A program made the translations under genes and the position numbers. The notes beneath the pieces were generated by a model, which saw nothing but the letters and a program-made list of their open reading frames with translations, had not been told where the DNA came from and ran no database searches. 64,000 bases of DNA from Candidatus Baldrarchaeota archaeon (lineage in GTDB: Archaea > Asgardarchaeota > Baldrarchaeia > Baldrarchaeales > DXJG01). Below are positions 1 through 64,000 of this stretch, piece after piece. Every line of letters begins with the position of its first letter. Within the stretch, counting starts at the first letter, position 1. Where the stretch lies: contig DXJG01000007.1 in the NCBI GenBank assembly GCA_019056805.1, positions 1,992 through 65,991 on the forward strand. Direction: 5' to 3'.

Positions 1-246
1 ACTCCTACAATAATTTATGATCATCATTTGTTAAGAGATGCAAAATATCGTGAAAGAGTAAGCAAAGTGTATGATGTAGCAAAAAGAGAAGATAAATATG
101 TTTTAACAGCAGCTGAGTTTTTGGGCGAAGAACCCATGATAATTAAAGCTATTAAATGGAAAGAAAACGAAGAAGAACTCGAAGAATATATAAAAATGGC
201 TCAAAAAGAAATGGAAAGTTTCATACGAAAAACTAAACAAAAATAA
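1..246 (+). CDS. Hypothetical protein, C-terminal fragment (reading frame is open to the window start)
   Basis: ORF track 28..246; the same frame has no stop back to position 1, so the gene probably begins upstream of the window. No recognisable motif. Confidence 0.4.
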   Translation, partial: TPTIIYDHHLLRDAKYRERVSKVYDVAKREDKYVLTAAEFLGEEPMIIKAIKWKENEEELEEYIKMAQKEMESFIRKTKQK

Positions 247-257
247 AAAGGGTTGGG

Positions 258-3200
258 TTATTGTTTTGAGGGTTTAACTAGACTTTTTTCCATTGCTGCT
301 CGCTTTCTTTTGCGCATAATTACTATAGCTACACCGATTATTGCCACAGCAATTATTACGAGGTACATTAATGGTATTTCTCTTGGTGGTGGTGCTTCTT
401 CTCCTGGTTTACCTATTGTTGGTATCCAGCCAGCCAAGAATTCTGCTAATGAGCTTACTATTGTTTTCTTTTGTTTGCCGGAGTATACTACTACTTCAGG
501 GTCTTCGTAGACGAAGTATCCGTCCCATTTCGGAAATCCTACGCTTAGGAAGTACATGGTACTTTGGAATGTCCATCCGCCAACGCTTGTTTCAGATTCG
601 TAGTCTGTGTACGTTGCAACGAAGGTGCTTAGCGGAATTGTGTGAGTTGAAACGTTGCAAACCATGCTTAGGTTTCCGCCCCAGATGTATGTGTCACCCA
701 TGTTTACCTCTGCAAACTTTAATCCACTAGTGTCTAGTGAAATTCTTGATGCTTCTACAATTTCATCTGGGGTTATTGGTGTTCCATCTTCACTTACTAC
801 TTCCCAGCTTCCACTTGTTTCTGCGTAGATGTAATAGTTGAGTGATAAGCTTAGGTTTTCTAAAACGGCTATGCCCGTTGGTAGGTCTAGATCCCAGTTT
901 CCTATATGTTGGTCTATCTTTATGCGAGCCTCTGTACTATTTGTTGCTGTTGAGTTTTCTACGTAGAAGTGTAGTTTGAAGGATAGTTCTTCAAGTGAAG
1001 CGTCTACCGGGCGTTCTTGGAATGTGCGGAGATCTGTGCCATAAATTTCTTCACCATACCATGCGTAGTAGCTTCTTCCAAACGGGAACATTGTACCATT
1101 AATGTCAAGATATGAAACACCGAATTCTACGCTTTCGTTTATTGGAAGTGTTAACATTCCGGTTTCATTGTAGATGCCAAAGGCTTCTCCGGGAGTAACG
1201 AATATTACATTGCCTACAGCTTCAGGTATGAAGTAATGAGTAGCCTCGTCTTCATCCATGATCAGATTGTCATTTGTATCGTTGTAGATAAATATACCTG
1301 CGTATTCGTATCTAAGATCTACATGGTAGGATTGGAAGGTTTCATTTTCTCCTGTTGAAACCCAGTATGATTGTTGGAAGCCGAACCAGAGCCATGTCCA
1401 AGTGACTTCTTCTTTAACCCAGTCCCAACCTTCTTCTTCAGCCTTTTTGAGGTAGTCTTCCCATGTCATGTTTCTTGCCATTCTTGCAATGTCCCAGTAT
1501 CCTGATTTAGGAGCATTTCTCTCGGTGTCCCAGAGAGTTTCATTTATTATGGCCATCGTCTCTGGTGAAACTGGTGTCATGTTTGTGTAGAACCAGTAGT
1601 ATGTTTCATTCCATCTGTTCCAATAGGTATTGGTGGATGTTCCCATCCAAGCATTTACAATTAATTCATCGCCGGGTATTACTGGGTTTGGATCGTACAC
1701 TATATTAACGTCAAGGCCATTTACTGTTTCATTCCAGCCGAATTCTCCAACATATACCCTCTTAACATAGAATTGATCATCTGTTGTACTTAGATCTCCA
1801 TCTAAGTCTAGTGCACCAGTTGTAGGATCTATTGTCCACTTTCTGTAACCCCAAAGACCCCATTCAGGGGATCCAACAATTACATCCCAAACTTCGTACC
1901 TGTAGGAAACATCGCCCCACCGAAGTTCTTCAAGATGCCAAGTCACGGGGTAACCCCAAGAGAGACGAGCTACCTTGATATGCTCAACATATAGATTTGT
2001 TGTGTAATTTACACCATTTACCGTTATATTGTATATTGGGAATTCATATTCGTAAGAGTAGAGGTCATTATAGTATCTTGGCGGTATAGTGTACCACCAT
2101 TCTGGGTGCAGAAGCCAGTTGATCGGTATTAGATCGTACCATGCACCTGACACTGTGTAAATACGGTAGTAGTCATACATTAGATTTATTGATCTATACT
2201 CGTTTATCCATACTGTTGTATTGTAGGTTTCACCGTTCCATGTGAAGGTTTCTGGTCCAGGATATTCATATCCGCCTAGTTCTACGGTCACTATTCCTAT
2301 AAACTCGTAGTCTTCTAAGCTTTCCAGATCTATTCTGGAACCGTTAAGCAGATACAAAACATAAGTATTGTTTTCCCAGTCATATTCTGGTTCAGGGATA
2401 ACTGTGTAATATATGGTACCACTTACGTTTACTTCAAAAAAGACAACCCTTAGATGACGGGATACATCTAGGAGTGTTCCATTAAACAGAGTAACATTAC
2501 CAGATTCAGTGGTGGAATCGTAGGTGAAATAGTCAACATATAATTTTATTAGGCTTTCTCTATCGTATGATCCCTGGTTTGTCAGATTTCCTATGAATAT
2601 TGCAAATCCTATTTCTTCGATATCCCAACAATCTATTCCAGATACCTTCGTGTATAAGCCTTGTCCCTTTGTAATGCTATAGGTCACACCATCTACGATA
2701 ATGTATCCTGTCGTAGCACCCTCATAATCGTAATGAATAAGGTACAAGGAACCATTTACTAAGGCGTAATCGTCTTCAGGAACTGCTCCACCCTCGCTCT
2801 TTGGCTGCTGTAGGCACCACCATGAAAGCCATTCGTACTCGTCACTTACACCTTCATATGGAAGCTCTACTCTTTCTTCTCCCACTAAGGTGTAATACCA
2901 AGATCTTTTGAACCATTCGGGTACAATTATGGACTTTCCATTGTATTCCCCGACATAATATGCTGATGGATATTCGATGTAGTATCTTTTACCATTTCTT
3001 TCAAAGTAATACATGTACATATAGTCGTAGTCATACCTTACGTAAATCTTTGTTCCGTTTTCAAGTAGAATATAGTATTCCTGTGCTATGTAGTCCCAGT
3101 CTATCCACCCCTTTGTAAGGTTAACCCATGTGGTTCCATTGATAACGGTAAAGTAACCACCAAACTCGACTGGTACTCTGCCGATCTTCTCAACGTTTAA

Positions 3201-6200
3201 ACAATAATTGTAGTCTGCTAACCATATAATTTCTCCATCTAGAGTAATTATGAAGTAGGCTTCTTCAAAAATACTCCACCATGGCGAACTCATATACGTT
3301 GTAATGTTGTAAGTCTCGCCAGTAGTTTCGTCGTAGATTGTTGCATTATATATGAATGCATGGTATGCTTCATATACGTAAATCTTTGTTCCGTTTTCTA
3401 ATATGTAGTAGCGTTTGTATTCGTAGGTTGTTGGATCCCATTCTTCACGTAGCAATCTGTATTCGTATTCGTATCCGTTCCAGAACTTTATTTCTTTTAA
3501 CGGTAGTTTTTCGCCGTTTATTAATATGTAGGGCTTACTTAAGATGAGATATTTCTTGCCATTTGATGTTTCTGCATAGTATCTTGTCTCTGGGTTGGGT
3601 ATGTATACTTCAACGCTTCCATTATTAATGGTATAGACTTTGCTGTATGCCCAGTCTTCTAAAATATGTTCTCCCCATGGTTCAGTATAATCTGGACCAT
3701 ATGTCCAGTTAAGCAAGTTAACACTAAAACTGTATCTTTGGTCATTGGCGTATTCGGTGAAACTCATATTCACTTGAATGAGATACTTTCCATCTTCTGT
3801 GGCGAAAGCACTATAATTGTTTACAATAATATAGGTTTCGTTTACGACTGTGTCTTTGTGATGCCAGTCTAGCCACATATTTATCCATTCACCAGAAGTC
3901 TGGTTGAAAGAGTAGTGTTCCCAATGCCATCCTTCAACTTCTTCCATCGTACCTGTGGTCTCATTCCATATTTCGTACGTACCATACTCGTAGACCTCTT
4001 TGTTAGTTTGATTGTAAACTATTATTTCTGTGGTGTTTTCTCTTAGATTTATTGTTGCAATTATTTCCAAGTTGCTCCATATAGTTTCATTTTCGCTCCA
4101 ATAGTAATTCCAACAGTTGAATCTAACTCTTATTCCATCGACATCGGTTACAAGCTGACTGCCACCTTCCATTTCTACTTCAACTATAAACCATTGGCCA
4201 GGATTAGTCGCAAAATACCAAGTTCCAGAAGTTGCTCCTTCTTGATCTCTAATTCTAACATTAATTACTGGTTTCTCTACGGAAAGTTGATGTGCATTTT
4301 CATATATCCACTCCCAGTCTCTTGGCCATATCCTCCACTGACTACTATATACGTAGTAGTCTATCCATAGGTTTGGCCCAGGATTTCCTATGAACTTCCC
4401 TTCAAATTCTAATATGATTTTATTATCTTCAACGGTTTTTGTGCCGCTTATTAGCTCGTAGAGCCGTAATTCAGAGGGTACCTCCTCGATTTTCCAACCT
4501 TCCACATAGTCAATGTATTGTCCCCATTCATCCTCTTTTAGTGTTTCATTCCAGTATTGGTAGAGCAGATAATAGTTAAAAGTACCGTCTGTATTATTGT
4601 AGAAGAGAAGCAAATTGGGTGAAGCCCAGTCTGTTGTTTCTACCTCATAATATTCTCCTGTTGTTTCGTCCCAGTAAACTCTTGTTACATTTATTTCTTT
4701 AGCAATAGTTACCCATTGCTCCATTAGATATGGTCCAAACACCCACTCCCTTGTTATTATTGTGGCATTTGGATCCCAAACATATGTGTCTAGGGTTTCA
4801 TTGTATACCCAGCCTCCATGATATACCCTGTATTCTTCATGCCACCCCGTCACATTAACATAGGTCCTCAAGCTATATGGAAGACGAATTACTATGCTGG
4901 CGTTTCTAAAATCAGCATCAGATATCCCGGTTATGTTTAGTCTTATGATAAATGTTTGGTTGATTCCAACACTACGGATTAATTCATAGTCTGTGTTTAA
5001 TATTTCTGCTAGGTACGTACCACCATACATCATGTCAAAGTATACTGCTACTTCGTCCCATGGACCGCCTATGGCGACCTCTTTGTATAAGCTTAGTTCA
5101 CTGTCCCAATAATAGTACGAGGATGTACTAATGTAATTGCTTTCATTGTCAAAGATGTTTAGATAGACATTGTATATTCCTTTTGGAGTTAGGTCGTTAA
5201 ACTGGCCTGTTATTACGAAGTTATATTGATCTGGGGTTTCAATTAGGGTTGTTTGACTTTGATTCAATGTAAAGAACTCACCCGTAGTACTGCCGTATGG
5301 GTCTGAATAGTTATAAATAGAGGTCCATGTAGACCAATCATTCGATGAGTAATCGTAGTAAATTGATAGATAGGCGGATATATTTACGGCCCACATATTC
5401 CAAGATAGATCTATTGTTCCAAGTTCGGTGCCTTCTTCAAATAGGAGTTTGGGAATTGTTATGTTTATCATTACAGGTGCGTTTAATTCAATCCATGTGT
5501 CTGGTGTAACCAAATACCAGGTTTCGGTTGTTGTGTTGTAGCAGAATATGTCGTAATGTGCTTTGGGGCCAAACTCCCAGCTTATGTCTCGGTATGTCCA
5601 GTTCCATCCCCATGTTTCGTTGTATAGTCTCCACCATACTCTTATCTCGGGTGGTAAATTCATTACTGATGGGTCGACATAAATTGCGTCTTCAGTTTCA
5701 TAGTATAGTAGCTCACTGAAGAACGGTATGATATGCAAGGTATACGTTGTATCAGCTAGCCAATTTCCTATGATTATTTTGAATCCTACAAAGTTTAAGC
5801 TGGCATTTCTTGCTCTTTCTATAGCGTCTCTTGCGTCAAAAGGCACTGAGCATTCTGGGGTCCCAAAGTCATATGACTGATAGGGTTCAACAGGGTTAAG
5901 TTCATCATTATAAAAGTCTATAAGTACTGATTCGATTGTCGCTCCGTTGTCTATGGAGGCATTAAATCCAGTTAAAAATTCAATTGCTCTTAGTTCTGCT
6001 ATTATTAAGATTTCTACAGTACCGCTATCCGCGCTTGTGTTGGAGAATGTTATAAATAGTTCTCCTTCGATGAAAGAAGCATTAAAGAAGGCTAAAACTC
6101 CTAATTCCTCATTGTAGAATATATATACATTTGGCTCTCCTTCTTCTCCTTCTTCTGGTGGTGGATATTCTGCTCCGCCTGCTTCTACTCTAAAGTGGTG

Positions 6201-6710
6201 CTCTGTGTTTTCAGTCCAGTCTCTTATGGTTACCGTAAACTTAACACAAGTTGCTCCAATGTCAGTTGCTCTTACAGCTATTTCTTCACCGTTTATACTT
6301 ATGGTTGTTCGATCTGTGCCTATGTTGGTGACTGCATAAGTATCTAAAACGTTAAATGCATCATCACAAAGATGTATACTTAATGAATCAATTATGGCGC
6401 CGCCGTCGATGCTTAGTGACAGTTCTTGTAGTCCCCTTACACCGTCAAGTGTGACGTAAATTAATAAATCTACAGTTTCACTGTCTTTTGAACTATTTTG
6501 AAAAGTGATTTCAAGCCCGTTTTCAATTAATGTATAATTGAAATAGTCTAGTGGTTTTCCTTCAGCATAATAGTCTACCATTATTACGGGGCTTTCTCCT
6601 TCCTGTTTTGGTATCATTGCCGAACTTAAGTTAATACTCGAAAGAACTATTAGTACACAAAGTATCACTGAAAAAAGAGGCTTAAAACCTATTTTATTTA
6701 CCATTTTCAT
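258..6710 (-). CDS. Giant cell-surface protein (2150 aa), signal peptide plus C-terminal transmembrane anchor, aromatic-rich and probably N-glycosylated
   Basis: Uninterrupted 6.45-kb ORF. N-terminus MKMVNKIGFKPLFSVILCVLIVLSSINLSSA looks like a signal peptide; C-terminus has one hydrophobic helix (LMYLVIIAVAIIGVAIVIM) followed by RKRKR. Very rich in Y/W/T/N/E with many N-x-S/T sequons and internal repeats (e.g. YILENGTKIYV twice). Confidence 0.85.
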   Translation of the reverse strand: MKMVNKIGFKPLFSVILCVLIVLSSINLSSAMIPKQEGESPVIMVDYYAEGKPLDYFNYTLIENGLEITFQNSSKDSETVDLLIYVTLDGVRGLQELSLSIDGGAIIDSLSIHLCDDAFNVLDTYAVTNIGTDRTTISINGEEIAVRATDIGATCVKFTVTIRDWTENTEHHFRVEAGGAEYPPPEEGEEGEPNVYIFYNEELGVLAFFNASFIEGELFITFSNTSADSGTVEILIIAELRAIEFLTGFNASIDNGATIESVLIDFYNDELNPVEPYQSYDFGTPECSVPFDARDAIERARNASLNFVGFKIIIGNWLADTTYTLHIIPFFSELLYYETEDAIYVDPSVMNLPPEIRVWWRLYNETWGWNWTYRDISWEFGPKAHYDIFCYNTTTETWYLVTPDTWIELNAPVMINITIPKLLFEEGTELGTIDLSWNMWAVNISAYLSIYYDYSSNDWSTWTSIYNYSDPYGSTTGEFFTLNQSQTTLIETPDQYNFVITGQFNDLTPKGIYNVYLNIFDNESNYISTSSYYYWDSELSLYKEVAIGGPWDEVAVYFDMMYGGTYLAEILNTDYELIRSVGINQTFIIRLNITGISDADFRNASIVIRLPYSLRTYVNVTGWHEEYRVYHGGWVYNETLDTYVWDPNATIITREWVFGPYLMEQWVTIAKEINVTRVYWDETTGEYYEVETTDWASPNLLLFYNNTDGTFNYYLLYQYWNETLKEDEWGQYIDYVEGWKIEEVPSELRLYELISGTKTVEDNKIILEFEGKFIGNPGPNLWIDYYVYSSQWRIWPRDWEWIYENAHQLSVEKPVINVRIRDQEGATSGTWYFATNPGQWFIVEVEMEGGSQLVTDVDGIRVRFNCWNYYWSENETIWSNLEIIATINLRENTTEIIVYNQTNKEVYEYGTYEIWNETTGTMEEVEGWHWEHYSFNQTSGEWINMWLDWHHKDTVVNETYIIVNNYSAFATEDGKYLIQVNMSFTEYANDQRYSFSVNLLNWTYGPDYTEPWGEHILEDWAYSKVYTINNGSVEVYIPNPETRYYAETSNGKKYLILSKPYILINGEKLPLKEIKFWNGYEYEYRLLREEWDPTTYEYKRYYILENGTKIYVYEAYHAFIYNATIYDETTGETYNITTYMSSPWWSIFEEAYFIITLDGEIIWLADYNYCLNVEKIGRVPVEFGGYFTVINGTTWVNLTKGWIDWDYIAQEYYILLENGTKIYVRYDYDYMYMYYFERNGKRYYIEYPSAYYVGEYNGKSIIVPEWFKRSWYYTLVGEERVELPYEGVSDEYEWLSWWCLQQPKSEGGAVPEDDYALVNGSLYLIHYDYEGATTGYIIVDGVTYSITKGQGLYTKVSGIDCWDIEEIGFAIFIGNLTNQGSYDRESLIKLYVDYFTYDSTTESGNVTLFNGTLLDVSRHLRVVFFEVNVSGTIYYTVIPEPEYDWENNTYVLYLLNGSRIDLESLEDYEFIGIVTVELGGYEYPGPETFTWNGETYNTTVWINEYRSINLMYDYYRIYTVSGAWYDLIPINWLLHPEWWYTIPPRYYNDLYSYEYEFPIYNITVNGVNYTTNLYVEHIKVARLSWGYPVTWHLEELRWGDVSYRYEVWDVIVGSPEWGLWGYRKWTIDPTTGALDLDGDLSTTDDQFYVKRVYVGEFGWNETVNGLDVNIVYDPNPVIPGDELIVNAWMGTSTNTYWNRWNETYYWFYTNMTPVSPETMAIINETLWDTERNAPKSGYWDIARMARNMTWEDYLKKAEEEGWDWVKEEVTWTWLWFGFQQSYWVSTGENETFQSYHVDLRYEYAGIFIYNDTNDNLIMDEDEATHYFIPEAVGNVIFVTPGEAFGIYNETGMLTLPINESVEFGVSYLDINGTMFPFGRSYYAWYGEEIYGTDLRTFQERPVDASLEELSFKLHFYVENSTATNSTEARIKIDQHIGNWDLDLPTGIAVLENLSLSLNYYIYAETSGSWEVVSEDGTPITPDEIVEASRISLDTSGLKFAEVNMGDTYIWGGNLSMVCNVSTHTIPLSTFVATYTDYESETSVGGWTFQSTMYFLSVGFPKWDGYFVYEDPEVVVYSGKQKKTIVSSLAEFLAGWIPTIGKPGEEAPPPREIPLMYLVIIAVAIIGVAIVIMRKRKRAAMEKSLVKPSKQ

Positions 6711-6993
6711 TACTTTTCCTCCAAAGTCATAACATTTATTATTACCTATTGTTGTATTATCTACTACTATAATTTAATTCTGGTAATGAAAATGTACTAG
6801 TTTGTATATATAAAAATTTTTGCAACGCGATGTTTTAGTAACATGTTATAACAAAAAGTTATCCTAGTAGTCAATGTAAGTCCGAAAACCACTCAAGAAA
6901 TTAATAAATAATAATTCACAATTTACTGTTCATAAATCGAAACCTTATTATAATATGTATTACCACAAGTCTATATCTTAGTGAAAAATAAGT

Positions 6994-7021
6994 CAATTCA
7001 CTTGAAATCCCGAGTGAATTG
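6994..7021. promoter_or_regulatory. Inverted repeat (9-bp arms CAATTCACT / AGTGAATTG, 10-nt spacer) ending about 10 nt before the start codon of the 7032 gene
   Basis: Read directly from the sequence; lies in the AT-rich divergent intergenic region between the 258..6710 and 7032..9194 genes. Confidence 0.3.
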
Positions 7022-7031
7022 AGGGATAAAA

Positions 7032-9194
7032 ATGAATGAAATATTAATTTCAGCTGTTTTGATCCTTTTACCTAATATTTTAATAGCTTTGATTGTCCTT
7101 TTGATGAGATATACTCGTTTTAAAGAAATTGCATTGCGTACAGGAATAGCCTTCTCTGCGTTTTGGCTAATATATTGTATTGGCTCAAGTATAGTTTTCA
7201 ATTTGATCGGAGTTGAACCGAACTTAGTTTATTCTTCCCGAGATTTTTCAATATCAAACTTAAAGACTCTTGCAACTTATGTAGTATCTCTAGCAATATA
7301 CTCTCTCACTTTGACAATCACTTACCCGGTTTTCATGTTCCCATTTGTTTTCTTCCTTGCTCCTATAATAGCCGTTTTAATTCTACTTTACGCCGTTAGA
7401 GGAAGAGGAATAAAAGAAATAACTTTTTGGATCGATTTAAAACCCAAAAGATTGATGGGGTGGGATGAAGAAAAAGAGGTTTTGAAACTTTTAATAGCTC
7501 TTCTACCTGTTTCTCTATATTTCTTAACATCATTACTACGAATATTGAAATACGAGGAAGATCCGCTTTCGGTTGGTAGTACCTTGTTGGGCTGGGTACT
7601 TGAAATTTATATGCTTTTTCTTTTATCTTTCATAGTGGCGGTGAATCTTCTTTATACTTCTCGTGTTTATCACGGAAACAGGTTTGTAGGTGAAACTATT
7701 AGAAGAAATACCTTCAATAATCTCTTATCTATAAGTATTGTGCTTTCGTCCGTAAGTCTTATACTTTTTGTACAAATTTTCAAGGGAATCATCTACGTTT
7801 TCATATACTTCTCACTATATTACATTGCGATAACTATTATTTTCCTTTCATTCTTCAAAGTAATGGAACCAACTTCCGTGTATATCTTTGCTAAAATTCT
7901 AACTTTTATGAGAGATGAAAATAAATTCCAAAGAATATTTGAAAAAAGAACGCTTGTACTAGGCATTATAGTTGGTATAGTGGTTACTTTAGCTTCTCTT
8001 TTCTGCACATACGCTTTTATATCGGTTTATTGGAGCTACGTGAATATAGATCTAGATGCCCTTTTAGGTGAATGTTCTTTAGATAGCAGCCCCTCCCTGG
8101 AAATTTTGGAAATTTTAAACATACTTATTTCTTTAGGATCTTTACAAAGATTTTTTGAAATAGCAATTATAATGTTTCTTATCTATGCGCTCAGAAATAT
8201 GGTTAAAATAAAATTTTTCATAGCTGGCATATATGTAGGCATATTTAAGGTATTTGCTGACTATCCCCTTTTACAGCGCGCAACTAAAGCTTGGACTACA
8301 ACTGTATTTTCAAGTGCGAACATTGGTTTCGTCAACATTTTAGTTCCAAGGTTTGCCTATCTAGGATTGACAACTTCTTATCTGGGTTCATCTGTCTATC
8401 AATTTATAGTCATACCTATACTTCTCCTTAAACTTTTAGCAACACTCTTAGTTTTTACTGTTTTAGTTTACTTAAAATTTGGTAAACTTGTTCAGTTTAT
8501 CGATGTTGAAGCTGGACATCAAATAAAATATATATGTGAAGTTGAACCTGACTATATTACTCCTAACTCGTTGATAAAACTGAAAATAGCAAAAATATTT
8601 GAAGAAAAAATTCCAGAAGATCTTTTACAGATCGTAGAATTCTTTAAGACAAAAACATACACTTTTCAAGAATTAAAAGAAAAATTAGGCATGCCTGATG
8701 AAAAATTAAAGAAAATTCTCCGATATCTGCATGAAAATTACATTATTGACATTTACGACTGCGAATTTAAAATAGTTACACCAGCACCAGTGATAGAAGG
8801 AATATATATTGTGAATACAGACGGTATAGCTCTGTACAGTAAGTCATTTGGTGAAGTAAAAGTCGAACCTTTATTGATTTCAGGTATGCTTTCAGCAATA
8901 ACTAGCTTCGTTAAAGAAACAACAAGAAGTCAACAATATTTGCAAGCTATTGATCACGGTGATGTCGTTCTCATGATAGAATATGGAGATGGATTTTTCG
9001 TCACCCTTTTGGCGAACAGAGAAACCCCTGAAATTCGTATGAAATTAAGGGAATTTGTTAGGCGATTCCAAGAAAAATACGGTGAAATTCTCAAACGATG
9101 GAGTGGAGATCCCGGTGAATTTGAAAATGTTGAAAAATTAGTCAATGAAGTTTTTGAAATCACATCTACTAGTGAAGAAATAACCACTACCTAG
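7032..9194 (+). CDS. Polytopic membrane protein with C-terminal cytoplasmic domain (putative roadblock/longin-like alpha/beta domain)
   Basis: First ~500 aa contain many hydrophobic helices; C-terminal ~220 aa are hydrophilic with pattern GIYIVNTDGIALYSKSFG...LISGMLSAITSF...FFVTLLAN...KRWSGDPGEF, homologous to the C-terminus of the 48963..51935 protein. Confidence 0.8.
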   Translation: MNEILISAVLILLPNILIALIVLLMRYTRFKEIALRTGIAFSAFWLIYCIGSSIVFNLIGVEPNLVYSSRDFSISNLKTLATYVVSLAIYSLTLTITYPVFMFPFVFFLAPIIAVLILLYAVRGRGIKEITFWIDLKPKRLMGWDEEKEVLKLLIALLPVSLYFLTSLLRILKYEEDPLSVGSTLLGWVLEIYMLFLLSFIVAVNLLYTSRVYHGNRFVGETIRRNTFNNLLSISIVLSSVSLILFVQIFKGIIYVFIYFSLYYIAITIIFLSFFKVMEPTSVYIFAKILTFMRDENKFQRIFEKRTLVLGIIVGIVVTLASLFCTYAFISVYWSYVNIDLDALLGECSLDSSPSLEILEILNILISLGSLQRFFEIAIIMFLIYALRNMVKIKFFIAGIYVGIFKVFADYPLLQRATKAWTTTVFSSANIGFVNILVPRFAYLGLTTSYLGSSVYQFIVIPILLLKLLATLLVFTVLVYLKFGKLVQFIDVEAGHQIKYICEVEPDYITPNSLIKLKIAKIFEEKIPEDLLQIVEFFKTKTYTFQELKEKLGMPDEKLKKILRYLHENYIIDIYDCEFKIVTPAPVIEGIYIVNTDGIALYSKSFGEVKVEPLLISGMLSAITSFVKETTRSQQYLQAIDHGDVVLMIEYGDGFFVTLLANRETPEIRMKLREFVRRFQEKYGEILKRWSGDPGEFENVEKLVNEVFEITSTSEEITTT

Positions 9195-9333
9195 CTTAAA
9201 TCAACACATATTATTTTGTTAAGTTTTTGTAGAAATTTGGTGTCATCTTATTTCAAAAGATTTATAAGACATTTGAAGGATGTTGATTCCTCTCCTTTTG
9301 TTAAAAGGCGAGAAAATTTGGAGTTGAGGCATT

Positions 9334-10464
9334 TTGGGTTTTAAAGAATTAAATATTGGAGACAATGTTCTATCAGCAATTTACACGATGGGCTATGAAG
9401 AACCATCACCTATACAAAAAGAGACAATACCATTGATTTTATCTGGAAGAGACGTAATAGGACAGGCGAGGAGTGGAAGTGGAAAAACAGCGGCTTTCGG
9501 TATACCTTTAGTAGAAATGACAGACCTAGCGGATCATAATGTTCAAGCTTTAATACTTACACCAACAAGAGAACTGGCAGAGCAAGTATCGAGGGAAATA
9601 GCTAACATCGGAAGAAAAAGAAGAGTAAAAGTATATGCCATTTATGGTGGCGTACCCATTGGACCTCAAATGGAAAAATTACGGAGAGGAATACATATAC
9701 TTGTTGGGACTCCTGGACGTTTACTTGATCATTTACGGAGAAGGACATTAAATCTTCGAAATGTTAGAGTGGTTGTTTTAGATGAGGCTGATAGAATGCT
9801 TGATATGGGCTTTATAGACGATATTTCAACAATTCTTTTCCATGCAAAAAACAGAAAACAAACGTTATTATTTTCTGCGACTATGCCTTACGAGGTAATA
9901 GAATTATCAAGAAAGTATATGAAGAACCCTATAGCTGTAAAAATTTCTCGAGACGAGTTAATTGTTGAACATATAGACCAATATTATGTTGAGACAAGTC
10001 GAAAAAATAAGTTAGAAGTTTTAATGAGAATCTTAGATGAACATCATGGGAAGAAGATCATGGTTTTCTGTGCAACAAAGAGAAAGACAACGCATGTCGC
10101 TTGGAAACTGAGAAAATCAAGATACTCTACACTTTGTTTGAATGGAGATATGACTCAAGGTCAAAGAAACTGGTCAATGGCAGTCTTTAGAGAACCAGGT
10201 AGCAAAATACTTGTAGCGACCGACGTAGCTTCCAGAGGAATAGATGTACCCACGACAGATTTGGTGATAAACTTCGATATTCCAAGGAATTTGAAAGATT
10301 ATGTTCATAGAATAGGTCGAGCAGGAAGATTTGACAGAAGAGGAAAATCTATAACACTAATAACACAAGAAGATCACTCATTCTTAAGAAGAATACTTAG
10401 ATCTAACAAAATGGAAAAATACTATTTCAGCGGTAAACGTAAATTTGATAAACGTAGATTTTAA
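9334..10464 (+). CDS. DEAD-box ATP-dependent RNA helicase
   Basis: Motif I GQARSGSGKT, Ia PTRELA, II VLDEADRMLDMGF (DEAD), III SAT, VI HRIGRAGR. TTG start per ORF track. Confidence 0.93.
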   Translation: MGFKELNIGDNVLSAIYTMGYEEPSPIQKETIPLILSGRDVIGQARSGSGKTAAFGIPLVEMTDLADHNVQALILTPTRELAEQVSREIANIGRKRRVKVYAIYGGVPIGPQMEKLRRGIHILVGTPGRLLDHLRRRTLNLRNVRVVVLDEADRMLDMGFIDDISTILFHAKNRKQTLLFSATMPYEVIELSRKYMKNPIAVKISRDELIVEHIDQYYVETSRKNKLEVLMRILDEHHGKKIMVFCATKRKTTHVAWKLRKSRYSTLCLNGDMTQGQRNWSMAVFREPGSKILVATDVASRGIDVPTTDLVINFDIPRNLKDYVHRIGRAGRFDRRGKSITLITQEDHSFLRRILRSNKMEKYYFSGKRKFDKRRF

Positions 10465-10746
10465 ACACGTATTTTCGCTTAATTTTAGCCATGCGAAGGG
10501 TAGATCGTGAAGAACTATCCTTTGTATTTTAGCTAAACTTTATTTTATAATTTGGTGGAGATGACACATTTTTAATTTAAATGCAACCATATTTTGTCTT
10601 TGTGATTAAAAATGGGTAATTTGGTATTCTTAACATATTTGGTAAGACGAAAGAAATTGAAGATTCTGTAACTTTTACATTGTGATATTTAAGAAAGTCG
10701 CAATTTTATCAAAAAATTTAAGTATTATCGCATTAAAATTTTTATG

Positions 10747-10775
10747 CATCTCCAGATATTTAGTTCTTGGAGATG
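10747..10775. promoter_or_regulatory. Imperfect inverted repeat (CATCTCCA / TGGAGATG, ~13-nt spacer) ending about 6 nt before the GTG start of the 10782 gene
   Basis: Read directly from the sequence; possible operator or translation-modulating hairpin. Confidence 0.25.
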
Positions 10776-10781
10776 TGAGAC

Positions 10782-13700
10782 GTGTTTCACCCTGATTTTA
10801 ACAAGAAGGCTTCTCCAACAACTAAATTAATATCTATGCTTCTGCTTTTAGCTCTTCTCTTAACCTACTGCTACTATCCAGCGACATTGTTTACGAATAC
10901 AAACTATCCGCAAACTACCTCCCTACTAATTTATAGAGACAATGAAACCACTGATAGCTTGACAAAGGTATCTTACGATGACGAAAATTTACAAGAATGG
11001 TTAAGTTCACTTAGAAGCTTAGAGGTTCCAGCAGGATCTCCAATGGATATTTATCCCGTTAGGGAGAGCATAGCTGTTGATTTATGGCCGGGAATCTATT
11101 TTCCGGAGGATGTTGAAATTTATAAGCCTCTTATAGAGGATCTTCATGCTCAAGGAATAAAATATATGATTTATAGGAATTTTTACATGGTTACTGATGT
11201 AAACTACACTTACCTATGTGAGTATTATCCTGGTTTCAATGCATCGAATGCTGGTTTTATAGATTTAGATGGAAACCCGTATATAGTAGATTATGATCCC
11301 TACGGTACACCAATATTTAGAGCTTCAACAAATAGACCTTATTGGCAAAGTTTTCTCATAAATTCAACGAAATTAGCTATCGATGCTGGTGTAGATGCTG
11401 TTGTTTTTGATGTTGGATTTGGACATTATCCTCCAAATGAGTTAAATTTTGATCCAGATAGCATTAAAGATTTTAGAGAATACCTAGCAGAAAAATATAC
11501 TTCAGAAGAATTGGCTTCAAAATTTAATATTTCTGACATTTCTACATTCGATTTTGGGCAGTATCTTAGAGATCTAGGATATAATGCTAGTAGTTTAAGG
11601 GAAGCTTTAACGCAAGGAACATCATTGGGATACTATGCTGATTTGTTATGGTCGGAGTGGTGTGAATTTCATCTTAAAGTTTTGGTGGAGTTTTATAAGA
11701 GACTTTATACCGAGGTAAAAGAATATGCTCAAAGTAAAGGACGAGATTTCTATGTTTTCTCCAATATTTATCATGGTCTTGATCCCCAGTACAATATACT
11801 CTATTTGATTAATTATGTGGATGGTATCTATGCAGAAATTTTCTTTGATGATTTACAGTATCCAAATAGAACTCCAGCAACAGTTTATAAGGTAGCTTAT
11901 AGTTTAGGGAAACATTATATCCCTATGACTTCTCCATCCAACGATTCGGAACTATATCCATTATATATTGCAGAGCTTTTTGCATGTGGCAGCTGGACGG
12001 GTGGAGCAGGAAACTATACTCCATATTTCCTTTTTGTTAACTCGCATCCTGAACTATTCAGTAAGGAACAGGACGGTGAAATAGGACTTGTTTACTCTTT
12101 AGCTTCAAGTGAAAACTATAGTTCATTTGAGGGTGCCTTTTACCTTCTCTCTGATACCCAGCGTAGTTTTGATGTTATTGTTTTTGGAGATAATAAGTGG
12201 TTTAATGAAAGCTTGACATTAAATGACTTGTTAAAGTATAGAGCAATTTTACTACCTAATACTGGTTATCTTACAGATGAACAAGTTGAATTGCTTCTGA
12301 ACTATGCTGAACAAGGTGGTATTCTAATAGGCATTGGAAGTGTTGGAACACGAAATGAAACCGGGGAAATTGTCAACTCAGAGACTCGAACAACGTTTAT
12401 CAGCCTTTTTAATGGTAGCATAGTTTCTTATGGAAGTGGAACAGTTATTTCATGGACCAGTGATATAGCTTTACAGTACTTATTGCAGAGAAATACAACA
12501 CTTTTAGAAGAATTTGAAAATAGATTAAGTGAAGTGTTTTCTCCCGAAATCATAACAAGCTTTACCCACAATACCACTATATTTCAATACTGGGATCCTG
12601 AATCTAATGCTATGATCTTTCATTTCTTAAATCGTGAATATGACTCCAAAAACGATGTAATAACACCTCAACACGATGTGAGCTTTAAGTTTACTTTAAG
12701 ACCTGAATTGGACGGTCTTCCTCTTGAAATAAGATTTTATTCACCGAATGACTATTTCGAAGGAATAGAGTTGACTTACAGCTCAGATCCTAATGGATAT
12801 GTGGAAGTAACAATTCCGAAAGTACATATATGGGGTATTTTGCGTGTGGAAGCTAAGAAAAAAGCAGTACAAGAAGATTTAGTAATTAACAGTCCAACCG
12901 TGCTTAAGGATCAAGTTATAGTTTTGAACGGTAACCTATTAGTTAACTCAAAGTTGACATTGGAGAATGTTATTTTAAAGATGAATAGTTCCCTTGACAG
13001 GGTGTTTCGAATAGAAGTTTATGAAGGAGGAGAACTTGTTATCAAAGACTCTGTCATTACTGCGTATGATCCAAAGTATCACTATTATGTTAAGGTGAAT
13101 AAGGGCAGTCGGTTCTATATGGAGAATAGTGAGTTAAGCCATGCTGGTGTTTGGGGACCTATGTATGCTGGAGGGCTGTGGATAAACACGGATGATGTCA
13201 TAATCTTAAACTGTACAATACATAGTAATTATGACTATGGAATACATGTATATAATGCTTCATACGTCGAGATAATAAACTGTAAAATTTACGGCAACAA
13301 TATAGGAATATACTTGCTCAATTCATCTTTCGTAACCATCTCTAAATGTAACATTTACGATAATTCAATTGGTATCTACGAAAAGGGAAGCTACTATTCT
13401 ACAATCAAACACAGTCATATCTCAAATAATTTATACTGGGGAATAACAATTTGGGACTCTCTATTCCCATTAATATCTGATAGTACCATTCATGATAGTG
13501 TCCATGATGGAATTATCATTTGGTACTCGTTTTTCGCAAAAATTTACAACTGCAAAGCTTACAGTAATGAAAATGGTTTTAACATACGATACACGCCTTT
13601 AGTGACAGTTTCAAGTAGCGAAGTGTATAACAATGAGGAGGCAGGCTTGTTTTTCTTCCATGTTGAGCTTCTGTATGGTCATCCGTTGGCAATTCTTGAT

Positions 13701-15104
13701 TCTCTTGGCACTATAGTTGCTAACAGTTTTTACAATAACACATATGGCATATACATGTTGGAAAGTGAAAAAACTAAGATTGAAGCTTGCAATATACTTG
13801 ATAACACGTGGGGAATATATGTTGAAGGAACTACTCAATGCACTTTCATTTTCCGTTCAAACTTCATTGATAACACCGATCACATTTATGTTGATGAAAA
13901 GGCTCAAGGAAAAATTCAATTTGACAACATAACAATTGGAAACTACTGGGATGACCACAGTGGAGAAGATGCTGATGGTGATGGTATTATTGATACACCT
14001 TATACTATTAACTCGGTAGATAAAGACTATAAGCCGCTAGCTAATCCAGTTACTATCGTAAAAATAGAAGATATATATGGGCCTATGATCACGGACATTC
14101 AAGTCGTGAAAGAAGAGGGAAATGAAAATTACAATTTAACAATATCTGTTAATGTCACTGATGATTCTTGGTTAAGTTGGGTTTTAATGAACGGAACAAT
14201 ACATAATTTGCCGGGTGGAGAAAACTATCCTTTGATGCGTATAATGGTATATTTCTACGATCCCTTTGCTACTATCTTAGGCTATGATAGGTCAAACTTC
14301 AATCTTCTTCCATCAGAAGGATATCCTCTCAAAACATGTACAGCTTCAACTCAGTTCACTTTTCCTCTTAGCTATAAGCCTCATTTCAAGATTTTTGCTG
14401 TGGATACCTATGGGAACTGGGCTGAAAATGACTCTACAACTCCTCATATAACTGGTATATTTTGGGATCCAAGTAGTCCTGAATATGATGAAGAGGTAAC
14501 TGTGTTTGTTCATGTATTTGATCAAAGCAGGATATCTGAATGTTTACTAAGTTACTTTAATGGAACAGAGTGGAATAACGTTTCAATGATATATAATGAG
14601 GAAACAAATGCAATGGTTGGAAGCATTCCAAAACAACCATATGGAGTTACAGTAGAATTCAAGGTAATTGTTAAAGATACTATGAACAATATAGCTGTAA
14701 GTGCAACTTATTCTTACACTGTTAAAGATACTACTCCGCCAATATTGAGAATAATTCAGCCAAGTGGCGGAGAAACAATTTCTAATGATGTTAATGTTAC
14801 TTGGGAGTCCTATGATGAAGGTTCGGGGTTAAAAGAATTCAAAATTTATTTAAATGGAACATTAAAAGCTACTTTGCCCCCTACAACATCCTGTTATCTT
14901 CTATCTAACTTAACACCAGGTTCTTACAATGTTACAGTTGAAGCTGTGGATAATGCTGGCAACCGTGCAACTGCATCAATAGTTTTCAAGTATGTCTCTG
15001 AAGAAGGTGGATTACCTAACTCTCTCATACTCATGGGAGGAACAATAGCCGGTGTTGTAATTATAGTTACAGTGTTTTTAATGAGAAAGAAACTAAAAGA
15101 TTGA
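10782..15104 (+). CDS. Large surface-anchored protein (1440 aa) with parallel beta-helix (PbH1/NosD-like) repeats and Ig-like domains
   Basis: N-terminal hydrophobic segment; central run of repeats of the type IINCKIYGNNIGIYLLNSSFVTISKCNIYDNSIGIY typical of right-handed beta-helix proteins; Ig-like region near the C-terminus; C-terminal TM anchor LILMGGTIAGVVIIVTVFLMRKKLKD. N-terminal ~600 aa may be a glycoside-hydrolase-like domain (weak). Confidence 0.85.
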   Translation: MFHPDFNKKASPTTKLISMLLLLALLLTYCYYPATLFTNTNYPQTTSLLIYRDNETTDSLTKVSYDDENLQEWLSSLRSLEVPAGSPMDIYPVRESIAVDLWPGIYFPEDVEIYKPLIEDLHAQGIKYMIYRNFYMVTDVNYTYLCEYYPGFNASNAGFIDLDGNPYIVDYDPYGTPIFRASTNRPYWQSFLINSTKLAIDAGVDAVVFDVGFGHYPPNELNFDPDSIKDFREYLAEKYTSEELASKFNISDISTFDFGQYLRDLGYNASSLREALTQGTSLGYYADLLWSEWCEFHLKVLVEFYKRLYTEVKEYAQSKGRDFYVFSNIYHGLDPQYNILYLINYVDGIYAEIFFDDLQYPNRTPATVYKVAYSLGKHYIPMTSPSNDSELYPLYIAELFACGSWTGGAGNYTPYFLFVNSHPELFSKEQDGEIGLVYSLASSENYSSFEGAFYLLSDTQRSFDVIVFGDNKWFNESLTLNDLLKYRAILLPNTGYLTDEQVELLLNYAEQGGILIGIGSVGTRNETGEIVNSETRTTFISLFNGSIVSYGSGTVISWTSDIALQYLLQRNTTLLEEFENRLSEVFSPEIITSFTHNTTIFQYWDPESNAMIFHFLNREYDSKNDVITPQHDVSFKFTLRPELDGLPLEIRFYSPNDYFEGIELTYSSDPNGYVEVTIPKVHIWGILRVEAKKKAVQEDLVINSPTVLKDQVIVLNGNLLVNSKLTLENVILKMNSSLDRVFRIEVYEGGELVIKDSVITAYDPKYHYYVKVNKGSRFYMENSELSHAGVWGPMYAGGLWINTDDVIILNCTIHSNYDYGIHVYNASYVEIINCKIYGNNIGIYLLNSSFVTISKCNIYDNSIGIYEKGSYYSTIKHSHISNNLYWGITIWDSLFPLISDSTIHDSVHDGIIIWYSFFAKIYNCKAYSNENGFNIRYTPLVTVSSSEVYNNEEAGLFFFHVELLYGHPLAILDSLGTIVANSFYNNTYGIYMLESEKTKIEACNILDNTWGIYVEGTTQCTFIFRSNFIDNTDHIYVDEKAQGKIQFDNITIGNYWDDHSGEDADGDGIIDTPYTINSVDKDYKPLANPVTIVKIEDIYGPMITDIQVVKEEGNENYNLTISVNVTDDSWLSWVLMNGTIHNLPGGENYPLMRIMVYFYDPFATILGYDRSNFNLLPSEGYPLKTCTASTQFTFPLSYKPHFKIFAVDTYGNWAENDSTTPHITGIFWDPSSPEYDEEVTVFVHVFDQSRISECLLSYFNGTEWNNVSMIYNEETNAMVGSIPKQPYGVTVEFKVIVKDTMNNIAVSATYSYTVKDTTPPILRIIQPSGGETISNDVNVTWESYDEGSGLKEFKIYLNGTLKATLPPTTSCYLLSNLTPGSYNVTVEAVDNAGNRATASIVFKYVSEEGGLPNSLILMGGTIAGVVIIVTVFLMRKKLKD

Positions 15105-15333
15105 TCGTCATGCGAAATAAAAGAAACATTTGTGTGAACTGTGTTAGATGTAAGTATTTAGAATTTGTAACGATTTTAGGTAATGGATTAAACGCCTTTA
15201 TAATCATAAATAAGATAAAACTCAGATGAAGCTACTTATAGGGGACAGGAATTGGAGATGTTTAAATATCGTTGCACTACAGTAAGTATGCTGTCACAGA
15301 GCTTAATTTGAAGAAGTTTATTGGTGGTGTAGA

Positions 15334-16560
15334 TTGCAGTTTGGAGCTTTCTTTGGTATTTGGCTGATTTTCTTAATATTTATATTTATGCTAGCTGCTG
15401 AAGAAAGTCAAAGGAGAAAAGAAACTTTTCAGAAAATATATTCATGGTTAAAACAGAAATCTAAAAAGATATATTATGAAAAAGGCGGCTTTTTGAAAAG
15501 ACCTAGAATTATTGCAGAATTGAAACCAGAAATGGAATTGGAACGAGTTGAAGTTACAACATTTACTGTTCACCACGGGTATTATACAGGTACACATTAC
15601 GCTTCACATGCAAGAACTTATCTTAGAATCTTGGGTACGAGTGAGGAAGGTACTTTTGTAAACATCACTATAAGAGATGAAGGTCTTTTTGATAAACTTG
15701 CTATAGGGCTAGGACTTACAAAAGATATAGATTCAGGAGACCCCATATTTGATCAAACACATAGAATTAAAAGTGGAACACCTGAAATCGCCCTTAAACT
15801 CCTAAAGGATAAACAATTTAGAGATTATGTATCAATGATTCGTGATTTAAGGAAGTTTGAAATTAGAGGAGGAAAACATTTACATTTTATAGTTGAGTGT
15901 AATTATGACGTTTCATCTGCTGTGAATGCTATTTTAGCTATGGAAAGAACTGCAGAAGTTTTAGCGCCAGAGATTGAAAGAAAACCAGTAAAGGTTGAAA
16001 AAGCAAGACCCGTAACCCCGAAAGTAGAGCCTCGCAGAGCCGTAAGTTCCGAGGTAACGTTGAAATTGAAGAAAGAGTTTGAAAAATTGTCAATTTCTGT
16101 TTCTAAATTAGAATTTAAACCTTCAGAAGAAAACTTCACTAGGGTGATCATTACACCTTTACTAGGCGAATTCGATTACGTGCAATATGAAATCACTGAA
16201 AAATTGAAGGTAAGAGCTTTGGATAATCTTGAGAAACCTGCAAGTAAAACAATTACGATTCAGATATACCCCAAAGATATGAAAACAACCTCAACTCAAA
16301 AACCTACCTCTATTGAGGAAATCAAGACATTATTTGATATTAGGTGTGAGGATCAAGAAGTTTTAAGAAGAATTTCCGAAGCATACATACTTTTTGAAGT
16401 ATTAAGCGAGATTAAAGAATTGTCTAACTTCAATGTAAAACTGCAAGGCCAAACAATGGAAATATACTTAGAATGTGGCTTAAATCCAGAGAATATTAGG
16501 AGAGCTTATGAAGTAATCAGAGAAGCTGCATGGTGGACAAAATTCTATATACTAATTTAA
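15334..16560 (+). CDS. Uncharacterised membrane-anchored protein, paralog family member 1
   Basis: N-terminal TM helix; about 50-60 percent identical by eye to the 16723..17955 product, with shared blocks RVIITPLLGEFDYVQYEI and EEIKTLFDIRCEDQEVLRRISEAYILF. Confidence 0.75.
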   Translation: MQFGAFFGIWLIFLIFIFMLAAEESQRRKETFQKIYSWLKQKSKKIYYEKGGFLKRPRIIAELKPEMELERVEVTTFTVHHGYYTGTHYASHARTYLRILGTSEEGTFVNITIRDEGLFDKLAIGLGLTKDIDSGDPIFDQTHRIKSGTPEIALKLLKDKQFRDYVSMIRDLRKFEIRGGKHLHFIVECNYDVSSAVNAILAMERTAEVLAPEIERKPVKVEKARPVTPKVEPRRAVSSEVTLKLKKEFEKLSISVSKLEFKPSEENFTRVIITPLLGEFDYVQYEITEKLKVRALDNLEKPASKTITIQIYPKDMKTTSTQKPTSIEEIKTLFDIRCEDQEVLRRISEAYILFEVLSEIKELSNFNVKLQGQTMEIYLECGLNPENIRRAYEVIREAAWWTKFYILI

Positions 16561-16722
16561 ATCTGAACACTTTGTCTTTATTATTAATCTGTTTTAATTC
16601 TCCGGCTTTAATTTCTTTTTAGAAATACATAGAAGCATGAAAATGAAAATACTTAAATAAATGTACTTGATTTTAACTTATGAGTAATTATAGAAAGCTA
16701 TCTTGAGGGGGAATAATATAGG

Positions 16723-17955
16723 TTGTACTCTTTATGGTTTATATGCTTGTGGTTTGCATGTTCAACGTTGGTAATTATATTAGCTATTTGGTTTGAAAAA
16801 ATAAGAAAAGCAAGAATAACAGAAATCTTTCAGGAAATTTTCTTTTGGTTAAAAGAGAAATCTGAAAGAATACGTTATGAAAATCATAAAAACCCTAGAA
16901 TTACAGCTGAGTTAAAACCAGAATGGCAATTAGATCAGGTTGAAGTTACAACGTTTATTGATAAATATGAACACTATTACGACTACTATATGTTACGTGC
17001 ATCTGAAAGATTTAATCTTAGGATTTTAGGTGTAGGTGAGGGGAAACATTTTGTAAGTCTTGCTATAAAAGATAAAGTCCCTTTTGATAGAAGTGTTTTA
17101 GGATCAGGGTTTGCAGAATATGTAAAATCTGGAGATCCAGTATTTGATCATTGGCATATCATTAGGAGTAAAACACCTCAAGCCGCTCTCAAACTTTTAA
17201 AAGACGATAAATTTAGAAGCTACATCAGTAATATACACAAATTAAGAATTTTCAAAATTGAGGGAGATGGAACTCTAAGTTTTACTGTTGAATGTAACTA
17301 TGATCCAATATCTGCTAAAAATGCCATTTTGGCTATGAAAAGAGTATTAGAAGTTCTATCACCAAAAACTAAGGAAAAAACTGCCGTTAGTGAAAGGGTT
17401 AAACCCGCTGTTTTAAAAGCTGAACCTCAGAAAATTATAGATCCCGAATTACTTTTAAACTTAAGAAAAGAATTTGAAAAATTATCGACCCATGTTTCTA
17501 AGTTAGAGTTTAAACCCTTGGAGGAAAATTTCTCTAGAGTGATCATTACTCCTTTACTAGGCGAATTCGATTACGTGCAATATGAAATTGCTGAAAAATT
17601 GAAAGTAGAAGCAATAGACGACCTTAAGAAAACTGTAGAAAAACCCATTACAATTGAAATACGTCCTAAAGAAGTAACGTTATCATTAGGTCAAAAAATA
17701 GCTTTTATTGAGGAAATCAAGACATTATTTGATATTAGGTGTGAGGATCAAGAAGTTTTAAGAAGAATTTCCGAAGCATACATACTTTTTGATTCTTTGA
17801 GCAAAATCAAAGAATTGTCTATCTTCAGCATAAAGTTGCAAGATTCAACGTTGAAAATATGTTTAGAATGTAGTGTCGATCCTGAAAACATCAGAAAAGC
17901 TTATGAAGCAGTTAAAGAAGCTGTCAATCTGGTTAAATTCCACCTATTAATCTAG
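16723..17955 (+). CDS. Uncharacterised membrane-anchored protein, paralog family member 2
   Basis: Same architecture and conserved blocks as 15334..16560; tandem arrangement. Confidence 0.75.
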   Translation: MYSLWFICLWFACSTLVIILAIWFEKIRKARITEIFQEIFFWLKEKSERIRYENHKNPRITAELKPEWQLDQVEVTTFIDKYEHYYDYYMLRASERFNLRILGVGEGKHFVSLAIKDKVPFDRSVLGSGFAEYVKSGDPVFDHWHIIRSKTPQAALKLLKDDKFRSYISNIHKLRIFKIEGDGTLSFTVECNYDPISAKNAILAMKRVLEVLSPKTKEKTAVSERVKPAVLKAEPQKIIDPELLLNLRKEFEKLSTHVSKLEFKPLEENFSRVIITPLLGEFDYVQYEIAEKLKVEAIDDLKKTVEKPITIEIRPKEVTLSLGQKIAFIEEIKTLFDIRCEDQEVLRRISEAYILFDSLSKIKELSIFSIKLQDSTLKICLECSVDPENIRKAYEAVKEAVNLVKFHLLI

Positions 17956-18214
17956 GACTCGAAATATCTCATAACCATATACATCTAGTTATTTTCCGAC
18001 ATATATTGCGGTTGGAAGAAAAAATTTGCTTAAATGGATATATGTTGCTCTTCGAATTTTAGGTAGATACTGGTTTTGAATTCGTGTATTTTGAGGTTTC
18101 AAATGTGGAAGAAATGATACATCAATCGTCATTATTATCCTTTGTAAAAATAAAAACTACGACAAATATTTAAATAAGGTAAATTGAATAAATAGTTAAG
18201 AAGGTGGGGATTAG

Positions 18215-18875
18215 ATGCAGTTTGGTTCCTATTTTTTGCTTTGGTTAATTGTTATAACTCTACCGATAATTTTGGCACCTATTTTCCTAATATTTCTAGA
18301 GAAAAAGAAGATAAAAGAAACTTTACAGCAAACTTACTCTTGGTTAAAAGAAAAATCTCCAAAAAATATACATTGATAAGGTTCATACAAAGAATCCCAA
18401 GATCATAGCCGAGATAAAACCAGAATGGCAATTAGATCAGGTTGAAGTTACAACGTTTCCTATAGGTGCTTTTACATCTCCCAGGCGCGGTCTGTTTTTC
18501 TTCTTTCCAAGAAACTACTTTAGTATCTCAGGTATAAAGGAAATAGAATCGCCTATAAAATTTGTAGTAACGGGAAGAGATCCTTTGTCTGTAACCATTG
18601 CCAGATCGGAGTTTAAACATGATTTTGAGACAGGAGATCCCGTATTTGACCGAAGATACATGGTTAAGGGTGAAGACTCTGAAGCGATTCCCAAGATTCT
18701 AAGTGATTCTAAGTTTAGAAGCTACATATTGGGAATATACGATCTGATAAAGTTTGAAGTCAGAGGAAATAAACATGTAAGTTTCATAGCTGAGTGCAAC
18801 CCTGATATTAAATCTGTAGAAAACAGCATTTTAGCAATGAAAAGAATAATAGAAATTTTATCAGAAACCATCTAA
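18215..18875 (+). pseudogene. Decayed third copy of the tandem paralog family (frameshifted N-terminus, truncated C-terminus)
   Basis: A short ORF from ~18215 (MQFGSYFLLWLIV...SWLKEKSPKNIH-stop) matches the paralog N-termini, then similarity continues in another frame (KNPKIIAEIKPEWQLDQVEVTTF ... GDPVFD ... FRSYI ... ECN ... ILAMKR) and stops at 18875, lacking the ~230-aa C-terminal half. A 43-bp stretch is identical to copy 2. Confidence 0.6.
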
Positions 18876-19071
18876 ATCTTACGATAATGTATCTACAATA
18901 TCAGAACTTGTGGATATTATTTTCACATTTATTATAATGTTGGATTAGGGTTTAGTAAGGCATATATAGTTAAGTGTTTCATCGTTCTTTTACCATGAAT
19001 TAATTTTGAATTTAAATTATGATTTAGTTTGTAGGGAAGATGATGGGCTACGTTATTAGGAGGAGAAAGTT

Positions 19072-19392
19072 GTGAACAGTACTCAGCATGGAAATAGGCA
19101 GAGCTCTATAAGGATTCAAGTGAAGTTCTTGGCGTCGTTAAAACATATTTTGGGAGTTAAAAATGTTGATTTGGAAATTTCTCAGCCAATGAAGTTGATA
19201 GAAGTTTTAAATTTACTTGTAGAAAAATATGGAGAAAAATTCAGGGAAGCTGTGTTTGATGAAGAAGGAAAAGTTAGAAATGAGCTTCTTATCTTGGTGA
19301 ATGATGCGGAAATCTCTGTGCTTAACGGATTAGATACTAAAATATCTGATGGAGATACAATAACTCTACTACCTACAGTGCATGGAGGATAA
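19072..19392 (+). CDS. MoaD/ThiS-family ubiquitin-like small protein (SAMP-like) with C-terminal Gly-Gly
   Basis: 106 aa ending in ...TITLLPTVHGG; size and diglycine terminus are typical of the beta-grasp sulfur-carrier/modifier family. GTG start preceded by GGAGG. Confidence 0.75.
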   Translation: MNSTQHGNRQSSIRIQVKFLASLKHILGVKNVDLEISQPMKLIEVLNLLVEKYGEKFREAVFDEEGKVRNELLILVNDAEISVLNGLDTKISDGDTITLLPTVHGG

Positions 19393-19456
19393 ACCTAGTT
19401 TCACATCTTCATAGGTCTTTACTTAACATTAACATGATTTTGTGGAGGAATAAATT

Positions 19457-20332
19457 ATGAGATTTTCTGGTATGTTAAGAATAGGGGTTGTGCAATTTGA
19501 GATCAGAGAAATAAATAGTTTTGATGATTTTAAGCAACATGTCACTAAACTTGTTGAATCAGCCGCAGAACAAAAAGTAAATTTACTGGTTTTTCCAGAA
19601 CTTTTTACCCTTGAACTTTTAAGCATAAAAAATATTTTTGAATCAAATGAAGTAGCAAAATCTTTAGCTGAGTATTACGAAGATTATTTTAACCTATTTT
19701 CGGAACTAACTGTAAAATATGGTTTTCTTATACTTGCTGGTTCAACTGCCACGGAAAGAAGTGGAAAATATTTCAACACAGCTCACCTATTTTTACCGAG
19801 TCGAGAAGTGATAAAATATGATAAAATTCATTTACATCATATTGATAAAACTTTAGGGTTTTCACCGGGGTTAAAACCTGTTATAGCAGATGTAATATTT
19901 GGCAAAGTTGGTTTAATGATTTGTTACGATGTTGGTTTCCCAGAACTTGCACGAATACTCGCACTCAAAGGTTCCTATATTCTTTTAGTGCCAAGTGCGG
20001 CACCTGGTAAATCTGCGTGGAACTGGTTAAGGTATTGTTGCCATGCTAGGGCAATAGAAAACCAAGCAATTGTAGTACACTCATGTCTTATAGGTAAATT
20101 TGGGGAATTAATGTTTAAAGGAAAATCTGCAGTAATTTCTTCAACAGACTATGAGAAAAGTGGAATTATAGTTGAAAGCGAGTATGATAAAGAAACTTTA
20201 ACAATTGGAAATATTGATTTAAAGCGGTTTTGGAAAATTAGGGAAAAAACAAGAGCACCTGTACTCAAAGATTTAATACCAAGCATTTACAAACAGTTAT
20301 GTGAAATAAATTGGAAAATGCAAACAGAGTAA
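19457..20332 (+). CDS. Carbon-nitrogen hydrolase (nitrilase superfamily)
   Basis: Catalytic-triad context: LLVFPELF (Glu), a conserved Lys region, and LMICYDVGFPE (Cys). Confidence 0.8.
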   Translation: MRFSGMLRIGVVQFEIREINSFDDFKQHVTKLVESAAEQKVNLLVFPELFTLELLSIKNIFESNEVAKSLAEYYEDYFNLFSELTVKYGFLILAGSTATERSGKYFNTAHLFLPSREVIKYDKIHLHHIDKTLGFSPGLKPVIADVIFGKVGLMICYDVGFPELARILALKGSYILLVPSAAPGKSAWNWLRYCCHARAIENQAIVVHSCLIGKFGELMFKGKSAVISSTDYEKSGIIVESEYDKETLTIGNIDLKRFWKIREKTRAPVLKDLIPSIYKQLCEINWKMQTE

Positions 20333-20369
20333 ATTTCTCAAAAACAATAGTGGATGCATCATTATTGTT

Positions 20370-20981
20370 TTACTCATATTGTAGTTGTTTTAGTCTTTGA
20401 TGAAGTTTCGTGACTAATTTCTCTGCTTCTTCTAAATTGCCTTCTGAAACTTTTGTAAGTGCCTTTTCAATGTCATCGGTATGTTCATCCTGATTATAAC
20501 CTGAAATTTTTAAATGAAGTTGCGCACGTATACCTGATTTTCTGCAGTTTTCATTAATTAACTCAAGTATAGAAAGTTTTGATGATACTTCTCTTGCAAA
20601 CCTTAAGTCTTCAAGTAATAGGTCAAGAATCCTCTTGTATTCTGGAAGAATAAGAGCCTGTACTTGTTCAGAAGTAGCTTTTAAATCATCATTTATCATA
20701 TCAATGGTTTTTAGAATACCCATTATCGTGTTATACAGTTGCATTCGAACTTGAAACCATAGTTTTAACCTTTCTGTTAGATTTAAATACTCTTTAAAAT
20801 AGGTTTCCGCGGATGGAAAATAGGTTTCTAGATGCTTAGACCTCGTAGAGATATTATCCGGATATTCGCTTAAAACTGTTTCAACAATTTTCTTAATTAT
20901 ATCTGAAATATTTTTTAATAATTGACTCGGTGATTTTTTAGCCTGATCCAACGTCTTTCCCTCGCTCAAAACAATAACCAT
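20370..20981 (-). CDS. Hypothetical protein, predicted all-helical
   Basis: 203-aa ORF with ATG start; no recognisable motif. Confidence 0.55.
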   Translation of the reverse strand: MVIVLSEGKTLDQAKKSPSQLLKNISDIIKKIVETVLSEYPDNISTRSKHLETYFPSAETYFKEYLNLTERLKLWFQVRMQLYNTIMGILKTIDMINDDLKATSEQVQALILPEYKRILDLLLEDLRFAREVSSKLSILELINENCRKSGIRAQLHLKISGYNQDEHTDDIEKALTKVSEGNLEEAEKLVTKLHQRLKQLQYE

Positions 20982-21614
20982 GTATCTCTATGATCATATA
21001 TTGTTGTTACAACTACAACTACTAAGTTATGTCAATCTACCATATAAGCTTATTGATCATGAAGATAGGAAGTTCTACTACTAAAACTTCACAATTTTAC
21101 CTATAATACCAGAATTTCATTAAAATTCTTAGATAAAACAATTGACATCCTTAAACTGCCAAGAAAAACATAAAACACAAAAATAAGTGAACAAACTATT
21201 TATTGAAGTTTCGGATTCAAAAGTTGTTCTAAAAGCAATATTTCCAAGAACCAATAACTAGAGTTGTCTGCTTTTCAATCATAATTAAGATGTTTGAAAG
21301 AATTTAGAAAAACAATTTATTTGTTCCTTAATTTTGTTATATCTCGCCACAAAAACTAAATTTCATAATAATATTTGAATAGGGTGTGAATGTTTAATAC
21401 TAAAAGGGTTTTAGTTTCCTTAATATTTGTGATATCATTTATTGCTACCTCATTTCTAAATTTGGCGGTTGCAGCAGAAAATTCTTCTTTTATGGGAATC
21501 GAAGATAAACAAAAATATTTGCCAAAATATACTAGAATTATTCATTTTAGCGAGGTAGAGGTAATAGGTGCTGAGGTTGCTTTTCTTTACGCTGTTTGGA
21601 CAGTTGCAGAAATA

Positions 21615-22781
21615 TTAGATTGTTATAATTTCCTCTATTTTTATATTTCTTTTAGACAGTTCCTCTAAAATCGTTTTGAAAATTCTGTGGTCTGTTCCTA
21701 TTTTCTCTGGAGGAAATATCCCGGTTCCATTGATTTCTTTTTGACCGACTAATTGAGTTACAATAGATGCAATGTAGGATGTAGTACGTGCCATGGAAGT
21801 TATTTTTTCTTTTTCGTCATAGTAATCTATGAGATTATAGATGTATTCTACACTTCTTCCTCTTTCTTCTCCCACAATCTTTATTCTCATTACTGTAAGA
21901 TCCTTTTCTTCTCCTAGTTGAAGTCGAGGTGTTAAAAGTTTTGTTAGAAATTCTCTGGGAGGAATTTTTACGGATTTTATTTCTATCGGTTCTGTATCTA
22001 AGAGTCCACATTCTATTAGGGTTTTTATTTTTTGAACATGCCCGGGGTATCTTATTGTTTTTTCACACATCTCTTCTACATCTCTCAGGGAAGAAAACTC
22101 TCTATATGTAAATAGAAGTGAAGCTAAACCGTCCGTGTAAAAACATTCTAATCCGCCTATTTCTGATACGTACATTTCTTCAAGTCCAGAAAGTGCTTCA
22201 ACCTCTACTATTTTACCGTTTTTTACGATTCTGGCTTTTTCAGTATATTCTTGCCAGACACTTTCAAGGTTAAAAACAATTCTATACTCTAATGGTGGTT
22301 TAGGCTTCTGTGGAAGCCCACCAACCATGATTTTAACCATTTTTGCCTTTTCTAATCTACTAGCAACGTGACCTACTAACATATTGCTAAGTCCAGGAGC
22401 CACGCCACATCCTGGAACAATAATTATACCCTTTTCTTGTGCAATTTTATGTAGGGACATGTATTCGTCTTCAAAAGTTAAATCAACAACGTTAACTCCT
22501 TCATTCACTTCTGTTTTGAGCGCATGAAAACTTATTTCGTGTGGAAGAGCGTTAACGACAACGTCAACATTTTCACGTCTTAATAGATTGCTTAAAGCTG
22601 TTGAATTTGTTACATCAACTACAACGGTTGATAATTTATCGCTTTTAATTTTTTGAAGAACTTTTTCAACTTCTTCTTTAAATTTGCTAGTTAAAATAAC
22701 TTCTGAAACTATGTTACTTTTAACTAGGTCCATGGCCACTACAGATCCCATCATTCCAGCGCCTAATACCATTACTTTCAT
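21615..22781 (-). CDS. Saccharopine dehydrogenase-like NAD(P)-binding oxidoreductase
   Basis: N-terminal Rossmann motif MKVMVLGAGMMGSVVAMDL; overall length and pattern match saccharopine dehydrogenase / homospermidine synthase-like proteins. Start moved to the internal ATG (the track's 22802 start is a TTG). Confidence 0.8.
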   Translation of the reverse strand: MKVMVLGAGMMGSVVAMDLVKSNIVSEVILTSKFKEEVEKVLQKIKSDKLSTVVVDVTNSTALSNLLRRENVDVVVNALPHEISFHALKTEVNEGVNVVDLTFEDEYMSLHKIAQEKGIIIVPGCGVAPGLSNMLVGHVASRLEKAKMVKIMVGGLPQKPKPPLEYRIVFNLESVWQEYTEKARIVKNGKIVEVEALSGLEEMYVSEIGGLECFYTDGLASLLFTYREFSSLRDVEEMCEKTIRYPGHVQKIKTLIECGLLDTEPIEIKSVKIPPREFLTKLLTPRLQLGEEKDLTVMRIKIVGEERGRSVEYIYNLIDYYDEKEKITSMARTTSYIASIVTQLVGQKEINGTGIFPPEKIGTDHRIFKTILEELSKRNIKIEEIITI

Positions 22782-22906
22782 CTTGTTGTCCCCTTCCTCC
22801 AATAAGTAGGGTTTTGAATAATAATGTTAAGTCTCTATCTCGATATAAAAATAAATCACATTATTCTATAACAATATATTGTAACTTGAAGGGGAGAAGA
22901 TGATAA

Positions 22907-23614
22907 GTGAATATTAGTTTTAGGAAGATTGAAGATGTTCTACAGAACTTATCAGAGGTTGAAGAGGTCTTTAAAGAAATTAAAAGCGTAATTAAAGAAC
23001 TGGTCAACGTTAAAACGGAAAATGAACAATTAAAAGGCGAAATAGTCAATTTAAAAGCCGAGTTAAGAATATTGAAAGAGAAATCACATAAACTTGAGAA
23101 AGAAAACACGGAGTTAAAAAACACTTTAGAAACAAGAGAAAATGAAATAAACCAATTAAATGAAGCAATTTCCTCTTTAACAAGTGAAAATAAGAAGCTT
23201 AAAGAGGATTTAGAGATTGCTGAGAAAAAATTCTCAGAATTAGATGAGTATAAAGAAAGAACTGAGGAAGAAAACAAAAAATTGAAAAACGAATTAGATA
23301 AGATTTCTGAACAGTTTGAGAAGATATCTCAAATGTATAGGGAGATTGCTGGTGAAAGAGAAAGAGTTGAAGACATAAAAGAACTTTTAACAATATATGT
23401 AACGTTGCTTGAGACTGTTTTTGCAGGTATGCCTCATGCAAAAGTACTGTGGTTGTTACATGGGGTTCCAAAAATGAAAAGAAGTGAAATAACGAAAACA
23501 GCGGGATTTAAGCCTGCAATCATACTTAAAAGCATACATGACTTGGAAAGAGCAAAACTAGTTGAATATGAGAGAGAAAAAGATGAAGTACGCATACTAA
23601 GAAGACTATACTAA
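22907..23614 (+). CDS. Coiled-coil protein with C-terminal winged-helix-like domain
   Basis: About 150 aa of heptad-rich E/K/L sequence (ENEQLKGEIVNLKAELRILKEKSHKLEKENTELKN...) followed by a ~70-aa globular tail (KVLWLLHGVPKMKRSEITKTAGFKPAIILKSIHDLERAKLVEY). Confidence 0.6.
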   Translation: MNISFRKIEDVLQNLSEVEEVFKEIKSVIKELVNVKTENEQLKGEIVNLKAELRILKEKSHKLEKENTELKNTLETRENEINQLNEAISSLTSENKKLKEDLEIAEKKFSELDEYKERTEEENKKLKNELDKISEQFEKISQMYREIAGERERVEDIKELLTIYVTLLETVFAGMPHAKVLWLLHGVPKMKRSEITKTAGFKPAIILKSIHDLERAKLVEYEREKDEVRILRRLY

Positions 23615-23743
23615 TGTCTCAACTATTAACATTGATCGTATTCTAAATTGGCAGTAAAGAAAACTAAGTAAATGAAGTTCCTAAACAGCCAAGATAATTT
23701 TACGTTTTTATAAGTTGCTTATTCCTGGCGAATCTCGACGATT

Positions 23744-23971
23744 TTAAATTTCAAATGTACCCGGTACATCAGGATGTGGTGGGATTCTAGGTTTTCCCGG
23801 TTTCCCAGGTTTTATCGGTGGTGTTGGTCTCTTAATTCTAGCAAGGTCTAATTCAAACTTTGTTGAACATTGAGCACAGTAGATTTCACCGTTTACTGTA
23901 ACTTTGAAAAGTTCACTTCCACATTTAAAGCATTTAGCCCATTCCAACAAACTCACCAACAAACATAACAT
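23744..23971 (-). CDS. Small zinc-ribbon protein with Pro-rich tail
   Basis: CFKCGS...CAQCS pairs of cysteines; C-terminal PPIKPGKPGKPRIPPHPDVPG. Directly downstream of the ChlI/ChlD-like gene on the same strand. Confidence 0.55.
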   Translation of the reverse strand: MLCLLVSLLEWAKCFKCGSELFKVTVNGEIYCAQCSTKFELDLARIKRPTPPIKPGKPGKPRIPPHPDVPGTFEI

Positions 23972-24058
23972 GCACCGACATAAAAATCTATCTGAAAAAA
24001 CTAAAGTAAAAACAAAGTAATTGTAAAATCAATATGTGAAAACTTGGATTATATGGTT

Positions 24059-26398
24059 TTAGAGGCCTTTATCTAACATATTAAGGATAGAAGTTCTAAC
24101 ATTTACCAGAGTTCTCTCATTTATGTCACATTCAAAATAAGTTCCATTAGCTGCCTGAACAATTTTCCAAGCAAACATAGAAGAAATATTTTTGAATATT
24201 CCCCCACCAGCGACAGGATTAATTAATATGAATGGTATTTGCTCTCTTCTAATAATTTTAGCAACTTCTATAGCGTCTTTAAGAGCTGTCACCGACTTAC
24301 CCCATCTAAGTTTTCTTAAGGGTACATTTGCAGCTGCATCAGAAATAACTATTATAGCTGGTATAACCTCCCTATCTCTAATCTTCTCTTCCTTTGCAAC
24401 TTCTAAAGCTCTAAGCATTCCCAAGGCAAGAGGCGTATACCCACTTGCTTTCAATCTCATAATTAGATCGATAATTTTCCTGAAATTTGACGTTGGACGT
24501 TGAAGAACATAAGCAGAATCTCCTCTAAAGACAATGAGTCCAACTTTATCTCTATGTCTATAAGCTTCCCCGTAAAGAGATATTACAGCATTGCCTACAG
24601 CGTCTTGCCAAGCGGCCATAGACCCGCTCATGTCTAAAACAAGGATAAGGGATAAGGGAGCCTTATATACCCTGACTTTCTCTCTAATATCTCGAGGTAA
24701 AACCTTGATTGCTAATTGTCCATGAGAACTGTTTTTCATAAGTATTCCCTGAGTTACTGCTGCGGATCTAATTGTGGCAGGCCAATGAATATCTACGTGA
24801 TCTAATTGTCGAGGGACTGTGTAACTAATACATTTGCCTTTATGTCTAGTTGTTAATGTTAAAACACGTTTTCCCACAGCTTTTCTAGTAAGTTGGACAT
24901 CTTGCTTACTGGGCTTTATTCTAACAATTTTCCTGAAAAATCCCTTAATTTTTTCAGGTAATGGTAGAGAACCATCAAATAAACTGGAATCCAAATAAGA
25001 TCTGGAATATATAGTTAAAGGAAGTATTTCGATTCCTTTAGTCTTCTTTTTCTTCCCTCTTTTTATTTTAATAAAGTCTACTATTTTTATTAAATGAGAT
25101 TTCACTTTACTAAAAGGTTTTTTCCGATATTTAGAGTAAACAATCTCGTTAATAACATCGTCTTTGATAGGACCCTTTTTACTTTTAAGTGAAAAAGGTT
25201 TTCCTTTCTTTTCAGATTTTCCCTCCATGAGTATAAATCTTTTCTTTTTCTTAGTTTCGTTATTTTTCAATTTTTTTGGATTTACTTTTTTACTTTTGGT
25301 TTTCCCCTTAATTTCTTCAATAGGTTTAATTTCGGTTTTTATTTCTTTTTTAACGGTCTGTAAGGCATTTTTAAAGGCTTCATCTATTTCTCTTGGCGTT
25401 GCAGGTTCTTCTCGACCCTTATTTCGTGTTCTGTGACTTAATGCAAGTCTAGCAGCTATCCTGATATCTTCAGGAATAACTTCAGTTCTTTCATGAAAAG
25501 CTGCAATAGCTTTAGCTGCTTCACAAATTACAATATCTGGTCTATGACCATCAACGTTTAAAGTAAGTGAAATTTTCGCGGCAACATACATTAACCATTC
25601 CGAAATCTTGACTTTTGGAAGAATTTCTCTAGCTCGTATAATTTTTTCTCTAAGTTCTTTTTGAAATGGTTCCCATTTTTTCCTAAATTCTTTAGGATTT
25701 TCTTTAAACTCTAAATTACGCTTGATAATTTCAACTCTTTCATGAATATCCTTAATGCTTTCAATTTTTACATGTAAAGCAAATCTATCGAGGAGTTGTG
25801 GTCTTAATGAACCTTCTTCTGGGTTCATTGTACCAACTAAAATGAATTTTGAGGGATGTGACACTGATATGCCTTCACGTTCAACAATGTTGACTCCCAT
25901 TGCAGCAGCATCAAGCAAATCGTCCACTAAATGATCAGGTAGCAAATTTACTTCATCAACATAAAGAATGTTTTGATTTGCTTCTGCAAGAATACCTGGT
26001 TCTAAAGCTTTAACTCCCTCCTTTATAGCTCTCTCAATGTCCAAGGAACCTACTAGACGATCCTCTGTTGCACCTAAAGGCAATGTCACGACCTTCATCT
26101 TTCTTTTGACGACAGGTAGTTTGTCACCTGATTCGTATCTTTTTCTACATTCTTCACACATAGCAGAGGGATCGTGAGGATTACAGTCAAAGGGACAATC
26201 TGCAACAACCTCAACTTCTGGAAGTAAGTCTGCAAGTGCCCTAACAGCTGTACTTTTTCCAGAACCCTTTTCGCCAGAAATTAGCACACCACCAATGGCT
26301 GGATTAATAGCATTTAGAATCAAAGCTAGTTTAAGTTCCTCTTGACCGACAATAGCTACGAAAGGGAAAACAAAGTCCTCAAACAAGCTACACGTCAC
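24059..26398 (-). CDS. ChlI/ChlD-family AAA+ ATPase fused to a C-terminal von Willebrand factor A domain (Mg-chelatase-like)
   Basis: N-terminus [50 protein letters not shown] matches ChlI/BchI including Walker A; Cys-rich insert CPFDCNPHD...CEEC; Lys-rich linker; C-terminal VWA with MIDAS motif [12 protein letters not shown] start. Confidence 0.9.
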
Positions 26399-26656
26399 CT
26401 GTCATATAGCTCGTTATACTGTTAGCTGATTATGATCATGACAAAACACATTATATTTCTTTCCTAGTATTAGAGTTTCCAATCAAAACCTTGACTACTA
26501 TTTTGTTTTCAGATTTACATATATTTCTAAAATTATTGAAATGTTTACTCTCAAGAAGAAAAACTGTGTTAATGTAAAAGATTAAGGGTGTATAATGGGT
26601 GGATAAGTATTCTCATAATCAGTTTGTTAGTACTAGAATTCGGTGCAGTGTTGTAC

Positions 26657-27439
26657 TTAAAGCAGTTTCAGAATCATTGCTATAATGAATGGAGAATTCG
26701 CACAAAAATGTATGATACACCCTGGCAGTATGGATTTTGTTCTAAATCTTATTTCCCCAAGGAAAATGCCTGTAATAGATGCACCTAAGATAGTTGTCCA
26801 AAGTTTGCTGTAAACCTTGAATATGTTTTCGTTAAAATAGATTAGTATAATTGGAGTTGGGAGATGCCATAAACCGAAAGAAATCCCTGTGAAAATCGAT
26901 GCAACAGATATTTGGAAACCATGTAAATTTAATGTTTCAGAGTGGAAAGTTTCTTGGCTCCTTTTGAATAAATATCCTCTAAAAAGAAGTTCTTCAAACA
27001 CGGGGCCAAATGTAAGAGTGAAAATAGCTGTAATAAGTAGTCTTGTTAAGGTTACTTCTCCCTTTATTTCTGTCGGAAAGAAAAACTCAATAGTTAAAGC
27101 TACAAGGTAAAAGAAAAAGATGAAGATAAAAATCGCTTTCCATTGCTTTGAGGAGACAGTTTTAGTAGTTAGTCCCAAATCCTCTGCATTATAACTAAAG
27201 AAAAATTGGCTGTTTATCCAGATCCAAAATAATAAGAGAATTACTAGAAAAACGCCAACCTTGGCTATTGATTTTGCATATGTAGTTGTAGCGAAGTAAC
27301 TAGAAGCATTAAAGGCTATCAAAATTAGTAGTGTTTCGCAAATTAAAATCAATGTGGCAAAATTTTTCGACGTTGTGTCATGATTCTGACCTTTAGGGCT
27401 GGATGTTACCTTTCCCGCTTTACTGTCTTCGAGAGACAT
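26657..27439 (-). CDS. CPBP-family intramembrane metalloprotease (CAAX protease / Abi-like)
   Basis: Multi-TM protein with the family signatures EELLFRG (motif 1), FGLWH (motif 2) and a C-terminal HFxxN-type motif (IHFCAN). Confidence 0.8.
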   Translation of the reverse strand: MSLEDSKAGKVTSSPKGQNHDTTSKNFATLILICETLLILIAFNASSYFATTTYAKSIAKVGVFLVILLLFWIWINSQFFFSYNAEDLGLTTKTVSSKQWKAIFIFIFFFYLVALTIEFFFPTEIKGEVTLTRLLITAIFTLTFGPVFEELLFRGYLFKRSQETFHSETLNLHGFQISVASIFTGISFGLWHLPTPIILIYFNENIFKVYSKLWTTILGASITGIFLGEIRFRTKSILPGCIIHFCANSPFIIAMILKLL

Positions 27440-27451
27440 TGGAAACCGCTC

Positions 27452-27862
27452 TCATCTACTTTCATCTAAGGCTTCTCTTATTGTTCTCTCTCTTTCAAGG
27501 ATATATTTTCTATATTTTTCATCTTTTTGCAATATTTTTCTAGTCGCCATTTTATCTATAAGATGAATCAGTAGGTCTTGGTAGGTTTTAGTACTAAAGG
27601 TCATTCCCCTCACTCTTTGTTCGATTTTTATTAGTCCCATTTCCTCTAGGTTTTTTATCGCAATATCTATCATTTTGGGGTTTATTATTTCGGGTTCTCC
27701 AAGAGTTTTATAGAACTTAATTAAATCTTGAGAAATTTCTGTTTTCCATAAAACTCCATGAAACACTGACAAAATTCTTAGTATGTCGAGCATTAGGCTT
27801 GAAACATCATCTTCACTAGCTTTAATAAAAAGATTTGAAACTTTTTCTTCTATTTCTGACAA
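27452..27862 (-). CDS. Hypothetical protein, possible winged-helix DNA-binding protein
   Basis: 136-aa ORF immediately upstream of and co-directional with the CPBP protease gene (12-nt gap); start codon uncertain (TTG). Confidence 0.5.
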   Translation of the reverse strand: MSEIEEKVSNLFIKASEDDVSSLMLDILRILSVFHGVLWKTEISQDLIKFYKTLGEPEIINPKMIDIAIKNLEEMGLIKIEQRVRGMTFSTKTYQDLLIHLIDKMATRKILQKDEKYRKYILERERTIREALDESR

Positions 27863-27953
27863 TTTTTCCTCCTCACATTAAACGATTATATAAGTTTATT
27901 TTAACGGTTTAGGTTTTAAATGTTTATAAACAATGTACATGTAAGATTTAGAG

Positions 27954-28496
27954 GTGATAAGCATGCCTATTTATAAACTTGGAAATAAGATTCCGAAAAT
28001 TAGTGAATCTGCCTATGTTCATCCTGATGCCGTAATTATTGGGGATGTAGAAATTGGAGAGAGGGTTTTTATAGCGCCCGGTGCTGTACTGCGTGGAGAT
28101 AATAACAAAATTATAATTGGAGACTACTCAAATGTCCAGGATAATGCTGTGATCCACACTGAGCCAGAATTTGAAACTATAATTGGAAGATATGTGAATA
28201 TTGGACATGGAGCAATGATACATGCTCATATAATCGAGGATTATGCAGCAATAGGAATGAATGCAGTATTAGACTATAGGAGTATAATTAGGAGAGGAGC
28301 AATTGTAGGAAACGGCGCCGTTGTACCGGGATTTAAAGAGGTTCCAGAGAATACCATAGTGGTTGGAATACCAGCAAAGCCGTTGAGAAAAGTAGAGGGA
28401 AAAGATGATCCAGCTAGAAAAAGAATAGACGGTTTTCTAAGTCGATATAGAAAATTTACAACGCTTTATCGTGAAGAACTTCAAAGAATAGAATAG
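27954..28496 (+). CDS. Gamma-class carbonic anhydrase-like hexapeptide-repeat protein
   Basis: Left-handed beta-helix hexapeptide repeats (AYVHPDAVIIGDVEIGERVFIAPGAVLRGD...) and spaced His residues typical of the gamma-CA/YrdA/PaaY family. Confidence 0.88.
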   Translation: MISMPIYKLGNKIPKISESAYVHPDAVIIGDVEIGERVFIAPGAVLRGDNNKIIIGDYSNVQDNAVIHTEPEFETIIGRYVNIGHGAMIHAHIIEDYAAIGMNAVLDYRSIIRRGAIVGNGAVVPGFKEVPENTIVVGIPAKPLRKVEGKDDPARKRIDGFLSRYRKFTTLYREELQRIE

Positions 28497-28581
28497 TCTC
28501 ATGTAAATATCCTTGATTTATCATTCCATTAGTTCTTCAATTTTCATTTATTTGTTAGTTAGGATGTTTTGAGTTATTTGA

Positions 28582-30891
<2,310 letters not shown>

Positions 30892-30954
30892 CAATAATTT
30901 TCTTCACATCATGGATTTTAATGATTAAAATCTTTATGCAAGTAGCAATGAAGT

Positions 30955-31653
30955 TTATTTTGTGGTGTCTAGTTTTTTGGAGAGTTCTTCTATGGTTATT
31001 GGAAGTGCGTATTCAAATGTACATGCTTTTGCTGAATTAATCTGGCATTCCACTTCTTCTGATTTAACTACAGGTACTCCTAGGTATTCGAGTGACCCTA
31101 ATATGAAACCGTTTACAAATTCACATACTTTTTTATTTTCTGGTTTTCCATCGCAAGGACAATTCGCAACTGAAATAGTTATTTTTCGATCTGTTGGTTT
31201 AAATTTTTCCACTCTATAACTTAATCTTGGCAACATAGTGGGAACAAATATACCTAGTACATATTCGAATTCAATAGGTTTACTTTCTCCTTTAAGTTGC
31301 ATATCTTGATATTTAGAGCATAGTTTTCCCAGTTTATATCCGATTTCAAAAGGTGAGGGCAAGTGTTTTTTCTCAAGAAACTCATCTAATACTTTGATGA
31401 GGCTTTGTATAAGGAATCTTGCTATGTCGGTTTTTCTATATTTGAAGGTTGTACGAAGAAGCCAGAAAGTATATTTTCCTATATTTCTACTAACAACAAG
31501 TCCGGCTTTTTCCAGTTCTGGCATATATTTTGCGATCGTATTACGATGTCTCTTTGTAACTTCGGATATTTCCTCGATTGTCATGCCCCACACGGTTCCT
31601 TCTAAGGCATTTAAGATCTCTTCAACTATTTTTTTATTTAGTTTCTTGATCAA
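30955..31653 (-). CDS. HTH-type transcriptional regulator with C-terminal Cys-rich V4R-like ligand-binding domain
   Basis: N-terminal winged-helix pattern (MTIEEISEVTKRHRNTIAKYMPELEKAGLVVS); C-terminal CPCDGKPENKKVCEF...ECQINSAKAC. V4R assignment is tentative. Confidence 0.7.
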   Translation of the reverse strand: MIKKLNKKIVEEILNALEGTVWGMTIEEISEVTKRHRNTIAKYMPELEKAGLVVSRNIGKYTFWLLRTTFKYRKTDIARFLIQSLIKVLDEFLEKKHLPSPFEIGYKLGKLCSKYQDMQLKGESKPIEFEYVLGIFVPTMLPRLSYRVEKFKPTDRKITISVANCPCDGKPENKKVCEFVNGFILGSLEYLGVPVVKSEEVECQINSAKACTFEYALPITIEELSKKLDTTK

Positions 31654-31736
31654 CTCTGGTACTCACCTTTGGCACTGCTTTGACTGATACTCTCCTACTC
31701 TTTCATCTAAGTTAATAATCATTACCATATATAAAA

Positions 31737-31784
31737 ATGTGCATTAATGCACATAAAGTTTATATGTGCATTAATGCACATATA
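31737..31784. promoter_or_regulatory. Two copies of a perfect palindrome ATGTGCATTAATGCACAT (second copy extended to 24 bp TATATGTGCATTAATGCACATATA), centres 27 bp apart
   Basis: Read directly from the sequence; lies between the divergently transcribed regulator gene (start 31653) and the ABC operon (start 31887). Candidate operator pair. Confidence 0.6.
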
Positions 31785-31886
31785 CATGTAGTTACCTATA
31801 CACTAATCAAGATCCTAGTACTACGGGTGGAAACCGTGGGACAAAAGAACCCCTCAGACAGTAATAAGCAAGGAAAACCGGTTCAT

Positions 31887-33008
31887 ATGATCTCCATTGC
31901 TGGCGAAATCTTCGAAACAAAAGTATTAGCAGTAATTCTACCAATGTTTGCAATAATGGAGAGTTTGAGTTTTCTAGGAAACTTTTACACAGTTACATCT
32001 ATCTTTCAGACACCTCTCAACTACGTTACAAGCATTATCGTAATTTTCTTCAGTCTTCTAGGCACATATGGAACAGTCAAGAAAAATAGGTTTTTGCTTC
32101 ATCTATCATTACTAGCACCCATCACGATTATAATTTCTACAATTCAATTTCTAATTATTTCTAAAACTTCCCTGCAAACTATTTACCTGATATCTGGAAT
32201 TTCTGTTTTAGGAATAAGCTTACTTTGCCTTTACACTTCTTATAGAACCTTATCCTATTTACAAACTTTACAATCTTCCATCTCAGAAACACGAGAGAGG
32301 ATAAAAAGTGAGTATACGGTGGAACTTATTGATGTGGTAAAAATATACAAGATAGGGCCAATTGAGGTTCCAGCATTAAACGGTGTGAATCTTAAAATTA
32401 AGAAAAGAGAGTTTGTAGCAATAATGGGTCCTTCAGGTTCGGGTAAATCAACTCTTCTACATATAATTGGTGCATTAGATCGACCTACTTCAGGCAAAGT
32501 TATCATTGATGGAGTAGATATTTCCACCCTCAGCAATGATGAACTTGCAAAACTGCGTAATAAAAAAATTGGCTTTGTTTTTCAAGCATACAACCTAATT
32601 AACAGATCTACAGTGCTTAGAAACGTTGAGTTACCTGCACTTATAGGAGGAACGTCTAAAAAAGAGCGTATAAAGAAGGCTATTAAACTACTTGAGACCT
32701 TAGGGCTGAGTGATACTATTTATAGGAAACCTAAGACATTAAGTGGCGGTCAACAACAGCGTGTGGCTATTGCTAGAGCAGTAATCAATGATCCAGAAAT
32801 CATTTTGGCTGATGAACCTACTGGAAACCTTGACTCTAAATCAGGTAGAGAAGTTATGATGTATTTAAGAAAAATGAATAGAGAATTAGGAACAACCATA
32901 ATTGTTGTTACCCATGATAGAGAAATTGCTGAGATGACTGATAGAATAATTCACATTCGAGATGGAAAAATCATTGGAGAAGAGGTTTTAAGGAGGAAAG
33001 AAACATGA
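31887..33008 (+). CDS. ABC transporter ATP-binding protein (MacB/LolD-like) with an N-terminal four-helix membrane segment
   Basis: Walker A GPSGSGKSTLL, Q-loop, signature LSGGQQQRVAIARA, Walker B ILADEPTGNLD. Start set at the first ATG after the palindrome region; an in-frame GTG further downstream would give a conventional ATPase without the membrane segment. Confidence 0.85.
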   Translation: MISIAGEIFETKVLAVILPMFAIMESLSFLGNFYTVTSIFQTPLNYVTSIIVIFFSLLGTYGTVKKNRFLLHLSLLAPITIIISTIQFLIISKTSLQTIYLISGISVLGISLLCLYTSYRTLSYLQTLQSSISETRERIKSEYTVELIDVVKIYKIGPIEVPALNGVNLKIKKREFVAIMGPSGSGKSTLLHIIGALDRPTSGKVIIDGVDISTLSNDELAKLRNKKIGFVFQAYNLINRSTVLRNVELPALIGGTSKKERIKKAIKLLETLGLSDTIYRKPKTLSGGQQQRVAIARAVINDPEIILADEPTGNLDSKSGREVMMYLRKMNRELGTTIIVVTHDREIAEMTDRIIHIRDGKIIGEEVLRRKET

Positions 33009-34639
33009 AGAAACCATATACATTTTTAATTATTGCGATTTTGATGATATTTATCGTAAACATAAGCTTTATGAATGTAGTCTATGCTCAAACTTCCGTG
33101 GATTTTGAAATACTTAGAGTTGTTTGGGGAACTCCCCAAGATAATCCTATAATTGTTAATCCGGGAGACACAAATGTACCTCTCACAATATATGTGAAAA
33201 ACAATTCTAGTGAAAGCCTTGTAGGTGTTAGAGGAGAATTAAATCTTACAGAACCGTTTAGGCATACTGAAAACAATAATTATTCTGCTATCTCTATCGG
33301 GACACCCATTGAAAGTAGCAATGTTCTTTCGCCAACAGGAGAAGTTTTACCATGGGGCACCTTTACCCTAACATACCATTTAAACATAAATAACACCGCT
33401 AAGAAAGGCACATACACGTGTACATTAACCATATACTACACAGTAAACTCCAGTACCCTCGGTTATGTCCCAGGCGTACCTAGAACCTATTCCGTAACAA
33501 TTATTATATATAATCGAGCACCATCTATTGAATCTTATCGACCAGCCGATCTAAATGTCGCTGTTTATGTAAATGATAGTGTAGAGTTTTTTGTTAAATG
33601 CAGCGATCCAGATAACGATACTTTGAGCTATGAGTGGACTTTTGATGGCGAAGTTGTTGCAACTACAAATAATTATACCTATATAGCTACGGAAGATGAT
33701 ATTGGAACTCATAATTTAGAGTTTGCAGTTGACGATGGCGAACTTAGAACAACTATGACATGGACCATCACTGTTACAAAAACAATCATAACATATGTTA
33801 ATGTAAGTAGTAATTATCTTTTTGGCGGCTTTGAAACAGAAGTAAACATAACAATCAGAAATAATGCATGGGACGGAACTGTCCAGATTTCCTTTGGTAT
33901 TCAATCACCTCTAGTTATTCATGGAAACAGTTCTTGGACATTTAAGTCAGTGTTTCCAAATCAAGAACTTACCGTACCCGTAGTTATTTATGTTCCTAAA
34001 GCTGCTATAGGTAACACGTTCACAGGAACCTTAACAATAAGTTACGACGATGAATATGGAAATAGCTATACAGAAAACCATAACATTGGTTTTGTGGTCA
34101 GAGGCCAGGTGTCTTTGGTTGCTTATGATTATGCAATTATACCCAATCCGGTTTCGCCAGGTGAAAAGGTTTCAATCAGTGCAACTTTATTGAATAAAGG
34201 TACAGTGACGGCAATGTTTGTTAATGTATCGATTCAACCAAATGAGGTTTTACTTTTATCTCAAGAAAGTAGTAGCTATATTGGGGAAGTTGAAGAAAAC
34301 TCTCCAGTTCCCTTTACAGTTTCGGCCTATGTTAAGTCAGATGTCCAAAATGGAACGTACCCAGTAATAATTACTATTACTTATACAGACGATTTATTCG
34401 AAGAACATTTGTTTAACATTACAGTGGAAATAACAGTACAAAAGTCGTCTGGAGACGAAACAGCGTCTGAAGAAAAAGTTGGTTTCCTTGAATTACTTTA
34501 TCGCGGTGGTTTGACCATCTTAATAAGTGTAGTAACGTTAATCGCAATTGTAGTGCTTTACCTTAAAAGATCCGCAAAACCTCTGCCTACTTCTTTCATG
34601 TTTGTAAACTATCCGCTTGGTGGTAACATTGAATATTGA
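33005..34639 (+). CDS. Secreted/surface protein with PKD-like beta-sandwich domains and C-terminal TM anchor, encoded inside the ABC operon
   Basis: Signal peptide MKKPYTFLIIAILMIFIVNISFMNVVYA; PKD-like segment SDPDNDTLSYEWTFDGEVV; C-terminal helix LTILISVVTLIAIVVLYL followed by KRSAK. Start overlaps upstream stop (ATGA). Confidence 0.8.
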   Translation: MKKPYTFLIIAILMIFIVNISFMNVVYAQTSVDFEILRVVWGTPQDNPIIVNPGDTNVPLTIYVKNNSSESLVGVRGELNLTEPFRHTENNNYSAISIGTPIESSNVLSPTGEVLPWGTFTLTYHLNINNTAKKGTYTCTLTIYYTVNSSTLGYVPGVPRTYSVTIIIYNRAPSIESYRPADLNVAVYVNDSVEFFVKCSDPDNDTLSYEWTFDGEVVATTNNYTYIATEDDIGTHNLEFAVDDGELRTTMTWTITVTKTIITYVNVSSNYLFGGFETEVNITIRNNAWDGTVQISFGIQSPLVIHGNSSWTFKSVFPNQELTVPVVIYVPKAAIGNTFTGTLTISYDDEYGNSYTENHNIGFVVRGQVSLVAYDYAIIPNPVSPGEKVSISATLLNKGTVTAMFVNVSIQPNEVLLLSQESSSYIGEVEENSPVPFTVSAYVKSDVQNGTYPVIITITYTDDLFEEHLFNITVEITVQKSSGDETASEEKVGFLELLYRGGLTILISVVTLIAIVVLYLKRSAKPLPTSFMFVNYPLGGNIEY

Positions 34640-35828
34640 AAAGTATCTTTCTCTTCTACCCCTTTCCTTTGAAGCACTAAAGGAACGAAAGTTACGTTCT
34701 ACTTTAACAATTCTCATGGTACTTGTTGGTAGCGGTCTTCTTGTTGCAGTTAATGGGATTAGTACAGGAACTTTAACTTATATTGACCAACAATTTTCGA
34801 ATTTAGGTGCAAACTTGATAATTATGACTCCTAGAGGCACAGATTTTGAAATTGATGATAATATAGTTAAGGAAGTTTCTCGTATTGAAGGTGTAACTGA
34901 GACTATTCCCTTTATACAATCGGTAGTTCGTATAGAGTCTAGGAGAGAAAGCCAATCAGTAGTTGCAGTAGGGGTAGATCACTCTAAGCTCCACTTAATA
35001 TTTCCAACCCTTAAATTAGAAGAAGGAAACCTTGTGTCTTACACAGACAGTGTAGGAATTGTTCTGGGCAATTTGGTTGCTTATGGTTCAGGCGGAGAAC
35101 CTTTCGCAACAGTTGGGCAAACAGTGAAACTAAGGTATAGTACTACGATTGAAGGAGAACAAGTCGTATTTGAGAAAAATTTCATAGTTCGTGGAGTATT
35201 GGAATATATAGGTAGTGGTTTAATACCTGTAGATCAAATGGTTTTCATCTCGCTCCCTGCAGCTAATTCGTTTTTTGAACGACACAACAAATATGATGGA
35301 ATATATATAATAACGGCTGATCCTTCTTTGAACGATGAAATTATGGATCAGCTACAAGATATGTATAATGTAAATGTTCTTTCGCCACAAACTATTATTG
35401 AAGTAATTAATCGAGTTAGTAATGCAATATCATTCTTTGTAGGTAACATAGCTACGGTATCACTTCTTGTAGCTTCTATCGGAATTATTACAACTCTTTG
35501 GACCTCTGTACTCGAGAGAATAAGGGAAATAGGTGTACTAAAATCCATAGGATTTCAAGAAAATGACATACTTGTTCTTTTCTTAAATGAAGCCGCTATT
35601 ATAGGTATGATTGGAGGGACTTTAGGTTTAATTTTTGGAGTTATACTTGCTCGTATTCTCATGATAATCATATCACCAGAATTTGCAACCGTTATACAAC
35701 CTATTTTCACCGTGGAAAGCTTGGTTTCTACATGGCTTCTCAGTTTAGGTTTAAGCATAGTCGCTGGACTTTATCCAGCTTGGAGAGCGTCAAAACTCGA
35801 CCCAGTGGCAGCACTAAGACATGAATAA
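34617..35828 (+). CDS. ABC transporter permease, FtsX/MacB-type
   Basis: N-terminal TM (KLRSTLTILMVLVGSGLLVAV), large extracellular domain, then a C-terminal three-helix FtsX-like bundle; overlaps the preceding gene by 23 nt. Confidence 0.85.
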   Translation: MVVTLNIEKYLSLLPLSFEALKERKLRSTLTILMVLVGSGLLVAVNGISTGTLTYIDQQFSNLGANLIIMTPRGTDFEIDDNIVKEVSRIEGVTETIPFIQSVVRIESRRESQSVVAVGVDHSKLHLIFPTLKLEEGNLVSYTDSVGIVLGNLVAYGSGGEPFATVGQTVKLRYSTTIEGEQVVFEKNFIVRGVLEYIGSGLIPVDQMVFISLPAANSFFERHNKYDGIYIITADPSLNDEIMDQLQDMYNVNVLSPQTIIEVINRVSNAISFFVGNIATVSLLVASIGIITTLWTSVLERIREIGVLKSIGFQENDILVLFLNEAAIIGMIGGTLGLIFGVILARILMIIISPEFATVIQPIFTVESLVSTWLLSLGLSIVAGLYPAWRASKLDPVAALRHE

Positions 35829-35962
35829 ATCGGAATCAAAGAACATGAAGTTACTTACAATCTTTTAGCTGTTTTAAATAAGTTAATACGTTAACCCTTG
35901 AAATAGAAACCTTATATAAGATTTAGCTTTACATATAGTTTAGACTTGATAAGAGATAGGAC

Positions 35963-37405
35963 TTGAGTGAAATGAGAGGGGAAGAGAAAACAAAAAACTT
36001 GGATAAGATATTTAATCCAAAATCCGTCGCTATAATAGGAGTCTCGAATGATCCTAGGAAACTAGGTTATCAATGTCTTAAAGCATTGTTAATGGACGGA
36101 TATCAAGGGAAAATTTATCCTGTACATCCTCAACTAAAAGAATTAATGGGAATAAAAGTGTATAACAGTTTGGATGAGATAGATGACCATATAGATTTAG
36201 CTATTATAGCAATATCTGCCCCAAAGGTTCCAGATGTTTTAAAAGAATGCGCTAAAAAGAATATAAAAGGTGTAATTATTATTTCTTCTGGTTTTAAAGA
36301 ACTTGGTAAGCAAGGGGAAATCCTTGAAGAGCAGTTAAAGAAAATTGCTGAAGAACATAGTATTTGTATAGTGGGGCCAAATTGTCTTGGAGCAACAAAT
36401 ACAAAGATAAATTTGAACGCTACCTTTTTCCCAAGCTTTGTAAAAGTTAAATCAGGAAGCGTTTCTTTGATTAGTCAAAGTGGGGGAATTACTGGAAATC
36501 TTCTTTATCATGCAGTTGACATAGGAACCGGGATTGCAAAATTTGTAAGTGTAGGAAACAGATGTAACTTGGATTTTGCGGATTATATTGAATATTTTTA
36601 CAGAGATCCTGAAACGAAGGTAATTGGAATATTTTTAGAAGGTACAGAAGATGCGAGGAGAATGTATGAGGTCGCGAAACAAGTCACCAAAATGAAACCT
36701 ATACTTGTGTATAAGGCTGGTAAAACGAAAACGGGAAGGAAAGGTGTTAAAAGTCATACGGGGTCTCTAGCTGGAAGATCTGAATTGTATAGTGCAGTTT
36801 TTAGACAAGCAGGTATCATAGAAGTTCAAAGTATAAAGGAACTGGTAGAGGCTGCAAAAGCATTGTCTGTGGTAAAATATCCACCGAAGGGAAATCGTGT
36901 AGCAATAATAACTCATACAGCTGGACCTAGTATAGTTGCAACTGATATACTGGAGGCAAGAGGCTGCAAACTAGCGGAATTATCAAAAGAAACTATAAAA
37001 AATATACAAGGTCTTTTACCGTTTTCGATACCGATAACAAACCCTTTGGATATGCTTGGATTTGGATACGCAATACCTGAACTGTATGGTGAAACTGTAA
37101 AGAGGATATTGGCGGATAATAATGTTGATTTTCTCTTAGCAATATACTCACCTTCTTTTCAATCTGAAATAAGAGTACCTGCGAAAGAATTGATTGAAGC
37201 AGTTGAAGAGTACAGAAAGCCGGTAGTGGCGGTTTTAAATGCACCAATATCCAAAAAACCTAAGGAAGCAGAGAACTTGGAAAAAGCAGGGATACCGGTG
37301 TTTTTTGATCCTGAAAGTGGTGCAAAAGCTTCGGCAATCCTCATATACTATTACACAAAAATAAAACCTAAAATTTTAGATTCAGACATATTAAATTCTG
37401 AATAA
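35963..37405 (+). CDS. Acyl-CoA synthetase (NDP-forming), alpha-subunit-like CoA-binding protein
   Basis: N-terminal CoA-binding Rossmann region (PKSVAIIGVSNDPRKLGYQ), succinyl-CoA-synthetase-like region with candidate phospho-His context SHTGSLAG. Confidence 0.85.
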   Translation: MSEMRGEEKTKNLDKIFNPKSVAIIGVSNDPRKLGYQCLKALLMDGYQGKIYPVHPQLKELMGIKVYNSLDEIDDHIDLAIIAISAPKVPDVLKECAKKNIKGVIIISSGFKELGKQGEILEEQLKKIAEEHSICIVGPNCLGATNTKINLNATFFPSFVKVKSGSVSLISQSGGITGNLLYHAVDIGTGIAKFVSVGNRCNLDFADYIEYFYRDPETKVIGIFLEGTEDARRMYEVAKQVTKMKPILVYKAGKTKTGRKGVKSHTGSLAGRSELYSAVFRQAGIIEVQSIKELVEAAKALSVVKYPPKGNRVAIITHTAGPSIVATDILEARGCKLAELSKETIKNIQGLLPFSIPITNPLDMLGFGYAIPELYGETVKRILADNNVDFLLAIYSPSFQSEIRVPAKELIEAVEEYRKPVVAVLNAPISKKPKEAENLEKAGIPVFFDPESGAKASAILIYYYTKIKPKILDSDILNSE

Positions 37406-37525
37406 TCTAACAAAAATGTCATAAAGTATCATATAATCTTTATTTTTCATTAAATGGTTTTAAGGTCTTCAAATGATGCTGGTAAACGCTAATTGTTCTA
37501 TTTTTGTTTAACGTAAAATATTATA

Positions 37526-40500
37526 ATGGTAAACTGCAAATTTGAACTTATAATATATATTACAACATTGTATGCGGGTGTTCTGATGAAAAGGACCATC
37601 TGCATATTAATAATTTTAGTGATGACATTAGCAGCCATTATGGATATAGTTGCCATGCCAGAGATAGATAGCGGGTCCCAGATTATAACTGCAGATAGGA
37701 AAGTATCATCTAACCTTGAAGATGACGTTATAATGTTAAGTAAGAACCAACCGCTTGAAAACCTCACAGCAGAACGTTTTTCAATTATCAGTTCGTTTCA
37801 TCGTGCACTTGGTAACTTTACTGGAGATGATATGCCAGAAGTTGCCTCAATAGCATATATAGACGGTAGAATACATTTCTATGATCTAGTTAATCGACAA
37901 ACGTATGCAATTAACAATGACACAGCTGGACCACAAGCTTGGAATGGTCTAATAATTGCTCGAGGAAATTTTGACCCAGACCCATGGGACGAGGTCATTA
38001 CTATTAACAAGACTGGTATCATAACAATTATAGATGGCAATGCTACAACTATCAAACGCATCGATCTGAACATTACAGAAGATATTAGTAATGTCATGTT
38101 TTTCGAAGTAGTTGATTTAGATCTTAATGGATACTCTGATACAGTAATGCTACTTAGAACAAACACATCGAAGGAAATTTTTACTATAGTAAATGGGACT
38201 CCTAGCGCTACCGAGGTGGTTCCTACAAATTTAACCTTGTCTCTTGCATTGGATGTAACTATAGGCAACTTTGCAGCCAATGATGGATTAGAACTTGCAA
38301 TTGTATATTCTGACTATACAGTAACCGTATATAATTATACATTTCAGCGTCTTGTGAATAGTACTATTCCTAATGTTTGTAGGATAGCAACTATAAGCAA
38401 CGCATCTTGGCACTATGATGCCCTTATTGCACTACTTTTAACCACACCAAAAAATGTAACTATTTACAATGCAACCACGCTAACGCCGCTTGGCTACTCG
38501 ACGTTAGTCGACTTTTATTTGAATGTAAAACCAAAGGCAGCTGACCTTGATGACGACAAAACAAATGAAGTTATAATTCCTACAGCAGATGGATTTGCAA
38601 TTTTTGACCTAAACACAAATAATATTACAAAAACAGCTATTCTATTTACAAATAGCCCAACATATCTTATTACATCGAAAATCACTAGAGACCAGACCTA
38701 TGACTTTGTAATTGGCAACAATGAAGTTCTATTCATGTTTAAGGGTGTCAAGGGTAGTGTTGCAAAGCCGAGAATTCTGCGAAAAATTTCTGAGCCTTCC
38801 TATATTCAGACATGTGAAGTATGGCAATACGACACTGGCTTACCGGATCTTTTCGTTCTAACCGATCTAACTGATTTTTCTCTTTATGTTTATAGGTCAG
38901 ATTCTAGTGCGCCACGTCTTAGTGATTTGAAAGTCTATCCTACTAGACCAACAGTTGATGATAGCTATGTTTCTATTTCAGCAAAAATCATCGACGAAGG
39001 TGTTTTTGATAATCCTGTTTTAGTCTATAACATTACTACGGTCAGTGGTACACTTTTAGAGCAAGGAGAAGTTTTAATGGTATCAGAATCATATATGAGT
39101 GATACCTATCTTGTTTATCTTTCGGATTTAAAAGCTGGGACATATACTTTCAAAATTATTGTAACTGACAGCTACGATAATAGAGCGATTTACGATAACA
39201 ACGGTTCCCTATATACATTCAATGTTTACAGTAAACTTCTGTTTCGAACAACGCTTCAAACGGTTACCTTGACCGCCCCTACTATAACTAGTGATCATCC
39301 AATGGATTTAGGTAAGCTGGATGGAGATCAATATGATGATGTAGTAATTGGAGTTTCAGATCATGCAGAGATCATATGGGGTAACCATAGCGTTACAATA
39401 CTTGATACATGGGCTGATGTAGACAATGTGGAAGTATATGTTGCGAATCTGCTAGCTGGTTCAAACGACGATATATTAGTTTACTATTATAATGTTACAA
39501 GCTCTCAGTATCAAATTAATATTTATGACGGTTTTTCACTAGAGGTATCAAAAAGATATACGTTCACCTCGGAAGTTCAGAATTTTGCATTTGGCGATGT
39601 TGACGGTGATGGATATGAGGATTTAGTGTTTAGTTTAGATGTAAATACTACACACGACAAACTCATCGTAATGAATACGGTAACCAGTGTAACTTTGCTA
39701 GAAAAAGAAATTATAAACACCCTTTACGTTGGAGTGTTCAATCTTACAGAAGACCAATACATGGATGTTATTGCGGTATCATTTGACTCCTCAACTAAGA
39801 TACTTAATTTAACTGCTTATGCTGGTGAACAAAATTTAAACATGATATACTTTTTCAACCAGTCTTTCCCAAGCGACGAAGATGTATATGAAGTGGTGGT
39901 TTTTGTCGATAACTTCATAACAACTGAATATTTGCAGGTTGCACTTGCCACAGGTTTATCGGGACATGACAAAATATTTTTATTGAACGCTAGTAACGGC
40001 TACTATTTAAAAGAGCGCGAAATACCATATATAACAGGACTGACTCCTGTTGATTACGGATTCGATGGGATCAAAGAGATATCCCTTATTTTATACGATA
40101 ATTCACTGATTATAGTTAGTTTGGCTAACGAATCCTTCAGTTTTAAGAAAGATTCGTTACTCCCAGAAACGCCTATTTCAACATTTTGGGATCATTTCGA
40201 TGAGGATAATTATAAGGACTTGATATATGTTCTATCTGATGAGATCGCTGTATATTCAATTGCTGAGGATCGTTTCGAAGTTGTACAGTATCCGTTCAGA
40301 ATGATACATTCGGCGAGTATTGGTAAATTCTTTGAACTTCCAAGCAAAGACATCTGTTTCCTTACGTATGACTTGATTTTTGAAAAATACATAAACATAA
40401 ATATGTTCTATAGACCAAACATTACTTTGTCCCTTAGCAACAATATTGTAGCTCAAGGCGAATCCACCGAGGTAATCGTAGAGATTAGAAACGTGTTTGG

Positions 40501-42442
40501 AGATCCTGTCACTGAAAGCGATATACTGGGAATTCTTGAGTTGGATGGAAGTGTTTTGCAAACAAGTAGCTTTACTTCACATGGAAATGGTATATACAGC
40601 CTTACTGTTAGTGCAACGAACATGCCTTTAGGATACTACAATCTCTCTGTGATTATAGATGATCCCTATTATGGTACTTTCACGTTCAGTGAAAATCTTA
40701 CGGTTACGGGTCAAATAGATGGCGTACTTATAAGCCCAGATAAAGTTCCACAAGGCGGATTTGCACTACTAAATGTAACTCTATCAGATCAATATGGGTA
40801 TCCTGTAACAAACGCGATCGTCAACATTACTTTCAATGGGCAGGTTTACACACCCGATAAAATCATTAGAAACATGTATCTCTTCAAGATATCAACAGAG
40901 AATTTGTCTGTTGGACTATATACCATTATGGTTACGGCGGATCATGAATTAACGCCGCCGATACAAATAAATTCTACTATTAGTTTAACGGGGATTCCCC
41001 ATGTTTCAGTTAGGGGAAACGGAATTACAGAGCCTCCTGTAATTCAAGGGACAGCATTCGATGTAGCTTTGGATTTGTATGATGAATACAATTATACAAT
41101 TGATGGTGCAACTATAATTGCATATTTCTTTGGAAAGCCGTACACATTTACGGACTTAGGAAATGGAACTTATATTGCTAATGTACCCACGGAAAATGTA
41201 CCAGGAGGTATACACTCTCTCTTAATAGAAGTGAATCATGATTACCTTGAAAGACAAGTGTTTAGGGTAAATGTAACTGTTATAGGTAACATAAACCTAG
41301 AGGTGACTATTTCCCCGGATTACATTGAACAAGAGTCTACGATGGAAGTTAGAATAGTGGCTGTTGATGACTTTGGGTATCCGATAATAGGTGCAAATGT
41401 TAGAATTCTATTTGCAAATGAAACTTACACTGCTGAGAACATAAGGGACAATATATATGTCGCAACAATAAATGTAGGAAAAATATACCATGGTGAATAC
41501 CCACTTACAATAGAGGTTAACGGACAATTCTACACGACAAAGATTGCAGTGGAGACAGTATATGTTTATCCGAAGATACCAAAACTTGATTTATCACCAC
41601 AAACATTAATGACATTACTGGGAATTTCAATGGGTGTTTCGTTCGTAGGTTTATCATTATACTATGGCATTTCATCAAAATTGACTAGGAGTCTTTCAGT
41701 AGATGAAAGACAAAGACTACTTATGAGTTTCAAACCCTTAGACCTTACCTACTTTGCACTTGCCCTACTTCTGTTCGGTACGCTTGGAACTGCAGGCTAT
41801 CTTTACATAAAAGAATTCTACGAGTTAGCTGTGGCAGTTCTAGGGCTGGCATTAATGGAATTGTTATTAGTATATGGTATATGGCTTTACAGAGACGCTG
41901 CATATACACTAGTTACTGAGAAAATGTCTATTAAACGGGCTGTTGCAAGTTTATGGCACATAGTTTTAGCACCAATGATAGTACTAGGGATATTTGAATG
42001 GGGAGCGAACATCGAATGGTTTGCATACTATCTTCTTGGAGAAACAATAAACCTTGGTGTAATAGAGTTACCGTCACTGTACGTCAGTCTATTAGGTACT
42101 TACATTACTTCAATAATAGTTTTAGTTGCAAACATTTACCTTAATTCGAGAAGACTGAAGAACAGATTCCGTGAAATGAGAGTGGGTGGAACACCGGAAA
42201 AGGTAATAAACGAAGAGAAGATTATACAGCTTGGTAAAATGTCTAGTTCGATTAGAATTAAGTTCTTCGGTTTCCTTGTAATTCTCGGTGCAAGCTTAGT
42301 TTCAACGACACCGCTGCTACAGTACTATCAGTTAGGCGTTGTTGTAGTTCTTCCACTGATTTTCATAGTAGTAATTCCATATATAGTTTCTAAGATTCTA
42401 GGTGCACTAGGATTTACAAAGAGAACTATAGAAAGAGGATAG
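37526..42442 (+). CDS. Giant surface protein (1638 aa) with FG-GAP-like and Ig-like repeats and a polytopic C-terminal membrane domain
   Basis: Signal peptide (MKRTICILIILVMTLAAIMDIVA); D-x-D/N-G-D-G-Y-x-D motifs (DLNGYSDTV, GDVDGDGYEDLVF, LDGDQYDDVVIG); Ig-like repeats; last ~270 aa contain about 6-7 hydrophobic helices. Likely true start is the ATG encoding MKRT (about 60 nt inside the ORF). Confidence 0.85.
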   Translation: MVNCKFELIIYITTLYAGVLMKRTICILIILVMTLAAIMDIVAMPEIDSGSQIITADRKVSSNLEDDVIMLSKNQPLENLTAERFSIISSFHRALGNFTGDDMPEVASIAYIDGRIHFYDLVNRQTYAINNDTAGPQAWNGLIIARGNFDPDPWDEVITINKTGIITIIDGNATTIKRIDLNITEDISNVMFFEVVDLDLNGYSDTVMLLRTNTSKEIFTIVNGTPSATEVVPTNLTLSLALDVTIGNFAANDGLELAIVYSDYTVTVYNYTFQRLVNSTIPNVCRIATISNASWHYDALIALLLTTPKNVTIYNATTLTPLGYSTLVDFYLNVKPKAADLDDDKTNEVIIPTADGFAIFDLNTNNITKTAILFTNSPTYLITSKITRDQTYDFVIGNNEVLFMFKGVKGSVAKPRILRKISEPSYIQTCEVWQYDTGLPDLFVLTDLTDFSLYVYRSDSSAPRLSDLKVYPTRPTVDDSYVSISAKIIDEGVFDNPVLVYNITTVSGTLLEQGEVLMVSESYMSDTYLVYLSDLKAGTYTFKIIVTDSYDNRAIYDNNGSLYTFNVYSKLLFRTTLQTVTLTAPTITSDHPMDLGKLDGDQYDDVVIGVSDHAEIIWGNHSVTILDTWADVDNVEVYVANLLAGSNDDILVYYYNVTSSQYQINIYDGFSLEVSKRYTFTSEVQNFAFGDVDGDGYEDLVFSLDVNTTHDKLIVMNTVTSVTLLEKEIINTLYVGVFNLTEDQYMDVIAVSFDSSTKILNLTAYAGEQNLNMIYFFNQSFPSDEDVYEVVVFVDNFITTEYLQVALATGLSGHDKIFLLNASNGYYLKEREIPYITGLTPVDYGFDGIKEISLILYDNSLIIVSLANESFSFKKDSLLPETPISTFWDHFDEDNYKDLIYVLSDEIAVYSIAEDRFEVVQYPFRMIHSASIGKFFELPSKDICFLTYDLIFEKYININMFYRPNITLSLSNNIVAQGESTEVIVEIRNVFGDPVTESDILGILELDGSVLQTSSFTSHGNGIYSLTVSATNMPLGYYNLSVIIDDPYYGTFTFSENLTVTGQIDGVLISPDKVPQGGFALLNVTLSDQYGYPVTNAIVNITFNGQVYTPDKIIRNMYLFKISTENLSVGLYTIMVTADHELTPPIQINSTISLTGIPHVSVRGNGITEPPVIQGTAFDVALDLYDEYNYTIDGATIIAYFFGKPYTFTDLGNGTYIANVPTENVPGGIHSLLIEVNHDYLERQVFRVNVTVIGNINLEVTISPDYIEQESTMEVRIVAVDDFGYPIIGANVRILFANETYTAENIRDNIYVATINVGKIYHGEYPLTIEVNGQFYTTKIAVETVYVYPKIPKLDLSPQTLMTLLGISMGVSFVGLSLYYGISSKLTRSLSVDERQRLLMSFKPLDLTYFALALLLFGTLGTAGYLYIKEFYELAVAVLGLALMELLLVYGIWLYRDAAYTLVTEKMSIKRAVASLWHIVLAPMIVLGIFEWGANIEWFAYYLLGETINLGVIELPSLYVSLLGTYITSIIVLVANIYLNSRRLKNRFREMRVGGTPEKVINEEKIIQLGKMSSSIRIKFFGFLVILGASLVSTTPLLQYYQLGVVVVLPLIFIVVIPYIVSKILGALGFTKRTIERG

Positions 42443-42463
42443 AGACTCCTCAAACCTAACTTT

Positions 42464-43156
42464 TTATTTTTGTTTTAGTGTTTTTACTGCTAGTTCTGGG
42501 TTGTTTGTTACAATACAATCGACTTTCATATTTGCAAATTTAATCATATCACTTGGATTATCGACCGTCCAAACTGCGATTTTTAAACCATTTTCATGCA
42601 CTTTATCTACAATTTCAGGTGTTACAAGGGTATATTTTGGAACCACAAAATCTATTCTTAAAGTAGTCGCTATCTTCAGCATATTTCCTCTAAATTTTCC
42701 ACCAAAAATTGCTCCTACCAAAATTCTTGAATTTAACTTCTTAACTTTCTTTACAATTTCAAAGTTAAAGGATGTTATAATTGAATCATTAATTATTTTC
42801 TTTTCCTCTAGCGCTTCAATCACTTTATTTTCAAAACCTTCTTCTTTAATTTCAACTATAATTTTCCCTTTCATTTCTTTAACTACTTCCAAGGCTTCTT
42901 CTAGAGTAGATATTCTTTCCCCCTTCCCAAAATCCAGTTTCTTAAGTTGATTAAGTGTCATTTCACGTACATACCCGTGACCATTAGAAGTTCTGTCAAC
43001 AGTTTCATCGTGAATGACCACTGGCACGTTGTCTTCTGTTAATCTTACATCTATCTCTACAGCGTCTGCTCCAACCTTGAAAGCTCTAATAATGCCTCTA
43101 AGCGTATTTTCAGGTTCATGTACAGGATCACCTCTATGACCCACAATAAAAACCAT
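42464..43156 (-). CDS. Glycerophosphodiester phosphodiesterase
   Basis: Family N-terminal signature IVGHRGDPVHEPENTLRGIIRAFKVGADAVEIDVRLTEDNVPVVIHDETVDRTSNG. Start set at the internal ATG (MVFIVGHRG). Confidence 0.9.
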   Translation of the reverse strand: MVFIVGHRGDPVHEPENTLRGIIRAFKVGADAVEIDVRLTEDNVPVVIHDETVDRTSNGHGYVREMTLNQLKKLDFGKGERISTLEEALEVVKEMKGKIIVEIKEEGFENKVIEALEEKKIINDSIITSFNFEIVKKVKKLNSRILVGAIFGGKFRGNMLKIATTLRIDFVVPKYTLVTPEIVDKVHENGLKIAVWTVDNPSDMIKFANMKVDCIVTNNPELAVKTLKQK

Positions 43157-43200
43157 TGTGAAAACCTCAGTTTTATTATATTTCAACGAGAAATATTAAA

Positions 43201-43659
43201 CTATTCTAGTAGTTTTCTGATAGGGTCTTTTGGATCGAATTTTGTGGTTTCGTAGACCATTAGGGTTTCTGTTTTCTTAACTGCAGGTAAGCTTTGAATT
43301 CTTCTTAATACGCCTCTTAGCTCATCTATGTTTCTTACTACAACTTCCACTATTATATCAAATCTCCCTAAAAGATAGTGAATTTGAGATATTTCTTTGA
43401 AAGTTTTAATTATTTTATCGGTTTCCTTTCTAAACTCTGTTTGCGGCTCTGCAATGATAAGAATGTATGCCTTTATCTTAAGACCTATAACGTTAGGATC
43501 TATGTCAATTGTGAATTTAATACCCTTTTTTCTTAACTCTTTAATCCTAGCATAGATACTTTGCCTTGTCATTCCACATTTCTTAGCTAATTCGGTGATT
43601 GGTTGTCTGCCATCTTTTAACAATTCCCTTAGTAGCAATTTATCTTTCTCATCAAACAT
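43201..43659 (-). CDS. Lrp/AsnC-family transcriptional regulator
   Basis: N-terminal HTH (LLKDGRQPITELAKKCGMTRQSIYARIKEL) plus C-terminal RAM domain pattern. Start set at internal ATG. Confidence 0.9.
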   Translation of the reverse strand: MFDEKDKLLLRELLKDGRQPITELAKKCGMTRQSIYARIKELRKKGIKFTIDIDPNVIGLKIKAYILIIAEPQTEFRKETDKIIKTFKEISQIHYLLGRFDIIVEVVVRNIDELRGVLRRIQSLPAVKKTETLMVYETTKFDPKDPIRKLLE

Positions 43660-43769
43660 GTTAAAACATTGACACACAACTTATATTTTAAGTTTACCAT
43701 ATTGCAATATAGAACGTATTTTTTTGGACAAAATGTCTAATTTTTGGGGACAATTCTTTTATTATTGTT

Positions 43770-44030
43770 TTGCCAAGAATAAGAGGGTTTTCCATGATGG
43801 GAGATGGATTGGGCACCTATATTACAAAACAAAAATCAGAAATAAAGAATAATTCATTTAAAATTGGGAAAACCAAGATCACTTCAGACCCTTTCTTTTT
43901 AAAGAATAAAGGCGGGGAAAAAACGAAAGGAGATAGAGTATCTATAATTGCTGAAATAAGCTGGGTAAAACAGGAAAGCAAAGTTCTCATTTGGAGATTT
44001 CACAAAGAGAATTCTAATTTTGTAGTTTAA
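43770..44030 (+). CDS. Small hypothetical protein (86 aa)
   Basis: ORF only; no motif. May be non-coding. Confidence 0.25.
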   Translation: MPRIRGFSMMGDGLGTYITKQKSEIKNNSFKIGKTKITSDPFFLKNKGGEKTKGDRVSIIAEISWVKQESKVLIWRFHKENSNFVV

Positions 44031-44063
44031 AAATTTTAAAGAAATTTTAACTGGGTGCTTCAG

Positions 44064-45953
44064 ATGATAGATTTAAAAGAGAGATTTGTGAGAAATAGTT
44101 TCAAAAAACTCATGAAAATAAACAATCCATATCTTCATTCCTTTGTAGAAAAATATGTAAGACTTTGTAACCCTGATAGAATCTTTGTAAATTCAGGTAC
44201 TTCCGAAGATTTGAAATACATCAGAGAGGCAGCGATTAAATATGGAGAGGAAATAAAACTCAAGGTAGAAGGACATACAGTTCATTTTGATGGTTATTAC
44301 GACCAAGCAAGAGATAGAGAAAATACCAAAATTCTTCTACAAAAAGGGGCTAATTATGGTAAACATATCAACTGGATAGATAAGGAAAAAGGACTTAAAG
44401 AGATTCATGAAATTTTAAAAGATATTATGAAGGGAAAAGAACTTTTTATATGTTTTTACACTTTAGGTCCTGTAAATTCAGAATTTACAATTCCATGCGT
44501 GCAGTTAACTGATTCAGCTTATGTTGCTCATTCAGAAAACATTCTTTTTAGGCAAGGCTACGAAGAATTTTTAAGAAGAGGCCCTGATCCTTCCTTTTTC
44601 AAGTTTGTTCATAGCGCTGGAAAACTTGACGAAAGGAAAAACTCTAAAAACATAGATAAAAGAAGAATTTACATTGATCTTGAAAATGAAGTGGTTTACA
44701 GTGTAAATACCCAGTATGGAGGAAACACTATAGGTCCGAAGAAGCTTGCACTTAGACTTGCAATAAATAGGGCTTCAAAAGAAGGTTGGCTTGCAGAACA
44801 TATGTTTATAGTTGGAATAAGTGGTCCTGGTGGAAGAGTCACCTACTTTGCTGGTGCTTTTCCATCTCTCTGCGGGAAAACGTCCACAGTTATGATTCCT
44901 GGTGAGAAATTGATAGGTGATGATATAGCATTTTTGAGAAAAAGAAATGGGAAAGTTTATGCTGTAAACGCTGAAAAAGGTATTTTCGGAATCATATCGG
45001 GCATAAATTCCAAGGATGATCCCGTAATTTTCAAGGCACTTCATTCTCCTGGGGAAATTATATTTTCCAATGTTCTTGTAACTGAAAATGGAGAGGTTTA
45101 CTGGGATGGTAAAGACGCTCCAATGCCAGAAAGAGGGATAAACCATTCAGGAGAATGGTACAAGGGCAAAAAAGACGCTGAAGGAAAAATAATTCCTCCC
45201 GCCCATCCTAATGCAAGGTTTACATTGAGCCTTGATCTGCTTGAGAATTTCGATCCTAGGTTAAATGATCCTATAGGAGTTGAAATACGGGGAATTATCT
45301 ATGGAGGAAGAGATTCGGACACTTGTGTTCCCGTAGAACAGTCTTTTAACTGGGTTCATGGAGTAATTACAAAAGGTGCTTCTCTTGAATCAGAGACAAC
45401 CGCCGCAACCCTTGGAAAAGTGGGAGAAAGAAAACTTAATCCGATGGCAAACCTTGATTTTCTTCCCATAAGTATAGGTAGATATGTGGAGATGTACTTA
45501 GAATTTGGTAAAGATCTTGAAAATCTGCCTCTAATTTTTTCAGTAAATTACTTTCTCAAAGACAAAGATGGCAAGTTTCTTACTGAGAAAACTGATAAGA
45601 GAGTTTGGCTTAAGTGGATGGAATTGAGAGTCCATAATGAAGTAGATGCAATAAAAACCCCCACTGGATATATTCCCACATACGAAGATTTAAAAAGACT
45701 TTTTAAAGAAGTTTTAAACAAGGATTATAGGGAAGAAGATTATATAAAACAATTCACATTAAGGATTCCTGAAAATCTTGCAAAAATAGATAGAATACTT
45801 AAGATATATGGAAATATACCTGGGACTCCTGATATAATCTTTCATGTTCTTGAAAAGCAGAAAGAAAGACTTTTAAAGACAAAAGAGAGATTAGGAGAAT
45901 ATGTCTCACCTTTCGACTTTCCTCTAACTACAAGATGTCATGTATCTTGTTAA
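44064..45953 (+). CDS. pck: Phosphoenolpyruvate carboxykinase (GTP)
   Basis: GTP-PEPCK kinase-1a P-loop FPSLCGKTS, YGGNTIGPKK region, overall length ~630 aa. Confidence 0.93.
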   Translation: MIDLKERFVRNSFKKLMKINNPYLHSFVEKYVRLCNPDRIFVNSGTSEDLKYIREAAIKYGEEIKLKVEGHTVHFDGYYDQARDRENTKILLQKGANYGKHINWIDKEKGLKEIHEILKDIMKGKELFICFYTLGPVNSEFTIPCVQLTDSAYVAHSENILFRQGYEEFLRRGPDPSFFKFVHSAGKLDERKNSKNIDKRRIYIDLENEVVYSVNTQYGGNTIGPKKLALRLAINRASKEGWLAEHMFIVGISGPGGRVTYFAGAFPSLCGKTSTVMIPGEKLIGDDIAFLRKRNGKVYAVNAEKGIFGIISGINSKDDPVIFKALHSPGEIIFSNVLVTENGEVYWDGKDAPMPERGINHSGEWYKGKKDAEGKIIPPAHPNARFTLSLDLLENFDPRLNDPIGVEIRGIIYGGRDSDTCVPVEQSFNWVHGVITKGASLESETTAATLGKVGERKLNPMANLDFLPISIGRYVEMYLEFGKDLENLPLIFSVNYFLKDKDGKFLTEKTDKRVWLKWMELRVHNEVDAIKTPTGYIPTYEDLKRLFKEVLNKDYREEDYIKQFTLRIPENLAKIDRILKIYGNIPGTPDIIFHVLEKQKERLLKTKERLGEYVSPFDFPLTTRCHVSC

Positions 45954-46110
45954 ATACGGTGTTAAAACAACAGGGCAAATTCGTAGAATAGTATTAATAG
46001 CACTTAAACAAGTTTAATAACCCGCTTTTTGAGACGTTTCAAAATATGATATGAAAACTAAAAAACCACAACTTTAAGTAAAATTAAAGCTAAATTCAAG
46101 GGGAACAATT

Positions 46111-46422
46111 TTGAAAAGACAAAAAAGTTCTAAGGAACTTTATAAGCTTGCTATACGGCTTAGAATTCCCAGAGATATCCTTTACAAGGAGACTAAAAGT
46201 TTTTTTAAAGAAAAGGAATATCATTTGGAAAGAGAAAGGTTTCCTACATTTATGCTTTTTAAGGGGGAAGAAGGTATTTGGCAAGTGCGGTTCAGAAAGG
46301 AAAGAGAGGAAACACGAGTGGAGCTTTCGTTTATACCTCAAGTTCCTCGATTAAGAAAGAAGCAACAAGAAAAAATACGTGGGGAACTCGCAGAATATAT
46401 TACACATATCGAAAGTTTATGA
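46111..46422 (+). CDS. Small basic hypothetical protein (103 aa)
   Basis: ORF with TTG start; overlaps alternative-frame ORFs; coding status uncertain. Confidence 0.35.
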   Translation: MKRQKSSKELYKLAIRLRIPRDILYKETKSFFKEKEYHLERERFPTFMLFKGEEGIWQVRFRKEREETRVELSFIPQVPRLRKKQQEKIRGELAEYITHIESL

Positions 46423-46554
46423 TACCAAATCTATAAACATTTACAATCATTACCAAGATGAGCCTAGATTAGCTGCTCAAATTTTATCGTGTTGACGGAA
46501 AAATAAAAAAATATATGTCCATAAATTGTTTTATCATCATCGGGAGGATCTCAT

Positions 46555-47337
46555 TTGACCGATATCGCAATTTTGACAAAAGATCTAACGAAAATTTTTG
46601 GCCATATAACTGCCGTGAAAAATTTGAATCTAGAAGTTAAAAAGGGAGAAACTTTTGGTCTTTTAGGTCCTAATGGAGCTGGAAAAACCACAACTGTTAG
46701 AATGCTTAATGCAATAATAAAACCTACTTCTGGAACAGCCATTGTTGCTGGTTACGATATTCTTAAGCAACCAGATATGGTAAAAAGGAATACAGGGCTT
46801 TTACCTGAGACTCCTGGTATATATGAGAAGCTTACGGCTAGAGAATTTTTAATTTTTATTGGAAAACTTTATGATGTAGAAAGAGATATTTTGGAGGATC
46901 GTGTTGGTGATCTACTTAAAATATTTGAATTAGAGAATAGAGCTGACGATTTATTGGAAAGTTATAGTCGTGGTATGAAACAAAAGGTTTTAATTGCAGC
47001 TGCGCTTGTGCATGATCCTTCTATAATATTTTTAGATGAACCGACTGCAACTTTAGATCCCGCTAGTGCTAGAATGGTTAAAGATATGATTAAATTGCTT
47101 TCTGAAAAGGCTGATAAAACGATTTTTCTCTGTACACATATTTTGCCCGTTGCCACAGAGCTTTGTGACAGGGTTGGCATAATTGATAGAGGAGTTTTGC
47201 TAGATGTTGGTACACCCAAGGAGTTAATGGATAAAACAGGTACTGAAAGCTTGGAAGACGCTTTTATAAAACTAACTGGGCGTGAAAGGAAAGAAGCTGC
47301 AGAACTTTTAGAGTGGAGAGAACCATTACATCAGTGA
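46555..47337 (+). CDS. ABC transporter ATP-binding protein (ABC-2 type)
   Basis: Walker A GLLGPNGAGKTT, signature-like YSRGMKQKVLIAAAL, Walker B IIFLDEPTATLD. Confidence 0.93.
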   Translation: MTDIAILTKDLTKIFGHITAVKNLNLEVKKGETFGLLGPNGAGKTTTVRMLNAIIKPTSGTAIVAGYDILKQPDMVKRNTGLLPETPGIYEKLTAREFLIFIGKLYDVERDILEDRVGDLLKIFELENRADDLLESYSRGMKQKVLIAAALVHDPSIIFLDEPTATLDPASARMVKDMIKLLSEKADKTIFLCTHILPVATELCDRVGIIDRGVLLDVGTPKELMDKTGTESLEDAFIKLTGRERKEAAELLEWREPLHQ

Positions 47338-47346
47338 GGGATTTTT

Positions 47347-48948
47347 ATGGCTGATTGGAGAGTAATTGCTGAAAATGAGTTAAGATTAATGACGAGTCGT
47401 TTTCATAATAAAAGAAAACTTCTGATTGCTGTAGTACTTGTACCTACTGCAATATACTTTTACATTATTAATCATTTCCTAGCTCCCTTCTTTTCTTCTC
47501 CAGAAGTAAAAACAATGCTTGAAACATTTCCATCGATACTAGTATGGGTTCTTCATTTTTTATTGTTTTATGCTTTTGTTATGGCGGCTTTTACGCCTCT
47601 CTCCGGCACTTTACGTGAAGCTACAGCTGAACCTATCGAAGTACTTTTATCAACACCAATAAAGCCTCAACATGTCTTAGTAGGGAGATTTATTGCTAGA
47701 TCACTTATTTACATCATGGGAGCAATAATTTTGTTTGCGCCTCTAGATGTTCTGTTTTACATTGTTTATGAGTCTTCTATTTTAGCTCTTATAGTTGTAA
47801 ATTGTCTTATTGCTGTTATGGTAGCTGTTGCTGTATGGATTAGCATATTATCAATTTCAATTATTATGTCTAAATTTGGAAAAACTGAAAGAGGTCGAGA
47901 TATAGCGAAAGCTCTTAATTTAATTCTTGCTTTGTTACTCTTCATTTTTCTCTACGGAAGTGGATGGTTTAGTGGCTCTATTTCCCCGGAACAAGCTTCA
48001 AGACTCACCAGAGTTTTGGAATATTTGCCTAGTGGATGGGTTGCAAACATAATATCTGAAATAGTTATAGGAGTTTCGCCAGAGATACCACTATATGTAA
48101 ATATTGGGGCATTATCGATCTTTTGTGCCAGTGTATTTTTTATTGGTTACCATGCTGCTGGTCGTTTCTATAGCTTAGAGCCTGTTGAAACTGTAAAAGT
48201 CACTGTTATAAAGGAAAACTTTGGATATTCTTTTATTAGAAAAATTATTCCTGGTAAACTTGGTGAGTTGACAGTTCTTCACTTTAAGGAATTTGCAAGA
48301 TATATGGAGTCTTTGTCAAGGTTTGTTTATGGTTTAGCTATTTCGGTTTTTATACTTTATATGATGGCGATTTCTATGTCAAAAACTTCCCAGGGAATGG
48401 ATATACTTGTCTATTCTTTTGTGACCGTTTACTGTGTTCCGTTTATAACCTTGCTTGTGGCAGGAGATATCACTATTAGAGGTAAAGAGAAGCTTTGGAT
48501 TTTCCGTCACGCACCGAGAGGAATATTACTTTTCGTATTAGGAAAGTATATTCAATCGATAATTGTGCAACTTCCAATTGTTATCGCTGTGCCATTAACA
48601 TTTCATTTTCTTAATCCTAATCTTCCTATGAAATCTTTGATTGAATTAGCATTAATAGCTTTTACTTTGCTTTTTGGCTGTACAGCGGAGATTATTGGGA
48701 TTTTCTGTTTAAATCCTGCCTTTAAAGAAAAGAGTGCAAAATATACAATAAATACGCTGATTTATGTGGCTTTAACCATGTTTGTACCCATGTTCATATT
48801 TTTCGGAATTGTTGCATCTGGGTCGCCACCGGAACAAGGCTTAGAAAATCTATTAACAATTATTAGATGGGCGCCAGTCGGATTATCGCTACTCTTAGGG
48901 TTTACTTTAATGTTTCTGGGCATCAAAAATCTCTCACGAATGGAATAG
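47347..48948 (+). CDS. ABC-2-type transporter permease (multi-pass membrane protein)
   Basis: 533-aa highly hydrophobic protein immediately downstream of the ATPase gene (9-nt gap). Confidence 0.8.
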   Translation: MADWRVIAENELRLMTSRFHNKRKLLIAVVLVPTAIYFYIINHFLAPFFSSPEVKTMLETFPSILVWVLHFLLFYAFVMAAFTPLSGTLREATAEPIEVLLSTPIKPQHVLVGRFIARSLIYIMGAIILFAPLDVLFYIVYESSILALIVVNCLIAVMVAVAVWISILSISIIMSKFGKTERGRDIAKALNLILALLLFIFLYGSGWFSGSISPEQASRLTRVLEYLPSGWVANIISEIVIGVSPEIPLYVNIGALSIFCASVFFIGYHAAGRFYSLEPVETVKVTVIKENFGYSFIRKIIPGKLGELTVLHFKEFARYMESLSRFVYGLAISVFILYMMAISMSKTSQGMDILVYSFVTVYCVPFITLLVAGDITIRGKEKLWIFRHAPRGILLFVLGKYIQSIIVQLPIVIAVPLTFHFLNPNLPMKSLIELALIAFTLLFGCTAEIIGIFCLNPAFKEKSAKYTINTLIYVALTMFVPMFIFFGIVASGSPPEQGLENLLTIIRWAPVGLSLLLGFTLMFLGIKNLSRME

Positions 48949-48962
48949 TAAAATTTTATGTT

Positions 48963-51935
48963 CTAGGCTTCCGAGGTATTTTCTGAAATTTTTGATACTT
49001 CAGTTTCATGTTTGGAATGTTGCGGGTATATTATGAGTAGTTCTTTATTTTCCTTTAACTTTAGCACCGTTTTGTATAATTTTATTCTCTCTGATTTTGG
49101 TAATTTTTCAAGTTCTTTTGCTAATTTTGGCATGTAAAAGAATTGGTCTTGATTTGAAATTTTTTGAATGATTTCCTTTAAGGAGCTAGGTATTTTTCTA
49201 CTGTCTTCTATCTTGTACATTGCCAAATTTTCTTTTCCAAAGATCTCATATATGATCTCCTCTGTGCCATTAAAAACTCCTAAGTCTCCTCTCCAATTAT
49301 TAAAAACATCTTTGAATTTTTCTTCGAATTTTTGTGTAATTTCTCTAATTATTTCTTTATTTTTAAGTTTCTCAGTTGAAATAGCAATTGTATATGTGTG
49401 CTCTCCAGAGGAACATGTTAAAAATCTTGGCTCTGGATCTCCATATGATATCTCATCAAGATATCCTACTTTACCGTTACTAAGTTCTGTGTAAAATGTT
49501 TGAACAGCTTGTATGAACCCAGCTATTAATTCAGGACTTCTTTCCTCGCCACCAAAAATTTTAACGTCTCTTACTGGAAGCCCGCTCCTTTTCTCAACTA
49601 ATAATATCTCTTCTATCGATGAAATGGAAGATAAGTGTTCTATTTCATTAATCAATTTTGCGATTGATTTTTTTCTGTGCACAAAGTAGACAGATGAAGA
49701 AAAGAAGAAAAGAAATAAGAAAATAAGTTCTTTGAAATATTGTTTAACATTTTCTTTCACTTTTTCCAGTATAGGAGCTAAGGATAAGTATGGTGTTATT
49801 TCTATGGTTTTTTCCTCCGATTGTGAAGGTAAATATTCTCTACTTCCATTAAAGTACACTATTATTGTTAGGTTTCCAGCTGTTTGCATTTTAAAATTGT
49901 AAAAAGCTTTGCCCTCGTTATTAGTTACAAGCGTTTCATTCCACTCTCTAGTTGTACCGTTTAAGGAAGTGAATTTTAACATTAAAATTAATTCTTTACC
50001 TGGGACCCCTGTTCCGTTAATATCTGTTAGTGTTATTTCAATTCCTATGTTCTTCCCGACAGAGGCTTTTGAAGGAGCTTCAAGAATTATCCTTGTTGGA
50101 ATAGGATAAATAAGATTTAGGGTTATATTTACATGAGTTTCTTCATAATATTCTTTTATTACGTATATTGAAACGTTATACATTCCTTCTGTTAATCCAT
50201 TTGTACCAACTATGCCCTCGTAACAGTTTGTTATGTTATTATAAGTGAATTGAATTGTTCCTTTTATCCATTTTCCGTAAATATTTGCATCTGTTATATT
50301 CTCTCCGGTTATGCCATCGACACATCTAACTTTAATGGTTATATTTTCTCCTAAAAGATAATATTCGCTTAGATTTTCAACTATAATCTTTATGGTGTAG
50401 AAAACGGAAAATGTACTTATTCTATACCCTATTTCCGTTCCATTGTAGAATAGTATTGCTACTTTGTATTCTCCTTTTTCCACGTTTTGAGGTATCCATG
50501 TGAAATTACTGCCTTCACTTATGTTCTTCGTTTCTTCATGAATTTTCACGTCAGTTACGTTGTATATTGCCATGGTTAAGTTTCCATTTGAAACTGTTAC
50601 TGTTGATTTCCACTGTACAGAAAATTCTATTTTGTGGTTTATCGTAACATTTGCTGGGTGGTCTAAACTTTTTATATAGTTTATTCCTTGAAAAATTAGA
50701 AACCATGGATCACTCATATTTACTGTTATTAAGTTTTCCTGTCTATCTATTACGTTATTTGTATTGTTTTGCAATGTCCAGTCTGATGGAACATGGAATT
50801 TCGTGCTACAATTCAAATAGCCGCTGGGAAAAGTGTAAGTTGAGTTAACATACCATGTAACATTATCATAGTTTGTGTTAATGAAACAAGATGTGTGTAA
50901 CAATTCTTCTTTTAAATGAGTAGTTTCACATGTGATATTAAATTTAAGTAACCAACTTGCCGTAACATTTAAAATTACGGGATCTTCAGTGATAAGATTC
51001 GTAAAAGTCCATGTTCCATTTTCATTAACTGATATATTATTTACTTTTAATTCATAGTCTTGAAAACTAGTTAATAACGGGGAAAGATGGACATATTGCA
51101 AAAAATAGTCTACATCTTCAGGTATGAAACTATTAGAATCAGAGTCGTAGTAGTATGCATATCCTTCATCAACTCCGTCGGTTGAAGCTGCTGGTGTAGA
51201 ATCATTATATGCCAGCCAACATACGTCTTCACTTGCCGTTAAGGCTCGAGCATATAGGTGCAAGAAGAACGTGTTATCGTAGGTTTTTGATGTGTCAAGT
51301 AAAAGGGGTGGATCGATTGTTATGTTTAATTGTAAGTATTGTGTTCCACTAATACTCATAATTGTGGTGTTGCTGATGAGCGTGGTATCTGGGTACGGTA
51401 GAATCTGCTCTTGAATTATTGTTCCTGTCGCATTCATTATAGCCCAGTCAATTGTTATTCCAGATATCACAGAGATGTTTAACTTTACTTCTAAACTCGT
51501 AAGATAACATATGCGAGGAACTCGAAAAGACATTACTCTTGGATAATCTCCAATAGAAATATTTCCCAAGGGAAGAGGGTCTTCAGGGTGTTGCATTTCT
51601 ATTTCTTTTGTTAGATTTTGCGGCTCTATATTTGTGAAGTTTAAAGCTATCTTTTCTGTGTTAAACCCGTGGGTTACAATATTTAGCGGGCTATAAAATG
51701 CGTCATTTTTTGCATCGAGAGACCTAACATGTGTTGTTTCATTATTTATCCAGTTTTTGATTTGTATTGCTGTTAGGTTTGAATGAATAATTCTATCACT
51801 AGACAAGGTAAAATTTGAAGTACATTGGGAAGGAAATGTTGAATTGGCTAAAACCTGTGGAGGGCTCATTATTGCGAAAAATATTAAAATTACTACAAGA
51901 AGTGTTAAAGTCTTCAGTTTTTCCACCAGAGTCAC
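48963..51935 (-). CDS. Large surface protein (990 aa): signal peptide, ~700-aa extracellular region, single TM, ~240-aa cytoplasmic tail with roadblock/longin-like domain
   Basis: N-terminal MTLVEKLKTLTLLVVILIFFAIMSPPQVLA; hydrophobic helix IFLFLFFFSSSVYFV followed by HRKK at ~aa 725-745; tail IEEILLVEKRSGLPVRDVKIFGG...LIAGFIQAVQTF...NNWRGDLGVF is homologous to the C-terminus of the 7032..9194 protein. Confidence 0.85.
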   Translation of the reverse strand: MTLVEKLKTLTLLVVILIFFAIMSPPQVLANSTFPSQCTSNFTLSSDRIIHSNLTAIQIKNWINNETTHVRSLDAKNDAFYSPLNIVTHGFNTEKIALNFTNIEPQNLTKEIEMQHPEDPLPLGNISIGDYPRVMSFRVPRICYLTSLEVKLNISVISGITIDWAIMNATGTIIQEQILPYPDTTLISNTTIMSISGTQYLQLNITIDPPLLLDTSKTYDNTFFLHLYARALTASEDVCWLAYNDSTPAASTDGVDEGYAYYYDSDSNSFIPEDVDYFLQYVHLSPLLTSFQDYELKVNNISVNENGTWTFTNLITEDPVILNVTASWLLKFNITCETTHLKEELLHTSCFINTNYDNVTWYVNSTYTFPSGYLNCSTKFHVPSDWTLQNNTNNVIDRQENLITVNMSDPWFLIFQGINYIKSLDHPANVTINHKIEFSVQWKSTVTVSNGNLTMAIYNVTDVKIHEETKNISEGSNFTWIPQNVEKGEYKVAILFYNGTEIGYRISTFSVFYTIKIIVENLSEYYLLGENITIKVRCVDGITGENITDANIYGKWIKGTIQFTYNNITNCYEGIVGTNGLTEGMYNVSIYVIKEYYEETHVNITLNLIYPIPTRIILEAPSKASVGKNIGIEITLTDINGTGVPGKELILMLKFTSLNGTTREWNETLVTNNEGKAFYNFKMQTAGNLTIIVYFNGSREYLPSQSEEKTIEITPYLSLAPILEKVKENVKQYFKELIFLFLFFFSSSVYFVHRKKSIAKLINEIEHLSSISSIEEILLVEKRSGLPVRDVKIFGGEERSPELIAGFIQAVQTFYTELSNGKVGYLDEISYGDPEPRFLTCSSGEHTYTIAISTEKLKNKEIIREITQKFEEKFKDVFNNWRGDLGVFNGTEEIIYEIFGKENLAMYKIEDSRKIPSSLKEIIQKISNQDQFFYMPKLAKELEKLPKSERIKLYKTVLKLKENKELLIIYPQHSKHETEVSKISENTSEA

Positions 51936-52087
51936 CGTAAGATATACTACTTTTCACTTTCATCAATTACTACTATTATTATAACAATATTATATAAAAT
52001 CATTTTAGCCATTGTTGTAAAGTTAAAATTGATATAGAAAACCAGATTCAAATATTAGTGAATTCTTGAAAAGCGGGATGAACCCTG

Positions 52088-52624
52088 ATGAAGAAGGAAA
52101 ATTTCACAAGTGTTGTTAAGAAAGTTCTTGAAAAGGAAGGAAAGTATATTAGTGGTAAAAGGAATGCAGCGGTTTTGGTCCCTTTAAGTATAGATAAGGC
52201 GCTTTATATTACATTTATAAAAAGGTCTAAAAATCTACAATTTCACAGAGGGGAAGTAGCGTTTCCTGGTGGTCTAAGAAAAAATAATGAAAGTCCTTTG
52301 GAGACAGCTTTTAGAGAAGCATGGGAAGAATTGAGAATACGGAAAGAAAATGTAGAAGTTCTTGGTTTTCTTCCTCCAACAGAAACTAGAACAACTAATA
52401 TTTACATTGTACCTGTTGTTGGATTAATACCGTTAAACTATCCATTCAAACTAAATAAAAAAGAAATAGAAAAAGTAATGCAAATTCCTATCAAAGAACT
52501 ATATAAAAACGTGTACGAAGATTTTTATGGAAAATATTATTTACATGATGGCTATAAAATCTGGGGAGCAACTGCAAGAATCTTGACAACCCTCTTAAAC
52601 AAGCTAAAAACAATAATCAAATGA
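52088..52624 (+). CDS. NUDIX hydrolase (CoA pyrophosphatase-like)
   Basis: Nudix box GGLRKNNESPLETAFREAWEELRI. Confidence 0.88.
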   Translation: MKKENFTSVVKKVLEKEGKYISGKRNAAVLVPLSIDKALYITFIKRSKNLQFHRGEVAFPGGLRKNNESPLETAFREAWEELRIRKENVEVLGFLPPTETRTTNIYIVPVVGLIPLNYPFKLNKKEIEKVMQIPIKELYKNVYEDFYGKYYLHDGYKIWGATARILTTLLNKLKTIIK

Positions 52625-52801
52625 TATCCCTATTTTCCATCAAAATATACTGAATTTAGTTTTTCCTTAAAAATTGTGATCCGTTTATTGGACAATTTCG
52701 ATTAATACAAACATAGTTACCTCAATTATTAAGTTTTAATTTCGAAGTTATTGATTAATCTTAATAAGGTTACAGTGTGTTATTATTTCTTGGTGTTTTT
52801 G

Positions 52802-53323
52802 ATGGAGATCAAAATTGGTGAATTGTTTAAGGAAGCTATGGAACACCCTTCGAAAGAATCCATTATTATGATGTCTGAAGGACTTGAAAAATTTGTTTTA
52901 ATGGTTATTAACGCTCTTGGAATTTTAGAAGAAAGAATTATCAACTTAGAAAATGAACTAAAATCTCTAAAGGAGACCATAGAATCAAAATTAAAGATAG
53001 AAAAAATGGAAATCCCACCAGCAAAACCTGTTCAAATTCCTGAATCAAAACTTCCTCCCTCACTTCCACCAGTTCCCTCCAAACCTACAGAAGAAATAGT
53101 TAAACCACCTACAAAGCCTCCTAAGGAGATAAGTGCTCCTAAGACTGTCGGGCCTGAAGAAAAAGATATTGAAGCCTTTAGAAAAGGATTGTTAAAACCT
53201 ACACCGAAAATTGAGGAAAAGGAGAAAAAACCTGTCTCTCTCAGAGATGCTCTTATGCAAGAATTAAAAAACTATTTTAATACTGCTATGAAAAAGGTTC
53301 GTAAAGAGGAAGTAGAGGAATGA
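52802..53323 (+). CDS. Hypothetical protein with coiled-coil and Pro-rich linker
   Basis: Start set at the internal ATG (MEIKIGELF); central PPAKPVQIPESKLPPSLPPVPSKPTEEIVKPPTKPPKE. Confidence 0.5.
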   Translation: MEIKIGELFKEAMEHPSKESIIMMSEGLEKFVLMVINALGILEERIINLENELKSLKETIESKLKIEKMEIPPAKPVQIPESKLPPSLPPVPSKPTEEIVKPPTKPPKEISAPKTVGPEEKDIEAFRKGLLKPTPKIEEKEKKPVSLRDALMQELKNYFNTAMKKVRKEEVEE

Positions 53324-53328
53324 AAATT

Positions 53329-54246
53329 CTAGGATAATATTTTTAGTACTTTTTCTTTTATTTCTTGAAGTGATGATAGAAGTTTTCCTAGTTTAAAGTC
53401 TCTTTCTTTTAGTATTGAAAACATAGCTATTTCATCGCTTATGTTGTAAACTGCGATGTATTCTCTTTTTATATGCCACAGTGCTAAGTCTGCTGTATCA
53501 AAGGTTATGTATCCGCTTTTACGTAGTTGCGAGAACATTGTTCTCACCGTCTCGATAGGTTTTATTAGAGATTTTGCAGATACATATTTTAGTTTCTTCG
53601 GGTTAATGAGTTCTTTGCTTATTGCTGAAGCTATTTCTAAACCGTCTCCCTTGTTTAGAATGAAAGATGCTAAGGCTTTTTGTTTTTTATTGAATTTTGC
53701 TAAGATTTTATGGATTTTCTCAGCCACTTCTTTTGCTTCTTTGGAAAGAACGCTATCTAAGAGTTTACAAACAACCGTTCTAGCTGTTCCCTCTGGTATA
53801 GATGTGGCCTCAACAACCACATTATGATTTCCAAATATTTTTCGTATTTCCTTTATGGAAATCTTTTTTATATCATATTTGCTGGCTAAAACGAATATTC
53901 TTGCATTCGGAGAATATTTTTTAAGATATTCTAGGGCTTTAAGATATTCTTGTTTTGCTTCATCGATTGTTTCTTTGTTAGAGGAGTCTACTACGAAGAA
54001 GAATGCACCTACGTTTGAAAATATTTTTCCTGACCATTGATCTGTGAAATATTTGTATATGAATTGTTTTTGTCCTCCTACATCAAAAGTTGTAACTTCT
54101 AATAAGCCTCTATACTTGTATGTTTTTGTACTTACAAATTCTGTTGGTTCTAAGTTCTTTACATCGTCCCAGTCTTTCCCTTCAAAAACATGTTTAACCA
54201 AAGATGTTTTTCCAGCTGCTCTTAACCCCATTATTAAAACTTTCAT
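53329..54246 (-). CDS. Small GTPase of the Arf/Sar/Rag-like type with a ~140-aa C-terminal extension
   Basis: G1 GLRAAGKTS, G3 DVGGQ (the form seen in Arf/Sar and Rag families), G4-like ASKYD; start set at the internal ATG (MKVLIMG). Confidence 0.85.
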   Translation of the reverse strand: MKVLIMGLRAAGKTSLVKHVFEGKDWDDVKNLEPTEFVSTKTYKYRGLLEVTTFDVGGQKQFIYKYFTDQWSGKIFSNVGAFFFVVDSSNKETIDEAKQEYLKALEYLKKYSPNARIFVLASKYDIKKISIKEIRKIFGNHNVVVEATSIPEGTARTVVCKLLDSVLSKEAKEVAEKIHKILAKFNKKQKALASFILNKGDGLEIASAISKELINPKKLKYVSAKSLIKPIETVRTMFSQLRKSGYITFDTADLALWHIKREYIAVYNISDEIAMFSILKERDFKLGKLLSSLQEIKEKVLKILS

Positions 54247-54376
54247 TTTAAACAACCTTTAATGCTATTTCAAAACTTGAATTTAATTTATTTACTTCTA
54301 AATAGAGTATATACTTTTCTATTAGAAACATATTATTACAATTAAAAATGTAGACTTCATTTGCAGAATTTCAACT

Positions 54377-55741
54377 TTAAGACGCAATAACGTAGGTAAT
54401 TGAGATTAAACAAAAGTTGATTAAAATATATAGAAGCAAGATTATTATTCCTCGTTTATTCACTAATTTTCCTTTAGAAGACCCTAAATATATTAGGATT
54501 CCAGAAATAAAGCTTAGAGTTGCATAGTGAATTTCTGAGGGATCAGGAAATTTTGGATAGAAAAGTTCTGGAATAAGTAGGGTTGGTAAATTCACTACTT
54601 TAAGCAATAGAAGTAGAAGTTCGATGAAAATCAAGATGAGACATGTTTTTGACAATTTTTCTCTAACCGTTATTAGCGAACATATGAGAAGTGAAGAAAT
54701 TAGCATTAATGTTAATGTGAAGAGATTATAGCCTACATAAATTAGATAGGTGATTATACAGAGAGATATTATAATTATGAGGTCTCTATATGGAAAACTT
54801 ATTCTTTGAGTGATTCTTTTGGCTTTTCTACTGCCTAAAGTTCCCATGGAAATAAGAAATCCGGATAGTAAGGCTAAAAATATGTATATATAGAAACTTG
54901 AGGTTATAGTCGCAGGAAAAGGCTGCAGACCTTTAATGACTGTTAAATTAAATAATTTTGTAGCTATTGCTTGAGAAGAGGTTAAAGCAAGTTCAACTAT
55001 AACTAATACATATACTAAATATAGTGGCCAGTCTTTTCTAGCGTATAAGTTGAAAAGAAGTGCTCCCCAAGTTGCATAAAATATTATGGTTGTAATTTCA
55101 TACATAGCAAATGAAAATGTAAGTAACACCATACCTAGGATGAATATAAGTCCCCTTATTGGTAAAGGTGACTCAGAGATCTCTGAAATTTTCCTATCTA
55201 CCTTTTCGACTAAGGCTGGCCTTTTTAATGGTTGAAATAATTTAACGTGTTTCTTATCTTCTACTTTTGGGGACAATGGTTTTTTGAGAGATTTCAATTG
55301 TTTATAGAAGGATTTTAATATTTTTTGATAATTGCTCCAGTTTTCTTGCATTTTTGATATAACATTTGATAACTTTTCTTTTACATCCTCTGAATCTTCA
55401 ATTTCATCTGCAATTATGGCCAAAGCGTATATTTCCTTACCTCCTCTAGCTTCTTCAGACTCTATATAAAATCTTTTAGCTAAACATTTGGTACCTGAAA
55501 TCGAGAACAAAGTGTATTCTAGTTCCTCCCCCATTCCAATCGCGTTTTTTGCTATTTTCTCTAAAATTTCGGGTTTTCGTGCAAAAAGTCTACCAGGATA
55601 TTTATTTACTGGTATGAAACCTTTAACTTCATCAAACTTACATAGAACTAAACCCTTTAGGTTAACTTTTCTATCTTTTACAGATTCTTCCACCTTAAAA
55701 TTACTTTCACTGGACTTTTGATTCTCTTTATTATTTGTCAA
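54377..55741 (-). CDS. Membrane protein with N-terminal cytoplasmic alpha/beta domain (possible roadblock/longin-like) and C-terminal polytopic region
   Basis: N-terminal ~150 aa hydrophilic (GLVLCKFDEVKGFIPV...EIYALAIIADEIEDSEDVKEKLSNVISKMQENW), then about 8 hydrophobic helices. Lies immediately upstream of, and on the same strand as, the GTPase gene. Confidence 0.75.
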   Translation of the reverse strand: MTNNKENQKSSESNFKVEESVKDRKVNLKGLVLCKFDEVKGFIPVNKYPGRLFARKPEILEKIAKNAIGMGEELEYTLFSISGTKCLAKRFYIESEEARGGKEIYALAIIADEIEDSEDVKEKLSNVISKMQENWSNYQKILKSFYKQLKSLKKPLSPKVEDKKHVKLFQPLKRPALVEKVDRKISEISESPLPIRGLIFILGMVLLTFSFAMYEITTIIFYATWGALLFNLYARKDWPLYLVYVLVIVELALTSSQAIATKLFNLTVIKGLQPFPATITSSFYIYIFLALLSGFLISMGTLGSRKAKRITQRISFPYRDLIIIISLCIITYLIYVGYNLFTLTLMLISSLLICSLITVREKLSKTCLILIFIELLLLLLKVVNLPTLLIPELFYPKFPDPSEIHYATLSFISGILIYLGSSKGKLVNKRGIIILLLYILINFCLISITYVIAS

Positions 55742-55940
55742 CTTACATAATTACCTCCAACAAACGTTCAAAGCCTAAAATAGTGAAGCGGTATTTAACA
55801 GCCCTTAATTTAGTTAATTAAAACTTATCTATTATGAAACTTAAAAACGCTTCTAAGAATTTCTGTGTGCGTATATCTAAAATTAAAGGTAAAATGGTTT
55901 CAACAGAGGAAAACGAACTAAAAGTTCAAAATAACACTTG

Positions 55941-56831
55941 TCATGCTATTGTAAGTGTATAAATTCCAAGAATAATAACTGCAATGCCTAGTAAACGTAA
56001 CTTATCAAGTTTTTCTTTAAGAACTGTAGTTCCAAGAATTGTTGAGAATAGCGGGGAACTAGAGGCTATTATAGTAGTTTTAGCCACACCTATCAGATTT
56101 ATTGCAAAAAGGAAGAGTAGTGATCCAAGTCCTATCGCAAAAATACCCCCGATCGAGAGAACGAGTAGGGTCTTTTTATCCATGCTTTTGAGCTCCTTTT
56201 TCCGTCTCTCTTTAGATAATATTAGTAGCCATACGATTATGTTAAGAATTAATAGCCTTACAAGATTTAAGAAGACGGGAGATACACTTAGGAGAACAAT
56301 TTTAAGAATTGTCATACTTATACCCCAAGAAAGGGAAGCCATTATTGCAGCAATTAAACCTCTAACCATGTGTTTACTCTGACTGTTTTCAGCTTTGAGA
56401 AACAATAAAAATACCCCTAGTACAACAAGTATAGCGCTTATGAAGGTCCATATGTTGATAGTTTCTTGTAAGAAGAAGTATGCGAAAATTGCGACAAAAA
56501 GGGAATATGTATAAGAAACTGGATGTCCTATTGCTACACCAGCATCTCTAATAGCCACAAGAAATAAGGAATCGCCAAGAAGAATGCCGAAAGAAACATC
56601 TACTACTATAAGTAAGAAAAGCCATACGGATAAATTATGAATTTGATATATTTCGCCCATAATTGCTACTGCGGCAAGCATAAAAATTAGGCTTGGAATT
56701 GTTCTAATGCCATTTGCAACTATTACATCTGAGTTTTCTGTTTTTAACCCAACTTTATAAAGTACTGTTGCTAAAGACCACGAGATCGCTGTTAATAAAC
56801 TTAACACAATCCCAACTTCTACTGTATGCAA
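55941..56831 (-). CDS. EamA/DMT-family transporter (copy 1)
   Basis: 296 aa, about 10 TM helices in two homologous halves; paralog of 59877..60767. Confidence 0.85.
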   Translation of the reverse strand: MHTVEVGIVLSLLTAISWSLATVLYKVGLKTENSDVIVANGIRTIPSLIFMLAAVAIMGEIYQIHNLSVWLFLLIVVDVSFGILLGDSLFLVAIRDAGVAIGHPVSYTYSLFVAIFAYFFLQETINIWTFISAILVVLGVFLLFLKAENSQSKHMVRGLIAAIMASLSWGISMTILKIVLLSVSPVFLNLVRLLILNIIVWLLILSKERRKKELKSMDKKTLLVLSIGGIFAIGLGSLLFLFAINLIGVAKTTIIASSSPLFSTILGTTVLKEKLDKLRLLGIAVIILGIYTLTIA

Positions 56832-57329
56832 AATTGTGTCCCCATCACTGTTTTTACTGGTTAAACATTTTAGTGATAAAATAGTAGTTTGATATAAATT
56901 TTCGCATCGAAAAATGACGTAAATGGAACAAATTTTAATCGGATTTTCCCGTTGACCTGTTCAGACCTGTTATTTGTCGATAGTTTTATGTTTACATTTA
57001 AAGCCACCTTTGACTGTTAGACCACACTATTCACTCTAATTACATGCTTTGATTTTTGTAAATAAAGGATTTTTACAAGCAATAACATGAAAATACAGCA
57101 TTCAAAATATTATTGGATGAAATTATAGGAAAACATTTTGAAAAAGGATACATAATCTTTTCATTTGTTAAAGAATTAAAAGGAAAAAACGAGTTATTAA
57201 AATAAAATATTTTTAATTCGGTTTTAGTTTCTTAGCCAAAAATTGTTGACCAGAAAAACCATTAATTGAGTAAAATTAATTAAATATGGTTACACTAAAG
57301 TTAAATTACAAATTGTATCGGGGATAGTT

Positions 57330-57974
57330 GTGCTACCATTAGAATACATTGTTAAGGTTGTAATTATTACCTCCTCTGGTGCTTTATCTCCTGGTCCCCT
57401 TACAGCTTCAACCATCGCTGCTGGATCTAGTGAAGGTTGGAAAAATGGATTTAAAATTAGTGTGGGACATATGATCGTAGAAATGCCTCTAGTGTTTTTA
57501 ATAGCTTTTGGCATCGCAACCCTGCTTGCAACACCTGTTATTGAAAGAGTGATAAGTTTTGCCGGGGGCAGTCTTCTAATATTACTAGGTGCTTTTATGC
57601 TGAAAGACGTATTTAAAAAAGATTTTGGCGACGAAAATGTTTCTAGTAATGCTGTGCGTTCTCCCCTTATGATTGGAATTTTACTTTCTCTTTTTAATCC
57701 ATATTTTTTAGTTTGGTGGATACTTGTAGGTGGAGCTCTCGTCATTGAAGCTATACTTCTTGCAGGTCTTATAGGTGTTGGTTTAATGTTTATTGCGCAT
57801 ATTTGGATGGACTATGCTTGGTTAATGCTATTATCTGAACTTTCTAAGAAGGGAAAACAGATTCTTAAAACAAAGGGATATAAGATATTATTAGCTGGTA
57901 TTTCGCTTGCTTTGATATTTTTTGGAATAGATTTTATCTCTTTATCAATATTTGGTTCAGGCATCCTTCTATAG
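57330..57974 (+). CDS. LysE/RhtB-type small exporter-like membrane protein
   Basis: About 6 TM helices and N-terminal SPGP motif characteristic of the LysE translocator family; GTG start. Confidence 0.7.
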   Translation: MLPLEYIVKVVIITSSGALSPGPLTASTIAAGSSEGWKNGFKISVGHMIVEMPLVFLIAFGIATLLATPVIERVISFAGGSLLILLGAFMLKDVFKKDFGDENVSSNAVRSPLMIGILLSLFNPYFLVWWILVGGALVIEAILLAGLIGVGLMFIAHIWMDYAWLMLLSELSKKGKQILKTKGYKILLAGISLALIFFGIDFISLSIFGSGILL

Positions 57975-58060
57975 AAACTTTTACAACTCATTAAATTAGT
58001 AAAATACATATGAGAACTAAATTCTCTCCACTTATAGAATAGAGAGGATGTTGAAGTGCA

Positions 58061-58981
58061 ATGTCCAAAATTGAATTTGATCCTCGTTTTTGGCATAATA
58101 TTCAAGGTCCCTTCGAAATGGATGTTTCAAGAAGATTTGAATACGATGAGGATTCTTTAGAATTGATTAGACGATGGTTGAGACTTCATGATTCCCAAGT
58201 TGAGGTAATAGTGGAAGTTGGTTCTGGAAGTGGATATTTTACCGAGAAACTTGTTGAAATGACTCATGGACAAGCAAAAATAGTTTGTGTTGAGCCAGAT
58301 GATGTACTAAGACGATATGCTGAAACTAAACTAGCTGGAAAAGCTGAATTTTTAAGTGGTTATGTTGAAGATCTTCCTTTGCCAAGTGATTACGCTGATT
58401 TAACAGTTTGCCACATCCTTCTACATAACCTTCCTGATATTTACAAAGCAGTAAGAGAAATGGTACGCGTAACGAGAAAAGGTGGCATAGTTGCAGCAAT
58501 AGAACCTGCTATAGGAAGTTTCCATTATTATCCTGACGAAACGCTTAACAAACTTATTGAAAAAGTTCAAAAAGCTTTTGGCAAGAGTGTTTGGGAATTA
58601 AGAACTAAATTAATGAAATATCCAAGGGAGAAGCCTTGGATATACAAACCAGCTTATTATGTCAAGGTTTTTCACGAATGCGGGCTTACGGAGATAGAAA
58701 TTCATGGAATCTTGTCTGTGTTCCTTTTAAGCGATCCACGTAGGTCTAGAAATCAGATAATAGAATGGCTCAAAGATAGATTAAAAGTATTAAAGGAAAC
58801 CGAAAAACAGGATTATGTTATTTTAAAGCGTGGTGGATTGAGTAAACAAGAGATAACCAGGTATCGTCAAAAATATAGACAGTACTTAGAAAAATTGATA
58901 AAGAAACCTGAACTCATCTCTGAAACTCATGAAATGGAAATAACTTCGAGAATATTAATTTTAGGCCTAAAAAGAGAGTGA
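58061..58981 (+). CDS. Class I SAM-dependent methyltransferase
   Basis: Motif I VVEVGSGSGYFTEKL, acidic motif II region, motif-post-I pattern. Confidence 0.8.
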   Translation: MSKIEFDPRFWHNIQGPFEMDVSRRFEYDEDSLELIRRWLRLHDSQVEVIVEVGSGSGYFTEKLVEMTHGQAKIVCVEPDDVLRRYAETKLAGKAEFLSGYVEDLPLPSDYADLTVCHILLHNLPDIYKAVREMVRVTRKGGIVAAIEPAIGSFHYYPDETLNKLIEKVQKAFGKSVWELRTKLMKYPREKPWIYKPAYYVKVFHECGLTEIEIHGILSVFLLSDPRRSRNQIIEWLKDRLKVLKETEKQDYVILKRGGLSKQEITRYRQKYRQYLEKLIKKPELISETHEMEITSRILILGLKRE

Positions 58982-59166
58982 AATCTGTTATTTAAGATGA
59001 ATAATGTTATGTCATTTATGATGTATATTGTAGTAGTATTTGTAGCAACATTTATATTGTAATGATATTATAATATGTTTGTAAAAAGCTTTTTTATAGA
59101 TTCGGCAAAACAACTGGGGTTCTTGGATTGGGTAGGAAAGCTCTCGCAGTATACATTGGAGCATGT

Positions 59167-59844
59167 ATGTCTCGTAACTCTATGCCTAGAATGCGGGGAT
59201 ATATTTTCCCTGATGGAAAATATGTATTTATACCTCAGGTAAGTAGTAATCAACATGCTCCAGGTCCAACCTATAGAGATCTAGGCCTTGACGAGTATGT
59301 ACACCCCAGTTATTATGGATTAAAGGTACATTACGACCCTGAATTTGAAACTTTCACATATGGTGAATACGTAGGGAAAGCAGATCCATGTACTAAGAAT
59401 TTGTTGCAGTTAAAACCTGGCGATTATTTGTTTTTTGTTACGTCTCTCCAGTTTAGCCCTGGTTCCTATAGACGCGAGTGGTGGGTTAAGCTAGAATGGG
59501 CTTATTACATCATTGGTTATTTTGAAATAGAAGAGATATTTAATCACAAGGACCTTAACGTGGCTGCTGTTCAACATAAGTTGCGTAATAATGCTCATAT
59601 TATTGCAGGAGACACAAGGCCTGACCTTGTAATATGGAAAGGTAGTGAACGCTCCGCAAAATTAGAATACGCTGTTCCAATAAGTGATAAAAATATTCCA
59701 ACCTCTCTAGCTTGTGAAATTTTCAAAGTAGATTTAAGGAAGAGAATAAGGCCTAGATGGTGGCAAACCTATTTAATAAATGAAAATAGACTTGAGAAAC
59801 TATGGAGACTCATTAAATCAATCAATATTATTCACATTTTCTGA
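59167..59844 (+). CDS. Hypothetical protein
   Basis: ORF 59128..59844; start tentatively placed at the first ATG. No recognisable motif. Confidence 0.5.
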   Translation: MSRNSMPRMRGYIFPDGKYVFIPQVSSNQHAPGPTYRDLGLDEYVHPSYYGLKVHYDPEFETFTYGEYVGKADPCTKNLLQLKPGDYLFFVTSLQFSPGSYRREWWVKLEWAYYIIGYFEIEEIFNHKDLNVAAVQHKLRNNAHIIAGDTRPDLVIWKGSERSAKLEYAVPISDKNIPTSLACEIFKVDLRKRIRPRWWQTYLINENRLEKLWRLIKSINIIHIF

Positions 59845-59876
59845 TTTTACTATTTTTGTTGTAAAATGTTAATTTA

Positions 59877-60767
59877 TCATGTTATTGCGAGTATATAGAT
59901 TCCAAGGATAATAGTTGCTATACCTATTGTACGTGGTTTATCGAGTTTTTCTTTAAGTATTGCAACTCCGAAAATTGTTGAAAAGAGTGGAGAACTTGAG
60001 GTTATTATTGTAGATTTCGCTGCACCTATCAAATTTATTGAGAAAAGAAATAATAGTGCTCCGAGACCTATTCCAAGAATACCACCAGCTAACAGAACAG
60101 TTAAACTTAATCTCCTCAAATTCTTAATTTCTTTCCTCTTACTTCTTTTGGGTAGTATTAGTAGCCATACAATTATATTAAGAACAATTAACCTTACAAA
60201 GTTAAGGAAGAGAGGCTCTATGTTTAGAAGAAGAACTTTGAGAATGGGTATGCTTGTACCCCAGCAAAAAGCAGCTAACAATGCTGCAATTAATCCTTTA
60301 ACCATATGATTATTTTGATTTCTCTCCGCTTTGAAAAATAATAGAAATATTCCTGAAACGACGAGTATAGCGCTTATGAAGGTCCATATGTTGACGGTTT
60401 CTTGTAGGAGGAAGTATGCAAAGATTGTGACAAAAAGAGAGTACGTATATGATACTGGGTATCCTATTGCTACACCAGCATCTCTTAAAGCTATGAAAAA
60501 CAAGCAATCACCAAGTAAAATACCTAGGGAAACATTTACTACTATAAGGAAGAGAAGCCATGAGGTTAGTTTGTTAACTTCGCTTAATTTTCCCATGATT
60601 ATTGTTACGAGAAATATAAAGATTAAAGCTGAAACGGCTCTAACACCATTTGCAACTATTACATCTGAATGTTCTTCTTTCAACCCAACCTTGTAGAGCA
60701 CCGCTGCCAGTGACCATGAAATCGCTGTTAATATGCTTAACAGTATTCCAATTTCTTCTGCAAGCAA
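59877..60767 (-). CDS. EamA/DMT-family transporter (copy 2)
   Basis: Roughly 65 percent identical by eye to 55941..56831 (ILTAISWSLA.VLYKVGLK...HSDVIVANG.R, GDSLF/GDCLF, RDAGVAIG.PVSYTYSLF). Confidence 0.85.
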   Translation of the reverse strand: MLAEEIGILLSILTAISWSLAAVLYKVGLKEEHSDVIVANGVRAVSALIFIFLVTIIMGKLSEVNKLTSWLLFLIVVNVSLGILLGDCLFFIALRDAGVAIGYPVSYTYSLFVTIFAYFLLQETVNIWTFISAILVVSGIFLLFFKAERNQNNHMVKGLIAALLAAFCWGTSIPILKVLLLNIEPLFLNFVRLIVLNIIVWLLILPKRSKRKEIKNLRRLSLTVLLAGGILGIGLGALLFLFSINLIGAAKSTIITSSSPLFSTIFGVAILKEKLDKPRTIGIATIILGIYILAIT

Positions 60768-60940
60768 GACTTACACCTGATAATTTTAGTTGATATTTGG
60801 AATTTGAAACAGCAGAATACAATATCAACTTAACATAAAATTTTCTCTCTTAATTACTGGTACAGTTTTAATATCTTATGTAATCGTTGGGAACATGTTT
60901 CACATTGTTATAAATTACTGTTATAAGATATAATGGGTTG

Positions 60941-61774
60941 TCAACGTTTTAGTATACCTATTGCCATTATTATGAGAGCTTCCATCAGTTTATACGCTTC
61001 TACGATATCTTGAGCTGTGTAGCCTACGATGTTTCCTTGTATTCTTTTAACATTGGGAATAAGTTCAGCTACATCTGCCATTGTTGAATCTGTAAACTCT
61101 AACTCAACGTTAAAGGGTGGTTGAGGCTTAAATGAAGCAACTTGTTTCTTCTTTACTTTTTCAATCGCCTTGGGAACAGCTTTTCTTATTTCTTTTTCTA
61201 TGGTTTTTGGATGTTTTGTTAATGCTGCTCTACGTCCCAAAGCATACTTAGTAACTATTGTCTCGATATTTGGTACGGTGTTTTTAGCATGTTCAATAAG
61301 TTTATCATCTCCAGTAACAAGTGATATTGGCACATTGTAGTATCCTGCTACTGCAGCATTTAGCCAAAATTCGCTTACTTCAAATCCATTGATTTTGATT
61401 CTTTGTATTGTTGACCCGCTTATTGTATGATCTAAGATAGAGTGAATGGTCCCCTTCTTTGAATGATAACCTAGAAATAGAGCTGTATCAAATCCTTTGT
61501 CTATGTAAGCAACCATGCATGTGGCTCTTGGAAACCCTGTTACTACGTCAACATATTCTGGTAATTCTTCTATTAGAAGATTTATCATACTGCCATGGGA
61601 ATCTGCGACAACAATCTTCTCTGCACCAGTTTCTTGTAGCGCTTCAACTGCTGCTTTAACTTCTAGTGTCATCCATTTTCTAGCCCTTTCATACTCTTTT
61701 GAGTCAGATATGACATGTTTTAAAGAAACAACACCAACAATACCCTCCATATCGACTGAAATAAAAACTCTCAA
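60941..61774 (-). CDS. M55-family D-aminopeptidase (DppA-like)
   Basis: N-terminus MRVFISVDMEGIVGV, characteristic of DppA/M55 peptidases; length 277 aa. Confidence 0.85.
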   Translation of the reverse strand: MRVFISVDMEGIVGVVSLKHVISDSKEYERARKWMTLEVKAAVEALQETGAEKIVVADSHGSMINLLIEELPEYVDVVTGFPRATCMVAYIDKGFDTALFLGYHSKKGTIHSILDHTISGSTIQRIKINGFEVSEFWLNAAVAGYYNVPISLVTGDDKLIEHAKNTVPNIETIVTKYALGRRAALTKHPKTIEKEIRKAVPKAIEKVKKKQVASFKPQPPFNVELEFTDSTMADVAELIPNVKRIQGNIVGYTAQDIVEAYKLMEALIIMAIGILKR

Positions 61775-62230
61775 ACATTACACCTCCACTGGTAACATAA
61801 ATCATCTTCTATTTGTTAATTCGTTTTAGTAAACTTTCTTCACTACTGATTTCTCTCTAATTTAATTAATCTTATTTTAACAAGATAGCGGAAGATACGA
61901 TTTTATCACATAAGTTTAATAATTTAAAGGATAGCTTGATTTGATAGAATTAAAGGTTATCATTATTGAATTATTTAATAATATAATGAAGGTTACTAAG
62001 TTTATTTTTGAAAGACTATTAATTATATGATACTATTAGAAAATTAAATAGTTTAGAATATAGATTAAATAAAATTTTATGTTAAACTGTCAAATTGTTT
62101 TAAAGTTCTTGAGATAAATTTTTAAATATTCAAATTCTCTTATTTTAGCAAAAAATTACCTTCTAGCTTACTTTCTCGATCAAAGCAAAAAGCAAGATGC
62201 TCTTAAAAATGGGATAAGAGGTGTATAAAA

Positions 62231-64000
62231 GTGGATATCGCAGTTGAGCCAGAATGGTGGTACCTATGGATTCCTTTGCTAGCTAGCCTCATAGCTATTG
62301 GTGTGATTGCATATCTTATATCATACATTAAAAAGAAACCCGTTGGAACAGAGAAAATGAAAGAAATCGCCGAGGCTATCAGAATAGGCGCTAAGGCCTA
62401 TCTAAAACGTCAAAACACCACGATCGCCATGGTCGCCCTGATTATAGCTGTCGGTCTATACATATATGACTTTGTCAGTCACGGTGGAATCCCATTCTAT
62501 TCCCTTGCATTCGTTCTAGGAGCAGCAGCATCTACCTTAGCCGGGTACATAGGTATGAACATCTCCACAATTGCTCATGTAAGAACCACCGAAGCCGCTA
62601 GGAACCATAATCTTCCCGAAGCAACAAAAATCGCATTTCGTGGCGGTGCAGTCACAGGTTTAGGTATTACAAGTATAAGTATTCTCAGCCTCACCATCTT
62701 ATACTATGTTTATTCAATGATTGCCGGTGTTCCAAACCCAGAACTAGTAGTTAGCTTCGGTTTCGGTGCCAGCTTAGTAGGTCTTTTTGCCCAGCTTGGA
62801 GGCGGCATCTACACTAAGGGTGCAGATGTTGGTGCAGATATAAGTGGAAAGGTTGAAGAAGGAATTCCTGAAGATGATCCAAGAAACCCAGCAGTAATAG
62901 CTGACCTAGTTGGAGACAACGTAGGCGACTGCGCTGGCAGAGGAGCTGACCTATTTGAATCTTTCACCGATAACAATATTGGTGCTATGATTCTTGGAAT
63001 AGCACTCGTAGCATACTTTGGCTTCGCTGGCGTAGTATTTCCATTAATTGCAGGTGCCATCGGCATCGTAGCCTCAATTATCGGTATCTTAACCGTAGGT
63101 AAAATTAAGAAAGATGACCCAATGATGTCAATAAATGCAGGATACATTCTAATGGGTATCACGGCAGCGATTTTGTTCTATATCTCCATAGTATTAATGT
63201 TAGGAGGAAAAATTGTCTTTTTCATCGATATTGTTATTGGCATAATCACCGCTGTTTTAGTTGGCCTCTTAATACAATATTACACCAGCTATCAATACAA
63301 GCCAGTTAAGACCATAGCTGAGGCAGCAAAAACAGGGCCTGCAACAAACGTTATCACAGGACTAGCAGTCGGAATGAAGAGCACTGGAATACCACTCATC
63401 GTATTATCTGCTGCGATAATTATCTCGTACATAATCTCTGGCGGATTAGTCGACCATAAGATGGGCTTTTACGGAATCGCCATGGCTACACTGGGCATGT
63501 TATCTATGACCAGTATAATCATGTCCTCTGACACATTTGGCCCAATAACCGATAATGCCGGTGGAATTGCAGAAATGTCTGGCCTTGGCGAAGACGTTAG
63601 AAAAATCACTGACATGCTAGACTCTATTGGTAACACTACAAAAGCTATAACTAAAGGATATGCCATGGGCTGTGCAACACTTTCAGCATTCGTCCTCTTT
63701 GCATCATACCTTGAAATAGTATCCGCAAGGATCCCAGATTTCACCATTAGCCTAACATCGCCTGTAACGATTCTAGGACTGTTTCTTGGAGGAATTGTTC
63801 CATTCCTATTCTCAGCATACGCAATAGAGGCTGTTGGAAAAGCAGCATTCAAGATTGTAGAGGAAGTAAGAAGACAATTCAGAGAAATACCTGGATTAAG
63901 AGAAGGAAAAGCAAAGCCGAGATACGATGTGGCTGTTGACATTGCGACAAAGGCAGGTATAAAGGGTATGCTTATCCCTGGTGCCATAGGTATTATAAGT
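62231..64000 (+). CDS. hppA: Membrane-bound H+-translocating (V-type) inorganic pyrophosphatase, 5' portion; runs off the window end
   Basis: My own translation from the GTG at ~62231 gives [55 protein letters not shown], the canonical PPase motifs. Not in the ORF track because the frame has no stop before the window end. Confidence 0.93.

Follow-up and report, generated by a model that had tools for sequence, protein, structure and literature searches.

A membrane-anchored ABC ATPase and an Ig-domain protein in one operon

The window, i.e. the whole 64 kb stretch of DNA analysed, contains a three-gene operon coding for an ABC ATPase, a surface protein built of immunoglobulin-like (Ig) domains and a MacB-type permease, with a regulator gene lying upstream in the divergent orientation. 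The relevant features are the following.

30955..31653, minus strand: divergent gene for a regulator with a winged helix-turn-helix (wHTH) and a V4R domain, 232 aa
31727..31736, plus strand: predicted TATA box TATATAAAAA of the operon promoter, read from the sequence
31737..31754, no strand assigned: putative operator 1, a perfect palindrome of 18 bp, ATGTGCATTAATGCACAT, immediately adjoining the TATA box
31764..31781, no strand assigned: putative operator 2, a second, identical copy of this palindrome, offset 27 nt downstream and covering the expected start of transcription
31825..31830, plus strand: Shine-Dalgarno (SD)-like GGGTGG, 5 nt ahead of the GTG start
31836-35828, plus strand: translationally coupled three-gene operon (ATPase, Ig-domain surface protein, permease)
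31836..33008, plus strand: ABC ATPase with an N-terminal membrane anchor, 390 aa
33005..34639, plus strand: bitopic surface protein (the Ig protein), 544 aa
34617..35828, plus strand: MacB-type permease, 403 aa
35863..35876, plus strand: probable archaeal terminator, two T4 runs past the permease stop, read from the sequence with its function inferred
about 35912-35920, plus strand: separate TATA-like box of the next gene, downstream of the T4 runs, read from the sequence

The existence of an operon combining a membrane-anchored ATPase with an Ig-domain partner is confirmed. The three coupled reading frames described in an earlier sequence-only reading of this DNA are present as claimed, and both overlaps it had pointed out are seen in the sequence. 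The ATPase and Ig-protein genes meet in an ATGA overlap (33005-33008) with AAGGAGG upstream (32991-32997), and the permease starts at TTG 34617, aligned to the permease ATG in the related locus L011, with a 23-nt overlap with the end of the Ig-protein gene. That the genes overlap or abut, each with its own SD sequence, fits subunits made in a fixed ratio. The acetyl-CoA-synthetase-like gene downstream is not kept beside the cassettes of other lineages, and the genes flanking the cassette are generally not conserved.

The element at 31727..31736, which we take to be a TATA box from general knowledge of archaeal promoters, has the same sequence in the window and in the loci L056, L011 and L010, in contrast to the diverging intergenic DNA around it. 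The palindrome has only two copies in the window, both at the operon promoter (none expected in shuffled sequences), and is conserved in relatives across Asgard lineages; the motif TGTGCAT-N4-ATGCACA stands upstream of the ATPase gene in all V4R-linked cassettes but in no PadR-linked one. The regulator itself has an N-terminal wHTH, matched by several Pfam wHTH models, and a C-terminal V4R domain scoring just below the Pfam cut-off (5.5e-07; 30 bits against 31). Members of its family occur beside the cassette in eight Asgard loci and two more. Their wHTH (W22-L65) hardly varies and C211 not at all, the other cysteines being not universal; the Njord versions have lost the CPC...C cysteines, and redox sensing is hence not a general trait. 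A divergent PadR regulator accompanies ten cassettes from Bathyarchaeia/Thermoproteota, and in two others ArsR-like genes were noted downstream of the cassette by sequence inspection only.

The ATPase and its four-helix membrane domain

The ATPase consists, in this order, of a 17-aa basic tail, a domain of four transmembrane helices (4TM; about 31887-32294), a flexible linker and the nucleotide-binding domain (NBD; about 32313-33005). The NBD (Pfam ABC_tran, 5e-37) is of the MacB/LolD type with all catalytic motifs intact. The four hydrophobic helices (residues 2-29, 44-65, 68-91 and 95-136 of the 373-aa form) have a pLDDT above 90 in the AF2 model, which, like all AF2 models used here, is of a single chain.

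The sequence-only reading had described an ATPase frame with four helices ahead of the NBD. The helices and their translation are borne out, but the start has to be moved upstream. An alignment of four relatives shows conservation of GGTG(G/A)A, a 5-nt spacer and GTG or ATG; GTG 31836 aligns with an ATG in L011 and a GTG in L056, and L056 lacks a start codon where the window has ATG 31887. A start at GTG 31836 also makes the ATPase genes of the window, L011 and L056 all exactly 1170 nt long. For these reasons GTG 31836, rather than ATG 31887, is most likely the start codon as judged by comparison of the sequences.

About 110 of the best 120 ATPase homologues have 2-7 predicted transmembrane (TM) segments, with Walker A shifted to residue 140-230. 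An open frame upstream of the NBD, with the same architecture, recurs in more than 100 protein clusters, and in AT-rich genomes of different phyla it stays open for 140-200 codons. For the TM part, dN/dS is 0.27 in the comparison with L056 and 0.31 in that with L011 (purifying selection), with the second codon positions least changed, which indicates that the region is coding. These comparative data, together with the conserved SD sequence and start codon, favour translation over an untranslated upstream region, the outcome that would have undone the earlier reading. A model in which the hydrophobic frame is an untranslated leader, the ATPase starts internally and the neighbouring genes adjoin it by chance could draw on the poor sequence conservation of this fast-evolving N-terminal domain and on several relatives called by NCBI at 230-247 aa only (P0046, P0066, P0074 and P0082). 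However, in the short calls the frame is open for 187-204 codons farther upstream, where the 4TM profile matches at 6e-36 and 2e-30, so these relatives seemingly devoid of the domain are, by their sequence, truncated gene calls; considering also the long open frames, a dN/dS of about 0.3, the conserved SD and start, the high pLDDT and the gene linkage in 46 of 46 loci (45 on the same strand, one inverted), such a model is already contradicted by the data and deserves practically no credence.

The 4TM-domain profile retrieves 27 distinct ATPase genes, all from related cassettes, and no protein outside this ATPase family among 1.84 billion representatives; the domain likewise matches no Pfam family. 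It is missing in the versions from Nitrososphaeria, Micrarchaeota and Hecatellales and is therefore dispensable for the core mechanism. Most simply, it would be a built-in anchor holding the NBD at the permease, and the internal in-frame GTGs 32318 and 32333 may give rise to an extra, soluble NBD isoform. The fusion had been called atypical, which holds in comparison with characterized systems only, since in one large clade of archaea it is the rule.

The Ig protein, the permease and the distribution of the module

The Ig protein begins with a signal peptide (residues 1-29), followed by four Ig-like beta-sandwich domains (D1, 30-170; D2, 171-260, PKD/Big_9-like; D3, 261-368; D4, 369-480); after a linker, a TM helix (494-523; nt 34484-34573) leads into a basic cytoplasmic tail. 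The protein carries 15 N-x-S/T sequons, and its AF2 model (pLDDT 84.8) shows the Ig-like beta-sandwich fold. All its Pfam matches (Ig, PKD, Big_9 and NPCBM_assoc) are below threshold: residues about 186-258 score 20.3 bits with PKD_3 (cut-off 26.3), 15.7 with PKD_4 (27), 22.1 with Big_9 (23.6) and 26.1 with Ig_2 (27), and NPCBM_assoc reaches 16.5 (24.4). A profile of the protein (A2) matches PKD domains of collagenases in PDB (5e-05 to 4e-04). Distant members of the cassette family do exceed the thresholds, with CARDB (41.4 bits) and DUF11 (35.2) in L054 and DUF11 (40.0) in L048. In the window protein, the domains other than D2 appear CARDB/DUF11-like. The earlier description of a secreted PKD-like protein of 544 aa with a C-terminal TM helix thus stands as regards export and anchoring, but the PKD label is loose, applying to D2 only and below threshold in Pfam. 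Foldseek returned generic Ig arrays only, the S-layer protein of H. volcanii (7ptp) among them, and revealed no recognizable catalytic or channel-forming domain and no likeness to a known adaptor. The best-conserved Ig domain is D1, the one farthest from the membrane anchor. In the anchor, a GG...Y-R/K-R/K pattern is conserved, and the anchor varies less than either the signal peptide or the linker, which may reflect a specific contact within the membrane. Giant secreted proteins with Ig and FG-GAP domains are abundant in the window.

The permease was previously described as an FtsX/MacB-type protein with a large extracytoplasmic domain, and both parts score above the Pfam gathering thresholds: MacB_PCD (5e-18; 66.5 bits, cut-off 27) at residues 28-248 and FtsX (6e-20; 71.9 bits, cut-off 25.5) at residues 278-396. 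TM1 is followed by a roughly 220-aa extracytoplasmic MacB_PCD (nt about 34761-35414) and by TM2-4 in the FtsX domain; the hydrophobicity peaks are at 30-48 (TM1) and in a C-terminal cluster at 267-386, split into five overlapping peaks that we read as TM2-4. Sequence matches in PDB include MacB, 5xu1 of S. pneumoniae, YtrF and LolC/F. Among NCBIfam models, the NBD best matches MacB, LolD, DevA and FtsE, and the permease LolC/E and MacB. A permease with a C-terminal FtsX domain and four TM helices, a large MacB_PCD (Porter plus Sabre) placed between TM1 and TM2, and a cognate NBD of the MacB/LolD/FtsE clade with its catalytic motifs intact are the hallmarks of type VII ABC systems (MacB/FtsX fold), and on this sequence evidence the MacB/FtsX-type assignment is correct.

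Related loci were found by seeding with the Ig protein in GTDB species representatives. All 46 of them have the Ig-protein gene in one cluster with a gene for an ABC ATPase and/or an FtsX permease, in 45 on the same strand as the transporter genes (it is inverted in L043), and every complete copy of the protein has a signal peptide and a C-terminal TM helix. The gene is also present in all four cassettes reached from the full-length ATPase as seed and in both reached from truncated gene calls, so the linkage of the surface-protein gene with the transporter, on which the earlier reading depended, is conserved. The 46 loci come from Asgard archaea, Bathyarchaeia, Thermoproteota, Nitrososphaeria and Micrarchaeota, including free-living planktonic Nitrosopumilus, and at least one genome has paralogous cassettes (L038 and L040). 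Going by these sequences, the module is widespread in uncultured archaea, and it appears to be undescribed so far.

Possible function and relation to known systems

Our best explanation, to which we give about an even chance, is that the local repressor and the three-gene operon form a four-gene unit building a type VII ABC mechanotransmission complex in the cytoplasmic membrane of the archaeon, a complex that would be inducible and have the Ig protein for a fixed partner. By analogy with MacB, LolCDE and FtsEX, a dimer of NBDs would hydrolyse ATP and the FtsX stalk helices would pass the movement to the extracytoplasmic domain of the permease, which would act on or through the Ig protein. The latter would be a stoichiometric accessory subunit spanning the space from the membrane to the S-layer, possibly playing in archaea the part of the periplasmic adaptor or extracytoplasmic partner on which, to our knowledge, all characterized MacB-type systems depend. 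The V4R regulator would repress the operon until a signal arrives, the V4R domain perhaps responding to a change in redox state or to a hydrophobic ligand, and PadR or ArsR-like regulators would fill this role in other lineages. Inducibility is suggested by the palindromes occurring at this promoter only and being conserved with the V4R regulator, by PadR regulators elsewhere, by the precedent of MsvR and by the paralogous cassettes; paralogous copies in one genome are frequent for resistance modules. An operon repressed until signalled would suit an inducible device, and the module probably serves envelope protection or efflux, directed against membrane-active or envelope-active compounds. 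Several observations count against this explanation: D1 is best conserved yet distal to the anchor and hence not an obvious site for contact with the permease, the Ig protein has no catalytic or channel domain or adaptor likeness detectable by Foldseek, no substrate is indicated, and the V4R match stays just under the Pfam cut-off.

A bolder version, which we put forward tentatively and consider rather doubtful, is that archaea devoid of HlyD-type adaptors evolved their own tripartite MacB machine, in which four-Ig chains would oligomerize round the permease domain as a conduit or lever to the S-layer, the 4TM domain would dock the TM helix of the adaptor or sense the membrane, and the V4R repressor would be switched by redox or ligand. 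If true, the Ig chain would represent a new class of ABC adaptor, and the module would be the first envelope-spanning apparatus for efflux or defence to be defined in Asgard, Bathyarchaeial and ammonia-oxidizing archaea.

The sequence-only reading had proposed that the embedded surface protein may be the substrate or effector of the transporter. The strict one-to-one linkage would also be expected of a dedicated cargo, and the Ig protein might be a client that the ABC machine extracts, repositions, releases or assembles into the envelope or S-layer. LolCDE, a MacB-type system, can extract membrane-anchored proteins (lipoproteins); the short motif, TM helix and basic cluster that end the protein, in relatives frequently right at the C-terminus, resemble a tripartite sorting signal; and the protein is rich in sequons like archaeal surface proteins and matches the H. 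volcanii S-layer protein, albeit among generic Ig arrays only. We nevertheless regard this possibility as unlikely, since one cargo per machine under a stress-type repressor would be odd for a structural protein of the envelope, neither an archaeosortase-like gene nor a recognizable sorting motif (PGF, PEF or similar) was found, no acceptor or chaperone gene is conserved nearby, and overlapping coupled genes better suit equimolar subunits.

An improbable scenario is that ATP-driven movement switches on an extracytoplasmic enzyme or remodelling step in division or envelope turnover, as FtsEX does with EnvC, PcsB, CwlO and RipC. The NBD indeed scores 213.6 bits with the FtsE model, but the extracytoplasmic domain is of the MacB_PCD type, all FtsE and FtsX scores are below the equivalog cut-offs, no hydrolase gene is conserved in the neighbourhood, and local PadR/V4R repressors and paralogous copies are ill-suited to housekeeping division. 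Lacking an enzyme domain, the Ig protein would here have to be an adaptor coupling the system to an external partner encoded elsewhere.

It is very improbable that the Ig protein is an adhesin or receptor, with the ABC system providing force or signalling its state, e.g. in cell-cell contacts of syntrophic sediment archaea. Ig arrays of the CARDB, DUF11 and PKD types are common in adhesins, distant family members exceed the CARDB and DUF11 thresholds, the distal D1 is best conserved, and the window is rich in giant Ig/FG-GAP proteins; on the other hand, the ectodomain is short with its four domains, the family extends to planktonic Nitrosopumilus, and nothing in the cassette points to a signalling output.

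Compared with known systems, the mechanotransmission complex proposed here differs from MacAB-TolC of E. coli and from the MacAB-like pumps of S. pneumoniae (Spr0693-0695, PDB 5xu1) and B. subtilis (YknXYZ) in that their HlyD-type membrane-fusion protein has an N-terminal anchor, whereas the all-beta chain of four Ig domains has a C-terminal one. There is no outer-membrane factor, and the NBD, which in MacB precedes the permease in a single chain, here forms a polypeptide of its own that bears an N-terminal 4TM domain. A tripartite pump of the MacAB-TolC type, defined by an HlyD-family membrane-fusion adaptor and, in diderms, an outer-membrane factor, was rejected, as the Ig protein gave no HlyD, biotin-lipoyl or alpha-hairpin matches and no such gene is conserved beside the cassette. 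LolCDE/LolDF resemble the system in the separate LolD-like NBD (254.7 bits) and in the full-length LolC/E-like match of the permease (92.7 bits), but both fall far short of equivalog level (cut-offs 307.75 and 362.45, respectively), and the present system is archaeal and has an Ig partner, with no LolA/LolB or bacterial-type lipoprotein pathway. FtsEX shares the ABC fold and, by analogy, action on an extracytoplasmic partner with no solute moved across the membrane. Here, by contrast, the domain is of the MacB_PCD type, the partner has no coiled-coil or hydrolase domain, and the local stress-type repressors argue against a role in division; FtsEX equivalogs are rejected by the scores (FtsX 22-35 bits against 225-255; FtsE 213.6 against 264.85). 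A BceAB-type module, defined by a 10-TM permease with two FtsX domains and a two-component system, does not fit one FtsX domain and about four TM helices, and the neighbours of the operon (the wHTH-V4R regulator, CDC48 and the acetyl-CoA-synthetase-like gene) include no kinase or response regulator. The MacB-type pump YknWXYZ of B. subtilis includes a small multi-pass membrane protein, YknW, in addition to its ATPase, permease and adaptor. The 4TM module is functionally reminiscent of YknW, but it is fused to the NBD and no homology to YknW/Yip1 was detected.

As for regulation, MsvR of methanogens is a redox-sensitive repressor with HTH and V4R domains that binds inverted repeats at promoters (PMC3729527). 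The cassette regulator resembles it in domain architecture, V4R cysteines, the divergent gene and inverted repeats at the promoter, while the putative operator reads TGTGCAT-N4-ATGCACA instead of TTCGTA-N4-TACGAA (PMC3729527). Membership in the MsvR family itself was rejected, the NCBIfam match (3e-05) being confined to the HTH region at 23.8 bits against a cut-off of 220 and cysteines other than C211 not being universal. The shared architecture would serve a different target, an ABC operon rather than oxidative-stress enzymes, and a different host, Asgard archaea rather than a methanogen.

The three-gene cassette and its distribution

The ORF listing, combined with Pfam, resolves three same-strand genes in this part of the window, encoding an ABC ATPase, a protein with four Ig-like domains (hereafter the Ig protein) and a permease.

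31836-33008, + strand: ABC ATPase (open frame extending back to 31737)
33005-34639, + strand: Ig protein, 544 aa
34617-35828, + strand: MacB_PCD+FtsX permease, 403 aa

The translational coupling proposed in the sequence-only reading is indeed present at both junctions. The ATPase stop and the start of the Ig gene share an ATGA at 33005-33008, with the motif AAGGAGG located 8 nt upstream of the Ig gene start, and the permease gene begins with a TTG at 34617, i.e. within a 23-nt overlap with the Ig gene; in the related locus L011 the aligned position is the ATG with which the permease gene begins. The permease stop is followed by two T4 runs and then by a new TATA-like box for the next gene. Given the two overlaps, the Shine-Dalgarno motif, the T4 runs and the fresh TATA-like box, the three genes look, from their sequence, like one operon. 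A downstream ACS-like gene and the gene for a 1638-aa surface protein were also considered as parts of the module and rejected, both being conserved only in the closest relatives.

The 1638-aa protein (37526-42442, + strand) is one of three giant predicted surface proteins in the window, the others being encoded at 258-6710 (− strand, 2150 aa) and 10782-15104 (+ strand, 1440 aa). It has matches to Invasin_D3, Big_1 and FG-GAP-like domains and a multi-TM C-terminal region, and is found 3' of the cassette in the closest relatives only. The window further contains another ABC pair, unrelated to that of the cassette (ATPase of 260 aa and multi-pass membrane protein of 533 aa, 46555-48948, + strand), with a convergent neighbour encoding a 990-aa secreted protein (48963-51935, − strand), tandem paralogous genes for membrane proteins of ~410 aa (15334-16560 and 16723-17955, + strand), and a dispersed paralogous pair of 296-aa membrane proteins with near-identical N-termini (55941-56831 and 59877-60767, − strand).

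A linkage scan in which a single genome represented each GTDB species, seeded with the alignment of the Ig protein, yielded 46 loci. The association with a transporter is conserved in every one of them, the Ig gene being clustered with a gene for a MacB-type ATPase and/or an FtsX permease, on the same strand in all loci except L043, where a partial ATPase match lies on the opposite strand. All complete copies of the Ig protein possess an N-terminal signal and a C-terminal TM segment. The window is an exact match to a JGI metagenome contig (L001). Nearest to it at the species level are MAGs with Baldrarchaeota and Odinarchaeota labels, whose Ig protein is 80% identical to that of the window, which places the source among the Asgard archaea. 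Cassettes found from the ATPase side comprise the same three genes in different flanks.

The ATPase carries an N-terminal extension of four membrane helices (the 4TM domain) in Asgard archaea (Baldr-, Odin-, Njord-, Asgardarchaeum- and Promethearchaeati-labelled MAGs), Bathyarchaeia and Thermoproteota; it is devoid of the extension (ORF of 232-272 aa) in Nitrososphaeria, including Nitrosopumilus and Cenarchaeum, in a Micrarchaeota MAG and in Hecatellales. The gene order in Nitrosopumilus is permease-ATPase-Ig protein. The Nitrosopumilus Ig proteins show only 22-24% identity, and their homology rests on full-length phmmer matches (1e-23 to 2e-25) together with a common architecture and a common context. 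A conserved single-TM protein of ~110 aa is encoded 3' of the Ig gene in Nitrosopumilus cassettes (L048 6551-6886, L049 6656-6976, L053 6551-6892).

The membrane-fused ATPase

The fusion of four helices to the ATPase, initially regarded as atypical, proves to be genuine and specific to this family, given the evidence from homologues, structure, start conservation, selection and profile distribution. A search with the 373-aa form of the protein returned thousands of matches, and about 110 of the best 120, which we inspected, are 340-430 aa long, with the Walker A motif displaced to residue 140-230 and preceded by 2-7 predicted TM segments. In the alignment the MacB/LolD-type NBD is invariant, and the N-terminal part is poorly conserved in sequence with the same architecture throughout. 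AlphaFold2 predicts helices at residues 2-29, 44-65, 68-91 and 95-136 with pLDDT >90, and a low-confidence linker (129-138) between them and the NBD (373-aa numbering).

The start codon was examined in an alignment of promoter and 5' sequences from the window and from the related loci L056 (87% protein identity), L011 and L010. Ahead of a GTG (window 31836, L056) or an ATG (L011) stand a conserved GGTG(G/A)A and a spacer of 5 nt, and the ATPase genes of these three loci are all exactly 1170 nt long when begun there. The position of the window ATG at 31887 holds no start codon in L056, and the ATGs at 31737 and 31764 were rejected as starts, lying inside the operator directly 3' of the TATA box. 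The TM domain evolves with a dN/dS of 0.27-0.31 (versus 0.04-0.08 for the NBD), and changes are fewest at second codon positions. A profile of the 4TM domain matches 27 distinct ATPase genes of related cassettes, and also matches in frame upstream of NCBI calls truncated to 230-231 aa (6e-36 and 2e-30). Searched against 1.84 billion representative proteins, it gave 14 matches, all to this ATPase family or its fragments, and it matched no Pfam family; the domain is thus family-specific. The same searches revealed no relation to YknW/Yip1, tetraspanins or holins. Where the fusion is lacking, no separate gene for a 4TM protein matched the profile either; a 142-aa ORF with four TM segments in the Micrarchaeota locus L054 is unrelated.

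A flexible linker tethers the 4TM domain, which some lineages lack. It is most simply interpreted as a built-in membrane anchor of the NBD, though it might have a docking or sensing role. Internal GTGs may give rise to an additional soluble NBD isoform.

The fusion is often mis-annotated, and the start proposed here corrects public gene calls that run into the operator or lose the membrane domain: the JGI call (414 aa) begins inside the operator, and NCBI/PGAP calls of relatives are cut to 230-247 aa although the 4TM domain is in frame upstream. Public calls disagree among loci (L012 273-1556, L058 about 3440-4693, L059 about 535-1842, window start 31764). In the 'Odinarchaeota' MAG AUK032 (L010 3077-4196) a deletion or frameshift where the TM domain joins the NBD splits the ATPase into two overlapping ORFs, which may reflect a faulty assembly or a pseudogene.

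The Ig protein and its possible roles

The AlphaFold2 model of the Ig protein (pLDDT 84.8) comprises the following parts.

N-terminus: signal-peptide helix
about 30-170, 171-260, 261-368, 369-480: beta-sandwich domains D1, D2, D3, D4
between D4 and the TM helix: disordered linker
494-523: TM helix

The original 'PKD' label applies at most to D2, which is PKD/Big_9-like (Pfam just under threshold), and does not extend to the other three domains, which resemble CARDB, NPCBM_assoc and DUF11; scores for the latter families are below threshold in the window protein and significant in distant family members. The family profile matches collagenase PKD domains (5e-05 to 4e-04). A Foldseek search of the model against PDB found no specific match, only generic multi-Ig arrays (HYDIN-like proteins, CD109, integrin legs, an S-layer protein). 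All matches of the protein bear the database name 'hypothetical protein', and a word-indexed search with a broader alignment added almost no further ones.

The protein has 15 N-glycosylation sequons, D1 and D4 are its best-conserved domains, and the TM anchor, with a GG...Y-R/K-R/K pattern, varies less than the signal peptide and linker. The C-terminus (window 34484-34639, and the aligned relatives), with its GG motif, TM helix and cluster of Tyr and Arg/Lys often at the very end, is reminiscent of a tripartite sorting signal; it matches no known archaeosortase motif.

Since its gene is always there in exactly one copy, coupled in translation to its neighbours, and the TM anchor is conserved, the Ig protein may well be a fixed partner of the ABC complex, a reading to which we assign about an even chance. 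Should it prove to be an adaptor, it would show how S-layer-bounded cells answer the envelope-spanning problem of diderm bacteria. That it represents cargo is conceivable but unlikely. A function as an adaptor to an enzyme is improbable. An adhesin is a shade less probable still.

Regulation and relation to known ABC systems

The following elements precede the operon.

31727-31736: TATA box of the operon promoter
31737-31754 and 31764-31781: two identical copies of the perfect palindrome ATGTGCATTAATGCACAT, directly after the TATA box
30955-31653, − strand: wHTH-V4R regulator (wHTH almost invariant; V4R 30 bits against a cut-off of 31)

There are no further copies of ATGTGCATTAATGCACAT in the 64 kb window, and none are expected by chance. 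Across the four aligned loci, both palindromes and the TATA box persist amid intergenic DNA that diverges around them. The motif TGTGCAT-N4-ATGCACA, usually occurring twice beside a TATA-like box, precedes the ATPase gene wherever a cassette has an adjoining wHTH-V4R regulator and in no other cassette, across several Asgard lineages (window 31737-31781; L010, L011, L012, L015, L017, L042, L056, L057). The two thus constitute a candidate regulator-operator pair, usable in studies of Asgard transcription. With one operator at the TATA box and the other over the expected start site, the regulator would repress the operon by promoter occlusion. MsvR, a redox-sensitive repressor, binds inverted repeats at promoters (PMC3729527); the window regulator has the same architecture but is not an MsvR equivalog.

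A divergent PadR gene adjoins ten cassettes of Bathyarchaeia and Thermoproteota, where a palindrome search of the intergenic regions turned up nothing beyond divergent TATA-like inverted AT-rich repeats. A small wHTH gene, ArsR-like by eye, follows the permease in a Bathyarchaeota MAG and a Nitrososphaerales MAG (L047 5798-6148, L050 7938-8249). That the local repressors, of stress- or ligand-sensing types, are interchangeable, and that one genome has paralogous cassettes (L038 and L040), points to an inducible role in envelope protection or efflux.

We found no description of the cassette in the full-text literature, and mentions of the COG1361 'S-layer domain' there are generic only. The fold and energy source of the system are already known; what is new is the class of partner, the anchor on the NBD and the pairing of regulator with operator. 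The carriers include Asgard archaea, Bathyarchaeia and marine ammonia oxidisers, groups of high interest for both evolution and ecology, and the three-protein set is a candidate complex for cryo-EM.

To our knowledge, MacB-type ABC systems are understood in bacteria only, and every bacterial representative known to us requires its own specific partner outside the cytoplasm (MacA, LolA, EnvC/PcsB or BceS). Judged by sequence, the permease and NBD are members of the type VII ABC superfamily, and by analogy with that family, ATP-driven movement of the extracytoplasmic domain would be passed to a partner. The cassette defines a conserved archaeal counterpart with a membrane-tethered ATPase and a likely partner wholly unlike the bacterial ones. 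Its permease and NBD are equivalogs of neither LolCDE nor FtsEX, the HlyD adaptor of MacAB pumps is missing, and so is the 10-TM permease with a kinase that characterizes Bce modules.

Follow-up and report, generated by a model that had tools for sequence, protein, structure and literature searches.

A RagA-type GTPase beside a membrane protein with a predicted folliculin/NPRL2-like head in an Asgard archaeon: a candidate GAP-type switch

In an Asgard archaeon, a relative of RagA, the GTPase of eukaryotic nutrient signalling, neighbours a membrane protein with a predicted head resembling folliculin and NPRL2, the proteins that turn Rag GTPases off. This locus, found in a stretch of 64,000 nucleotides (the window), is most likely a membrane-anchored Rag GAP-type switch; at slightly better than even odds (about 55%), it would comprise a three-gene module in which a membrane-anchored, folliculin/NPRL2-like regulator of GAP type acts on a Rag-like GTPase. 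The locus thus provides a concrete candidate GTPase–regulator pair, of a kind the literature finds hard to assign: Asgard longins of the FLCN/SMCR8 type have been predicted to be GAPs with unknown partner GTPases (PMC12290439), and longin or roadblock genes generally do not share operons with Asgard GTPases (PMC10933270).

The coordinates of the features are collected in Table 1. The sequence-only reading had delimited three open reading frames, with their G motifs and membrane topologies, and all of these were reproduced, the three frames lying on the minus strand. The Asgard resemblance it had remarked upon was also confirmed, Candidatus Baldrarchaeia supplying the closest named homologues (85% identity) and Helarchaeota and Promethearchaeota the next (~50–55%). 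A Logan assembly and NCBI GCA_002010035.1 both contain the corresponding locus.

Table 1. Positions of the genes, domains and spacer discussed in the text
Feature	Size or residues	Coordinates	Strand	Basis
Tail-domain paralogue, polytopic membrane protein	720 aa	7032..9194	+	
Roadblock-family domain of 720-aa protein	~578–712	8763..9167	+	
Single-pass surface protein	990 aa	48963..51935	-	hydropathy topology
TM helix of 990-aa protein	734–752	49680..49736	-	
Putative roadblock/longin-superfamily tail domain of 990-aa protein	~765–905	49221..49643	-	
Conserved partner gene, convergent with GTPase	173 aa	52802..53323	+	
Predicted RagA/Gtr1-type small GTPase	305 aa from ATG	53329..54246	-	Pfam Gtr1_RagA and family profile
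GTPase G domain	~1–167	53746..54246	-	
GTPase C-terminal roadblock domain (CRD)	~168–305	53332..53745	-	
Spacer between GTPase and membrane genes	130 bp	54247..54376	-	
Predicted membrane-anchored FLCN/NPRL2-class longin protein	454 aa	54377..55741	-	AF2, Foldseek
Longin domain of 454-aa protein	28–150	55292..55660	-	
Candidate arginine finger of 454-aa protein	R99 (codon)	55445..55447	-	
Polytopic membrane domain of 454-aa protein	~198–449	54395..55150	-	hydropathy

The GTPase and its membrane-anchored neighbour

Profile searches show the predicted GTPase to be of full-length RagA/Gtr1 type, with a G domain (G1 GLRAAGKTS, G3 DVGGQ, G4 SKYD) and a C-terminal roadblock dimerisation domain. It matches Pfam Gtr1_RagA at 95.6 bits (E 3.8e-27), far above the cut-off of 22 bits, and Arf at 66.9 bits, likewise clear of its threshold. 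The profile of its family, A9, aligns with human RagA (E 1.4e-32; profile 2–283 with residues 9–293 of 313) and yeast Gtr1 (E 2.3e-32; profile 2–300 with residues 5–304 of 307), both collinearly across the G and C-terminal roadblock domains, and is weaker on Arl3 (5e-15) and RagC/Gtr2 (~2e-10). The earlier description of a Rag-like GTPase with a ~140-aa extension is borne out, the extension (~138 aa) corresponding to the Rag roadblock domain; CRD family members match the roadblock protein LAMTOR3/MP1 (PF08923; best E 3.4e-5). The GTPase has no C-terminal cysteine for lipidation.

By hydropathy, residues 198–449 of the 454-aa protein contain ~7 TM segments, preceded by a cytoplasmic N-terminal domain that structure prediction shows to be a longin of the folliculin/NPRL2/DENN class. 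The AlphaFold2 model of residues 22–165 (pLDDT 80.8, pTM 0.77), built on a shallow alignment of seven sequences 72–78% identical, contains strands at 28–37, 41–48, 76–81, 84–94 and 102–111, and helices at 58–67, 118–133 and 135–150, giving the canonical longin order beta-beta-alpha-beta-beta-beta-alpha-alpha. The beta-beta-alpha-beta-beta-alpha arrangement proposed from the sequence held as a pattern and not as an exact count, the model adding one strand and one helix. In Foldseek searches NPRL2/Npr2 chains fill the top five places, followed by FLCN, with DENND1A and a Lokiarchaeal longin among the other best matches. Weak Pfam Folliculin and DENND11 matches cover the same residues, and no sequence-profile search from this longin reached FLCN or NPRL2 with significance. 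Fold and structural matches together uphold the suggestion of a roadblock/longin-like head beside the GTPase in its longin form, the class being FLCN/NPRL2/DENN rather than generic roadblock. The ~7 helices stand in place of a DENN domain, and Pfam revealed no recognisable transporter family among them.

An RGG motif containing Arg99 is invariant among the longin homologues of Baldrarchaeia-like contigs, Helarchaeota and locus L015, which are 29–43% identical. In the AlphaFold2 model Arg99 sits in the beta4–beta5 loop, the site of the catalytic arginine in FLCN, and BLASTP pairs the motif with R164 of a provisional FLCN sequence. Also invariant is G41, the first position of beta2, which corresponds in position to a published ‘GP motif’ (PMC12290439), albeit imperfectly, the family having G-F/Y with the proline two residues further on. 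Because the predicted longin is of the FLCN/NPRL2/DENN class and carries an invariant arginine at the FLCN finger position, it points to a regulator of GAP type rather than of MglB or Ragulator type.

In such a switch, the 454-aa protein would anchor a GAP domain of folliculin/NPRL2-like type at the cell membrane. Its longin, probably acting as a homodimer, would dock on the GTP-bound GTPase, with Arg99 entering the nucleotide pocket from the beta4–beta5 loop to stimulate GTP hydrolysis, much as Arg78 of NPRL2 serves RagA and Arg164 of FLCN serves RagC. In eukaryotes a longin GAP works in a heterodimer whose other subunit is also a longin protein, and no such partner was seen at this locus. 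The ~7-helix membrane domain would substitute for the DENN domain or the partners that bring eukaryotic GAPs to the lysosome, and may make GAP activity responsive to a signal from the membrane or a ligand.

It is possible, though unlikely, that the longin protein instead serves the Rag-like GTPase as a membrane anchor, platform or GEF, likened to Ragulator, DENN-domain GEFs or Mon1–Ccz1, with a conserved arginine that is structural or serves binding. Against this, the protein heading the Foldseek matches is the catalytic GAP subunit for RagA/Gtr1, the arginine is invariant at the exact FLCN finger loop position in homologues ~30% identical, and the weak Folliculin match covers the very segment that contains it.

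Linkage of the genes across lineages

The GTPase gene follows the end of the 454-aa gene on the same strand, and the two are adjacent in all five Baldrarchaeia-like contigs (gap 125–130 bp). In Helarchaeota, a longin homologue lies 2–5 kb from a Rag-like GTPase at four of five loci, with housekeeping genes intervening, and the distance at L015 is likewise 2–5 kb. The arrangement differs by lineage (adjacent; 2–5 kb away on the opposite strand; divergent across an operon), and the expected co-occurrence of GTPase and polytopic membrane gene in related genomes was found in three lineages. At L002, L003 and L017–L019 the orthologous GTPase has no such longin within 8–10 kb, the search at L002 being limited by a contig that stops 1.4 kb upstream.

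The neighbour that accompanies the GTPase most consistently, missed by the sequence-only reading, is the convergent gene for a 173-aa protein. Every orthologous GTPase examined has a homologue of this gene in tail-to-tail orientation (in the window and at eight loci, L001, L002, L003, L007, L008, L017, L018 and L019), 5 bp apart in the window and overlapping by 4 bp in relatives. In the protein, a Pro-rich linker joins a helical or coiled-coil N-terminal region to the conserved C-terminal motif, FRKxLLKPxP...KPxS(I/L)RxxLxxE(L/M)KxxF; it matches no Pfam or NCBIfam family. Its conservation is evident, and in the module it would be the leading candidate to read the state of the GTPase, as an effector or scaffold.

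The spacer between the GTPase and membrane genes contains a T-run behind the membrane gene, a short palindrome (TTCAAGTTTTGAA), a conserved BRE/TATA-like element, GAAAA(A/G)TATATAC, ~60 nt ahead of the GTPase ATG, and an AGGT Shine-Dalgarno-like site. Its 3' ~100 nt hardly vary between contigs, although the proteins encoded there are just 66–86% identical, which suggests a conserved, regulated promoter belonging to the GTPase gene; the link to the membrane gene is therefore one of position, not of demonstrated co-transcription.

This promoter-like element is consistent with a second alternative, in which the two genes are neighbours by inherited synteny, the GTPase being partnered by the 173-aa protein and regulators encoded elsewhere, and the longin serving another GTPase. 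Strictly adjacent loci come only from fairly close relatives (membrane protein 66–100% identical), so inherited synteny is possible. The five orthologue loci without a nearby longin all retain the 173-aa gene, the Helarchaeota group has a different, 198-aa gene in the slot upstream of the GTPase, and Asgard genomes encode many GTPases and longins (10.1101/2020.10.19.343400). However, the proximity recurs in three lineages with differing gene orders, so a single inherited arrangement is hard to invoke, and the classes of the two proteins, NPRL2/FLCN-like longin and RagA-like GTPase, are those paired in eukaryotes; synteny by itself is thus an improbable explanation.

The large surface protein and its family

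The sequence-only reading had also drawn in the 990-aa protein, as a receptor that would sense an outside signal and regulate the neighbouring GTPase through a roadblock-like tail. This protein has an N-terminal hydrophobic segment (12–30), ~700 residues before the TM helix and a 238-aa tail, helical in its C-terminal part (~905–969); Ig-like matches (Big_3_5, Big_1 and Filamin, all at 620–714) are weak and below cut-off. The tail domain belongs to a very large family of membrane-tethered domains with 2,962 cluster representatives, and the family profile finds dynein roadblock LC7 as its best PDB matches (E 0.0077–0.06), along with weak matches to Robl_LC7, Sybindin and Fuz_longin. The proposed membership of the roadblock/longin superfamily is thus marginally supported by sequence comparison, whereas the fold was not recovered, AlphaFold2 giving no usable model (pLDDT 45).

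A 720-aa protein in the window is related to this tail (BLASTP 4e-11, phmmer 8e-12; family profile taildeep.hmm, 4e-51). The window holds four giant surface proteins and two roadblock-tail proteins, and because such proteins are dense in the genome, the proximity of the 990-aa gene to the GTPase carries little weight. Large single-pass surface proteins do recur near RagA-type GTPases: at L015 one ends in a stop codon that overlaps the start of the GTPase, and at L018 and L019 giants ~2 kb upstream show a partial roadblock-family match after a TM helix. However, the tail at L015 is 67 residues long and without a roadblock-family domain, the closest relatives (L007, L008 and L009) lack the 990-aa gene at the equivalent place, and in the window a NUDIX gene and the 173-aa gene separate it from the GTPase. 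The 990-aa protein probably lies outside the conserved module, and its outside-in control of the GTPase is very unlikely.

Relation to known GTPase regulators

GATOR1 (NPRL2–NPRL3–DEPDC5) acts on RagA/B, and yeast SEACIT (Npr2–Npr3–Iml1) on Gtr1. The archaeal pair is similar in having a GTPase of RagA/Gtr1 type along its full length, and a longin that best matches NPRL2/Npr2 structurally and has a conserved arginine in the beta4–beta5 loop. It differs from GATOR1 in that the 454-aa protein has no NPRL2-specific C-terminal domain, the neighbourhood encodes no NPRL3 or DEPDC5, and the longin is fused to a polytopic membrane domain, as opposed to recruitment by KICSTOR/Ragulator. The folliculin–FNIP complex, a GAP for RagC/D, is further distinguished by its DENN domain and FNIP partner, neither of which has a counterpart here, by its target, the archaeal GTPase being nearer RagA than RagC, and by the GP motif, here G-F/Y.

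SLC38A9, an amino-acid transceptor of the lysosome whose cytoplasmic N-terminal tail regulates Rag GTPases, is comparable in concept only, as a polytopic membrane protein with a cytoplasmic N-terminal region acting on a Rag GTPase; there is no sequence or fold relationship, and in the archaeal protein a folded longin domain makes up the N-terminal region. Bacterial MglA–MglB, a Ras-like GTPase with a roadblock-domain GAP, likewise pairs a prokaryotic small GTPase with a regulator, here a candidate, of the roadblock/longin superfamily, but the GTPase here is Rag-type rather than MglA-type, and its candidate regulator a membrane-embedded longin with a putative arginine finger rather than a roadblock homodimer.

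Among Asgard archaea, in which no TOR kinase has been reported (10.1101/2020.10.19.343400), FLCN/SMCR8-type and NPRL2-like longins share the longin class, the arginine finger and a predicted GAP role with the 454-aa protein (PMC12290439; 10.1101/2020.10.19.343400). Those described are soluble or are fused to a DENN domain or to two-component signalling domains, and the word ‘transmembrane’ is absent from both papers, whereas the present longin is membrane-anchored and adjoins a RagA-type GTPase gene. Asgard Rag-like GTPase–roadblock fusions (PMC10933270) and the solved LokiRagM and LokiRagO structures (PDB 8zla, 9m28 and 8yl2) also combine a GTPase with a roadblock/longin architecture. Profile A9 matches LokiRagM (8e-20) and LokiRagO (7e-16) over the G domain only, whereas it fits eukaryotic RagA/Gtr1 much better (1e-32) and over their full length.

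The GTPase and its immediate neighbours

The three minus-strand reading frames singled out by the sequence-only reading are present as it described them. One encodes a GTPase of 305 aa, counted from its ATG, with the G motifs GLRAAGKTS (G1), DVGGQ (G3) and SKYD (G4), the last differing from the HKxD of Rag proteins, and a C-terminal extension of ~138 residues. Pfam places it in Gtr1_RagA at 95.6 bits, against a cut-off of 22 bits, and in Arf at 66.9 bits. As a single sequence searched against solved structures it matches Gtr1 (1.8e-14), RagA (8e-13) and Arf1 (4e-11), the G domain alone aligning. A family profile of 18 members and 314 positions reaches human RagA at 1.4e-32 and yeast Gtr1 at 2.3e-32, each as a single collinear HMMER stretch that takes in the G domain as well as the C-terminal roadblock domain, or CRD (profile positions 2-283 against residues 9-293 of 313 in RagA, and 2-300 against 5-304 of 307 in Gtr1). 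The next matches are two Lokiarchaeal Rag-like proteins of solved structure, LokiRagM (7.8e-20) and LokiRagO (6.7e-16), both confined to the G domain, with Arl3 (5e-15) and, over the full length, RagC/Gtr2 (~2e-10) lower down. Pfam, single-sequence and profile comparisons agree that the G domain is of the Rag/Gtr sequence type.

Searched against the PDB, a CRD-only profile matches the Gtr1 CRD best, though weakly (E 0.37), and 3 of 17 CRD sequences match Pfam MAPKK1_Int (PF08923), the family of the roadblock protein LAMTOR3/MP1, at best with E 3.4e-5. Since the family profile follows RagA and Gtr1 through the C-terminal region, and the CRD itself matches roadblock proteins, the extension, put at ~140 aa by the sequence-only reading, can be identified as a Rag CRD. 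On this profile evidence the protein is a full-length RagA/Gtr1-type GTPase. The Rag-type match over the full length rules out MglA/MglB and Arf/ArfGAP analogies; the MglA-MglB parallel drawn earlier also lacks its counterpart in the window, where no stand-alone roadblock gene adjoins the GTPase. The C-terminus (...KILS) has no cysteine, which agrees with the reported lack of prenylation signals in Asgard small GTPases (PMC10933270).

This is the only Rag-like gene within the 64-kb window. Rag/Gtr proteins act as heterodimers of an A/B-type and a C/D-type paralogue. At one locus of a Helarchaeota genome (L001), two convergent Rag-type paralogues, each 35% identical to the family of the other, lie about 2-3 kb apart, with the small partner gene described next and a 438-aa protein, TPR-like by eye, between them; these paralogues could be a RagA/RagC-like heterodimer pair.

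The most consistently linked neighbour of the GTPase is a convergent gene for a 173-aa protein, whose end, on the opposite strand, is 5 bp away from the GTPase stop codon. Each orthologous GTPase examined has a homologue of this gene in tail-to-tail orientation (in the window, L001, L002, L003, L007, L008, L017, L018 and L019), and paralogous GTPases have none beside them. The protein begins with a helical/coiled-coil segment containing a conserved MxINAxGxxE, followed by a proline-rich linker, and ends in the conserved motif FRKxLLKPxP...KPxS(I/L)RxxLxxE(L/M)KxxF. It matches no family in Pfam or NCBIfam, and a WH2-like reading of the C-terminal motif was dropped, as Pfam gives no WH2 at E<=10. 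From position only, we infer that it is the best candidate effector or scaffold. At three Helarchaeota loci (L010, L011 and L013), an unannotated protein of ~170-210 aa is encoded divergently from a paralogous Rag-type GTPase. It combines a coiled coil at its N-terminus with a conserved segment at its C-terminus, EFVRPTY(I/V)(H/Q)RAF...LRV(S/A)K(D/E)ARP...; two of the three genes run off the end of the locus.

Upstream of the GTPase, on the same strand and separated from it by 130 bp, lies the gene for a longin-TM protein, so called for its longin head and membrane domain. This is no ordinary operon junction: across contigs with 14-34% divergence in the flanking proteins, the 3' ~100 nt of the spacer hardly vary, and it carries the three elements listed in the table. 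Transcription of the GTPase gene probably starts from a regulated promoter of its own, and the conserved spacer could represent a dedicated promoter with an operator, to judge from these elements. A scan for bacterial-type promoters and terminators, which is not applicable to archaea, scored the spacer no better than shuffled sequence.

Features of the window and of the compared loci (L-numbers), with positions in the respective stretch
Feature	Position	Strand	Length	Remark
Longin-TM protein	54377..55741	-	454 aa	
Spacer	54247..54376		130 bp	
BRE/TATA-like element	in spacer			GAAAA(A/G)TATATAC, conserved, ~60 nt before GTPase ATG
Small palindrome	in spacer			TTCAAGTTTTGAA, in near-invariant part
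Shine-Dalgarno-like site	in spacer			AGGT
GTPase	53329..54246	-	305 aa	
Convergent partner	52751..53323	+	173 aa	called from M18 (52802) in relatives
Surface protein with tail	48963..51935	-	990 aa	
Roadblock-tail membrane protein	7032..9194	+	720 aa	
Surface giant	258..6710	-	2150 aa	
Surface giant	10782..15104	+	1440 aa	
Surface giant	37526..42442	+	1638 aa	
EamA-family transporter	55941..56831	-		
EamA-family transporter	59877..60767	-		
L001, Rag-type paralogues	8001..11953			
L015, longin and GTPase operon	1377..6954			
L010, unannotated protein	11767..12387			
L011, unannotated protein	11878..12384			
L013, unannotated protein	10294..10935			
L013, roadblock-tail membrane protein	119..1201			
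L014, roadblock-tail membrane protein	1717..2766			

The longin head and its candidate arginine finger

The longin-TM protein consists of a hydrophilic N-terminus of ~195 residues followed by some seven hydrophobic segments, with about 7 TM helices between residues 198 and 449 that belong to no Pfam family. Pfam returned two faint matches, to Folliculin (0.048) and DENND11 (0.071), both at residues 86-154. An AlphaFold2 model of residues 22-165, built on a shallow alignment of seven homologues, reached pLDDT 80.8 and pTM 0.77. Its elements run beta-beta-alpha-beta-beta-beta-alpha-alpha, the longin topology. The roadblock/longin-like head proposed by the sequence-only reading is borne out by this model and its Foldseek matches; the modelled order has one strand and one helix more than the beta-beta-alpha-beta-beta-alpha suggested there.

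The five best Foldseek matches in the PDB are NPRL2/Npr2 chains of GATOR1/SEACIT (1.2e-5 to 6e-5); below them come FLCN in the active GAP complex (3.5e-4), DENND10 and additional entries for NPRL2 and FLCN. In the structural comparison, the longin domain of a Lokiarchaeal Roadblock-Longin protein stands highest (12.9), then FLCN and DENND1A (both 12.2), NPRL2 (11.5), Npr2 (10.9), FNIP2 and NPRL3 (about 10), SNARE and adaptor longins (about 9), and Roadblock proteins (about 7). Because the structural matches rank in this way, the modelled N-terminal domain is a longin of the FLCN/NPRL2/DENN class and not a generic roadblock. The assignment depends on structure comparison, since sequence-profile searches missed FLCN and NPRL2: the longin profile met only coiled-coil noise among PDB sequences, and hhalign gave no match to NPRL2, for which an approximate sequence was used.

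Two motifs, (A/V)RGGxxxY(A/S)(L/I) and G-[FY]-[IVT]-[PA], occur in all longin homologues, among them Helarchaeota proteins whose longin is 37-43% identical and a soluble protein of 399 aa at 29% identity. Within the first, R99 is invariant in every homologue covering that position, down to 29-43% identity, and the model places it in the loop between beta4 (84-94) and beta5 (102-111). Within the second, G41 is invariant and forms the first residue of beta2 in the model; it is followed by F/Y, not P, and the later Pro is mostly Ala in Baldrarchaeia-like sequences. BLASTP of the window longin against an approximate sequence of human FLCN aligned FYIESEEARGGKEIYALAII with R99 opposite R164 (E 0.036), a weak match. 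The numbering obtained in this way agrees with the published catalytic residue. The alignment is a lead in line with the Pfam Folliculin match, not an independent test of it.

The signature of GAP-type longins (FLCN, NPRL2 and SMCR8) has been described as an arginine finger together with a "GP motif", located where the beta1-beta2 loop ends or beta2 starts, and both positions are present in some Asgard longins (PMC12290439). Compared with this signature, the longin-TM protein keeps the Gly, but the Pro is not adjacent to it. By its presence and modelled position, R99 is a candidate arginine finger.

Gene order, mechanism and alternatives

Rag GTPases and longin-domain GAPs (GATOR1 and folliculin) form the core of eukaryotic lysosomal amino-acid sensing. 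The closest named homologues of both the GTPase and the longin-TM protein come from Candidatus Baldrarchaeia, then from Helarchaeota and Promethearchaeota, in keeping with the Asgard resemblance remarked upon earlier, and the locus is also found in NCBI assembly GCA_002010035.1. All Baldrarchaeia-like contigs (L005-L009) carry the membrane protein (66-100% identical among them), a gap of 125-130 bp, the GTPase and the convergent 173-aa gene. When species-representative genomes were scanned with the longin profile, five Helarchaeota-type loci emerged, each with a longin-TM homologue of ~310 aa whose membrane domain is homologous too; at four of these, a CRD-bearing Rag-like GTPase lies 2-5 kb from the longin on the opposite strand, with housekeeping genes between.

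In a third lineage (L015) the GTPase is 42% identical. There the longin homologue is the soluble 399-aa protein, with a C-terminal domain of ~260 aa, encoded divergently from a two-gene operon that contains the GTPase; the other gene of the operon encodes a 1038-aa surface protein (Laminin_G_3, fn3, one TM helix and a 67-residue tail), and its stop overlaps the GTPase start.

No longin of this type was found within 8-10 kb of the orthologous GTPase in L002, L003 and L017-L019, the L002 contig stopping 1.4 kb upstream of the GTPase so that this side is unsampled. At L002 and L017-L019, in the Helarchaeota group, an unrelated gene of 196-198 aa instead occupies the position 13-33 bp upstream of the GTPase; the 198-aa gene has no homologue in the window. 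The surroundings of these four loci comprise a giant surface protein, an IFT52_GIFT-domain (GIFT) protein, the 196-198-aa gene and the convergent small partner, with a stand-alone Robl_LC7 gene about 2.5-6.5 kb downstream of the GTPase.

The proximity of GTPase and longin thus recurs in three lineages with differing gene order, yet is not universal. The neighbourhood conservation called for by the sequence-only reading is accordingly found in L005-L009, where the two genes are direct neighbours, and more loosely in two further lineages.

Fusions of Rag-like GTPases to roadblock or longin domains have been recorded in Asgard archaea (PMC10933270; 10.1101/2020.10.19.343400; PDB 8zla, 9m28, 8yl2), as have NPRL2-like and FLCN/SMCR8-type longins (10.1101/2020.10.19.343400; PMC12290439). 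Asgard GTPase genes seldom lie beside longin or roadblock genes, making partners hard to assign (PMC10933270), and the one conserved operon reported, of a LAMTOR1-like roadblock protein, a Rab-like GTPase and a DENN protein, has a GTPase that is explicitly not Rag-type (10.1101/2020.10.19.343400). For the Asgard GAP-type longins, the target GTPase family has been raised as a question (PMC12290439). A transmembrane fusion of such a longin is not mentioned in PMC10933270, PMC12290439 or 10.1101/2020.10.19.343400, and we have not found one described before. The literature searched likewise contains no description of the GTPase-longin pairing; the LokiRag structure work, outside that search, may treat related pairs.

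We favour, with a probability of roughly 0.55, a reading in which the membrane-tethered longin is an arginine-supplying GAP for the adjacent RagA-type GTPase, with the 173-aa protein as partner. Probably as a homodimer, as in the Lokiarchaeal longin of PDB 8yqg, the longin would bind the GTP-loaded GTPase and would supply R99 to stimulate GTP hydrolysis; the membrane domain would place this reaction at the cell membrane, and possibly gate it, and the 173-aa protein would read or scaffold the GTPase. The locus offers a concrete pair for testing, a RagA/Gtr1-type GTPase and an arginine-bearing NPRL2/FLCN-like longin, and turns the explicitly stated question of longin and GTPase partners into a direct experiment. 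If GAP activity were confirmed, the Rag-GAP relationship would be older than eukaryogenesis, and membrane localisation without lipid anchors or a Ragulator-type scaffold would be hinted at.

The longin-TM protein departs from FLCN and NPRL2 proper: neither a DENN domain nor the NPRL2-specific C-terminal domain was found in it, there is no second longin gene in its neighbourhood to provide a second subunit, and the GP motif is incomplete. It plausibly works like FLCN/NPRL2 while being an orthologue of neither. The alternative that it is a non-catalytic anchor or a GEF is rather unlikely. Doubtful, too, is an extension of the GAP reading to a minimal prokaryotic Rag nutrient-sensing switch at the cell membrane, with transceptor, RagA-type GTPase and 173-aa partner as one chain. 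Here the ~7-helix domain would sense a solute or the state of the membrane, its fused FLCN/NPRL2-type GAP domain would control the GTPase, and the GTPase would signal onward through the conserved 173-aa partner; if this were true, the Rag-GATOR1/FLCN axis would be older than lysosomes and TOR, having begun as an Asgard plasma-membrane sensor. Synteny without interaction between the GTPase and longin-TM genes is unlikely; the recurrence across three lineages has to be read with a sample of about a dozen loci that are phylogenetically non-independent.

The 990-aa protein and the roadblock-family tails

The 990-aa protein has a hydrophobic segment at residues 12-30, ~700 extracellular residues with Ig-like matches, all of them weak, a single TM helix at 734-752 and a cytoplasmic tail of 238 residues. 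A word-indexed database search with the tail found no homologue, and within the window a paralogue lies at the C-terminus of the 720-aa protein (BLASTP 4e-11). The latter is a polytopic membrane protein with a roadblock-family domain at residues ~578-712, and in front of this domain lies a segment that looks like a helix-turn-helix. Searched exhaustively with HMMER, the two tail sequences returned 2,962 cluster representatives, 311 of them at E<=1e-10. The family is not in Pfam and its architectures are varied: the domain often follows membrane regions on their C-terminal side, and it also makes up whole proteins of 100-190 aa.

A 21-sequence profile of this family has dynein roadblock LC7 as its six best, weak matches in the PDB (E 0.0077-0.06), collinear across 85 columns and the whole 96-residue LC7 protein, with the longins TRAPPC1 and AP-4 sigma further down. 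Members give weak Pfam matches to Robl_LC7 (3 of 21), Sybindin (0.0012), Fuz_longin_1 (0.0018) and Intu_longin_1; hhalign against the longin and Rag CRD alignments was not significant. AlphaFold2 failed on a two-sequence alignment of the tail (pLDDT 45), with the helix at ~905-969 alone moderately confident, and Foldseek with this model gave nothing significant, although Rag CRDs, roadblocks and longins head its list. On marginal evidence, the tail is probably a member of the roadblock/longin superfamily, in line with the sequence-only reading.

Large single-pass surface proteins recur near RagA-type GTPases (L015, L018 and L019), and in L018 and L019 the giants show a partial roadblock-family match after a TM helix. 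The 64-kb window alone holds four giant surface proteins and two roadblock-tail proteins, and because such genes are this dense, a receptor-like gene is often expected near any given gene by chance. Where the window has the 990-aa gene, L007 has a helicase and L008 and L009 have EamA; a NUDIX gene and the 173-aa gene lie between the 990-aa gene and the GTPase. Given this replacement, the intervening genes and the chance expectation, the functional tie of the 990-aa protein to the GTPase is weak. Outside-in control through the 990-aa protein, the model of the sequence-only reading and one compatible with the other readings, is very unlikely in view of the replaced gene and the density of surface proteins.

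Of the four surface giants of the window, one carries beta-helix/NosD repeats and another invasin/Big_1 Ig-like domains. In Helarchaeota, membrane proteins with a roadblock-family C-terminus lie 3-5 kb from longin-TM genes at L013, where the protein is polytopic and by eye possibly MFS-like, and at L014; given the size of the family, this proximity may be chance. The two EamA-family transporter paralogues of the window, 67% identical over 295 aa, flank a 3-kb segment with LysE-like, methyltransferase-like and Nmad3 genes, the first two labels being taken from syntenic Pfam calls in L007.

Follow-up and report, generated by a model that had tools for sequence, protein, structure and literature searches.

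An ancient pair of EamA-type permease genes around a LysE-family gene, a methyltransferase gene and an Nmad3-family gene in a Baldrarchaeota archaeon

Described relatives of the five genes

The EamA/DMT permeases with ten transmembrane segments (PF00892), such as YddG, RhtA and EamA of E. coli, are the closest described systems for two of the genes considered here, which we call EamA1 and EamA2. Like them, the two proteins encoded in the window (the whole stretch of 64,000 nucleotides that was analysed) have about 300 amino acids and two EamA repeats, and Pfam finds two stretches of the domain in each (142.8 and 147.6 bits, the cutoff being 28.2). Their matches to better defined members are weak: every score against the NCBIfam equivalogs YddG, RarD, EamA and TIGR00950 ("carboxylate/amino acid/amine transporter") is far under the curated cutoff, e.g. 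68 against 230 bits, and the best solved relative is LicB (structure 7B0K, E 5e-6). The window pair is without a characterised orthologue. A search of 5.8 billion proteins gave about 18 close homologues, the next best being 29% identical and outside their clade. A third gene resembles the LysE/RhtB-type amino-acid exporters (LeuE, RhtB/RhtC), as its product has a full-length LysE domain (PF01810, 115.9 bits against a gathering score of 25.6, profile positions 2-191 of 193). However, this protein does not reach the cutoffs of LeuE and TIGR00949 (45 bits where 165 are required), its RhtB-type matches are also far below, and by sequence no solved structure was matched. From the Pfam domains and the sub-cutoff NCBIfam matches, EamA1, EamA2 and the LysE protein are predicted to be secondary carriers of small polar metabolites such as amino acids, carboxylates or amines.

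The closest described relative of the fourth gene is LahSB of a Lachnospiraceae bacterium (6UAK), whose reported activity is the O-methylation of the C-terminal carboxyl group of a lanthipeptide (PMC11285071). Both by sequence and by fold, the window methyltransferase matches LahSB best, over nearly its full length, and in both proteins additional N-terminal and C-terminal elements elaborate a class I Rossmann core. They share, however, only 23% identity, there is no lanthipeptide or other RiPP gene in the window neighbourhood, and the archaeal methyltransferase family is widespread, single-copy in Bathyarchaeia and found in housekeeping-type contexts. The fifth gene belongs to Nmad3 (PF18754, "nucleotide modification associated domain 3"), a family of bacteria and phages. 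Its product exceeds the Pfam cutoff (61 bits against 27) and keeps the invariant motif of the family (H68-x-DPEFET-x-x-YG, D99, GY130-131, N155-x-H157). Unlike the fused or linked members, it stands alone on an Asgard chromosome, beside transporter genes and without an Nmad2 or ADDT/aGPT-Pplase partner. A literature search in a restricted paper collection found no description of the Nmad3 family; its "association" with modification is accordingly taken from the fusions and gene contexts seen in this analysis.

Arrangement of the locus and properties of the encoded proteins

The two EamA genes flank three genes of the plus strand (Table 1), as the first-pass annotation had read from the letters. 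Its LysE-like exporter and SAM methyltransferase are confirmed by the Pfam domains LysE and Methyltransf_11, and its "hypothetical gene" is indeed present, although it can now be named Nmad3. That the genes are truly so arranged is confirmed by independent assemblies, two contigs from JGI metagenomes and one from Logan, which show 100% identity to the window across 14.1 kb and 3.97 kb. Relative to the three bracketed genes, EamA2 is convergent and EamA1 divergent; the EamA genes being on the opposite strand, a shared operon with the trio is impossible. The gaps among the bracketed genes are 86 and 146 nt, and an A/T-rich TATA-like motif, read directly from the sequence, lies 5' of each of their starts, so that the LysE, methyltransferase and Nmad3 genes are most likely separate transcription units. 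There were no RNA genes in the Rfam scan of positions 52000-64000 and no tRNAs in the whole window, and the only PADLOC and PHROGs matches were to generic methyltransferase domains.

Table 1. Features of the locus, with positions in the window.
Feature	Position	Strand	Description
EamA1	55941..56831	-	296 aa, DMT/EamA permease, clade A1 paralogue; Pfam EamA x2, E 1e-41
LysE-family translocator	57330..57974	+	214 aa; Pfam LysE E 2e-33
Class I SAM-dependent methyltransferase, LahSB-like	58061..58981	+	306 aa; Methyltransf_11 E 9.6e-18
Nmad3-family protein	59128..59844	+	238 aa; PF18754; "hypothetical gene" of the first-pass annotation
EamA2	59877..60767	-	296 aa, clade A2 paralogue, synteny-anchored copy; Pfam EamA x2, E 3.4e-43
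M55 D-aminopeptidase (DppA-like)	60941..61774	-	Synteny anchor on the EamA2 side; Peptidase_M55 E 6e-99
Rearranged slot	55651..57320	.	Holds EamA1 and both its intergenic flanks; absent here in the closest relative, L011
31-nt identical tract, copy 1	56428..56458	-	In EamA1, QE(T)xNIWTFISAIL transmembrane segment
31-nt identical tract, copy 2	60364..60394	-	In EamA2

The methyltransferase family profile matches 6UAK with E 1.3e-28 over residues 7-238. Its AF2 model (pLDDT 93.7) again ranks 6UAK as the first Foldseek match (E 1.7e-19, TM 0.71/0.73, 305 aligned columns); the other named top matches are small-molecule methyltransferases, and none of the top matches is a methyltransferase of DNA or RNA. 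The sequence has the features expected of a Rossmann-fold SAM-binding core with a glycine-rich motif I, namely VEVGSGSGYF at residues 50-59, and G54, G56 and G58 do not vary in any of 37 homologues. By analogy with LahSB, the protein is predicted to be a small-molecule or peptide methyltransferase, perhaps acting on a carboxyl oxygen. The Nmad3 protein matches no solved structure by sequence. Its AF2 model (pLDDT 82.7) gives Foldseek matches in PDB and BFVD that are consistently PUA-like (McrB-N, THYN1 EVE, ASCH, YTH) and weak (best E 2e-3, TM 0.33-0.45). A PUA-like (ASCH/EVE-like) fold is thus a weakly supported prediction, and the protein may be a candidate binder of nucleotides or modified nucleic acid.

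Age of the EamA pair and rearrangement of its neighbourhood

The identity of the EamA proteins, estimated by eye at about 65 percent in the first-pass annotation, is 67% by BLASTP (197/295 identities, no gaps, E 2e-134), and that of the DNA is 73.4%. The repeat spans 55938-56831 and 59874-60767 with a spacing of exactly 3936 nt, and EamA1 and EamA2 are true paralogues. The short identical DNA that had been pointed out is also there: the quoted 29-mer occurs exactly twice (56430-56458 and 60366-60394; chance expectation 0), within the 31-nt run that is the longest between the two genes. Under codon shuffling such a run is of marginal significance (P = 0.013), and its amino acids are conserved in all EamA orthologues. 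At synonymous sites the tract is closer to the paralogue of the same genome than to the orthologues, and dS is 0.90 between the two window paralogues, less than between EamA1 and its orthologues (1.2-1.3); on these two grounds some concerted evolution between the window copies is possible. Gene conversion between them was rejected for want of a convincing tract and is retained as a caveat only. At the clade-distinguishing sites EamA1 has 44 A1-type and 17 A2-type states, which are scattered, and the bases common only to the two window copies (14, against 3-11 in mismatched control pairs) are scattered as well, without a clustered conversion signal in the shared-private-site test.

The identity matrix of the homologues separates two clades, with 72-97% and 77-100% identity within and 60-69% between them; EamA1 is 72-75% identical to its orthologues in L004, L005, L007 and L008. 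The outgroup-rooted NJ tree recovers both clades (bootstrap 94 for A1 and 100 for A2) with congruent internal topologies, and places a window copy in the basal position of each. As each clade has orthologues in other genomes, the sequences put the duplication before the common ancestor of the sampled genomes. These are about eight distinct genomes, all metagenomic and Baldrarchaeia-like; one true relative came from the scan of genome contigs, and the other contexts from exact-protein look-ups. So far the EamA pair has been found only in such Baldrarchaeia-like Asgard archaea. The dS is about 0.9-1.4 for the paralogue and deep orthologue pairs, near saturation. Both genes are under purifying selection, with dN/dS of 0.10-0.24 overall and 0.12-0.13 between EamA1 and its orthologues.

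This history bears on the proposal that a recent segmental (tandem) EamA duplication in this genome was later split by the LysE, methyltransferase and third genes. The pair does look the part, with both copies on the same strand, equal in length, alignable without gaps and sharing the 31-nt tract. However, each copy is nearer to orthologues elsewhere than to its own paralogue, the two window copies came out as sisters in none of 200 bootstrap replicates, and the dS of 0.9 is not that of a recent event. The alignment of the two genes with their flanks, which the first-pass annotation had suggested for delimiting a duplicated segment, found similarity that ends at the CDS ends, with nothing common beyond. 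In the relatives LysE lies between the copies, and beside EamA2 the Nmad3 and methyltransferase genes seem to be the ancestral state. A recent duplication followed by insertion is therefore hardly credible. A mobile-element or segmental-duplication origin of the pair was likewise rejected, as nothing beyond the CDS is similar and a repeat search around the copies gave no notable terminal direct or inverted repeats. A pair at once ancient, devoid of common flanks and dispersed in relatives was what the first-pass annotation had named as contrary to its duplication; ancient and without common flanks it is, but the copies are not dispersed, lying 4-25 kb apart across the window and the relatives.

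In the synteny comparison that had also been suggested, the order EamA2-Nmad3-methyltransferase-LysE occurs in three lineages (the window, L011/L012 and L013), which span both sides of the A2 root, and the EamA1 slot is rearranged. Megablast against L011 runs at 91% down to window position 57321 and restarts at 84% from 55650; in place of EamA1, L011 has genes for a 75-aa protein, NUDIX, Flavin_Reduct and a 151-aa protein, with no EamA1 within 10 kb, and in the window NUDIX is relocated to 52088-52624. The intergenic regions around EamA1 (55742-55940 and 56832-57329) match no relative. Both copies were seen about 25 kb apart in L006/L004 and 6.5 kb apart in L007/L008, with LysE between them in every genome where both were observed; the LysE protein has 78-95% identity in those relatives where the locus extends over its position. 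In every relative EamA2 follows closely downstream of the gene for the M55 peptidase DppA (87-95% identity of DppA), adjoining it directly or, in most of them, across a MazE/PIN (or MazE) antitoxin module. In one sub-clade, unrelated hypothetical genes take the place of the Nmad3 and methyltransferase genes, and LysE and EamA2 persist there unchanged.

Readings of the bracketed genes and their meaning

We consider it likely that the locus as a whole is an ancient EamA paralogue pair in a slowly reshuffling neighbourhood, the bracketed genes being independent genes. A single duplication would have preceded the divergence of the sampled lineages, and both copies would have been retained as functional 296-aa DMT permeases that presumably diverged in substrate or regulatory role. 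The neighbourhood is broadly shared in order with the relatives (H+-PPase, DppA, EamA2, LysE, NUDIX, small-GTPase block, EamA1, PEPCK), its junctions being reshuffled repeatedly and, in relatives, colonised by toxin-antitoxin pairs, with EamA2 as the copy anchored beside DppA. In the window lineage EamA1 would have come to occupy the 1.7-kb slot immediately upstream of LysE, where L011 has NUDIX and small ORFs, and the tight 3.9-kb bracket would follow from this slot, which is missing from L011. The bracketed genes would never have been inserted into a duplicate; Nmad3 and the methyltransferase would be ancestral neighbours of EamA2 whose place other genes took in one sub-clade.

The other suggestion of the first-pass annotation, a cassette for modification and export, would have the LahSB-like methyltransferase, possibly with Nmad3, methylate a metabolite or peptide whose product or precursor is moved by the LysE and/or EamA carriers. 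The part of it that held is the gene order, shared by three diverged lineages whose proteins are about 82-91% identical, with intergenic regions conserved in L011; order retained despite saturated dS could mean functional coupling and not inertia. The resemblance of the methyltransferase to small-molecule or peptide enzymes, rather than to those acting on nucleic acids, and the D-aminopeptidase gene nearby also fit. However, the whole 20-kb region is syntenic among the relatives anyway, so that adjacency carries little weight, and the synteny behind a possible cassette is lineage-restricted. Where Nmad3 and the methyltransferase have given way to other genes the exporters are still present, the L013 methyltransferase seems frameshifted with its neighbours intact, and the convergent EamA2 and divergent EamA1 leave no common operon with the trio. 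Elsewhere the homologues are unlinked: methyltransferase orthologues of 50-58% identity are widespread in Bathyarchaeia, and in the two contexts of this type examined (L016, L017) they are without LysE, Nmad3 or exporter linkage; likewise, the Nmad3 genes of L014 and the P0034 contig are without LysE and methyltransferase, so that the few contexts sampled beyond the close lineage gave no co-occurrence of the components. We thus think a modification-and-export function unlikely. In another reading, which draws on other observations, Nmad3 and the methyltransferase would be a pair serving nucleic-acid modification or a defence-type function, in a variable island with an EamA gene at either end. 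Fusions of Nmad3 with Nmad2 or with the ADDT/aGPT-Pplase domains of thymidine hypermodification occur among its distant homologues, and one bacterial homologue (P0034 contig) has a DnaB_C-Nmad2-DUF2779-WYL context. To these can be added the likeness of the predicted Nmad3 fold to PUA-like readers of modified bases, toxin-antitoxin pairs at neighbouring junctions in relatives, and a weak PADLOC mad2 match of the methyltransferase. Yet by its fold the methyltransferase resembles small-molecule enzymes, Nmad3 itself has no PADLOC match and only the weak Foldseek matches given above, and the window locus has no Nmad2, ADDT/aGPT-Pplase, glycosylase, kinase or nuclease. Nucleotide- or DNA-modification genes were found near distant members of the family only, with none near Nmad3 in the Baldr-like relatives, and another archaeal Nmad3 gene (L014) lies among translation-factor genes. 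Such a pair is highly improbable here.

Returning to the ancient paralogue pair in a reshuffled neighbourhood, the locus illustrates that the tidy pattern of duplicate genes bracketing a cassette can come from an old pair and local rearrangement. The finding has little weight beyond annotation. What it adds is a record of an EamA subfamily, restricted to Baldrarchaeia, in which two paralogues are conserved, and names for two Asgard genes with poor annotation so far, one as Nmad3, with a weakly supported PUA-like fold prediction, and one as a LahSB-like methyltransferase. It is also conceivable, if decidedly doubtful, that the EamA2/Nmad3-methyltransferase-LysE block is an Asgard-specific module in which a PUA-like Nmad3 and the LahSB-like methyltransferase process a nucleotide-, amino-acid- or peptide-derived metabolite moved by the flanking carriers. 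If true, this would be the first cellular role of Nmad3 outside defence and would provide a handle on an uncharacterised family.

The EamA pair and its surroundings

The first-pass annotation described two same-strand EamA paralogues around three plus-strand genes, an arrangement confirmed by open reading frames (ORFs), Pfam, BLASTP, a quoted 29-mer and independent contigs. The feature table was built from the ORF list and Pfam matches. EamA1 and EamA2 share 67% protein identity over 295 residues without gaps (E 2e-134) and 73.4% DNA identity over their coding sequences (71%, 87% and 62% at codon positions 1, 2 and 3), and the 29-mer occurs exactly twice in the window, with no occurrence expected by chance. 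Two JGI metagenome contigs and one Logan contig match the arrangement at 100% identity, thus ruling out mis-assembly. Aligning the genes with their flanks, proposed earlier as a way of delimiting a duplicated segment, revealed similarity confined to the coding sequences (55938–56831 versus 59874–60767, offset 3936 nt), with no alignment of the compared flanks outside them.

Features of the EamA locus and of neighbouring parts of the window
Feature	Position	Strand	Length	Assignment
EamA1	55941–56831	-	296 aa	Pfam EamA x2
LysE	57330–57974	+	214 aa	Pfam LysE
Methyltransferase	58061–58981	+	306 aa	class I SAM, Methyltransf_11
Nmad3	59128–59844	+	238 aa	PF18754, 61 bits vs cutoff 27
EamA2	59877–60767	-	296 aa	Pfam EamA x2
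DppA-like	60941–61774	-	277 aa	Peptidase_M55 D-aminopeptidase
Three-gene block	52751–55741
190-aa protein (in block)		+	190 aa
Small GTPase (in block)	53329–54255	-		Gtr1/RagA/Arf-like
Polytopic membrane protein (in block)	54377–55741	-	454 aa	no Pfam match
Large ORF	258–6710		2150 aa
Large ORF	10782–15104		1440 aa
Large ORF	37526–42442		1638 aa
Large ORF	48963–51935		990 aa	weak bacterial Ig-like (Big) matches

The window has a G+C content of ~32% and carries Asgard-type genes such as the small GTPase; its sole genomic relative among GTDB species representatives is one Ca. Baldrarchaeota MAG, and a deposited protein sharing at least 90% identity with its Nmad3 is assigned to Candidatus Baldrarchaeota archaeon. 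A Baldrarchaeia-like Asgard source is accordingly the most likely one. The G+C content climbs to 42–45% at 62200–64000, across a gene for an H+-translocating pyrophosphatase whose product is 90–97% identical to those of relatives; tandem pyrophosphatase paralogues, two each and ~44% identical to one another, occur in the relatives L006, L007, L013, L019 and L020. Faint Big/FG-GAP/invasin matches are also seen in the L004 orthologue of the 1638-aa protein, which, like the 990-aa protein, is probably a giant surface protein.

An old duplication and a derived bracket

Close relatives of this EamA subfamily number only ~18 among 5.8 billion proteins and the next match is 29% identical, so the subfamily is restricted to a narrow lineage. 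The relatives form two groups, EamA1-type (72–97% identity within) and EamA2-type (77–100% within), with 60–69% identity between them. In an outgroup-rooted NJ tree the corresponding clades A1 and A2 received 94% and 100% bootstrap support, with a window copy basal in each, and 0/200 replicates paired the window's own copies as sisters. One member of each clade lies on a single contig in two other genome lineages (L004/L006; L007 and L008). Values of dS, between paralogues as between deep orthologues, are near saturation (0.9–1.4), and a dN/dS of 0.10–0.24 in the same kinds of pairs indicates purifying selection on both copies. On these sequence comparisons, the duplication predates the last ancestor that the sampled genomes share, and both copies are functional genes.

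Gene conversion between the copies is unproven and would be minor if it occurred. A 31-nt identical run exceeds the codon-shuffled expectation (P = 0.013), EamA1 being closer there to EamA2 and to EamA2 of the closest relative (L011) than to its own orthologues (synonymous sites, residue 124), and the dS of the window paralogues (0.90) is lower than that of the window copies against their orthologues. The run sits in the most conserved transmembrane segment. At clade-distinguishing sites EamA1 has 44 A1-type and 17 A2-type states, spread along the gene, and the 14 bases private to both window copies (3–11 in mismatched control pairs) are likewise scattered.

Synteny was assessed from gene contexts of relatives and a blastp map, orders being given in the relatives' orientation (the window is reversed). 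The backbone reads H+-PPase(s), DppA, (MazE/PIN), EamA2, variable slot, LysE, (HEPN/MNT), NUDIX, (Lar/FAD-oxidase/CCG), ~450-aa membrane protein, GTPase, 173-aa protein, EamA1, 103-aa protein, PEPCK. The EamA copies lie ~25 kb apart in L006/L004 and 6.5 kb apart in L007/L008, in both cases with LysE between them. In the window the order is DppA, EamA2, Nmad3, methyltransferase, LysE, EamA1, 454-aa protein, GTPase, 190-aa protein, NUDIX, so that EamA1 and NUDIX have swapped sides of the GTPase block. The alignment with L011 (91% DNA identity) ends exactly at the start of LysE (57321) and picks up again at 55650; all intergenic regions from DppA to LysE are 85–91% conserved with L011, and neither intergenic flank of EamA1 matches any relative. 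This break, the unmatched flanks and the gene orders mark the tight bracket as a local rearrangement that is derived in the lineage of the window. The slot between EamA2 and LysE is occupied by Nmad3 and the methyltransferase in the window, L011/L012 and L013; these straddle the root of the A2 clade, making this content ancestral by parsimony. In the L006–L010 sub-clade the slot holds unrelated hypothetical genes. Segmental duplication followed by insertion, the earlier suggestion, was accordingly rejected: the two clades are old, the flanks unalignable and the supposed insert apparently ancestral, the duplication being older than the ancestor of the sampled genomes and the bracket a product of local rearrangement.

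The 190-aa/GTPase/454-aa block travels together in most Baldrarchaeia-like relatives examined, and is not at this position in L007/L008. Toxin-antitoxin pairs are found in L006–L010 and L013 (e.g. L007 9198–9846 and 14583–15525), MazE/PIN between DppA and EamA2 and HEPN/MNT beside LysE; the same junctions are empty in the window and L011, and look like variable insertion slots.

The bracketed genes

LysE has a clear Pfam domain match yet falls under every equivalog cutoff, and therefore receives no substrate assignment. The methyltransferase family profile matches LahSB (PDB 6UAK; E 1.3e-28, residues 7–238) far above generic class I methyltransferases, and LahSB is also the best structural match of its confident AlphaFold2 model (pLDDT 93.7; TM 0.71/0.73, 23% identity). 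The remaining named top matches are small-molecule methyltransferases, with no nucleic-acid enzyme among them. The reported activity of LahSB is methylation of lanthipeptides at their C-terminal carboxylate (PMC11285071). As no RiPP genes are present near the methyltransferase, the likeness in sequence and fold is a lead on chemistry and not a claim of family membership. Orthologues (50–58% identity) are widespread in Bathyarchaeia, with neither Nmad3 nor LysE beside them in 2/2 contexts examined. In the hydrothermal-vent relative L013 (11801–12645) the orthologue is broken into two ORFs of 219 aa and 52 aa, probably by a frameshift or as a pseudogene, and the adjoining Nmad3, LysE and EamA2 are intact.

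Nmad3, previously a hypothetical gene, belongs to an uncharacterised family of ~1200 representative clusters at 50% identity with the invariant motif HxDPEFE..YG / D / GY / NxH; members include the window protein and P0158, P0174, P0180 and P0220. Long members are fusions with Nmad2, ADDT/aGPT-Pplase domains or TPR repeats, and one bacterial member lies in a DnaB_C-Nmad2-DUF2779-WYL context. In contrast to such defence-like bacterial contexts, the distant archaeal homologue P0030 (287 aa; L014 7148–10572) lies among translation-related housekeeping genes, between eIF-2beta/DUF424 and ApbA/eIF-1A, with RIO1 and KH genes nearby. Foldseek matches of the confident AlphaFold2 model of the window protein (pLDDT 82.7) are weak (best E 2e-3, TM 0.33–0.45); the highest-ranking ones, from PDB as well as from BFVD, are all PUA-like readers of modified bases (McrB-N, THYN1/EVE, ASCH, YTH). 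With moderate confidence, we predict a PUA-like fold that would bind nucleotides or nucleic acids; our literature search found no paper describing the Nmad3 fold. That Nmad3 and the methyltransferase form a nucleic-acid modification or defence pair seems highly improbable.

The other earlier suggestion, that the bracketed genes and carriers form a modification-and-export cassette, is also unlikely, if somewhat less so. The order EamA2, Nmad3, methyltransferase, LysE is kept in three lineages, but the entire region is syntenic and adjacency therefore carries little weight. Moreover, LysE and EamA2 stay in place in relatives that have other genes instead of Nmad3 and the methyltransferase, the methyltransferase is split in L013 beside intact neighbours, and sampled contexts outside the lineage lack any Nmad3/methyltransferase/exporter linkage. 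EamA2 is oriented convergently and EamA1 divergently with respect to the plus-strand trio, and A/T-rich TATA-like motifs (read by eye from the sequence) lie in the 86-nt and 146-nt gaps.

Taken together, the EamA bracket is a real observation with an ordinary explanation, and the components of the locus are additional members of known families (DMT/EamA, LysE, class I methyltransferase, Nmad3). What is left over is a pairing, conserved within the lineage and so far unexplained, between a predicted PUA-like Nmad3 and a LahSB-like methyltransferase beside two exporters in an Asgard archaeon.
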